Assembly: GCF_000284115.1 (NCBI RefSeq)
Contig: NC_017080.1
Location: forward strand, 990,001 to 1,022,000
Reading direction: 5' to 3'
From: Phycisphaera mikurensis NBRC 102666
GTDB lineage: Bacteria > Planctomycetota > Phycisphaerae > Phycisphaerales > Phycisphaeraceae
Length of the DNA stretch: 32,000 bases
Both the position numbers and the translations under genes were made by a program. Numbering within the stretch: the first letter of the stretch is position 1; the number at the start of each line of letters is the position of its first letter. Shown here in pieces: positions 1 through 32,000 of the stretch. The notes beneath the pieces are model-generated. The model had not been told where the DNA came from, did not search any database, and was given only the letters and a program-made list of their open reading frames with translations.

Positions 1-105
1 GTTTCCATGGCAAGCAGCCTAAAGCGCGTCGGGGGTGCGGCGATGGCGGCGGGGGACGGGGCGTGTTTGCGGATGTGGACGGGGGGGCAGCGGCCTGCGG
101 CCGCT

Positions 106-227
106 CAAGCGGGGAAGCGAAGAAGCGAGGAGGTCAGCACCGCACGCTGCGCGTCAAGGGGCGGGCGACGCAGCCGCCGCTTCTGCCTGACTTCTTCGCT
201 TCCCCGCTTCTTCGCTTCTTCGCTTGC
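106..227. repeat. Octamer-built inverted-repeat element, copy 1 (GCGAAGAA-type units)
   Basis: gcggggaagcgaagaag (109-125) is the exact reverse complement of cttcttcgcttccccgc (191-207), with a 65-nt spacer. The right arm continues as ttcttcgc units to about 226. It lies immediately 3' of the minus-strand AraC stop codon (232-234). A second copy in the same orientation is at 2801-2984. Confidence 0.85.
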
Positions 228-231
228 CTTC

Positions 232-1140
232 TCACAGCGACCCCGGATCCTCCCGGAACCGCTTCGGTGGCATCCCCGCGCTCTCGCTGAACCACCGCGT
301 GAACGCGGCTGGCCCGCTGAAGCCGAGTTTGTCGCCGACCTCGAAGACGCGGAGGGCGGGGTCGCGGAGGAGGTCTCTGGCGGCGGCGAGGCGGCGGGCG
401 TCGGCGTAGGCGTGAGGGGTGCAGCCGATCCGCTCGGCGAAGCGGCGGGAGAAGTGGCGGGTGCTCAGGTGGCACGCGTTCGCGAGCTCGCTCAGCGAGG
501 GGGGCGGGGCCATCGGCAGCGGGGGGGCGTGGAGCAGGCGGAGAGCGGGCGTCAGCCTCGGGTCCAGCGCCTCGAGGTTCGCCTCGCCGCGGTCGCGGGG
601 GGCGGCGGCGTGGGGAGCGCCGAGGCGGGGCCACAGCGCGAGGATCTCGGCGAGGAGGGCGACCTCCTCGGCGGCGTCGGGCGGGGCGCCGCCGCCGCGG
701 GTGAGGCGGCGGAACGGCGTGAGCAGGTCGCGGGCCGCGTCGATCCGCGGAGCGCACGGCCGCAGGTGGCCGCCGTCGAACAGCGGCCAACCGGCGGTGT
801 CGTCGATCCGCAGCTTCACGTGGTGGACCGCCGCGGCGCCGGGCGTCGGATGCAGGTCGTAGCCGTGCGTCTCGCCGGGTCGGCTGAGCAGAGCGGTCAG
901 CCCGGCGATCCCGCGCCAGGCCCCGCCGGTGTGGCACCTGCCGGCGCAGCCGTCGATCAGGTCGAGCTGCAGCAGGTCAGCGTGGGCGTGCGGGGCGATG
1001 GTGAAGCGGGCGGTGGGGTTGTGCTGGTAGGCGGTGTCCACGCGGCCGCGGCCCTCGGCCAGCCGGGCCACCGCCGCGAGCACCGCGGACACGGCCGGGT
1101 CGTCTCGCTTCGAGATGTCGGGTTCGGCGTCCGGAGCCAT
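232..1140 (-). CDS. AraC/XylS-family transcriptional regulator
   Basis: The C-terminus (LSELANACHLSTRHFSRRFAERIGCTPHAYADARRLAAARDLLRD...VGDKLGFSGPAAFTRWFSESAGMPPKRFRE) is a typical double helix-turn-helix AraC domain. The start was trimmed from the track ORF (1248) to the ATG at 1140 (MAPDAEPD...), because the upstream extension only translates the palindromic repeat at 1161-1270. Confidence 0.8.
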   Translation of the reverse strand: MAPDAEPDISKRDDPAVSAVLAAVARLAEGRGRVDTAYQHNPTARFTIAPHAHADLLQLDLIDGCAGRCHTGGAWRGIAGLTALLSRPGETHGYDLHPTPGAAAVHHVKLRIDDTAGWPLFDGGHLRPCAPRIDAARDLLTPFRRLTRGGGAPPDAAEEVALLAEILALWPRLGAPHAAAPRDRGEANLEALDPRLTPALRLLHAPPLPMAPPPSLSELANACHLSTRHFSRRFAERIGCTPHAYADARRLAAARDLLRDPALRVFEVGDKLGFSGPAAFTRWFSESAGMPPKRFREDPGSL

Positions 1141-1160
1141 GTCGCAGCGGGTGAAAGAAG

Positions 1161-1270
1161 CGGGTGCCACGCCGCTTGCGGGGTGCGGTCGCCGCAGGCG
1201 ACGCGGTGGGGCGGGACGCTGCTCCCCCGCCGGCCTCCGGCCGCACACCCCGCGAGCGGCGTGGCACCCG
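1161..1270. repeat. Nested palindromic element (GTGCCAC type), copy 1
   Basis: The left arm cgggtgccacgccgcttgcggggtgcgg (1161-1188) and right arm ccgcacaccccgcgagcggcgtggcacccg (1241-1270) are near-perfect reverse complements. Each arm can also fold on itself (cacgccgc/gcggggtg). It sits in the divergent AraC/GH88 intergenic region. Related copies are at 17409-17487 and 20183-20509. Confidence 0.85.
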
Positions 1271-1347
1271 GAAGGTTACCGGATCCGGACGCCGATCCGC
1301 CGTGCCGCGCGGTGGACCCGCCGCCGCGTCCGTGTCATCCTCCGTCC

Positions 1348-2763
1348 ATGATCGACGCCGACCAGAGCCTGCAGCCCGCCGACCTCCTCGACGCGCTCAC
1401 GCGGCACTGGGAGGCCTCCGCCACCGCGATCCGGAAGATCGACGACTCCTGCCCGCCCGGCTCGGCCTCGCCGGTCTTCACCGTCGGGGGCGCGTACCGG
1501 GCCCAGGGCTGGACCGAGTGGACGCAGGGCTTCCAGCACGGCGCCGCCTTCCTGCAGTTCGACGCGACCGGCGAAGCCTCCTTCCTGGAGCTCGGCCGCA
1601 AGCGGACCCTGGAGGTGATGGCCCCGCACCTCACGCACACCGGGGTGCACGACCACGGCTTCAACAACGTGAGCACCTACGGAAACCTCTGGCGGCTGGG
1701 CAACGAGGGGAAGATCGACCTCCCGGAGCACGAGCGCAACTACGCCGAGCTGGCGCTGAAGGTGACCGGCGCCGTGCAGGCCAGCCGATGGAAGCAGACC
1801 GCCGACGGCACCGGCTACGTCTACAGCTTCAACGGCCCGCAGTCGCTGTTCATCGACACGATCCGCACGATGCGGGCGCTGTCGCTCGCGCACCTGCTCG
1901 GCCACAGGCTCAGCCACGAGGGCGACGCCGTGGCGAACCTGCTCGACCGCTCGATCGAGCACGCGATCAACACCGCCCGGCACGTCATCTGGTACGGCGG
2001 CGACGACGACGGCGAGCTCCGCGACGCCTACGACGTCCGCGGCCGGACCGCCCACGAGGCGCTCTTCAACACGAACAACGGCGCCTTCCGCGCGCCCTCG
2101 ACCCAGCAGGGCTACTCGCCCTTCAGCACGTGGACCCGCGGGCAGGCCTGGGCGATGGTCGGCTTCCCCGAGCAGCTGGAGTTCCTCGACGCCTGCGTGA
2201 CGGACGAGGAGCTGGAGGTGCACGGCGGCCGCCACGAGGTCGAGCGGATCTACGCCGAGGCCGCCGAGGCCGTCTGCGACCACTACCTCGAGAACACGCC
2301 CACCGACGGCATCCCCTACTGGGACACCGGCGCCCCGGGGCTCGCGAAGATGGGTGATTGGGGCTCGCGCCCCGCCGACCCCTTCAACGATCACGAGCCG
2401 GTGGATTCCTCCGCCGCCGCGATCGGTGCGCAGGGCCTGCTGCGGATGGCGGATTGGCTCGACGCCGAGGACGCCGTCCGCGACGAGAACGGCAACGCCG
2501 AGCGCTACCGCGCCGCCGGGCTCACGATCACGAGAACCCTGCTCGGCGACGCCTACCTCTCCACCGACCCCGACCACGAGGGCCTGCTGCTCCACAGCGT
2601 CTACCACCGCCCCAACGGCTGGGACCACGTGCCCGCCGGCCGGAAGGTGCCCTGCGGCGAGGCCTGCATGTGGGGCGACTACCACCTGCGGGAGCTGGCG
2701 GTCGTGGTGGGGCGGATGGCGGAAGCGGATTCGGTTCCGCACCGCTTCTTCGGGCCGGTTTGA
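1348..2763 (+). CDS. Glycoside hydrolase family 88-like unsaturated glucuronyl/uronyl hydrolase
   Basis: Only the C-terminal 471 codons of track ORF 7..2763 look like protein. The motifs GWTEWTQGF, HDHGFNNVSTYGN, WTRGQAWA, VDSSAAAIGAQGLL and CMWGDYHLRE match the pattern I recall for GH88 (HDxGF, W-x-RGQAW, DSSAAAI, GDY). The ATG is at 1348 (MIDADQS...). Confidence 0.8.
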   Translation: MIDADQSLQPADLLDALTRHWEASATAIRKIDDSCPPGSASPVFTVGGAYRAQGWTEWTQGFQHGAAFLQFDATGEASFLELGRKRTLEVMAPHLTHTGVHDHGFNNVSTYGNLWRLGNEGKIDLPEHERNYAELALKVTGAVQASRWKQTADGTGYVYSFNGPQSLFIDTIRTMRALSLAHLLGHRLSHEGDAVANLLDRSIEHAINTARHVIWYGGDDDGELRDAYDVRGRTAHEALFNTNNGAFRAPSTQQGYSPFSTWTRGQAWAMVGFPEQLEFLDACVTDEELEVHGGRHEVERIYAEAAEAVCDHYLENTPTDGIPYWDTGAPGLAKMGDWGSRPADPFNDHEPVDSSAAAIGAQGLLRMADWLDAEDAVRDENGNAERYRAAGLTITRTLLGDAYLSTDPDHEGLLLHSVYHRPNGWDHVPAGRKVPCGEACMWGDYHLRELAVVVGRMAEADSVPHRFFGPV

Positions 2764-2800
2764 GGCACCGGCGGAGCCGGTCATGCCGCTTCGCGGCAGG

Positions 2801-2984
2801 CAAGCGAAGAAGCGAAGAAGCGAAGAAGCGGGGAAGCGAAGAAGTGGGGAAGCGAAGAAGCGTTGGATTGAGGAAGTGAGAGAGTCGGTGAGTGCCACCT
2901 GCGGCGGCGGCGGCCGAACCGGCGTAGCCACTCCTGTCTCGGTCTGACTTCTTCGCTTCCCCGCTTCCTCGCTTCCTCGCTTGC
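2801..2984. repeat. Octamer-built inverted-repeat element, copy 2
   Basis: A run of about 7 tandem GCGAAGAA/GCGGGGAA/GTGGGGAA octamers spans 2801-2862. gcggggaagcgaagaag (2828-2844) is the exact reverse complement of cttcttcgcttccccgc (2948-2964). The right arm ctgacttcttcgcttccccgcttc matches copy 1 in the same orientation. It starts 38 nt after the GH88 stop. Confidence 0.85.
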
Positions 2985-3025
2985 TCCCTCCCGAGTAACA
3001 ACCTTCTCCTGAACGAAGCCCTTCC

Positions 3026-3823
3026 ATGCCCACCCCCACCCCCTCCCCCACCCCCCGCACCGCCCTCATCACCGGCGGCACCCGCGGCATCGGCCGCGGC
3101 ATCGCCGACGCGCTCGCCGCCAAGGGCTTCGGCCTGGCCATCACCGGGCGGCGGCCGCGGACCGACGTCGAGAACGTGCTCGAGGAGCTTCGGTCCGCGG
3201 GCGCGGCGAGCGTCAGCTACCACGCCAGCGACGTGGCCGACCTCGCCGCACACGAGCCGCTGGTCGCCCGCGTCGTGGAGGCGCACGGCCGCCTCGACTG
3301 CCTCGTCAACAACGCCGGGATCGCGCCCGACGTCCGCGCCGACATCCTCGACGCCGGCGGCGACAGCTTCGACCGGCTCATCGACGTCAACCTCAAGGGC
3401 CCCTACTTCCTCACGCAGGCCGCCGCGAAGCGGATGATCCGCCAGGCGGAGGGGGACGACGCGTTCGAGGGCGTCATCGTCAACGTCGGGTCCATCTCCG
3501 CCACCGTCGCCAGCGTGAACCGCGGCGACTACTGCATCTCCAAGGCCGGCGTCGCGATGTCCACCGCCCTCTGGGCCGCGCGTCTCGGCGAGCACCGCAT
3601 CGGCGTCTTCGAGGTCCGCCCCGGCGTCACCGCCACCGACATGACCGCCGGCGTCAAAGACAAGTACGACAAGCTCTTCGCCGACGGCCTCACCGCCGTC
3701 AAGCGATGGGGCGACCCCGCCGACACCGGCACCGTCGTCGCCGCGATGTGCGCGGGCGGCTGGCTGTACGCCACCGGCAGCACCGTCATGGTCGACGGCG
3801 GCCTGACGATCCCGCGCCTGTGA
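3026..3823 (+). CDS. Short-chain dehydrogenase/reductase (SDR) family oxidoreductase
   Basis: It has an N-terminal TGGTRGIGRGIA Rossmann glycine motif, NNAG, and the catalytic Y-x-x-x-K (YCISKAG). Length is 265 aa with an ATG start. A KduD-like role next to GH88 is only inferred from context. Confidence 0.85.
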   Translation: MPTPTPSPTPRTALITGGTRGIGRGIADALAAKGFGLAITGRRPRTDVENVLEELRSAGAASVSYHASDVADLAAHEPLVARVVEAHGRLDCLVNNAGIAPDVRADILDAGGDSFDRLIDVNLKGPYFLTQAAAKRMIRQAEGDDAFEGVIVNVGSISATVASVNRGDYCISKAGVAMSTALWAARLGEHRIGVFEVRPGVTATDMTAGVKDKYDKLFADGLTAVKRWGDPADTGTVVAAMCAGGWLYATGSTVMVDGGLTIPRL

Positions 3824-3855
3824 CGCCCGGAAGCACGCGACGCTGCGCGACCGAC

Positions 3856-3876
3856 CTGCCTGCGGGCCGCAGGCAG
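3856..3876 (+). terminator. GC hairpin downstream of the SDR gene (possible terminator)
   Basis: ctgcctgcgg (3856-3865) and ccgcaggcag (3867-3876) are perfect complements, 33 nt after the stop. No U-tract follows, so the terminator function is uncertain. Confidence 0.35.
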
Positions 3877-4045
3877 CCACGACCGCGTCTCCGCCCCGCG
3901 TCCGCTCCGTCGGTGAATCCACGCCGCGGCACCTGCCGTAAGGGTTAAGGATGCTCCTGATGCTCGCGGCCCGGCCGCGGCGGGGGCTCACGCGGCCGGG
4001 CCGAGCCCCGCCGCGTTCCCGCGTCCGATCCCTGAGGTTCCCGCT

Positions 4046-4825
4046 TTGCCCCGCTCCGCCGCCGCCGCCGCCCTCGCCCTGCTGCTCGCCGTCCCCGCCG
4101 CCCACGCGCAGCCGGGCTTCGCCTTCGGCCCGGCCGCCGCGGCCACCGCCGACGGGCCCGCCACCTCCCGGGACCTGCTGGGCAACCCCGGCTCCGGCGG
4201 CAACCGCTACCAGCAGGTGTACGACGCCAGCCTCTTCGCCGCGGGCCCGCAGTCGATCTCCGAGATCCAGTTCCGGGCGGCCAACCCCGCCAACGCCTTC
4301 CGGCCCGACGGCGTCTCCACCACCGCCGTGACGGTGACGCTCTCGACCACCGGCGTCTCGTCCAGCCCGGGGGCCACCGCCGCGGGCGCCTTCAGCGCCA
4401 GCTTCGCCGACAACGTCGGCGCCGACGCCGCCGTGGTCTACGACGGCCCGCTGACGCTGATCCGCGGGGGCTCGAACCCCGCGGGCGAGCCGCAGCCCTT
4501 CGCGTACGGCTTCACCCTTCAGAACGCGTTTGCGTACAACCCGGCGCTGGGCAACCTGCTGCTGGACGTGCGCGTTCCGGTGGGCGCCACCGTCTCGGCG
4601 GTGAACCTCAATGGCAGCTTCGGCGCTTACGAGGACTTCGACGCGTTCACCGCCTCCGGCGACGGGACCGCCAGCGCCCGGGGCACCGGGAACAACGCCA
4701 TCGGCGCCGCCGGCAACACCGGCCTGGCCACCCGCTTCACGGCGGTGGTCGTGCCCGAGCCCGCCACCGCCACGCTCGCCGGCGTCGGCCTGGGCCTGCT
4801 GGCCCTGCGTCGCCGCCGGGCGTGA
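4046..4825 (+). CDS. PEP-CTERM-anchored secreted protein
   Basis: It starts at TTG with a clean signal peptide (MPRSAAAAALALLLAVPAAHA/QP). The C-terminus VVPEPATATLAGVGLGLLALRRRRA has the PEP motif, a hydrophobic helix and a basic tail, which is the PEP-CTERM sorting signal. Confidence 0.8.
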   Translation: MPRSAAAAALALLLAVPAAHAQPGFAFGPAAAATADGPATSRDLLGNPGSGGNRYQQVYDASLFAAGPQSISEIQFRAANPANAFRPDGVSTTAVTVTLSTTGVSSSPGATAAGAFSASFADNVGADAAVVYDGPLTLIRGGSNPAGEPQPFAYGFTLQNAFAYNPALGNLLLDVRVPVGATVSAVNLNGSFGAYEDFDAFTASGDGTASARGTGNNAIGAAGNTGLATRFTAVVVPEPATATLAGVGLGLLALRRRRA

Positions 4826-4944
4826 GGGCACGCGTCGACGGGGTCCGGAGACGGCCGGCCGCTGGAGGTCGCTCATGCCGGGGCGTGGGCCACGGCGAGT
4901 CGGGTTCTCGCTCTACGGTGGGCCGGAGGCCGCCCCGGATCCCC

Positions 4945-5928
4945 ATGCGCTACGAGCTCCCGATCCAGCTTCAAGACTTTCTCGGGGCGGAGCTCTTGGG
5001 CGTCTCGCGGATCGGCCTGCGCGAGCGGGCGCAGCGTCTCTCCGAGCGGTACCGCGCCCAGAGCGGCAGCGGATCCATCGTCGAGCCCGACGACGCGCTC
5101 GCCTACGCCGTCGTGCGCATGCCCGGGACCTTCGCCGCCACCCGCGCCGCCGCCGAGCGTGCGGCCGAGGCGCTGCCGGGGTTTGCGCCCGCCACGCTGC
5201 TGGACGCGGGCGCCGGCCCCGGCGCCACCACCCGCGCCTGCCGCGCCGTGTGGCCGTCGATCCGCGACGCCACCCTCCTCGACCACAACCCTCACCTGCT
5301 CGCCTTCGCCGCGCGGTCCTTCTCGCACGGCGGAGACGACGCCGCCCGCACCGCCGCCGGCCGCCTCCCGCAGGCGCTCGCCGTTCAGCAGGAAGCCGAC
5401 CTCGTCGTTGCCGGCTACGTGCTCAACGAGCTGGCCCCCGCCGACCGGGCCGAGACGCTCGACCGCTTGTGGTCGCTCACGCGCGGCGTGCTCCTGCTCG
5501 TCGAGCCCGGCACCTCCGCCGGCTCCGCCCGCCTGCTCGAGGACCGCGCCCGGCTGATCGGCCTCGGCGCCCGCGTCGTCGCCCCCTGCAGCCACGCGGG
5601 CCGCTGCCCGCTCTTGGAGCACGAGCGCTGGTGCCACTTCGCCCAGCGGCTGCCGCGGTCGAGAGCCCACCGGGACGTGAAGGGCGTCGATGCCGCCTTC
5701 GAAGACGAGAAGTACGGCTACCTCGCTTTCTCCCGCGGGCCCGCCGTTCCCGCCCCCGACGCCGTCGGCCTGCGGATCCTCGCCACCCCCCGCGTCACCA
5801 AGGGCGAGGTCACGATGCCCGTCTGCACGCCGGACCGACCGGAGCAGCTCGTCATCCGCCGCCACCAGAAAGCCGCGTACAAGCACGCGAAGAAGCTCGC
5901 CTGGGGCGACGCGGTGCAACGCCCCTGA
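4945..5928 (+). CDS. Rsm22-like SAM-dependent methyltransferase
   Basis: LLDAGAGPGATT is a SAM-binding motif I. The features YVLNEL and the C-terminal Cys/His cluster APCSHAGRCPL...WCHF match the Rsm22/COG5459 family as I recall it. The start was trimmed to the ATG at 4945 (MRYELP...). Confidence 0.7.
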   Translation: MRYELPIQLQDFLGAELLGVSRIGLRERAQRLSERYRAQSGSGSIVEPDDALAYAVVRMPGTFAATRAAAERAAEALPGFAPATLLDAGAGPGATTRACRAVWPSIRDATLLDHNPHLLAFAARSFSHGGDDAARTAAGRLPQALAVQQEADLVVAGYVLNELAPADRAETLDRLWSLTRGVLLLVEPGTSAGSARLLEDRARLIGLGARVVAPCSHAGRCPLLEHERWCHFAQRLPRSRAHRDVKGVDAAFEDEKYGYLAFSRGPAVPAPDAVGLRILATPRVTKGEVTMPVCTPDRPEQLVIRRHQKAAYKHAKKLAWGDAVQRP

Positions 5929-5932
5929 GGCG

Positions 5933-5978
5933 CCGCGGACCGCCGCGCTTCCAACGCCAAATCCCGCACGGTCCGCGG
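5933..5978. repeat. REP-like 46-bp palindromic element (CCGCGGACCG-N26-CGGTCCGCGG)
   Basis: ccgcggaccg is at 5933-5942 and cggtccgcgg at 5969-5978, with arm starts 36 bp apart. It begins 5 nt after the Rsm22-like stop. Confidence 0.8.
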
Positions 5979-5985
5979 ATCGCCC

Positions 5986-6123
5986 GAGGCTCGAGCTCGG
6001 GTGCGTCGGAACCCCGTCCCGGCCAACTTCCGGGCGTTCGCATGCGGATTCCCTCGTTCCCTGAGGGCTCAACCCTCGACACCTCTCCTGGGGCCGGATG
6101 CTCGGCACCCGGGCTCGAGACTC
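5986..6123. repeat. 19-nt inverted repeat pair enclosing about 100 nt
   Basis: gaggctcgagctcgggtgc (5986-6004) matches the reverse complement of gcacccgggctcgagactc (6105-6123) at 17 of 19 positions. It lies inside a 389-bp spacer between convergent genes. Confidence 0.6.
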
Positions 6124-6317
6124 GGCGCCCGGTGGACATTCTCGCCGCTGCCTTCTCCTCTGCCTGTGCGGTGATCGGGCGGAGCGATGCTTGCGCGACC
6201 CCTGTCCAGGCTTGGTTCGTCCCCGTGGATGGCGGGAAGAGCGGGCGGATCGTCTCCGGCTCCAATCCGCAGCCACGCCGGCGGAGCCGGCGAGCCATCC
6301 GCCGTTGCACCGAGCGA

Positions 6318-8315
6318 TCAGGCCCGCAGCAGCGACGCGGGCACGTAGGGGTCGAAGCCGGCTTTGGGGTTGCGGAGGTCCATCAGCGCGGAGGTCCGCG
6401 GGTCGTCGCGGAATCGCGTGATCACGGCCTCGAAGCCCATTCGGTGGACGAAGGGGCCGAGGCGCTCGCTGGAGCCGTTGTTTCCCTGCTTCTGGGTTTT
6501 CCACCAGTCGAAGAGGACGGCGCAGACGTTGGCGACTTCCTCACGCGGGACCATCGAGAGGTACTGCTTCTCGCCGTCGGTGAGCCAGTGGCCCTGGGTG
6601 CTGCCGTCCTCGCTGCCGCCGAGCTTGAGGCCGTAGTTGTCGCCGCCCGAGCCGACCCAGCCGATCGACTTGGTGCCGGGGCGGAAGCACTGCCGCTCGC
6701 AGCCGGTGATGCCGATCGACTCGGCGACGTCGCCGTAGCCCATGTCCTCGAGCTGGTCCATCAGCTCGGGCTCGAACTGCTCGGAGTCGGTGTAGGAGAG
6801 CCGGCAGGTCGGCAGGCCGACGCAGGCGCCGCTGAGGACACGCAGCTTCGAGTACGCCTTCCCGCGGCGCGTGCCGTGGCCGAACTCGGCCAGCTTCGCG
6901 ACGAAGTCTTCCTTCGCGGCCTCCTCGATGTTCGCGAAGAGCAGGTCCTGGTTGGGGGTGACCATCACCTCGGTGCCGGGGAAGGCGTCGAGCACGGCGG
7001 GGACCATGCTCTTGAGCCGGGCGGAGCCCGAGCCGGCGTGCAGCGTCCCGTCGGCGGCGTCGGTGGGCTCGGCGTCGGGACTGTTGCTGGGGGCCAGGTG
7101 CGGGGCGGCCTCGCGGGCGTCGCCGAGCTTCGCCTTGTCGATGTACGCCCCGTCGGCCAGCCGGCCGCACTCGACGTAGGCCCCGTAGGCCCAGAGCCCG
7201 TTGCTCTCCTGCTCGTTCCAGCCGTGGTGCAGCATCCGCTCGCCGGGGTGCAGCGACTCGTCGGGCGGGTCGAAGCTCACGCCCTCCGCCTTCACCTGCT
7301 CGCGGTACCACGCGATGCCCTGCTTCCAGACCACGTACTTGAGGCGAGCCCACACGCGGTTCTTGCGGTCGCCCCACTGCTTGTGGACGTCGACGATCGC
7401 CTTGAGCCCGGGCATCAGCTGGTCGGGCGTGAAGACGCCGAGCGCCTTGCCGTGAGCGGCGAAGGTGGGCTTGCCCTTCTTCTCGCCCTGGCCGCCGCCG
7501 ACGTAGACCTGGTAGCCGACGACCCGCGCGTCGCTGCCGGTGCCCTCGACGACCGGGGCCACGCCCACCTCGTTGGTGCGGATCTCGGTGCAGTTGTCCG
7601 CGGTGACCACGCCGGTCCGCGGGTCGCGGTGCACGGTGGAGAAAGCGATCTTGAACTTGCGGTTGAGCAGCTGCTTGCCGTAGTCGTACTGGACCTCCGG
7701 GTCCTTGATGTCGTTGGGGTCGACGGCGAAGACCTGGATGTGCGAGGCGGCGGGCAGGCGGAAGTAGTCGCCGTACCTGTGCGACAGCTCGAACGCGTTG
7801 GCGCCGGGGATCGTCCCGAACTTGCTCAGCGGGCAGCCCATGACGTTGCGGACGTTGTCGCCGCAGCCGTTGAGCGTGTAGAAGCCGCTCTTGGCGATGT
7901 CCTGCACCAGCGACATCACCTGCGGCTTGCGGAGCCAGTGGTACTGGATGTTCTGCCGGGTGGTCAGCCGCAGCGAGTTGCCGCCGTAGGGGTTGTGGTC
8001 GCAGTACTTGTCCGCGACGGAGTCGAGGATCGCCCACTGCCGGGCGTCGAAGGCCCCGCCGCCGGGCACGGTGACGCGGACCATGTACATCCAGTCCTTC
8101 TCGACGCCGGTCTTCGCGCGGTTGTACTCGAGGTACAGCCCGTGGCTCTTGGAGAGGAACTCGGCCTCCTTCTCCAGGTCCATCGTCTCGTGGTCGCGGT
8201 AGCGCTCGGGCAGGACGCCGACCATGCCGGCGCTCTCGATCTTGAAGTGCTCGTCGGCGGAGAGCTGGTCCTGCGGGGTCGGGATCAGCGGCTGGGGTTC
8301 TTTGACGCGGGCCAT
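6318..8315 (-). CDS. Assimilatory sulfite/nitrite reductase (siroheme + 4Fe-4S, NirA/Sir family)
   Basis: The protein is 665 aa from the ATG at 8315 (MARVKEPQ...). Two Cys motifs, SGACVGLPTC (C-x5-C) and TGCERQC (C-x3-C), fit the siroheme-[4Fe-4S] ligand pattern. LRLTTRQNIQYHW and NGCGDNVRNV are typical NIR/SIR repeats. The 287-codon upstream extension in the track ORF is Arg/Pro/Gly junk. Confidence 0.85.
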   Translation of the reverse strand: MARVKEPQPLIPTPQDQLSADEHFKIESAGMVGVLPERYRDHETMDLEKEAEFLSKSHGLYLEYNRAKTGVEKDWMYMVRVTVPGGGAFDARQWAILDSVADKYCDHNPYGGNSLRLTTRQNIQYHWLRKPQVMSLVQDIAKSGFYTLNGCGDNVRNVMGCPLSKFGTIPGANAFELSHRYGDYFRLPAASHIQVFAVDPNDIKDPEVQYDYGKQLLNRKFKIAFSTVHRDPRTGVVTADNCTEIRTNEVGVAPVVEGTGSDARVVGYQVYVGGGQGEKKGKPTFAAHGKALGVFTPDQLMPGLKAIVDVHKQWGDRKNRVWARLKYVVWKQGIAWYREQVKAEGVSFDPPDESLHPGERMLHHGWNEQESNGLWAYGAYVECGRLADGAYIDKAKLGDAREAAPHLAPSNSPDAEPTDAADGTLHAGSGSARLKSMVPAVLDAFPGTEVMVTPNQDLLFANIEEAAKEDFVAKLAEFGHGTRRGKAYSKLRVLSGACVGLPTCRLSYTDSEQFEPELMDQLEDMGYGDVAESIGITGCERQCFRPGTKSIGWVGSGGDNYGLKLGGSEDGSTQGHWLTDGEKQYLSMVPREEVANVCAVLFDWWKTQKQGNNGSSERLGPFVHRMGFEAVITRFRDDPRTSALMDLRNPKAGFDPYVPASLLRA

Positions 8316-8431
8316 GTTCGTCTTCGCCTTCGGCGAGGGGGCTGTGCGGGAACCACGCCGTTCGCACGGGGCGAGCGGGTGGGCGGGGGGAGAGCGTAAG
8401 GGAAGCGGTGGCGTGGCCGGTGTCGGCCGGC

Positions 8432-9142
8432 TCACGGCACGCAGGATCCCGGCGATTCCGGGTCCGCGCTCGCGGGGCCGGGACGCTCGCCGCTGGCGGC
8501 TTGGAGCGTCAGGGCCGCGAAGTCGCGGGTGCGGTGGAAGTCGGCGACCGGCAGGCGGGGGAAGCAGGACAGCGCCGGCCGGCCCGCGGCGGCGTGGTCG
8601 TAGCGGGCGGCCAGCGTGGTCCACGCGGAACCGGGGCCCCAAGCGTCGCCCCGGGAGCAGAGGAGCGGCGCGGGGACGAGCAAGTCCGACACCCAGCCGT
8701 CCCCGGTGGTTGCGCTGGCGACGCGGACCCCGTCCAGCGGCTCGTACGGCACGTCCCCGGAGCGGTCGGGGCCGGTCCAGCACATGGCGGTGCGGTGGCC
8801 ATGAGGGGTGGCGTAGAACTCCCAGTAGTGGTCCGCGTCCGCCGGCTTCAGGAACCACTCGGCGGTGTCGCCGAGCTCGTAGTGCAGCTGGTTGTCGGCG
8901 GAGGCGGAGGTGCAAACCTCCGCGTCGGCGAACTCGAAGCGGGCGAGCAGGCCCGCTGCGCACCACCCGAAGCGGACCCGGCCGGGCTCGGCGGGCGGCC
9001 CGCCGCCGCCCGGCGACGACAGAGGGTGGGTGTCCACCCCCGCCCAGGCGGCCGCGGCGACCGGCCGGCCCGGTGGCGGGCCTGCGGCCTCCGCGGCGAA
9101 CGGGTGGTCGGGCAGGTACGCGGCGGCGACGGTCGGCGGCAT
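8432..9142 (-). CDS. CBM9/DOMON-like carbohydrate-binding-fold protein (function unknown)
   Basis: The ORF is 236 aa from an ATG. The pattern W..A...F, DTAEWFLKP, YWEFYATPHG and GWVSDLLVPAPLL resembles CBM9-like modules. I see no obvious signal peptide. The assignment rests on motif resemblance only. Confidence 0.5.
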   Translation of the reverse strand: MPPTVAAAYLPDHPFAAEAAGPPPGRPVAAAAWAGVDTHPLSSPGGGGPPAEPGRVRFGWCAAGLLARFEFADAEVCTSASADNQLHYELGDTAEWFLKPADADHYWEFYATPHGHRTAMCWTGPDRSGDVPYEPLDGVRVASATTGDGWVSDLLVPAPLLCSRGDAWGPGSAWTTLAARYDHAAAGRPALSCFPRLPVADFHRTRDFAALTLQAASGERPGPASADPESPGSCVP

Positions 9143-9220
9143 GGGCAGAGCTCTGGAACGTGACGTTCGGCATCACGGTACCCTCGCGGCCTCCGGATCC
9201 CCCCGCCGGAGCCCCTTCGC

Positions 9221-10408
9221 ATGACCGACCTCGCCATCATCACCACCGTCTACCGGCCCGAGAGCCACACCGACGTCATCATGGCACGGTGGCTGGAGGA
9301 CATCCCGGCCGACCCGCACTGGGGCTGGAACGGCCCGCGGACGTCGATCGTCTCGGCCTACGTCGCGCAGTTCCCCGAGAACGACCTCGCCCGCGAGCGC
9401 TTCGGCGACGCGGGCATCCCGCTGCATGGCTCCATCGCCGCGGCGCTCCGCAACGGCGGCGACCGGCTCGCGGTCGGCGGCGTGCTGCTGGTGGCCGAGC
9501 ACGGCGAGTACCCGTTCAACCGCTACGGCCAGCACCTGTACCCGCGGGCGGAGATGTTCCACGCGATCCTCGACGTGATGGAGGAGGACGGCCGCACCGC
9601 ACCGGTCTTCTTCGACAAGCACCTCTCCTGGGACTTCGACCTCGGCCGGCTGATGCTCGAGCGGGCGCGAAGTCTCAACGTGCCGGTGCTGTCCGCCTCG
9701 TCGCTGCCGCTGTGCCGGTACGGCCCGCCGATTCGCTGCGACGGGGAGGCGGTGGAGGAGATCGTCGCCGTGTACCCGCTCGTGGACGGCGGCAACCCCG
9801 AGAGCTACGGCTACCACAGCCTGGAGGTGGTGCAGCAGTTCGCCGAGCGCCGGGCCGGCGGGGCGGCGGGTGTGGTGCGGGTGCAGGGCTGGCGGGGCGG
9901 GGACGCCTGGGCCGCGTGCGACGCCGGGTTGTGGTCGCGGCCGCTCTTCGAGGCCGCCTGGAGCCGCTCCCTCGGCGACGCGAAGCCGCGGGAGGAGCCG
10001 ATCGACGCGCTCTACGAGGCGGAGAGCGGGCTGCAGCCCACGTGCGTCTTCACGATGGACCACGCCGACGGTCTGCGCGTCACGCACGTCGGCGTCGACC
10101 ACTTCCAGGACTTCGCTCTCGCCGCCCGCGTCGGCGGCGAGACGCGGTCGAGCGTCATCCTCGGCGGCGAGGGCGGCGTCGACCGGCACAGCAACTTCGC
10201 CGCGCTCGCGCGGATGACCGAGGACTGGATCCTCGACGGCGTCGAGCCCTTCCCGCCCACCCGGGCGCTGCTCACCTGCGGCACCCTCCAGGCGATGTGC
10301 AACGCGCTGGCGCTGCGTTCCGGTGCCCTCTTCCCCACGCCGCACCTCGCCGACCTCCACTACCGGCCGGCCCCGACGCCCGTCGGCGCCGACCACTGGA
10401 ACCTCTGA
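9221..10408 (+). CDS. Conserved hypothetical protein (no family recognised)
   Basis: The ORF is 395 aa with an ATG start and balanced composition, unlike the Arg-rich antisense ORF 9173..10612. It is followed 23 nt later by the creatininase-family gene. Confidence 0.6.
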   Translation: MTDLAIITTVYRPESHTDVIMARWLEDIPADPHWGWNGPRTSIVSAYVAQFPENDLARERFGDAGIPLHGSIAAALRNGGDRLAVGGVLLVAEHGEYPFNRYGQHLYPRAEMFHAILDVMEEDGRTAPVFFDKHLSWDFDLGRLMLERARSLNVPVLSASSLPLCRYGPPIRCDGEAVEEIVAVYPLVDGGNPESYGYHSLEVVQQFAERRAGGAAGVVRVQGWRGGDAWAACDAGLWSRPLFEAAWSRSLGDAKPREEPIDALYEAESGLQPTCVFTMDHADGLRVTHVGVDHFQDFALAARVGGETRSSVILGGEGGVDRHSNFAALARMTEDWILDGVEPFPPTRALLTCGTLQAMCNALALRSGALFPTPHLADLHYRPAPTPVGADHWNL

Positions 10409-10430
10409 ACCCGCGAAGCGGAACCCCCTC

Positions 10431-11204
10431 ATGCAGTGGCAACACCTCCGCAGCGACCAGATCGACGCGACCGACCGCGAAACCGTGGTCGTCGTGCCCA
10501 CCGCCGCCATCGAGCAGCACAGCCTGCACCTGCCGGTCAGCACCGACACGACGATCGTCACCGAGGTTTGCCGCCGGCTCGACGCCGCCTGCGGCGACGG
10601 GCTCCTGGTCACGCCGACGCTGTGGCTGGGCTGCTCGCGTCACCACCGCAACTACCCCGGCACGCTGACCACGGCGCTCGACCACTTCGGCCACGCGCTC
10701 TTCGACACGGTGGACTCCGTCCTGCACGCGGGCTTCCGCAACGTCCTCATCCTCAACGGCCACGGCGGGAACGGGGCCATGCTCTCGGTCACGGCCGAGA
10801 AGCTCAAGTACGCCTGGCCGGACCGCCGCGTCGCCGCCGCGTCCTACTGGGACGTCGCCGGCCACCGCATGGCGGAGGTGCGTGAGAGCGGGCCCGGCGG
10901 CATGGGCCACGCCGGGGAGATGGAGACCGCGGTGATGCTCGCGATCGACCCCGACCGCGTCGACATGAGCCGGGCCGCGGCCGACGGCATCCAGACGGCG
11001 TCGCCGCTGGGCCACATCGACATGCTCGGCCTCGGCTCGGGGCCCGGCTCGGTGACGCGGGTGCGGACCTTCGAGGAGATGACGGACCACGGCGGCTTCG
11101 GCGACCCGACCACCGCCACCGCCGAGAAGGGCGAACGCTTCCTGGCCGTGATCGTCGAGAGCCTCGAGGCCGCCGTCGAGGACCTCGCGGCGGGCCGGCT
11201 CTGA
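10431..11204 (+). CDS. Creatininase-family metal-dependent amidohydrolase
   Basis: The motifs PTAAIEQHSLHLPVSTD, LNGHGGN and GHAGEMETA are the hallmark metal-binding motifs of the creatininase (PF02633-type) family. The start is the ATG at 10431 (MQWQHL...). Confidence 0.85.
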   Translation: MQWQHLRSDQIDATDRETVVVVPTAAIEQHSLHLPVSTDTTIVTEVCRRLDAACGDGLLVTPTLWLGCSRHHRNYPGTLTTALDHFGHALFDTVDSVLHAGFRNVLILNGHGGNGAMLSVTAEKLKYAWPDRRVAAASYWDVAGHRMAEVRESGPGGMGHAGEMETAVMLAIDPDRVDMSRAAADGIQTASPLGHIDMLGLGSGPGSVTRVRTFEEMTDHGGFGDPTTATAEKGERFLAVIVESLEAAVEDLAAGRL

Positions 11205-11256
11205 ATCCGCGGACCGTCGGCGTTTCCAGGCGAAAGTGCTCACGGTCCGCGGATTC
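11203..11256. terminator. REP-like palindrome acting as a candidate bidirectional terminator
   Basis: gaatccgcggaccgt (11203-11217) and acggtccgcggattc (11242-11256) form a perfect 15-bp stem with a 24-nt loop. It exactly fills the gap between two convergent stops (11204 and 11263). It has the same core and the same 36-bp arm spacing as the other REP-like copies. Confidence 0.6.
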
Positions 11257-11262
11257 CGCCCG

Positions 11263-12576
11263 CTACCGCAGCTCGAACACCGCCGACGCGTGCGGCGCGA
11301 GCTCTCGCGTCAGCGCCGCCTCGACCGCCACGTCCTCGCCGCTCCAGGCGTCGGTGATGGCGGCCGGCGGCCCGTCCAGCTCCAGCTGGCCCCACGAGGC
11401 GCAGACCTGCAGCGGCTCGTCGCTCAGGTTAAAGAGCGCCGCGAAGCGTCCGCCGCCGGGGGCGTCGGAGATCCAGATCACCGCCCCGCCCTGGTGGTGG
11501 GCCTGCCGCGGGCGCTCGCCCGCGCGGTGGATCCGCAGCAGCCCCGCGTGCGTGAGGAGCCCGAGCGTGTCGGCGTCGGTCTCGGGCAGGTGCCCGCCGA
11601 CCATCAGCGGCGACCGGAACACGCACCACAGCGTCATCAGCGTGCGGGCCTCGTCGGCGGTGAAGCGGCTGGTCCGCGGCTCGGGCTGCGGCCCGTTCAC
11701 CGACAGCCGGCCCAGCGGGATCATGTCCGCGTCGGGCCAGCCGCGGCCGCGCGGCGTCGCGCAGCCGACCCGCGGGCTCCACGCGTTGCACAGCTCGAAC
11801 ATGTTCTTGAGGTCGTCCCAGCGGTCCCAGAAGTCCGCCGACACCCGCCACATGTCCGCGTGCTCGGCGGTGTGCTCGGCCCGGTGCAGCGGGGCCCGGC
11901 CCGGCGAGAGGCTCAGCACCATCGGCCGGCCGCAGGCGTCCATGCCCGCCCGCATCGCCTCCAGCTCCGCCGCCTGGTAGCCGTCCCGCTCGCTCATCAG
12001 CACGTCGTCGGCCTTGATGAAGTCCACGCCCCACGACGCGTAGAGCCGGAAGAGGCTCGCGTAGTACGCCCGGCCCGCGGGGGAGGAACCGTCGACGCCG
12101 ACCATGTGGTTCAGCCACGTGCAGTCTGCGCCCGGGCGAGCGACCTGCGAGGCGGTGGCGTCGGTGCCCTCGATCGGCGCGTCCTCCGCCACCGCCTGCC
12201 GCGGGATCCCCCGCATGATGTGCAGGCCGAACCGGAGCCCCGCGGCGTGGATCTTCTCCGCCAGCGGCGCGAAGCCGGCGCCGCCCGCCGCCGAGGGGAA
12301 GCGCGCGACCGCCGGCAACAGCCGGGCGACGCCGTCCATCGCCAGCCGCGGCCGGAGGCTTGCGTCCTGGCTGGGGTTCTCGGTCGTGCCCGGATCCGGG
12401 TGCGACCAGCAGAAGTCGACCACGACCGTGTCGTAGCCGGCGGGCTTCAGGTGCTCCACGAAGGCGTCGAGGTTGGCCAGCACCTGCGCCTCGGTGACCG
12501 AGGAGCCGAAGCCGTCGAAGCTGTTCCAGCCCATCGGCGGGGTGGCGGTGGTGCGGGCGGAGGTGGATCCGGTCAT
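11263..12576 (-). CDS. GH27-like alpha-galactosidase family glycoside hydrolase
   Basis: N-terminal TPPMGWNSF, VVVDFCW, GLRFGLHIMRGIP and DFIKADD parallel the GH27 motifs PPMGWNSW, DDCW and YLKYD (nucleophile Asp). It is 437 aa with an ATG at 12576. Confidence 0.8.
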   Translation of the reverse strand: MTGSTSARTTATPPMGWNSFDGFGSSVTEAQVLANLDAFVEHLKPAGYDTVVVDFCWSHPDPGTTENPSQDASLRPRLAMDGVARLLPAVARFPSAAGGAGFAPLAEKIHAAGLRFGLHIMRGIPRQAVAEDAPIEGTDATASQVARPGADCTWLNHMVGVDGSSPAGRAYYASLFRLYASWGVDFIKADDVLMSERDGYQAAELEAMRAGMDACGRPMVLSLSPGRAPLHRAEHTAEHADMWRVSADFWDRWDDLKNMFELCNAWSPRVGCATPRGRGWPDADMIPLGRLSVNGPQPEPRTSRFTADEARTLMTLWCVFRSPLMVGGHLPETDADTLGLLTHAGLLRIHRAGERPRQAHHQGGAVIWISDAPGGGRFAALFNLSDEPLQVCASWGQLELDGPPAAITDAWSGEDVAVEAALTRELAPHASAVFELR

Positions 12577-12633
12577 GAGGAGGTTCGCGTGGGACGGCGT
12601 GCGATCGTACGGAATCCGTCGTTTTGCTGCCCG

Positions 12634-12678
12634 CCGCGGACCGCCACCCCGAGCCCCCGAGCGGCCGCCGGTCCGCGG
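12634..12678. repeat. REP-like palindromic element
   Basis: ccgcggaccg is at 12634-12643 and cggtccgcgg at 12669-12678 (35-bp spacing). It lies in the divergent spacer between the GH27 and PEP-CTERM genes. Confidence 0.75.
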
Positions 12679-12966
12679 CGTTCGCGAGGGATCGGCCGGA
12701 GGTCCCGGGTTCTCCCGGTCCGCTCAATGAAACGGAAGGTTCCGATCCGCCTTGACAAGCCAGCGACGAGCCGCCACACTCGGCCGGCCTGCATCTCTCG
12801 CTCCGCCGCATGCGACCGAAGGTCGACCCGAAAATCGCCCGCTTGAACGCGCCTCGCCGCGCGGCCGCCGTCGCTTCGCGATCGGCCCGCCGCAGGGCGG
12901 CTTCGACGCAAAACCTGCTGTTCCGCTTCGCCCGAAGCATGTTTGTTTCCTTCCAGGAGATCCGAA

Positions 12967-13671
12967 ATGTCCGATTCCGCCATTGATCCTTCCGCGTCCA
13001 AGTCTCTCACCCGCCCGGAGCAGCTCGGCTGGTACAGCCTCGCCGCCGGGGCCGCGCTCGCGGGCGCGGTGCCCGCCTCCGCGGCGGTGATGAGCCGTGA
13101 CCTGAACCTCACGTTCACCAACAACGACTTCTCCAGCAACTCGCTCCAGACCAGCGGCGTCGACATCGACGGCAACGGCACCGTCACCGACGTCTCGGTC
13201 GTCCTCTACAACTACGGCGGCACGCGCTTCAAGGGGTTGATCGCGGACCTCGGCGTCGTGCAGGACGACAGCCTGACCTCGACCGCGGGCGGCGACGGCA
13301 CGCCCTACGCGCGGGTCCTCGCACCCGGCGAGACCGTGGGCCCGGCGAGCAGCTTCGACGGGCTGGTGGCCGGCAACAACCAGACGATGTACCTCGACGC
13401 GGAGGACGACTACTTCGGCCTCGGCCGCCCCTACGCCTCGCTCACCGACGCCCTCGTCGGCTTCCAGTTCACGATCGATGGCGAAGCTCACTTCGGCTAC
13501 GTGGAGGTGAGCTACCCGGATCAGGCGGGCGCGAACATCCTCACGCTTGGCACGGCGTTCTGGGAGTCCACGCCCGGCGCCGCCATTGTGGTGCCCGAGC
13601 CCGGCTCGCTGGCGCTGCTCGCCGCGGGCGCCGGAGCCCTCGCCGGCTACCGCCGCCGCTCCGCGGCCTGA
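12967..13671 (+). CDS. PEP-CTERM-anchored secreted protein
   Basis: The ATG at 12967 is preceded by AGGAGA (12955-12960). The signal-like region is LAAGAALAGAVPASAA. The C-terminus VVPEPGSLALLAAGAGALAGYRRRSAA is a PEP-CTERM signal. Confidence 0.8.
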   Translation: MSDSAIDPSASKSLTRPEQLGWYSLAAGAALAGAVPASAAVMSRDLNLTFTNNDFSSNSLQTSGVDIDGNGTVTDVSVVLYNYGGTRFKGLIADLGVVQDDSLTSTAGGDGTPYARVLAPGETVGPASSFDGLVAGNNQTMYLDAEDDYFGLGRPYASLTDALVGFQFTIDGEAHFGYVEVSYPDQAGANILTLGTAFWESTPGAAIVVPEPGSLALLAAGAGALAGYRRRSAA

Positions 13672-13673
13672 AA

Positions 13674-13735
13674 CCGCGGACCGTCGCTCGATATCTCATC
13701 CGGGAGCCTCCGTCCGCGGGCGGAGGCTTCTCTTG
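13674..13735 (+). terminator. REP-like half-degenerate element plus stem-loop with T-rich tail
   Basis: ccgcggaccg (13674-13683) is paired with an imperfect cgtccgcgg (13711-13719). The overlapping hairpin agcctccg (13705-13712) / cggaggct (13721-13728) is followed by ttctctt. It begins 3 nt after the PEP-CTERM gene stop. Confidence 0.5.
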
Positions 13736-13767
13736 GACGGCGCGTGGAGTCGCCGTCACCCTGCGTC

Positions 13768-16497
13768 ATGCCCGATGCTCCTTCTTCCAACACGGGTGCC
13801 GCTCCGGTCCGCGCAGCCAGCGGCCGGCGGGTGCTGGTGATCGGCTGGGACGGCGCCGACTGGCGCTTTGCCAGGCCGCTGATGGAGCAGGGCAAAATGC
13901 CCCACCTCAGCCGCCTCGTGCAGCGGGGGGCCTCCGGCAACCTTGCGACGCTCAAGCCGGTGCTCTCGCCGATGCTGTGGAACTCCATCGCCACCGGCAA
14001 GCGGCCGGCCAAGCACGGCGTCCACGGCTTCTGCGAGGTCACGCCCGACGGCGGCGGCGTCCGCCCGGTGCAGAGCGGCAGCCGCACCTGCAAGGCGCTC
14101 TGGAACATCGCGTCGCAGGCGGGGCTGACCAGCAACGTGGTCGGCTGGTACGCCAGCCACCCCGCCGAGCCGGTCCGCGGGGCGGTGGTGACCAACCACT
14201 TCCAGCAGGCGGTCGCGACGCCGGAGGAGCCCTGGCCGGTGCCGCCGGGCAGCGTCCACCCCGCGGAGCTGGAGAAGACGCTTGCGGATCTGCGCGTCCA
14301 CCCGATGGAGATCGACCACGAGACGGTCTCCGCCTTCATCCCCGAGCTCGGGAGCGGCCTGGACAGCGAGTCGCCGCTGCTCAACCCGAAGAAGCACCGC
14401 AAGCTCGGCGAGCTGATGGAGCTGCTGGCGCACACCAGCACCATCCACACCTCGGCAACGTGGCTGATGGAGCACACGGATTGGGACCTGATGGCGGTCT
14501 ACTACGAGGGCATCGACCGCTTCGCCCACGCCTTCATGGGCTTCCACCCGCCCCGGATGGAGCACGTGCCCGAGGAGACGTTCCAGCGGTACCGCCACGT
14601 GATGGAGGCGTGCTACCGCTTCCACGACATGATGCTCGGGGCGACGCTGCGGCTCGTCGGCGAGGACACCACGGTCGTGCTGCTCAGCGACCACGGCTAC
14701 CACTTCGACCACCTCCGGCCCAAAGGTCCGGTGAAGCAGACCGACCCGGTGGCGTGGCACCACCCGCTGGGGCTGCTGGCGATGGCGGGGCCCGGCGTGC
14801 GGCAGGGGCAGACGATCCTCGGAGCGAACCTCCTGGACGTGGCGCCGACGGTGCTGAACCTGCTGGGCCTGCCCTTCGGCCTGGACATGGACGGCAAGCC
14901 GCTGGCCGCGGCGCTGGACCCCGCCGTGTCGCGCGAGCACGTGCTCAGCTGGGAGCTGATCGACGGCGAGGACGGCCGGCCGGACGCGTCGCGGGCGGCG
15001 GAGGCGGTGACCGACCCCGAGGCGGAGAAGGAGGCGCTGCGGCAACTCGCCGAGCTGGGCTACATCGAGCCGCTGGGCGAGGACGCCGAGCAGCGGGTGG
15101 CGCGGGTGCGGCGGGCGAACCGGCTGTGCCTCGTGCAGTCGCTGATGGATGCGGGCGACAATCCCGCCGCGGAGGCGCAGCTGCGGGAGATGCTCCCGGC
15201 GGGCGACCCTCCGGAACTCACGAGAGACCACGCGCCCGTGCTGGAGCTGCTCAACGAGTGCCTGCTCGGCCGGCACGCCCTCGACGAGGTGGAACAGAAC
15301 CTCCAGCGACTCGGGGAGATCCAGGGAGATTCGGGGGCGTCGGCCCGGACGCTCACCCGGGCGCGCGTGGCCGCGGCCCGGGGCGACGCCGAAGCGGCGA
15401 TGGAGATGCTCCGCGGCGAGGACGCGGCGGCGGCGGGAGCGCCCGCCTTCGAGCTGCAGATGGCCCAGCTGATGCTCGCGACCGGCCGCCTCGACGAGGC
15501 CGAGGCGGGCTTCGGCCGGGTGCTGGAGTCCGACCCCGACCAGCCGCTGGCGCTGGACGGCCTCGCCGCCGTCGCGCTGCGGCGGGACGACCCCGCCGCG
15601 GCGCTGGAGCACTGCCTGGCCGTGCTCCAGCGGGTCTACTTCCTCCCGCGGACGCACCTGCGGCTGGGCGTGGCGCTGCGGAAGCTCCACGACCTCGAGA
15701 GCGCCATCCTCGCCACGCGGGTCGCCCGGCACCAGGCGCCCGGCTGGGAGGCGGCTCGCCTCCAGCTGGTCTCGCTGCTCCACGAGGCGGGGCGGCCGGA
15801 GGAGGCCCGGGCCGAGGCCCGGGCGCAGCGGACCGACTTCGACGCCCTGGTCGCCGCCGACCTCGCCGCCCGCCGCGAGGCGGACGCCGCGGCGTCCCGC
15901 GACGGCGTGGTCACCGTGGTGTCAGGCCTGCCCCGCTCGGGCACGAGCCTGATGATGCAGCTGCTCGGGAGCGGCGGCCTCCCGTCCTTCACCGACGGCC
16001 GGCGGAAGCCCGATGCGAGCAACCCCCGCGGGTACCACGAGCACGCCGGCGTGCTCAGGCTCGCCAGCGACCCCGGCGTGCTGCGGGGCGCCGACGGCCA
16101 CGCCGTGAAGGTGGTCCACGCGCTGGTCGAGCACCTCCCGCCGGGTCCGCGCTACCGGGTGATCTGGATGGACCGGCACCTCGACGAGGTGCTGGCCTCG
16201 CAGGCGGCGATGGTCCAGCGGCTGGCCGAGGGCGCGCAGCAGCGGACGCCGCGCGACCGTGAGGCGCTGCGGCGGGTCTTCGCGGGGCAGGCGGAGCGGG
16301 CGCTGGGCCTGCTGCGGGAGCGGCGGGACGTGGACCTGCGGGTGGTGGAGCACGCGGCGCTGCTGGCCGACCCGGTCCCGGTCCTGCGAGAGCTGATCGA
16401 TTGGCTGGAGCTTGACGCCACGCCCGAGCAACTCGCGGAGGTCGTCGATCCCTCGCTGCACCGCCAGCGGCTGGAGACCGCGATCGACGCACGCTGA
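13768..16497 (+). CDS. Tri-domain protein: AlkP-superfamily type I phosphodiesterase/nucleotide pyrophosphatase-like domain, TPR region, and sulfotransferase domain
   Basis: The N-terminus VLVIGWDGADW...LSPMLWNSIATG...VVLLSDHGY matches AlkP/phosphodiesterase motifs. The middle (about 15100-15790) is Ala/Leu-rich helical repeats consistent with TPR. The C-terminus (about 15904-16494) has SGLPRSGTS (a PAPS 5'-phosphosulfate-binding loop) and WMDRHLDEVLAS (an R...S 3'-phosphate motif). The start is ATG 13768 or GTG 13744. Confidence 0.7.
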   Translation: MPDAPSSNTGAAPVRAASGRRVLVIGWDGADWRFARPLMEQGKMPHLSRLVQRGASGNLATLKPVLSPMLWNSIATGKRPAKHGVHGFCEVTPDGGGVRPVQSGSRTCKALWNIASQAGLTSNVVGWYASHPAEPVRGAVVTNHFQQAVATPEEPWPVPPGSVHPAELEKTLADLRVHPMEIDHETVSAFIPELGSGLDSESPLLNPKKHRKLGELMELLAHTSTIHTSATWLMEHTDWDLMAVYYEGIDRFAHAFMGFHPPRMEHVPEETFQRYRHVMEACYRFHDMMLGATLRLVGEDTTVVLLSDHGYHFDHLRPKGPVKQTDPVAWHHPLGLLAMAGPGVRQGQTILGANLLDVAPTVLNLLGLPFGLDMDGKPLAAALDPAVSREHVLSWELIDGEDGRPDASRAAEAVTDPEAEKEALRQLAELGYIEPLGEDAEQRVARVRRANRLCLVQSLMDAGDNPAAEAQLREMLPAGDPPELTRDHAPVLELLNECLLGRHALDEVEQNLQRLGEIQGDSGASARTLTRARVAAARGDAEAAMEMLRGEDAAAAGAPAFELQMAQLMLATGRLDEAEAGFGRVLESDPDQPLALDGLAAVALRRDDPAAALEHCLAVLQRVYFLPRTHLRLGVALRKLHDLESAILATRVARHQAPGWEAARLQLVSLLHEAGRPEEARAEARAQRTDFDALVAADLAARREADAAASRDGVVTVVSGLPRSGTSLMMQLLGSGGLPSFTDGRRKPDASNPRGYHEHAGVLRLASDPGVLRGADGHAVKVVHALVEHLPPGPRYRVIWMDRHLDEVLASQAAMVQRLAEGAQQRTPRDREALRRVFAGQAERALGLLRERRDVDLRVVEHAALLADPVPVLRELIDWLELDATPEQLAEVVDPSLHRQRLETAIDAR

Positions 16498-16514
16498 CTC
16501 CGCGGGAGCCGTCC

Positions 16515-17324
16515 ATGCCAGCGAAAGACGCCCCATCGCCCCGAACCCGCCGCGACCGCCTGCTGATCACCGGCGCCGCCGGCCGCATCGGCCGGCTGCT
16601 GCTGCCGGCCCTTGCCGATCGCTACGAGCTGCACGCGACCGATCGGGAGGCGGCCGAGCACGCGGGCGTGCCGATCCACCCGCTGGACATCACCGACGCC
16701 GCCGCCCTCACCGACACGATCGCCACGGCCGACTGTGTGCTGCACCTGGCGGCGACGCACCTCGGCCACCAGAAAGACCTCGGCCCGGAGGCGTACGTGC
16801 GGTCCACGGTCGAGGTCAACGTGGCCGCCGTCATCACGCTCCTGGCCGCCGCGGTCGAGCACCGCGTGAAGCGGGTCGTGCTGATGAGCAGCCTCACGAT
16901 CCACCTCGGCGAGCCCTGGCGCGACCGCATCCCCGCCGACGCGCCGGTGCGGCCCAACTCGCTCTACGCCTGCACGAAGTTGTTCGCCGAGCAGCTCGCC
17001 GAGCTTCACCACCGCAAGGACGGGCTGTCGACGATCTCGGCACGCCTCGGCCAGCCGTACCCGACGTCGCCCTGGTTCGGGCTCGACGCGATGAGCGACC
17101 CCGGCAACCGCGGCTGCGCCGCCACGGAGGAGGACATCGTCCGCGGGACGCTCGCCGCGCTCGAGACGCAGACCAGGCTCGCGGTCTTCAACCTCCTGTC
17201 CGCGTGCGACCAGCCGGTCTTCGACATGGACGCCGGCCGCCGGATCGGCTTCAAGCCCCGCGACGAGATGACCGCGGCGGGGCCGGTCGATCGCTTCCCG
17301 AGCAAGCCGCGGCTCATTCCGTGA
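16515..17324 (+). CDS. NAD(P)-dependent epimerase/dehydratase-family (extended SDR) protein
   Basis: It has LLITGAAGRIGRLL (Rossmann GxxGxxG) and YACTKLFAE (Y-x-x-x-K). It begins 18 nt after the upstream stop. Confidence 0.8.
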   Translation: MPAKDAPSPRTRRDRLLITGAAGRIGRLLLPALADRYELHATDREAAEHAGVPIHPLDITDAAALTDTIATADCVLHLAATHLGHQKDLGPEAYVRSTVEVNVAAVITLLAAAVEHRVKRVVLMSSLTIHLGEPWRDRIPADAPVRPNSLYACTKLFAEQLAELHHRKDGLSTISARLGQPYPTSPWFGLDAMSDPGNRGCAATEEDIVRGTLAALETQTRLAVFNLLSACDQPVFDMDAGRRIGFKPRDEMTAAGPVDRFPSKPRLIP

Positions 17325-17358
17325 AGCTTTGTTCCGCCCGCCGCCAATTGATCACGTG

Positions 17359-20070
17359 ATGAAACGTTCACGCCCGGAGAGCCCCGACCCGGCCAGCACG
17401 TGGAGCCTCGGGTGCCACGTCCCTCGGGGGGTGGCGGTCTCGCGACGCTCATCGCGCTCCTGCACCCCGCAAGCGGCGTGGCACCCGGCGTGTTCCCGCA
17501 ACGGCTTCTCCGAAAGAGCCTCTGCAATCCTCGGCCGGCTGTGCACGCTTTGCCTCGCCCTCTTCCCGCTCGCCACCTCCGCCGAGCCGGGTTCCACGCC
17601 GACCCGCCCGCTTGCCGAACTCCTCGGGGACGCCCGGCCGCTCGCGGCAACCACGGTGCAGGGGCTGGACCGGGCCGCGCTCCCGCTCCCGCCCGGAGCC
17701 CGCGGCGATCGGCTCACCCTCCGTCTCGCCGCGACCTTCCCGGCGTTCGAGAGCTTCGGCATGGTGATGGACCCGGAGGTCCCGCTGGAGCGTCTGAGCG
17801 AGCCCGAGCGGATGAGCGTCGCGGTGGCGTACGCCGACGGCCGCGTCGACGAGGCGGTGCCGTACGACGAGGCGGCGGGCGTCTTCGGCGTCGTCCGCGG
17901 GACGCGGGACTACGCGGTGGCGATCGATCCCGAAGCCGAGATCCAGAGCGTCGCCGTGATCGACCGCATGTCCACCGCCGCCTTCGCCGTGCTGGACGCG
18001 CAGGTGGCGGACGGGCCGCTGAAGCCGCGCGTCTCGCCGCCGTGGCTCCCGGCCGTGACGCCGGCCGAGCCCGCGTCCGTCACCGTCGGCTTCGACATCC
18101 ACGACGGGCTCCGCTGGGGCCGCATCGCCTCGGGCATGCTGCCGGCGGGCATCGACCTCTCGGGCCAGCCGGTCTTCACCATTGAACTCGAAGACGGCCG
18201 CACCGTGGGCTCCGACGCTTGGACCACGCAGCGCACCTGGACCGCGGGGACGACGCAGAACGTGGTGCTCGCATGGAGCGACGGCGGCGGGGCGGACCTG
18301 GAGGCCACCTTCTCGATCACCCGCGGCGAGGGCGACGGTGCCGAGCTGGCGCTGGCGATCGTCAACCGCGGGAGCGGGAGCCTGCTGGGCGACCTCCGCT
18401 TCCCGGTGCTCACCGGTGTGCGGCTGGGTGCCCCGGGCGAAACCTGGGGCTTCGCCTCGCGGACCGGCGGGGTCATCCACCCCGGCCCCTTCGCCTTCCG
18501 CGACGGCACCGGCGAGCGGCACCCGCTGCAGGTCGACGCCTTCTTCCACCCCGGTGCCGGCGTCACGCTGGCGCTGATGCCCCGCGACAAGAGCGGCCGC
18601 TTCCGCTTCTACGAGGTCGCGCTCGACGCGGACGGCGGCCGCTACGCCCTTGCCCACCCCACCAGCCGGCTGCACCCCGACGGCGTCTGGGACCCCGCCC
18701 CCGTGAAGGTGGCGTTGCTCCCGGGCGACTGGCGTGCGGCGCTGGCCGCCTACACCGACTGGACCGACACCTGGCGTCGCCCCGTCGCCGCGGAGGCGGC
18801 CCCCTGGTTCCGCCGCGGCTTCGACGTCCTCAGCGACAGCCCGGTGACCTGGCGGAAGAGCCGCGGGCTGGACGCCATGCTCGACTTCGGCCGCGTGATC
18901 GACGCGCAGGTCGACGAGATCGCGATCCTCCCCGACGTCTACCACGTCTTCGATTGGGCGAAGACCCCCGAGCACGGCCACTGGGGCGACTACGACAACT
19001 TCCAGAGCGTTGGCAGCCCCGAGCGTTTCGCCGCGTCGCTCGACGCGGTCCGCGAGAAGGGTGTGCGCGCGAGCGTCTACCTCGACGGCTTTCTCAGCTC
19101 CGACGCCGCCCGCCGACCCCGCGAGGAGGACCGGCTGGCCTGGGCGATCCGAACGCCCGACGGCGAGCCGAAGCAGTCTTTCGGCGACGCCAAGGCGATG
19201 AACCTGAACGAGCCGGGCTGGCGCCGCCACCTCGTAGAAACCTACACCCGGGCGTACCGGTCGCTCCGGCCCGACGCGATGTACGTCGACGAGATCGGCC
19301 GCTCGCTCGACAAGTACACGCACCACCCCGGCGACGGCAGCCGCGTGCGGATGTCCGCCGGCGAGGCCGACCTGCTCCGCGAGCTGCGGGAGGCGCTGCC
19401 CACCGACCTGCCGCTGTGGTCCGAGTTCACGCCCGCGGACGCCGCCTCGCAGTTCATCAACGGGAGCTTCAGCTACAACGCGCTGGTCGGGCACTTCGGC
19501 AACGACGCGTTCTGGAGCAGCGAGCCCGGAGAGGTGCCGAGCTACCAGACGCTCGCCCCGCACTTCATCAACCTCAACCGCTTCGCCTTCCCGGCGTTCA
19601 AGAGCTTCCACCTCGTCTCCTACCCGCACACCCGCAACGGCAACTGGACGCTCTACAAGGTGCCCTTCTTCAACGGCGACGGCTATTACCAGCCGGTGCG
19701 CGAATCGGAGTACATGGACGAGGCCTACCGGTCGTTCATCACCAAGGCCCTCGGCATCCTGCAGCGCAACGCCGACGTCTACGCCTCCGACGACGCGACG
19801 CCGCTGGTCCCGACCCGCATCCCCGGCGTCTACGCCAACCGCTTCGCCAGCGACGACGGGAAGACCGTGATCTACAACCTCTACAACGCGAACCACCACA
19901 CCGTCCGCGGCCCGGTGCTGGACGTCGCCGAGGCGGCCGGCTCCGTCGAGAACCTCTGGGACGACGCCACGGTCGACGAAGCCCCGGCCGCCGGCGGCGG
20001 CCGCACGCTCTCGCTGGCCCTCGGCCCCCGCGCCCTGGGCTGCCTGCGGATCAGCCCGCCGGCGGACTGA
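17359..20070 (+). CDS. Large secreted protein of unknown function (possible glycoside-hydrolase-like catalytic region)
   Basis: A long ORF with balanced composition. The hydrophobic segment LGRLCTLCLALFPLATSAEP looks like a signal peptide. The C-terminal half (VYHVFDWAKTPEHGHWGDYD, VYLDGF, MYVDEIG, LWSEF) is loosely reminiscent of TIM-barrel glycosidases. The start is uncertain: TTG 17329, ATG 17359 or GTG 17431. No canonical start lies just upstream of the hydrophobic segment. Confidence 0.6.
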   Translation: MKRSRPESPDPASTWSLGCHVPRGVAVSRRSSRSCTPQAAWHPACSRNGFSERASAILGRLCTLCLALFPLATSAEPGSTPTRPLAELLGDARPLAATTVQGLDRAALPLPPGARGDRLTLRLAATFPAFESFGMVMDPEVPLERLSEPERMSVAVAYADGRVDEAVPYDEAAGVFGVVRGTRDYAVAIDPEAEIQSVAVIDRMSTAAFAVLDAQVADGPLKPRVSPPWLPAVTPAEPASVTVGFDIHDGLRWGRIASGMLPAGIDLSGQPVFTIELEDGRTVGSDAWTTQRTWTAGTTQNVVLAWSDGGGADLEATFSITRGEGDGAELALAIVNRGSGSLLGDLRFPVLTGVRLGAPGETWGFASRTGGVIHPGPFAFRDGTGERHPLQVDAFFHPGAGVTLALMPRDKSGRFRFYEVALDADGGRYALAHPTSRLHPDGVWDPAPVKVALLPGDWRAALAAYTDWTDTWRRPVAAEAAPWFRRGFDVLSDSPVTWRKSRGLDAMLDFGRVIDAQVDEIAILPDVYHVFDWAKTPEHGHWGDYDNFQSVGSPERFAASLDAVREKGVRASVYLDGFLSSDAARRPREEDRLAWAIRTPDGEPKQSFGDAKAMNLNEPGWRRHLVETYTRAYRSLRPDAMYVDEIGRSLDKYTHHPGDGSRVRMSAGEADLLRELREALPTDLPLWSEFTPADAASQFINGSFSYNALVGHFGNDAFWSSEPGEVPSYQTLAPHFINLNRFAFPAFKSFHLVSYPHTRNGNWTLYKVPFFNGDGYYQPVRESEYMDEAYRSFITKALGILQRNADVYASDDATPLVPTRIPGVYANRFASDDGKTVIYNLYNANHHTVRGPVLDVAEAAGSVENLWDDATVDEAPAAGGGRTLSLALGPRALGCLRISPPAD
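17409..17487. repeat. Nested palindromic element (GTGCCAC type), copy 2
   Basis: cgggtgccacgtccctcggggggtggcgg (17409-17437) and tgcaccccgcaagcggcgtggcacccg (17461-17487) have the same arm sequences as copy 1. It lies in the 5' end or leader of the next gene. Confidence 0.8.
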
Positions 20071-20073
20071 CCG

Positions 20074-20119
20074 CCGCGGACCGCGGCCCGACAAGGGGCA
20101 AATCCGCGACGGTCCGCGG
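20074..20119. repeat. REP-like 46-bp palindromic element
   Basis: ccgcggaccg is at 20074-20083 and cggtccgcgg at 20110-20119 (36-bp spacing), starting 4 nt after the stop at 20070. Its interior ...caaatccgcga resembles the copy at 5933 (...caaatcccgca). Confidence 0.8.
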
Positions 20120-20182
20120 ATGAGACACCGAGTCTGGCCGCTCGTTCAGCAGCCGCGCCATCCGCAACGCGGGCATCTTCTC

Positions 20183-20509
20183 CGGGTGCCACGCCCCTTG
20201 GGGGGTGCGAGCCGGAGCAGGCACCGGCACGCCGCCGTGCCCTCGGATGCGAGGTGACGGGGCTGGCGGTTCCCGCCAGCCCGCTCCCGCCGCGGCGGCG
20301 GGAGGCGCATCGAGCAGAGGCCGTCACGGCGTGCCGGTCCCACGGGGATGGCGTCCGGCCGGTTTCGTCGGCCCGTCGTCATCACACCCGGCACGATCCG
20401 TCGGACCTGGGCGACGCCGCGGCGTCAGCTGCGAAGCCGCGTCGCGTGGATCGCGGGGTGTCGATGTGGTGTCGATGGCCCGACCACCCCGCCTCCGGCG
20501 TGGCACCCC
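20183..20509. repeat. Nested palindromic element (GTGCCAC type), copy 3, with arms about 300 bp apart
   Basis: The left arm is cgggtgccacgccccttggggggtgcga (20183-20210). The right arm is ccaccccgcctccggcgtggcacccc (20484-20509). It lies in a convergent 475-bp spacer. Confidence 0.7.
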
Positions 20510-20545
20510 GCGGTGGAGGAGGTCTTGCGTTTCTGAAGATCCGCC

Positions 20546-21862
20546 TCAGGCCCCGCCCGCCGCCCGCGCTTCCCGGGCCTCGCGGTCTTCTTTCTCGCGG
20601 AGGTGCGCCTGCCGGCGGGCCTGGGCCTCGGCGAGGATGCGGTGGATCGGCTCGGGGCGGGTGCCCTCGCGGACGTGCCGCTTCACGCTGGCGAGGGCGT
20701 CGAGCATCATCTGCGGGACGTCGTCCTTCGCCCGCGTGGTGCGCTCGCCCTCCGGCCGCCACCAGTCGTGGGTCTCGGTCCACGTCCAGACGAAGTCATC
20801 CGCCTGCCGGGCGTGGTTGTAGAGGCTCGCCTCGGTGAAGGCGGGCCGGTCTTCCGGCTCCACGAAGCAGGGGAGCATCGTGTTGAAGAAGGGCTCGCCG
20901 GCGAAGTAGTCCGAGTCGGTGAAGAGGTCGGTGTAGAAGCCGTGTGCCCGCCGCCGCCGCTCGACGTACAGCGCCCGGTGCTCTTCATCGAGCAGCGTGT
21001 GCGCTTCGAATTGCGCCCGGCGGAAGCGGTGGAGGGTCTCGGGCGCGACGTTGTAGTAGCCGTTCTCGTTGCCGTCGACGATCTGCGTCCCCGGCGCGAT
21101 GCCGTCGAGCATGCCGTCGTAGAGCGCGGGCATCAGCGAGTCGGGATCGCCCACGATGACGTCGGCGCCGAGGCCGAAGATCATGACCAGCCGCATGCCG
21201 GGCAGCTCCGACTGCAGCGCCTCGATGAAGGTGCGGTAACGCTCCCGCACCTTCTGCTTCACCTGCTCCCGCGACTTGCCCGGGTACCGCTCGCTCGCGT
21301 AGGTGAAGGGGTCGCTGACGTAGGGCTCGGTGTCGAAGAAGAAGCCGACCATGCCCGCCGCCGCCGCCGCGCGGCTGAGCAGGCGGAGGTTGTGGTCGAT
21401 CGTCTCCCAGCGGGCGTCGTCGAAGTAGCCGGCCGGGTCGGGGACCTCCGCGTCGATCACGTCCGCCTGCAGCGGGATCATGCTGAAGGGGATGCCGGCG
21501 GCATCGAGGTCCAGGCGCTCCATGTCGCTCATCCCCACGTTCGCCTCCGTCCAGCGGCGATCGTCGAAGACGATCGGAAATTCATTGGCGCCGCGGTGGA
21601 AGCCGTCGCCGGTGGGGGTGATGGCGATGCCGTCGAAGTCGCGGGCCCGGAAGCGATCCGGGTGGTCCGCCACGTAGCCGGCGTGTGGTGTGCTCCAGCC
21701 GATCTCGAAGAAGAGCAGGTCGCGGGGCGCCAGCTCCGGATCCGCCACCGACTCGGGCTTGGGATCATCGGGCTTGCTTCCGGACACCTCGGCGATCGCG
21801 AGCGGAGCCGTGCAGGCCGCGGCGAGGGCGAGCGCGGCGAGAAGAGGAGAAGAAGGGGTCAT
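20546..21862 (-). CDS. Secreted protein, unrecognised family, paralog A (putative glycosidase-like)
   Basis: It is 438 aa with the signal peptide MTPSSPLLAALALAAACTAPLAIAE. It shares GW, (D/P)FDG, FFFDTEPY, DGNENGYY, HGFYTDL and DWWRPEGERTTRA with ORFs 22020..23333 and 23320..24639, and more distantly with 24737..26623. Confidence 0.8.
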   Translation of the reverse strand: MTPSSPLLAALALAAACTAPLAIAEVSGSKPDDPKPESVADPELAPRDLLFFEIGWSTPHAGYVADHPDRFRARDFDGIAITPTGDGFHRGANEFPIVFDDRRWTEANVGMSDMERLDLDAAGIPFSMIPLQADVIDAEVPDPAGYFDDARWETIDHNLRLLSRAAAAAGMVGFFFDTEPYVSDPFTYASERYPGKSREQVKQKVRERYRTFIEALQSELPGMRLVMIFGLGADVIVGDPDSLMPALYDGMLDGIAPGTQIVDGNENGYYNVAPETLHRFRRAQFEAHTLLDEEHRALYVERRRRAHGFYTDLFTDSDYFAGEPFFNTMLPCFVEPEDRPAFTEASLYNHARQADDFVWTWTETHDWWRPEGERTTRAKDDVPQMMLDALASVKRHVREGTRPEPIHRILAEAQARRQAHLREKEDREAREARAAGGA

Positions 21863-21959
21863 GGGACGGTTCCAGGGTGAGAAGACAGCGAACGAACGAA
21901 ACGGCCTCAGGTACGACGCCCGGTCATTGGCATGCGGTCGCGTGGCGGGCGTCGCGAGC

Positions 21960-21983
21960 GGGCGGGCGGGCGGGCGGGCGGGC
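21960..21983. repeat. (GGGC)6 tetranucleotide microsatellite / G-quadruplex motif
   Basis: Six perfect GGGC units span 21960-21983, followed by aggcgggtgg. This gives seven G3 runs with 1-nt loops. It lies in the 157-bp spacer between the paralog B stop (22020) and the paralog A start (21862). Confidence 0.9.
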
Positions 21984-22019
21984 AGGCGGGTGGTCGGGAG
22001 CCGGCTCGGAGCCGCGGGG

Positions 22020-23333
22020 TCAGTCGGAGCCGGGCCCGGCGGCTTCGGCGGCTTCGGCGGCCGCGACGAAGGCCGCCTGCCGCCGCACCGCCTCTTCCAG
22101 CACCTCCGGAGTCGGGTCGGGCCGGGTGCCCGCCCGCACGTGCTGCCGCACCTCGCGGATCGCCGACTCGAACCACGCGGGCGGCGTGAGCTTGGCGCGG
22201 GTGGTCCGCTCGCCCTCGGGCCGCCACCAGTCGTAGTCCTCGGTAAGGAACCACACGAGGTCCTCCGCCATGCGGGCGTGGTTGAACAGGTGGGCGACGG
22301 CGAAGGCGGGCCGGTCTTCGGGGTCGATGAAGCTCGCGAGGCGGCGCGTGAAGAAGAAGTCTTCGTAGAGCTCCGGCGCGACCACGAGGTCGGTGTAGAA
22401 CCCGTGGCCGGTGCCCCGATGGCGGATGTACGTTTCCCGGTTCTCCGGGGCGAGCCGCGCTTGTGCCTCCCGTTGCGCCCGGCGGAAGCGGTCGAGCGTG
22501 GCGGGCAGGGCGTGGTAGAAGCCGTTCTCGTTGCCGTCGACGATCCGCGTGCTCGGGCCGATCGCGTCCAGCCACCCGTCGTAGAAGGACGCGACGAGAT
22601 CGGTCTCGTCGGAGTCCAGATGCGTGGCGCAGAGGCCGAACATCGTCACCAGCTCGAACTCCGCCGTGCCCATCCCCTCCTGCAGGGCCGCGATCGCCTG
22701 CGCCCCACGCGCCCGCACTTTCGCTCGGACCTGGGCCAGGCTCCGACCCGGGAACGCCTCCCGGGTGTAGGCCCAGGGATCCGAGCCGTATGCCTCCTCG
22801 TTGAGGAAGAAGCCGCCGAAGCCCGCCTCGACCGCGGCCGAGGCGTAGAGCCGCAGGTTCGCCGTGATCGTCCCCCACCGCCGGTCGTCGAACCAGCCGA
22901 CCGGATCCACCGGTCCGCGGTCCTGCGTGCTGGCCTGCAGCGCGAGGAGGTGATGACCGGTCGCCCCGCCCGCCGCTCCAATCCGGCGGGCGGCTTCGAG
23001 CCCGACCGCGGCGGCGTCCCAGGGCCGGGCGTCGAAGAGCAGCGGGGTGCCGCTGGCGCCGCGGTGCCGATCGCCGGCGACCGGCTTGAACACCACGCCG
23101 TCGAAGGGCCGCGCCGCAAAGCGTTGCGGGTGGTCCACGAGCATCGCCAGCGGCGGGAGGTTCCAGCCGTACTCGAGGAAGCGGATGTCGCGGGGTGCGA
23201 GCTCCGGCTGTTCCGGCTGCTTCGCGTTGGACGCACAGGCCAGGAGCAGCAGCGTGGCGAGCAGGAAGCGGGCGCACCCGCGGTTTTCAAGCCGCGGTTG
23301 CGAGCCGCGGGGGCAGACTTCAGCCCTGTTCAT
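22020..23333 (-). CDS. Secreted/lipoprotein, unrecognised family, paralog B
   Basis: It is 437 aa with a lipobox-like FLLATLLLLAC/ASN. It has the same motif set (YGW, PFDG, FFLNEEAY, DGNENGFY, HGFYTDL, DWWRPEGERTTRA). Its ATG at 23333 overlaps the paralog C stop by 14 nt. Confidence 0.8.
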   Translation of the reverse strand: MNRAEVCPRGSQPRLENRGCARFLLATLLLLACASNAKQPEQPELAPRDIRFLEYGWNLPPLAMLVDHPQRFAARPFDGVVFKPVAGDRHRGASGTPLLFDARPWDAAAVGLEAARRIGAAGGATGHHLLALQASTQDRGPVDPVGWFDDRRWGTITANLRLYASAAVEAGFGGFFLNEEAYGSDPWAYTREAFPGRSLAQVRAKVRARGAQAIAALQEGMGTAEFELVTMFGLCATHLDSDETDLVASFYDGWLDAIGPSTRIVDGNENGFYHALPATLDRFRRAQREAQARLAPENRETYIRHRGTGHGFYTDLVVAPELYEDFFFTRRLASFIDPEDRPAFAVAHLFNHARMAEDLVWFLTEDYDWWRPEGERTTRAKLTPPAWFESAIREVRQHVRAGTRPDPTPEVLEEAVRRQAAFVAAAEAAEAAGPGSD

Positions 23334-24639
23334 GGGCGCGCTCCTCCCGGGCCTCGCGGTCTTCTTTCTCGCGGAGGTGCACCTGCCGGCGGGCCTGGGC
23401 CTCGGCGAGGATCCGGTGGATCGGCTCGGGCCGGGTGCCCTCGCGGACGTGCCGCTTCACCGTCTTCATCGCCTCCACGAAGAAGGCGGGGACGTCGCTT
23501 TCGGCGCGGGTGGTCCGCTCGCCCTCGGGCCGCCACCAGTCGTGGGCCTCGGTCCAGGTCCAGACGAAGTCCTCGGCCTGGCGGGCGTTGTTGTAGAGGT
23601 GGTGGACGGTGAAAGCCGGCATGTCGTCGGGCTCCACGAAGCAGGCGAGCATGTTCTCGAAGAATGGCTCTTTGCTGAACCACGCCGGGTCGGTCATGAG
23701 GTCGGTGTAGAAGCCGTGCGCCCGCCGGCGACGCTCGACGTACAGGTCGCGGTGCTCCTCGGCGAGCAGCGTGTGCCCGTCGAACTGGGCCTGCCGGAAG
23801 CGGTCCAGCGTCGGGGCGGTCGCGTTGTAGTAGCCGTTCTCGTTGCCGTCGACGATCTGCACGCCCGGGCCGATCGCGTCGAGCATCCCGTCGTAGAAGC
23901 TCGGCATGAGGTCGTCGGGATCGTCCACCACCACGTTCGCGCACAGCCCGAAGATCATCACCAGCCGCATCCGCGGGACCTCGCTCTGCAGCGCGGCCAG
24001 GAAGGTGGCGCCACGCTCGCGGACCTTCGCCTTGGTCTCCTCGCGTGAGCGTCCCGGGTACAGCGCCTCGGACCACGTCCAGGGGTCGGCCGTGTACGAC
24101 TCGGTGTCGAAGAAGAAGCCCACGACGCCGGCCTCGCGAGCGGCGCGGCTGTAGAGCCGGAGATTGCGATCGATCGTCTCCCACGCCGCGTCGTCGAACC
24201 ACGCCCCGGGGTCGGTCTCGTCCAGGCGGCTGAAGTCGCTGGCCTGGAGGATCAGCATGCTGAAGGGCACGCCCGCCGCCTCGAGGTCGACCCGCTTCAT
24301 GTCCTCCATCGCGACGTGCTCGTCCGCCCACGGGCGGTCGTCGAACACGACCGGCACCTGGCTGGCGCCCTGGTGGAAGCCGTCGTCGGTGGGTCCGAAG
24401 ACCACGCCGTCGAAGGGTCGCGACGCGAAGCGCTCCGGGTGGTCCGCGAGGTACCCGGCGGTGGGGATGCCCCAGCCGAATTCGAGGAAACGCAGGTCAC
24501 GCGGTGCGTGCTCCGGCTCCTCCGGTGACGATGGCCGCGGGTCGTCGGGTTTGGAGCCCGCGCCCTCGGCGGACGCGGCGGTTGCCTGCAGCGTGCAGAG
24601 CAGGAGAAGAGGGAGCAGAAGCTTGCGGAGAGGATTCAT
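23320..24639 (-). CDS. Secreted protein, unrecognised family, paralog C
   Basis: The start was trimmed to the ATG at 24639 (MNPLRKLLLPLLLLCTLQATAASA/EG signal peptide). It has the motifs FGW, PFDG, FFFDTESY, DGNENGYY, HGFYTDL and DWWRPEGERTTRA. Its C-terminal tail is nearly identical to that of paralog A. Confidence 0.8.
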   Translation of the reverse strand: MNPLRKLLLPLLLLCTLQATAASAEGAGSKPDDPRPSSPEEPEHAPRDLRFLEFGWGIPTAGYLADHPERFASRPFDGVVFGPTDDGFHQGASQVPVVFDDRPWADEHVAMEDMKRVDLEAAGVPFSMLILQASDFSRLDETDPGAWFDDAAWETIDRNLRLYSRAAREAGVVGFFFDTESYTADPWTWSEALYPGRSREETKAKVRERGATFLAALQSEVPRMRLVMIFGLCANVVVDDPDDLMPSFYDGMLDAIGPGVQIVDGNENGYYNATAPTLDRFRQAQFDGHTLLAEEHRDLYVERRRRAHGFYTDLMTDPAWFSKEPFFENMLACFVEPDDMPAFTVHHLYNNARQAEDFVWTWTEAHDWWRPEGERTTRAESDVPAFFVEAMKTVKRHVREGTRPEPIHRILAEAQARRQVHLREKEDREAREERAHEQG

Positions 24640-24674
24640 GCGGAGCTGGAGGATGCGTCGGCCGGTCGATGGGT

Positions 24675-24703
24675 TCGACACACGACCCACGTGATTCTAT
24701 CAT
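24675..24703. promoter_or_regulatory. Putative back-to-back divergent sigma70-type promoters
   Basis: On the plus strand, TCGACA (24675-24680), a 17-nt spacer and TATCAT (24698-24703) lie 34 nt upstream of the ATG at 24737. On the minus strand, an extended -10 TGaTAGAAT (complement of 24694-24702) serves the gene starting at 24639. By eye (not computed) this is the most AT-rich patch of the window. Confidence 0.4.
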
Positions 24704-24736
24704 GCAGAACTTATCGTTCTCGGTGAAGGCCCACTC

Positions 24737-26623
24737 ATGCGCAATCCTCGGCTCCTCTGCCTCACGCTCGCCGTTGCCGTCGCTCCCGTCCCGTCCGCGT
24801 GGGCGGAGCCGGAGAAGAAGCTGATCCAGCTCGGCTGGGACGGCGGGACGCCGGGCAAGATGCTCGCGAACCTCGAGCGGATGAAGGCGGGGCCGTTCGA
24901 CGGCTACGTCTTCAAGCTCCCGGAGGTCGACGCCGACACCGAGGCCCGCCCGCTCCCGCTGCAGAACCTGTTCACCACCGAGCCGCACCCCGCGGCGCTC
25001 TTCGAGCCGCACCTGGAGGACATGCGGACGCTGAAGGAGCGGGGCCTCGGGAACATGACGCACAACATGGTCAAGATCTGGTGCACCGGCCGCGACGGCT
25101 GGGACTGGTTCAACGACGACCACTGGGCCGCCGCCGAGGAGAACTGGCGGAATCTGGTGAAGCTCGCCAGCGTCGGCGACGCCGACATCATGTTCGACCC
25201 CGAGAGCTACTACACGAAGATCGAGCCGAACTACTTCTGGGTCTTCAACCACCAGGACAACCCGCGCGCCGACGAGAAGACGATCGGCGAGTACGAGGAG
25301 GTCGTGCGGCAGCGGGGCCGCCAGTTCGTGCGGGCGCTGGCCGAGGTCGATCCGGACATCGACATCCTCTCGATGTACGGTCTGAACAAGACCACCGACG
25401 CCGTCCTCAACGCGGACTCGCCCGCCGAAGCCGACGCCGCCCTGGAAGCGCAGCTCTACTACAACCTGCTGCCCGCCTTCGTCGCCGGCGTGCTGGAGGA
25501 AGCCCACGACGGCTTCACCTTTCACGACGGCAACGAGATGGCGTACTACTACACCTCGCCCGAAGAGTTCGAACACGCTCGTGAGAGGATGAAGGGTCCG
25601 GTCCGCCGCGCCCTGCCGCCGGATGCGCAGAAGCACTTCGACGACCACTACCGGGCGGCGCAGGCCATCTACGCCAGCGACCTCTTCCCGTACGACGCCG
25701 ACGATGGCGCGTACCGAGCGTTCTTCCGGACGGTGATGCCACGCGACCGGCAGGCCGAGCTGCTGGCGCACAACGTGTACCACGCGCTGGCCACCGCGGA
25801 CGAGTACGCCTGGTACTACAACGACGGCGCCATCGACAACTGGACCGGCGACGTCCCCGCGGGGATGCACGAGGCGATCCGCCGCGCCCGCGGCCTCCTG
25901 GAGGCGGGCGAACCCTTCCCACCGGGGATGGTGGCCGAGGTGGAAGCGGCGAAGGAGGCGTACCAGCGGCAGGTCACCGGCGACCTGCACATCGCCACCG
26001 CGGACTTGACGAGCGTGTCCACGCCGCCGCGGATCGATGGGGACGTCGACGACGCCGCGTGGAAGGAGACGCAGCGGCACGGGCCGATGCACGCGCTGAG
26101 CAGCAACCCCACCGACCAACCCGGCGAGGATGCTTTCGTCCGCGTCGCCGCCGACGCGGAGAACCTCTACGTGCTCGTGGAGGCGATGGACGACCGCACC
26201 GACCACCTCGACCTCCGCGGCGACGGTCGCGACGGCGACGTTTGGGCCGGCGACGACGTGGAGGTGGCCGTGAGCGATCCCGACAACGCCGATCGCTTCT
26301 TCCTCTTCATGGTCAACCCGGCCGGCACGATCTACGACGCGGAGCTGCGGGTCGACGCCGAAGGCGAGCTGAGCTTCGACACCGGCGGCTACGACCCCGA
26401 TTGGCAGCGCGCGGTCGAGGTCCACGACGACCGCTGGGTCGTCGAGATCGCGATCCCCTGGTCCGCCGTCGGCGGCCGCCCCCGCAACGACCAGCCGTTG
26501 CGGATGAACGTCGCCCGCTCCTTCGGCGATCGGCCCGGCCCCGGCTTCGTCTCCTGGAGCCAGACCATCGACAGCTTCCTCACGCCGGCCCACTTCGCCG
26601 AGCTGCGGCCGGCGGGCAACTGA
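24737..26623 (+). CDS. Secreted protein, divergent paralog D of the unrecognised family, fused to a C-terminal CBM9/DOMON-like module
   Basis: The signal peptide is MRNPRLLCLTLAVAVAPVPSAWA/EP. The N-terminal ~420 aa align motif-by-motif with paralogs A-C (LGW, PFDG, MFDPESY, DGNEMAYY, a D..W tail). The C-terminus (from about 25997) has PPRIDGDVDDAAWKE, FFLFMVNPAGTIYDAE and WVVEIAIPWSAV, typical of CBM9-like modules. Confidence 0.8.
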   Translation: MRNPRLLCLTLAVAVAPVPSAWAEPEKKLIQLGWDGGTPGKMLANLERMKAGPFDGYVFKLPEVDADTEARPLPLQNLFTTEPHPAALFEPHLEDMRTLKERGLGNMTHNMVKIWCTGRDGWDWFNDDHWAAAEENWRNLVKLASVGDADIMFDPESYYTKIEPNYFWVFNHQDNPRADEKTIGEYEEVVRQRGRQFVRALAEVDPDIDILSMYGLNKTTDAVLNADSPAEADAALEAQLYYNLLPAFVAGVLEEAHDGFTFHDGNEMAYYYTSPEEFEHARERMKGPVRRALPPDAQKHFDDHYRAAQAIYASDLFPYDADDGAYRAFFRTVMPRDRQAELLAHNVYHALATADEYAWYYNDGAIDNWTGDVPAGMHEAIRRARGLLEAGEPFPPGMVAEVEAAKEAYQRQVTGDLHIATADLTSVSTPPRIDGDVDDAAWKETQRHGPMHALSSNPTDQPGEDAFVRVAADAENLYVLVEAMDDRTDHLDLRGDGRDGDVWAGDDVEVAVSDPDNADRFFLFMVNPAGTIYDAELRVDAEGELSFDTGGYDPDWQRAVEVHDDRWVVEIAIPWSAVGGRPRNDQPLRMNVARSFGDRPGPGFVSWSQTIDSFLTPAHFAELRPAGN

Positions 26624-27140
26624 TCCGCATCCCGGGCGAGGTCCGGGCGGCCATGCAGGTCCCCATATGGGTGCCGCGCGCCTCAGGGCTCAACCTTCTG
26701 CAGTTTCCAAGGACTCCTGCCAAGGCAGCGAGACGGCCCTCCTCGGTGTCCTTTGACCGCCGTTACCTCAAGGGCACCCGAGCGTCGCTGGAGGCTGCGC
26801 CTCCACGGTGGGTTCGGACGCACCCTGCGAAGCGGAGTCCTGGCCGTCGGGTGCGTCGGGACGCACCATCGGCCGCGTGGCGGGCAGGTGTCGCTTGTCC
26901 TCCCCACCTGAAGGTGGTGGCACCGGGGTCAGATCGTTGTCCTGAAGTTTCTGGGGATGCGTCGAACGCCCCGCCCCGACCGGTTGCCCGGCCCGGCCGC
27001 GGAAGGCAGGCGGTCGTCACCACGGTCGGCGAGGCTGAATCCTCAAAGCGCCACCACACCGGTGCAGAGGAGACCTCTGGCTCGCTGTCTCCGCCTCTTG
27101 TTCCGGCTCCAAGCGAGCGCCGAGGCGGCAACGCAAGAGC

Positions 27141-27202
27141 CGGTCCGCGGTGGTCGCCGCGGATCGCGACCTTGAGACGCCACAGATTGCCGCGGTCCGC
27201 GG
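27141..27202. repeat. REP-like palindromic element cluster
   Basis: cggtccgcgg is at 27141-27150, ccgcggatcg at 27157-27166 and cggtccgcgg at 27193-27202. The latter pair has 36-bp spacing. The cluster ends 20 nt before the pseudopilin stop codon (27223-27225). Confidence 0.75.
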
Positions 27203-27222
27203 CGCCGACGATCGGAACAAGA

Positions 27223-28071
27223 TCACTTGATGAAGGCGTCGAAGTCGCCGGACCAGAAGTTGTCGACCTGAGGATCCTCCGTTTCGGCCATGATCGAGTC
27301 GTCGGAGATGTCGAAGTTGTAGACGCTCGCGTGACCGTCGACGAACAGCGCGTTCTGCTGCTCCTCCGGGTGCCAGTTGGCCCAGAAGAGCCGGCTGTTC
27401 AGGCCCTGGTTCGTGCTGTCGGTGTAGGCGGCGCCCTCCGGGTAGGCCGCCGCGGAGCCCGGGGCGGTGGAGCGGTAGTCCATGATGCTCATCATCTCCG
27501 TCGCCGAGAGGATGGAGTCTTCGCGGACGTACGGCGCGTACCGGGGCGTGGCGGGATTGCTGCCGCTGGGGATGAACGGTCCGCTGCTCGTGTTGTAGCC
27601 GAGGCGCCAGTTCCGGCCGTAGCTGAGGTACTGCTGCTTGCCGGACCACCCGAGGTATCGCCCATCGAATTCTTCATCGAGGGGGCACTGGTAAACGGTG
27701 CCCGGCACGCTGGTGATCTTCCAGCGGTCCGAACCCGACGAGACGTCCGTTGCCATGCCCGGCACCGACTCGTTGAAGTGACGGCTGTCGGACCACATCC
27801 AGCCCGGAGTGCTCCTTTCCTCATTGAAGTAGACGGAAGGAACGAGAGTGGCCTTGTTCTCGGCGGCGTACGCCGCGTCGGCAATGCCGAACTGCTTCAG
27901 GTTCGAGAGGCACTTCATGCCGCGCGCTGCGTCGCGGGCGGCGCCAAGCGCGGGCAGCAAGATGCCGATGAGCAGGGCGATGATCGAGATCACCACCAGG
28001 AGCTCGATCAGCGTGAAGCCGGTGCGGCACGGAGCGGCACAAGCCTGGCGATGGAAGGCGGGGTTCGGCAT
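27223..28071 (-). CDS. Prepilin-type N-terminal cleavage/methylation domain protein (type II secretion pseudopilin-like, DUF1559/H-X9-DG type)
   Basis: [25 protein letters not shown] is the canonical prepilin methylation motif and helix. The C-terminal [18 protein letters not shown] matches the H-Xn-DG tail, with 10 rather than 9 intervening residues by my count. The start was trimmed to the ATG at 28071. Confidence 0.85.
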
Positions 28072-28109
28072 GGCGGGTTTCTTTGGAAGTGAGTGAGGCA
28101 GGCGCACCC

Positions 28110-28138
28110 AGGTTATCGCCGAGCGTGGGGAGTGTCAA
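28110..28138 (-). promoter_or_regulatory. Putative sigma70-type promoter for the pseudopilin gene
   Basis: On the minus strand, TTGACA (complement of 28133-28138), a 17-nt spacer and TAACCT (complement of 28110-28115) lie about 40 nt upstream of the ATG at 28071. The local sequence is relatively AT-rich. Confidence 0.35.
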
Positions 28139-28229
28139 TAGATGCTGAACGTCAAGTTCCACTGAACAAAACGATGGCGCGGCTCCCGCACGAGCCCTCC
28201 CGCACCGGCCGGCTCCGCCACGTTGCCGG

Positions 28230-29456
28230 TCATCGGCCGCTGCGAACCCGCTGCCAGAGGTCCGCCATCGCGATCATTGGGTTGTGGCCGAGGTAGTCCG
28301 GGCACGGCTGGTTGGCCGCGTCCTCGGCGTACGGCTTCCGCGCCACCGACTCCGGCGCGTCGCCATCGGGGTGGTAGAACTCGAAGATCGTGCCGGTGCG
28401 GTCGAAGTGGGCCGCGGAGTCGTCTAGCGCCCTCTCGAGGATCCGCGCCGCGGCGTCGTGACGTCCATACCGCACGCACCCGCTGCACGCCCAGAAGGTC
28501 ATGCTGTTCCAGGCGGGGCCCCGCCACATCCGCATCTCGTAGCCGATCGACTTTCTCGCCACGGTGCGGCAAGGATGCACGCCGAAGAAGGCGTCCGGGT
28601 CGAGCAGCCAGCCGTCGATGAAGCGGTCCGCCTGCTCCGCGGAGGCGATGCCCAGCACCAGCGGCCACATCCCCTCCAGCGCCATCGGGGGGTTCTCCTC
28701 CTCCGTGCGGAAGCCGTCCACGAACAGGCCGAGGCCGTCGTGCCAGAGCTCGCCACGGATCCGCTCGGCGAGCGTGTCCGCCCGCCGCCGGGCCTCGGCG
28801 GCCCGCTCGCCGTCGCCCCAGCGGGCCACGGCGTCCATCAGCAGCCAGGCGTGGCTGGAGGCGTCCACGAAGGGAACCAGCCGGTCGGTGGGGCCGTCGA
28901 GGAAGCGGACTCCGTCGTCCACGCCCGACTCGAAGCTGCCCTCGAGCGTGAGGTCCGCGTAGCCGTAGAGGCCCTCCTCGGTCCTCCGATTCGCGTCGAA
29001 CCAGCCCAGCTGCTTCACCGCGTGCGGTAGATAGCGCCTCCGGATCGCTGGATCGACACCGGCCTCGACCAGACGCTCCACCAGCAGCGCCCACACCGGC
29101 GGGTGGCTGGTGCGGGGGTTGTGCAGGTCGGGCTTGCCGTCGAGCAGCCGGAAGATCGGCGGCATGCGGCCGTCGTCCTGCTGCAGGGCGAGCGTGTTCT
29201 CCAGCTGCCGCTGCGCGTGCCCAGGCGAGCCGAGCACGGTGTCGTGGCACTGGTGGACGATGTCCCAGTGCCCGAAGGCGGGGCCGTAGCAGTAGCCCGG
29301 CCCGATCTCCTCCCAGGGGTGCGGGAAGATGCCGTGCGTGTCCTCGCGGACGGAGCGGCCGTGGAGATCGGCGACGTAGGCGAGCATCGGAGCCCACGCG
29401 GGGCGGTCGGCGGAGGCGGTCTCGGCGGCGGCGGCAAGGCCGGGGATCGTGGGCAT
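28230..29456 (-). CDS. (alpha/alpha)6-barrel glycoside hydrolase, GH63/trehalase (MGH1)-like
   Basis: GPAFGHWDIVHQ, HPPVWALL, SGVDDGVRF, EGMWPLVLG and MWRGPAWNSMTFW resemble GH63/GH37-type six-hairpin glycosidases. The start was trimmed to the ATG at 29456 (MPTIPGL...). Confidence 0.6.
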   Translation of the reverse strand: MPTIPGLAAAAETASADRPAWAPMLAYVADLHGRSVREDTHGIFPHPWEEIGPGYCYGPAFGHWDIVHQCHDTVLGSPGHAQRQLENTLALQQDDGRMPPIFRLLDGKPDLHNPRTSHPPVWALLVERLVEAGVDPAIRRRYLPHAVKQLGWFDANRRTEEGLYGYADLTLEGSFESGVDDGVRFLDGPTDRLVPFVDASSHAWLLMDAVARWGDGERAAEARRRADTLAERIRGELWHDGLGLFVDGFRTEEENPPMALEGMWPLVLGIASAEQADRFIDGWLLDPDAFFGVHPCRTVARKSIGYEMRMWRGPAWNSMTFWACSGCVRYGRHDAAARILERALDDSAAHFDRTGTIFEFYHPDGDAPESVARKPYAEDAANQPCPDYLGHNPMIAMADLWQRVRSGR

Positions 29457-29556
29457 GGGGCAGCTCGGGAGCGGAACGGATTCCGTCCAACGATACACCC
29501 AGTTCCGGGTGTACGTGAAAAGTGCATACCCCTCCGCAAGCAACGCCGCCGCAAGG

Positions 29557-29602
29557 TCGCGGACCGTCAGCCTTCGGCGGCTCCGGGGCCCGCGGTCCGC
29601 GG
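29557..29602. repeat. REP-like 46-bp palindromic element
   Basis: tcgcggaccg is at 29557-29566 and cggtccgcgg at 29593-29602 (36-bp spacing). The right arm overlaps the last codons of the minus-strand AraC gene (stop at 29567). Confidence 0.75.
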
Positions 29603-30472
29603 AGGGGCAGAAGGCTCGCCGCGCCGGAAGGCGGAGGGCGAGCCGCCGGTCTCCGCCTTGAACTGCCGGGAGAAGTGGAAGGCGTCGGTGTAGCCCAGCG
29701 CCTCGGCGACTTCGCCGACGTTCATGCCCGTCTCGCGGAGGAGGTGGCGGGCCCGGCGGACCCGCTCCACGGTGACGAAGCGGCGGGGGGTGACGCCGGT
29801 CGCGGCCCGGAAGATCGCCCGGAAGCGGTCGCCGCCGTGGCCGGCCTCGGCGGCCATCGCCGCGACCGACCAGGCGGCGCCGGGCTCCTCGCGGATGCGG
29901 CTGCGCAGCGCGTCGACCATCCGGCGGTGGGCGGGAGACACCCCCGCGTCACCCGCCTCCGCGTTCTGCGCGGCCGCCGCGGCGGCATAGTCCGCGAGCA
30001 GGCCGGCGAGGAGCAGGTCGGTCGTGTCTGCGGCGGGCGGCTCTCGCTTCGCGCGTTCCACCACCCGCCGGGCCACGGCGTCGGCGAAGGCGAGGTCGTC
30101 CCAATCGAGCACCTCCGGCGGGAGCGCGGCGTCGGGCACGCGCCGCCCGCGGCGCGTCGCCTCGAAGTGCAGGTACGTCACGCCCAGGCGATCGTCGGGG
30201 TCCTGCTCGGCTTCGTAGCGCCGGCCCGGCCGCATCCACACGCAAACGCCGGGCCGCAGGTCGATCACGCCGTCGGTGAGCGTCATCCGGCCGCGCCCGG
30301 CCCAAACCAGCCACAGGTCGAAGTCGCGGAGGTCGCGCCACCAGCACGCGTCCAGGCGCCAGCCCGGCTCGCAGCGGACGCGGCCGCACACGCCCAGCGT
30401 CACGCGCGTGCCCCGGTCGGTCCAGCCGCACGCACCACTCCGGGGTCCTTTCTCCACAACGGAAACATACAT
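29567..30472 (-). CDS. AraC/XylS-family transcriptional regulator (cupin-type sensor plus HTH)
   Basis: The C-terminus has SVAAMAAEAGHGGDRFRAIFRAATGVTPRRFVTVERVRRARHLLRETGMNVGEVAEALGYTDAFHFSRQFK. The start was trimmed to the ATG at 30472 (MYVSVVEKG...). The upstream part of track ORF 29567..31015 is antisense to the PhyH gene. Confidence 0.8.
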   Translation of the reverse strand: MYVSVVEKGPRSGACGWTDRGTRVTLGVCGRVRCEPGWRLDACWWRDLRDFDLWLVWAGRGRMTLTDGVIDLRPGVCVWMRPGRRYEAEQDPDDRLGVTYLHFEATRRGRRVPDAALPPEVLDWDDLAFADAVARRVVERAKREPPAADTTDLLLAGLLADYAAAAAAQNAEAGDAGVSPAHRRMVDALRSRIREEPGAAWSVAAMAAEAGHGGDRFRAIFRAATGVTPRRFVTVERVRRARHLLRETGMNVGEVAEALGYTDAFHFSRQFKAETGGSPSAFRRGEPSAPPRTAGPGAAEG

Positions 30473-30518
30473 GTTTCTGCCCGCCGCGTCCATGGCGTCG
30501 CGGCCCGGCTCGACGATC

Positions 30519-31430
30519 ATGGAGGCCACTCCAGAGCAAGTGGGACCCATCGCCATGACCAACACCGACACCGACACCGAAACCGAAAAACCGTTCGCCC
30601 CGCCCGTCGAAAACCCCGTCGAGGATCCGCCCGAGGGCCTGTACGAGCCCGCGGGCCGGGTGGACCTCCTGCCCGGGCCCGACGCTGTGAACGACGAGGC
30701 GGCCGTCTTCTTCGCCGAACGCGGGTACCTCGCCGTCGCCGGCGTGCTCACCCCCGCGGAGGTCGCCGCCTCGCTCGCCTCCCTGGAGGACCTGGTCGAG
30801 GGGCGGATCGAGGGATTCAACGGCGTGCAGAACGAAGCCCAAGCCGGAGACGACCCGGAAACGCCCGCCATCGACCGCGTGCGGAAGCTGTGGTTCACCG
30901 GCGACGAGTGCCAACGCTGCGGCATGCCGGTGGACCACCCGCTCGTGAAGCGGATCGTCGCCAAGCTGATGCCAGGCCGTGAGCCGGCGATCTTCCAGAC
31001 GATGGCGCTGCTCAAACCGCCCGGCCGGGGCCGCGAGAAGCCCTGGCACCAGGACCACGCCTACTTCAAGGTCCGCCTGGAGGACCGGATCGTCGGCGTG
31101 TGGATCGCGCTCGACCACGCGTTGGTCGAGAACGGCTGCATGCAGCTCATCGACGGCGGCCACCTCGGCGGCCCGCTCGTCCACTTCAGCCGGCGGGACT
31201 GGCAGCTGTGCGACGCCGACGTGATGAAGCAGGCCTCGTTGGCCGCGGTGCTCGCGCCCGGCGACGCGCTCTTCTTCGACAGCCTGCTGCCCCACGGCAC
31301 CCCGCCCAACCGCAGCGGCCGCCGCCGCCGGGCGATGCAGTTCCACTACGCCCCCGCCGACACGGTGAAGATCGCGATGGAGGAGCACGACGGGATCTTC
31401 GGCTCCGCCGGGAAGAGCGTGTACTGCTGA
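30519..31430 (+). CDS. Phytanoyl-CoA dioxygenase (PhyH)-family Fe(II)/2-oxoglutarate oxygenase
   Basis: It has FFAERGYLAV, PWHQDHAYF (the H-x-D iron ligands), a distal LLPHGTPPN His, and RRRAMQFHY. The start is ambiguous: ATG 30471, 30492, 30519 or 30555. I chose 30519 to avoid overlapping the divergent AraC start. Confidence 0.75.
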   Translation: MEATPEQVGPIAMTNTDTDTETEKPFAPPVENPVEDPPEGLYEPAGRVDLLPGPDAVNDEAAVFFAERGYLAVAGVLTPAEVAASLASLEDLVEGRIEGFNGVQNEAQAGDDPETPAIDRVRKLWFTGDECQRCGMPVDHPLVKRIVAKLMPGREPAIFQTMALLKPPGRGREKPWHQDHAYFKVRLEDRIVGVWIALDHALVENGCMQLIDGGHLGGPLVHFSRRDWQLCDADVMKQASLAAVLAPGDALFFDSLLPHGTPPNRSGRRRRAMQFHYAPADTVKIAMEEHDGIFGSAGKSVYC

Positions 31431-31478
31431 GCCCGACTCCCGACGCGAGGTTCCGGTAATGTGAAGCTCTGCTTCCGC

Positions 31479-32000
31479 ATGCCGACAGATCCACCCGCCG
31501 AACGCCCGCCCGAACCCTCCCGGCCGCTCCGCGTCGGGATCCTGGGCCTGTTCCACGAGTCCAACACCTTCGCGACGCACCCGGCGACGCTGGCCGCGTT
31601 CCGCGGGTACGAGTGGTTCGAGGGCGACGCGTTGCGGGCGGCGATGGTGGACAACCACGACGAGGTCGGCGGCATGCTCGGCGGGCTCGACGAAGCCGAG
31701 GGCGTGGAGGCGGTGCCGCTGCTCTGGGCCGCGGCGCTGCCGGCGGGGGAGATCGAGCCCGAGGCGGAGGCGGCGCTCTGGGCCGCGGCCGAGCGGCAGC
31801 TCGACGCGGCGGGAGCGCTGGACGCGGTGCTGGCGGTGCCGCACGGGGCGGCGGTGGGGCGGACGCACCGCGACTTCGACGGCTGGTGGCTGACGCGGCT
31901 CCGCGAGAAGCTCGGGCGCGGTGTTCCGATCGTCGCGACGCTGGACCCGCACGCGAACGTGTCGGCTGCGATGGTCGAGGCCGCCGATGCGCTGCTGGCG
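31479..32000 (+). CDS. MlrC/M81-family (DUF1485 N-terminal domain) protein, 3'-truncated by the window edge
   Basis: This ORF is open to the end of the window and is not in the supplied track. My translation is MPTDPPAERPPEPSRPLRVGILGLFHESNTFATHPA...IVATLDPHANVS. RVGILGLFHESNTF and LDPHAN match the MlrC-like N-terminal domain as I recall it. An alternative GTG start is at 31461. Confidence 0.65.
   Translation, partial: MPTDPPAERPPEPSRPLRVGILGLFHESNTFATHPATLAAFRGYEWFEGDALRAAMVDNHDEVGGMLGGLDEAEGVEAVPLLWAAALPAGEIEPEAEAALWAAAERQLDAAGALDAVLAVPHGAAVGRTHRDFDGWWLTRLREKLGRGVPIVATLDPHANVSAAMVEAADALLA

Follow-up and report, generated by a model that had tools for sequence, protein, structure and literature searches.

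In clan GH-A enzymes such as those of GH5 (PDB 5d9m, 6q1i, 3ndy) the fold is a (beta/alpha)8 barrel: strand 8 bears aromatic residues, strand 4 is followed directly by the Glu of an Asn-Glu motif, and strand 7 supplies the nucleophile Glu; GH5 enzymes are secreted and often fused to CBMs. In the barrels of the GH84, GH20 and GH18 hexosaminidases (5mi5, 2cbj, 8bal, 5a6a, 7ou8), strand 4 ends in an Asp/Glu pair, which in GH84 and GH20 consists of adjacent D-E or D-D residues. GH18 and GH56 carry a D-x-E motif and GH85 carries N-x-E, and in GH20 active sites strand 7 has aromatic-x-Asp and strand 8 has W...E. Clan GH-D has catalytic Asp residues on strands 4 and 6. Xylose-isomerase-like barrels (4xsl, 4pfh, 8xiv) have carboxylates on several strands and use an E-D-H-E metal site. 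CBM9 modules bind the ends of glycan chains and can be appended to catalytic domains, as in CBM9-2 of Thermotoga maritima Xyn10A (PDB 1i82). Two TIM-barrel families, GH_New1 and GH_New2, have recently been recognised in marine glycan loci: the first retains clan GH-A catalytic residues and resembles GH140, and the second has a 281-aa N-terminal beta-sandwich, resembles GH27/GH36 and includes STSP1_01769 (bioRxiv 10.64898/2026.05.19.726164).

The locus described here lies in a window of 32,000 nucleotides, the whole stretch of DNA that was analysed, from the marine bacterium Phycisphaera mikurensis. It encodes four paralogs, A to D, whose common domain (a core of ~380 aa) represents a probable new glycoside-hydrolase-like family of putative function, large and unnamed in Pfam, NCBIfam and the PDB. 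The features of the cluster are:

20546..21862, minus strand: paralog A, 438 aa (BAM03032, WP_014436252, I0ICP4), recognised as an ORF and by the family HMM; signal-like N-terminus, then barrel domain, then charged C-terminal helix
22020..23333, minus strand: paralog B, 437 aa (BAM03033, WP_014436253, I0ICP5)
23320..24639, minus strand: paralog C, 439 aa (BAM03034, WP_014436254, I0ICP6); copy modelled with AF2
24675..24703, plus strand: sigma-70-like promoter match, TCGACA-17-TATCAT, 10 of 12 positions (a consensus match only), 34 nt upstream of the ATG of D
24737..26623, plus strand: paralog D, 628 aa (BAM03035, WP_014436255, I0ICP7); signal peptide, barrel and CBM9
24806..25981, plus strand: barrel domain of D, about aa 24-415, from the AF2 model
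25997..26611, plus strand: CBM9 beta-sandwich of D, aa 421-625 in the model; Pfam match at aa 433-593 (nt 26033-26515)

Four paralogs and their wider family

All four ORFs are present as an earlier note on this DNA had placed them, with a GC3 of 0.91-0.94 (0.93 in A) and the codon-position GC pattern of genuine genes in a window of 72% GC. The ORF of C can be extended to a GTG at 24690; we favour the ATG at 24639 because it agrees with the database protein and leaves space for the promoter-like site, the one such site found in the spacer between C and D (0.2 expected from shuffles). C and D are divergent across these 97 nt, and C, B and A probably form one transcription unit leading away from D, since 14 nt at the end of C are shared with B.

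The paralogy itself, previously described as a four-member cluster aligning over the full domain, is upheld. BLASTP aligns A with D across the whole ~420-aa domain (E=4e-15), and the family HMM scores the four proteins at E=1e-117 to 1e-144 (A, E=1.9e-124), with no fifth copy found by it in the window. A and C are 67% identical, B shares 47-51% with either, and D 24-29% with the rest. D had been taken for the divergent copy, and this has to be reversed: of 56 conserved positions, 12 differ from the family consensus in D and 20-22 in A-C, so that, judged by sequence, D is the family-typical (canonical) form and A-C are a divergent subclade. Three polar residues conserved elsewhere in the family (D57, N127, D146) are replaced in A-C. 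B alone among the copies has D178N and Y270F, with E180, D266, E269, D315 and E365 retained, and in D the strand-7 Asp sits one residue away from its usual place and strand 8 has Asp instead of Glu. Such variation at conserved polar positions is compatible with the suggestion that the copies have diversified in specificity.

Signal-peptide or lipobox N-termini had been proposed for the three minus-strand copies. A hydrophobic signal-like segment indeed begins all four paralogs, with a plausible lipobox (LLAC, judged by eye) limited to B. Signal-like segments also occur in 149 of 155 complete family N-termini, and nearly all members thus look secreted.

The C-terminal CBM9 of D is genuine, as both an HMM match and a beta-sandwich fold identify it. 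Pfam CBM9_1 matches with E=3.5e-11 and 43.8 bits, above the gathering score of 23.4, and in Foldseek the module finds 1i82 (E=3.8e-10, TMt 0.68) as well as 4jpq and 7nwo (over the three, E=1e-8 to 4e-10 and TMt 0.68-0.72). As in Xyn10A, the module is appended to a catalytic domain, putative in the case of D; it is 24% identical to CBM9-2, and its partner is not a GH10 xylanase. Fusion to a glycan-binding module turns out to be a trait of the whole family: about a quarter of members carry one, CBM9 in 21 of 95, and the other fused modules are GH2_N, BetaGal_ABD2, PA14, NPCBM, CBM_4_9 and ricin, the accessory modules all being of glycan-binding types. Nor is the family tiny or local, with at least 3,555 clusters at 50% identity and members in Planctomycetota, Hydrogenedentota, Armatimonadota, Omnitrophota and Gemmatimonadota.

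Predicted fold and candidate active site

The earlier note had been unable to assign the domain to a named Pfam or CAZy family, and searches with profiles of 95-114 sequences against Pfam (2025), NCBIfam (June 2026) and PDB chains up to April 2026 likewise gave no match to it. In Pfam, A-C had no match at E<=1 and the sole significant match of D was CBM9; at the same threshold no model matched the barrel in 95 family members. NCBIfam gave nothing meaningful for the barrel domain, and no PDB sequence matched it, even by profile; no chain was closely similar to it in either sequence or fold.

AF2 models of C (pLDDT 91.8, pTM 0.88) and D (pLDDT 89.7, pTM 0.89) have eight strands alternating with helices by DSSP, so that the (beta/alpha)8 barrel guessed from sequence is now a predicted fold. 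In C the strands are at aa 50-55, 78-82, 128-132, 174-178, 225-228, 261-266, 304-311 and 358-363. Foldseek returned 207-226 PDB matches per model at E<=1e-3, and the barrel matches listed are TIM-barrel proteins; for C, about 44 of the 50 best are TIM-barrel glycoside hydrolases (GH5, GH84, GH20, GH26-GH5). The likeness is generic (TM 0.3-0.57, rmsd 7-12 A) and extends to sugar epimerases and an old yellow enzyme, and the search for a characterised family therefore yielded generic TIM-barrel neighbours only.

Conservation was computed over 177 domain instances from the wider family, and the motifs that had been listed for the four paralogs are all present and form its most conserved columns. 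Conserved at the strand ends are G55-W56 at strand 1, D178-x-E180-x-Y182 at the end of strand 4, D264-G-N-E267-x-x-Y270 at strand 6, [Y/W/F]311-x-D313 at strand 7 and W360-x-Y-x-E364...W368-W369 at strand 8, together with conserved W147, D150 and W153 in the loop after strand 3. D178 and E180 are each conserved at 99%, Y182 at 98%, W369 at 96%, W360 at 95%, E267 and Y270 at 94%, D264 at 93% and D313 at 92%; no conserved His or Cys was found among these instances. In the models, the carboxylates at the C-terminal strand ends are D178/E180 (strand 4), D264/E267 (strand 6), D313 (strand 7) and E364 (strand 8), 85-99% conserved. The two Glu residues claimed to be invariant thus hold up in the wider family as E180, at the C-terminal end of strand 4, and E267, at that of strand 6. 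They are 87 residues apart in C (nt 24100-24102 and 23839-23841), within the spacing of roughly 85-100 given before. About 6% of members have another residue in place of E267, and P0011 and P0012 are without E267 in the alignment. The residue preceding E180 is mostly Pro, Thr or Ala, also Val, with N-E-E in B only. The corresponding candidates in A are D177, E179, Y181, D263, E266, Y269, D312 and E363, and D has D154-x-E156-x-Y158 after strand 4 and D264-G-N-E267-x-x-Y270 after strand 6.

The family was compared with the known barrels. GH5 enzymes gave the best Foldseek E-values for C (2.4e-6 to 7e-6), and they share with the family the barrel, the Glu just after strand 4, the strand-8 aromatics, secretion and frequent CBM fusion. 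However, TM-scores are only 0.35-0.47, identity is 8-12% and the rmsd 8-10 A; in place of N-E, strand 4 has D-x-E-x-Y, in place of the nucleophile Glu, strand 7 has Asp, and no Cellulase or other clan-A Pfam model matched in 95 members. We therefore reject membership of clan GH-A. With respect to clan GH-D (GH27/31/36), strands 4 and 6 of the family do carry acidic residues; the best 50 Foldseek matches include no GH27, GH31 or GH36 entry. Direct hhalign comparison with DUF6259, DUF4832, DUF4838 and GH27 proteins gave probabilities below 1% each (0.13% for the GH27-like protein of the window).

On the sequence and model evidence, the family stands as a good candidate new family of glycoside hydrolases, and we favour, with fair though far from full confidence, the reading of A-D as secreted paralogs with a (beta/alpha)8 barrel core that act as glycoside hydrolases on an extracellular poly- or oligosaccharide. 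The conserved strand-end residues would line the catalytic face of the barrel, with E180 serving as general acid/base in partnership with E267; D313 could take the latter's role, though it is displaced in D. Tryptophans and tyrosines would stack on sugar rings, and the CBM9 of D would tether the enzyme to glycan chains. Since A-C are without a CBM and have D57, N127 and D146 replaced, they may act on a different or shorter substrate, and B, with D178N and Y270F, may have altered or reduced activity. The retaining mechanism put forward before is conjecture, D178, D264, D313 and E364 being equally available as carboxylates.

Other readings of the barrel

Rather unlikely, in our estimate, is a substrate-assisted glycosidase in the style of GH18, GH56, GH85, GH20 or GH84, acting on an N-acetylhexosamine glycan, in which D178 would orient the acetamido group, E180 would be the acid/base, and E267 would bind substrate and not serve as a nucleophile. 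No acidic residues are more conserved than D178 and E180, which form a D-x-E at the end of strand 4, D178N in B yields N-x-E, and the strand-7 and strand-8 motifs are reminiscent of GH20 active sites. GH84 and GH20 structures are also among the best Foldseek matches (5mi5, 2cbj, 8bal and 5a6a for C; 7ou8 and 5ac4 for D). However, their TM-scores (0.31-0.41) are no better than those of GH5, the family pair is D-x-E and not an adjacent one, and no Pfam match to GH18, GH20, GH84 or GH85 appeared in 95 members at E<=1. N-acetylhexosamine-related genes do not recur in the sampled contexts, which hold no link to GlcNAc/GalNAc metabolism, and E267 is about as conserved as expected of a catalytic residue.

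There is similarly a small chance that the domain already belongs to a recent CAZy family, or to an InterPro or CATH family outside the databases searched, in which case the cluster would be a CAZyme locus of the ordinary multigene kind. B is a 'Glycoside hydrolase' in UniRef, a sign that an automated resource somewhere can place it as far as the superfamily, and the earlier label 'unrecognised' holds for Pfam and NCBIfam models and PDB matches but fails for UniRef. New GH families also appear every year, for example four reported in a single study (bioRxiv 10.64898/2026.05.19.726164). Against this, the NCBI and JGI names seen are all 'hypothetical protein' except for D ('sugar-binding protein', NCBI), there is no NCBIfam or Pfam model and no close PDB chain, and a literature search found no paper citing the accessions. 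Neither GH_New1 (clan GH-A, GH140-like) nor GH_New2 (clan GH-D) fits by its description: the domain of our family begins directly after the signal peptide, without the N-terminal beta-sandwich of GH_New2, and is unlike the GH27-like protein of the window by hhalign. From its locus-tag prefix we take STSP1_01769 to be Phycisphaerae-type.

A non-hydrolytic carbohydrate-active barrel (a xylose-isomerase-like metal-dependent isomerase or epimerase, a lyase or a polysaccharide esterase), with the carboxylates of strands 4, 6, 7 and 8 binding metal, seems to us quite improbable. D-tagatose/D-psicose 3-epimerases, YcjR and a putative sugar-phosphate isomerase do recur in Foldseek with the highest target-normalised TM (0.50-0.57), barrel size is similar, carboxylates are spread over four strands, and one member lies within an EPS biosynthesis and modification operon. 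The family nonetheless has no conserved His for a xylose-isomerase-like metal site and no AP_endonuc_2 Pfam match, which leaves weak fold similarity only and leads us to reject membership of that group; its signal peptides and CBM fusions fit extracellular depolymerases, in contrast to the cytoplasmic sugar isomerases and epimerases.

That the proteins are non-catalytic glycan-binding or structural surface proteins on a pseudo-enzyme barrel is highly improbable: no activity is known for any member, B is substituted at two near-invariant positions and numerous neighbouring genes have to do with the surface or EPS (PEP-CTERM, DUF1559), but strand-end carboxylates near-invariant across distant phyla suggest chemistry rather than binding alone, and a lectin would have no need of the dedicated binding modules to which members are often fused.

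Gene neighbourhoods

The claim that the neighbours are almost all glycoside hydrolases was wrong, as only three of about 16 genes are GH-like by Pfam: a GH27-like melibiase, a GH63-like MGH1 protein and a weak GH88-like match. The others include a DUF6259 protein, to which its family assigns no function, a sulfite reductase, a creatininase, an Rsm22 methyltransferase, an SDR, an epimerase, two PEP-CTERM proteins, a phosphodiesterase-sulfotransferase fusion, a DUF1559 protein and an AraC regulator. The neighbourhood is thus mixed, and resembles EPS or cell-surface biosynthesis no less than it does catabolism. Two of its genes are placed as follows:

28230..29543, minus strand: GH63-like MGH1-type hydrolase (Pfam MGH1-like_GH, E=8.3e-28)
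29567..31015, minus strand: AraC-family regulator (Pfam HTH_18, HTH_AraC, AraC_binding), downstream of the GH63-like gene

The GH63-like family recurs beside CBM9-fused, D-type members elsewhere (L001/L002, two copies, and L016), and for this reason the hydrolase is a possible pathway partner of D-type members. The AraC-family protein may be a local regulator.

Across the family, 8 of 11 sampled contexts are glycan-related, containing GH63-like, GH29, GH35 and GH42-like proteins, DUF4832 and DUF4838 proteins, sulfatases, sugar ABC transporters or an EPS biosynthesis operon; the other three are housekeeping or unrelated. Two roles would suit the context: the proteins may serve to forage on glycans, algal or other, or they may process exopolysaccharide that the cell itself makes. 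In one locus (L018), a ricin-fused member is lined up with GH5 and PL9-like enzymes that are also ricin-fused, and takes the position of the 'catalytic domain'.

Four paralogs and their wider family

The earlier note described a four-member cluster of one protein family in which one copy, paralog D, carries a CBM9-like module. The ORFs, their GC3 values, BLASTP, the family HMM and a Pfam CBM9_1 match all confirm that description. The genes correspond to BAM03032-BAM03035 / WP_014436252-WP_014436255 / I0ICP4-I0ICP7 of Phycisphaera mikurensis NBRC 102666:

Open reading frames of the four paralogs (together 20546-26623)
20546-21862, minus strand, paralog A
22020-23333, minus strand, paralog B
23320-24639, minus strand, paralog C
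24737-26623, plus strand, paralog D

Spurious long ORFs are numerous in the window, which is 72% GC, but A-D, with a GC3 of 0.91-0.94, vary in GC by codon position as real genes do, and overlapping alternative ORFs do not. Protein identity is 67% between A and C, 47-51% between B and these two, and 24-29% for D. BLASTP aligns A with D across the whole domain (E=4e-15), the family HMM matches all four proteins at E=1e-117 to 1e-144, and CBM9_1 covers residues 433-593 of D (E=3.5e-11). The family HMM found no fifth paralog in any frame of the window; two 437-aa ORFs considered as extra copies (11263-12576 and 28230-29543) were rejected as GH27-like and GH63-like, respectively.

B and C overlap by 14 nt, A and B are separated by 157 nt, and C and D diverge from a 97-nt spacer with a sigma-70-like match 34 nt upstream of the D start codon. 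Nucleotide identity among A-C is only 59-73% (55-62% at third positions), and the duplications are therefore old; on the same values, with up to 85% in the last 28 codons of A and C (vs 73% overall), recent gene conversion among A-C was set aside. A 24-nt string, GGGCCTCGCGGTCTTCTTTCTCGC, is identical at 20575-20598 and 23349-23372 (plus strand) and was called terminator-like at each; both copies lie antisense inside the 3' coding ends of A and C. This string and the similarity of the A and C ends could reflect local gene conversion or a strong constraint on the charged C-terminal helix.

Word-indexed searching returned merely 24 relatives, and a second such search with a 95-sequence profile gave fewer still (12 matches). 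An exhaustive HMM search yielded 3,555 50%-identity cluster representatives at E<=1e-3 and 1,668 at E<=1e-30, the named members coming from Planctomycetota, Hydrogenedentota, Armatimonadota, Omnitrophota and Gemmatimonadota. A signal-like hydrophobic segment is present in 149 of the 155 proteins with a complete N-terminus. More than 100 aa lie beyond the barrel in 43/171 proteins, and five of the 171 (P0025, P0026, P0044, P0045 and P0054) have two tandem barrels; P0026 additionally has RTX calcium-binding repeats. The accessory domains found among 95 scanned members were CBM9 (21), GH2_N + GH2_N2 (7), Big_7 (5) and BetaGal_ABD2 (4), as well as PA14, NPCBM, CBM_4_9 and ricin; all the recurrent ones are of glycan-binding type. 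One of the 95 has a methyltransferase-domain fusion.

The earlier note could place the shared domain in no named family, and database searches led to the same result. Pfam and NCBIfam gave no match to it, and Pfam never matched the barrel at E<=1 when 95 members were scanned singly. No related PDB chain came up by sequence, whether the query was a single protein or a profile of 4, 25 or 114 sequences, and the only weak matches, to WWE-domain and LidA chains, were rejected as chance. When the family profile was compared by hhalign with DUF6259 and the GH27-like protein (both in the window), and with DUF4874/DUF4832 and DUF4838 (loci L004 and L005 around family members in other genomes), probabilities were <=0.24%. 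The NCBI and JGI names found are all 'hypothetical protein', except that NCBI names D a 'sugar-binding protein'; UniRef names D a carbohydrate-binding-domain protein and B a 'Glycoside hydrolase', the latter probably an automated superfamily-level call. No paper was found that mentions the accessions of A-D or describes the family, and it is not described in a fucoidan paper (PMC11685898) or in a 2026 preprint proposing two new TIM-barrel CAZy families (bioRxiv 10.64898/2026.05.19.726164). Going by their descriptions there, GH_New1 (GH140-like, clan GH-A) and GH_New2 (clan GH-D, with a 281-aa N-terminal beta-sandwich) do not fit A-D. The family cannot be shown to belong to any named one, and we think it unlikely that CAZy or dbCAN already classifies it.

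Predicted fold and candidate catalytic residues

AlphaFold2 with family alignments modelled C (pLDDT 91.8, pTM 0.88) and D (pLDDT 89.7, pTM 0.89) as eight beta-strands alternating with helices, followed in D by a C-terminal beta-sandwich. In the C model the strands span 50-55, 78-82, 128-132, 174-178, 225-228, 261-266, 304-311 and 358-363. Conservation was counted over 177 domain instances, in C numbering throughout; no His or Cys is conserved.

Conservation of positions in the family domain
G78, G251: 100%
D178, E180: 99%
Y182, F248, G210: 98%
R209: 97%
W369: 96%
W360: 95%
E267, Y270, W147: 94%
D264, D150: 93%
D77, D313, W368, R207: 92%
E364: 85%
Position 311: aromatic in 174/177

Mapped onto the C model, G55-W56 ends strand 1, the loop after strand 3 holds W147/D150/W153, and D178-x-E180-x-Y182 follows strand 4. 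Strand 6 ends in D264-G-N-E267-x-x-Y270, strand 7 in [Y/W/F]311-x-D313, and strand 8 in W360-x-Y-x-E364 followed by W368-W369. Together the conserved residues are predicted to be the catalytic face of a TIM barrel; like this face, carbohydrate-active sites typically combine carboxylates with aromatics.

The best-supported reading is that A-D are secreted TIM-barrel glycoside hydrolases. We infer a pairing in which E180 on strand 4 would serve as the general acid/base and E267 on strand 6 as its partner. All four paralogs retain these two residues, but D has its strand-7 Asp displaced. The two Glu residues had been called invariant, with their loss in the wider family named as a point against a glycosidase; they hold at 99% (E180) and 94% (E267); about 6% of members, P0011 and P0012 among them, have another residue in place of E267.

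Substrate-assisted catalysis, with D178-x-E180 as the acting pair, is a serious alternative. This pair recalls the D-x-E motif of GH18 and GH56 and the N-x-E motif of GH85; GH84 and GH20 are also among the top fold matches. A barrel that modifies sugars with the help of a metal but without hydrolysis is less probable: no His is conserved over the 177 domain instances, and the proteins are secreted and CBM-fused. The clan GH-A signature of N-E on strand 4 and Glu on strand 7 was looked for, and the family departs from it.

Should the barrel prove to have glycosidase activity, its thousands of members would make up a new CAZy family. With rather more doubt than confidence, we propose that A-D are founding-type members of such a family, which comprises at least 3,500 50%-identity clusters concentrated in the poorly studied Planctomycetota/Phycisphaerae, Hydrogenedentota, Armatimonadota, Omnitrophota and Gemmatimonadota, has a putative catalytic apparatus (strand-4 D-x-E-x-Y and strand-6 D-G-N-E) like that of no established TIM-barrel GH clan, and may cleave a linkage without a known enzyme, for example in red-algal or sulfated/methylated exopolysaccharides. 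Carbohydrate metabolism in those phyla has mostly been inferred from known families, and current CAZyme totals would in that case be too low for Planctomycetota, Hydrogenedentota, Armatimonadota and Omnitrophota. In their presumed working, A-D would resemble the very familiar CBM-appended, secreted TIM-barrel glycosidases, and for that reason no change of concept is expected; what they offer is a solid, well-populated candidate GH family.

Differences between the paralogs

The relation of D to the other copies turned out to be the reverse of the divergent status first given to it. Of 56 positions that >=75% of the family conserves, 12 differ in D, vs 22 in A, 21 in B and 20 in C, and D has the highest family-HMM score of the four; this makes D the canonical form, with A-C as a divergent subclade. 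The polar residues D57, N127 and D146 (76-90% conserved elsewhere) are jointly missing from A-C, which also have an insertion specific to their subclade, RPEGERTTRA, and a charged C-terminal helix. In D, the strand-7 Asp is displaced by one residue (Y312-A-S-D315) and Asp replaces E364.

B alone among the four carries D178N and Y270F (window 22800-22802 and 22518-22520). Asn at the 99%-conserved position 178 occurs in just two of the 177 instances, B being one, and from its sequence B appears to be a natural active-site variant; its local N-E-E resembles the clan GH-A N-E motif. At L004, a short form (64% identical) and a CBM9-fused member lie 2.5 kb apart, and such a pairing of short and CBM9-fused forms, recurring in a relative, is consistent with functional diversification. 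As a starting point for study, the P. mikurensis locus is convenient: it combines a cultured organism, one CBM9-bearing copy and natural active-site variation, with D as the canonical form, A and C as a subclade, and B carrying D178N.

Genomic settings and possible roles

Eight of 11 distinct contexts, window included, are glycan-related; L008, L011 and L013 are unrelated. A locus scan with D alone found only one Tepidisphaerales MAG. L001/L002, from a Tepidisphaerales MAG, has two CBM9-fused members, one of them inside a sugar ABC-transporter operon (L001), two GH63-like genes and a sulfatase. Elsewhere the family occurs with DUF4874/DUF4832 and GH35 (L004), with DUF4832 and a GH63-like gene (L016), with GH29, DUF4838, Pectate_lyase22 and a GH42-like gene (L005), and with a beta-helix+CBM4_9 protein, BNR_2 and a sulfatase (L015). 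L018 (1248-15318) is a run of secreted ricin-fused enzymes (PL9-like beta-helix, GH5 cellulase, RHGA-like), in one of which the family barrel fills the 'catalytic' slot. CBM9-fused, D-type members are associated with MGH1-like GH63 in three genomes:

Sites of the D-type/GH63 association
L001/L002, 1736-3640 and 10001-11884
L016, 13587-14747
Window, 28230-29543

Such repeated association, with sugar ABC transporters as well as GH63-like enzymes, points to a pathway. The setting of L017 differs: a member with a faint GH2_N-like C-terminal module (10001-11743) sits, tightly spaced and on the same strand, in an EPS biosynthesis/export cluster with Poly_export, an ABC exporter, GT4, GT-D, GT2 and several methyltransferases, which suggests that some members process a self-made polymer.

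The neighbours in the window, judged by GC3 and Pfam, mostly encode other products, and the earlier statement that they are almost all glycoside hydrolases was wrong.

Other genes of the window
7-2763, weak GH88-like protein
3026-3823, SDR
4046-4825, plus strand, small PEP-CTERM protein (C-terminal sorting motif)
4822-5928, Rsm22-like methyltransferase
6318-9176, minus strand, nitrite/sulfite reductase homolog, 952 aa
9221-10408, plus strand, 395-aa ORF, GC3 0.97, no Pfam match
10323-11204, plus strand, creatininase
11263-12576, minus strand, GH27-like melibiase
12943-13671, plus strand, small PEP-CTERM protein (C-terminal sorting motif)
13744-16497, plus strand, phosphodiesterase-TPR-sulfotransferase fusion, 917 aa
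16515-17324, epimerase
17329-20070, plus strand, DUF6259 protein, 913 aa (DUF6259 at aa 461-659, E=1.3e-9)
27223-28107, minus strand, DUF1559/N-terminal-methylation-motif (prepilin-like) protein, between D and the GH63-like gene
28230-29543, minus strand, MGH1-like GH63
29567-31015, minus strand, AraC regulator

With the PEP-CTERM pair, the epimerase and the sulfotransferase fusion, the region has the character of an exopolysaccharide or cell-surface locus more than of a purely catabolic one. The physiological role of A-D could be foraging or the processing of the cell's own exopolysaccharide, the latter being credible because of these window genes and the L017 EPS operon. The fusion protein is itself unusual, combining a type I phosphodiesterase/alkaline-phosphatase-superfamily domain (E=4e-25), TPR repeats and a C-terminal sulfotransferase, and is perhaps involved in the synthesis or modification of a sulfated glycan. 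The DUF6259 gene is convergent with A, and its product is unrelated to the A-D family by hhalign. In the reductase homolog, the NIR_SIR domains are confined to aa 363-630, with long unannotated regions on either side. The 395-aa ORF, whose coding statistics are good, runs 86 nt into the start of the creatininase ORF, and one of the two probably has a wrong start site.
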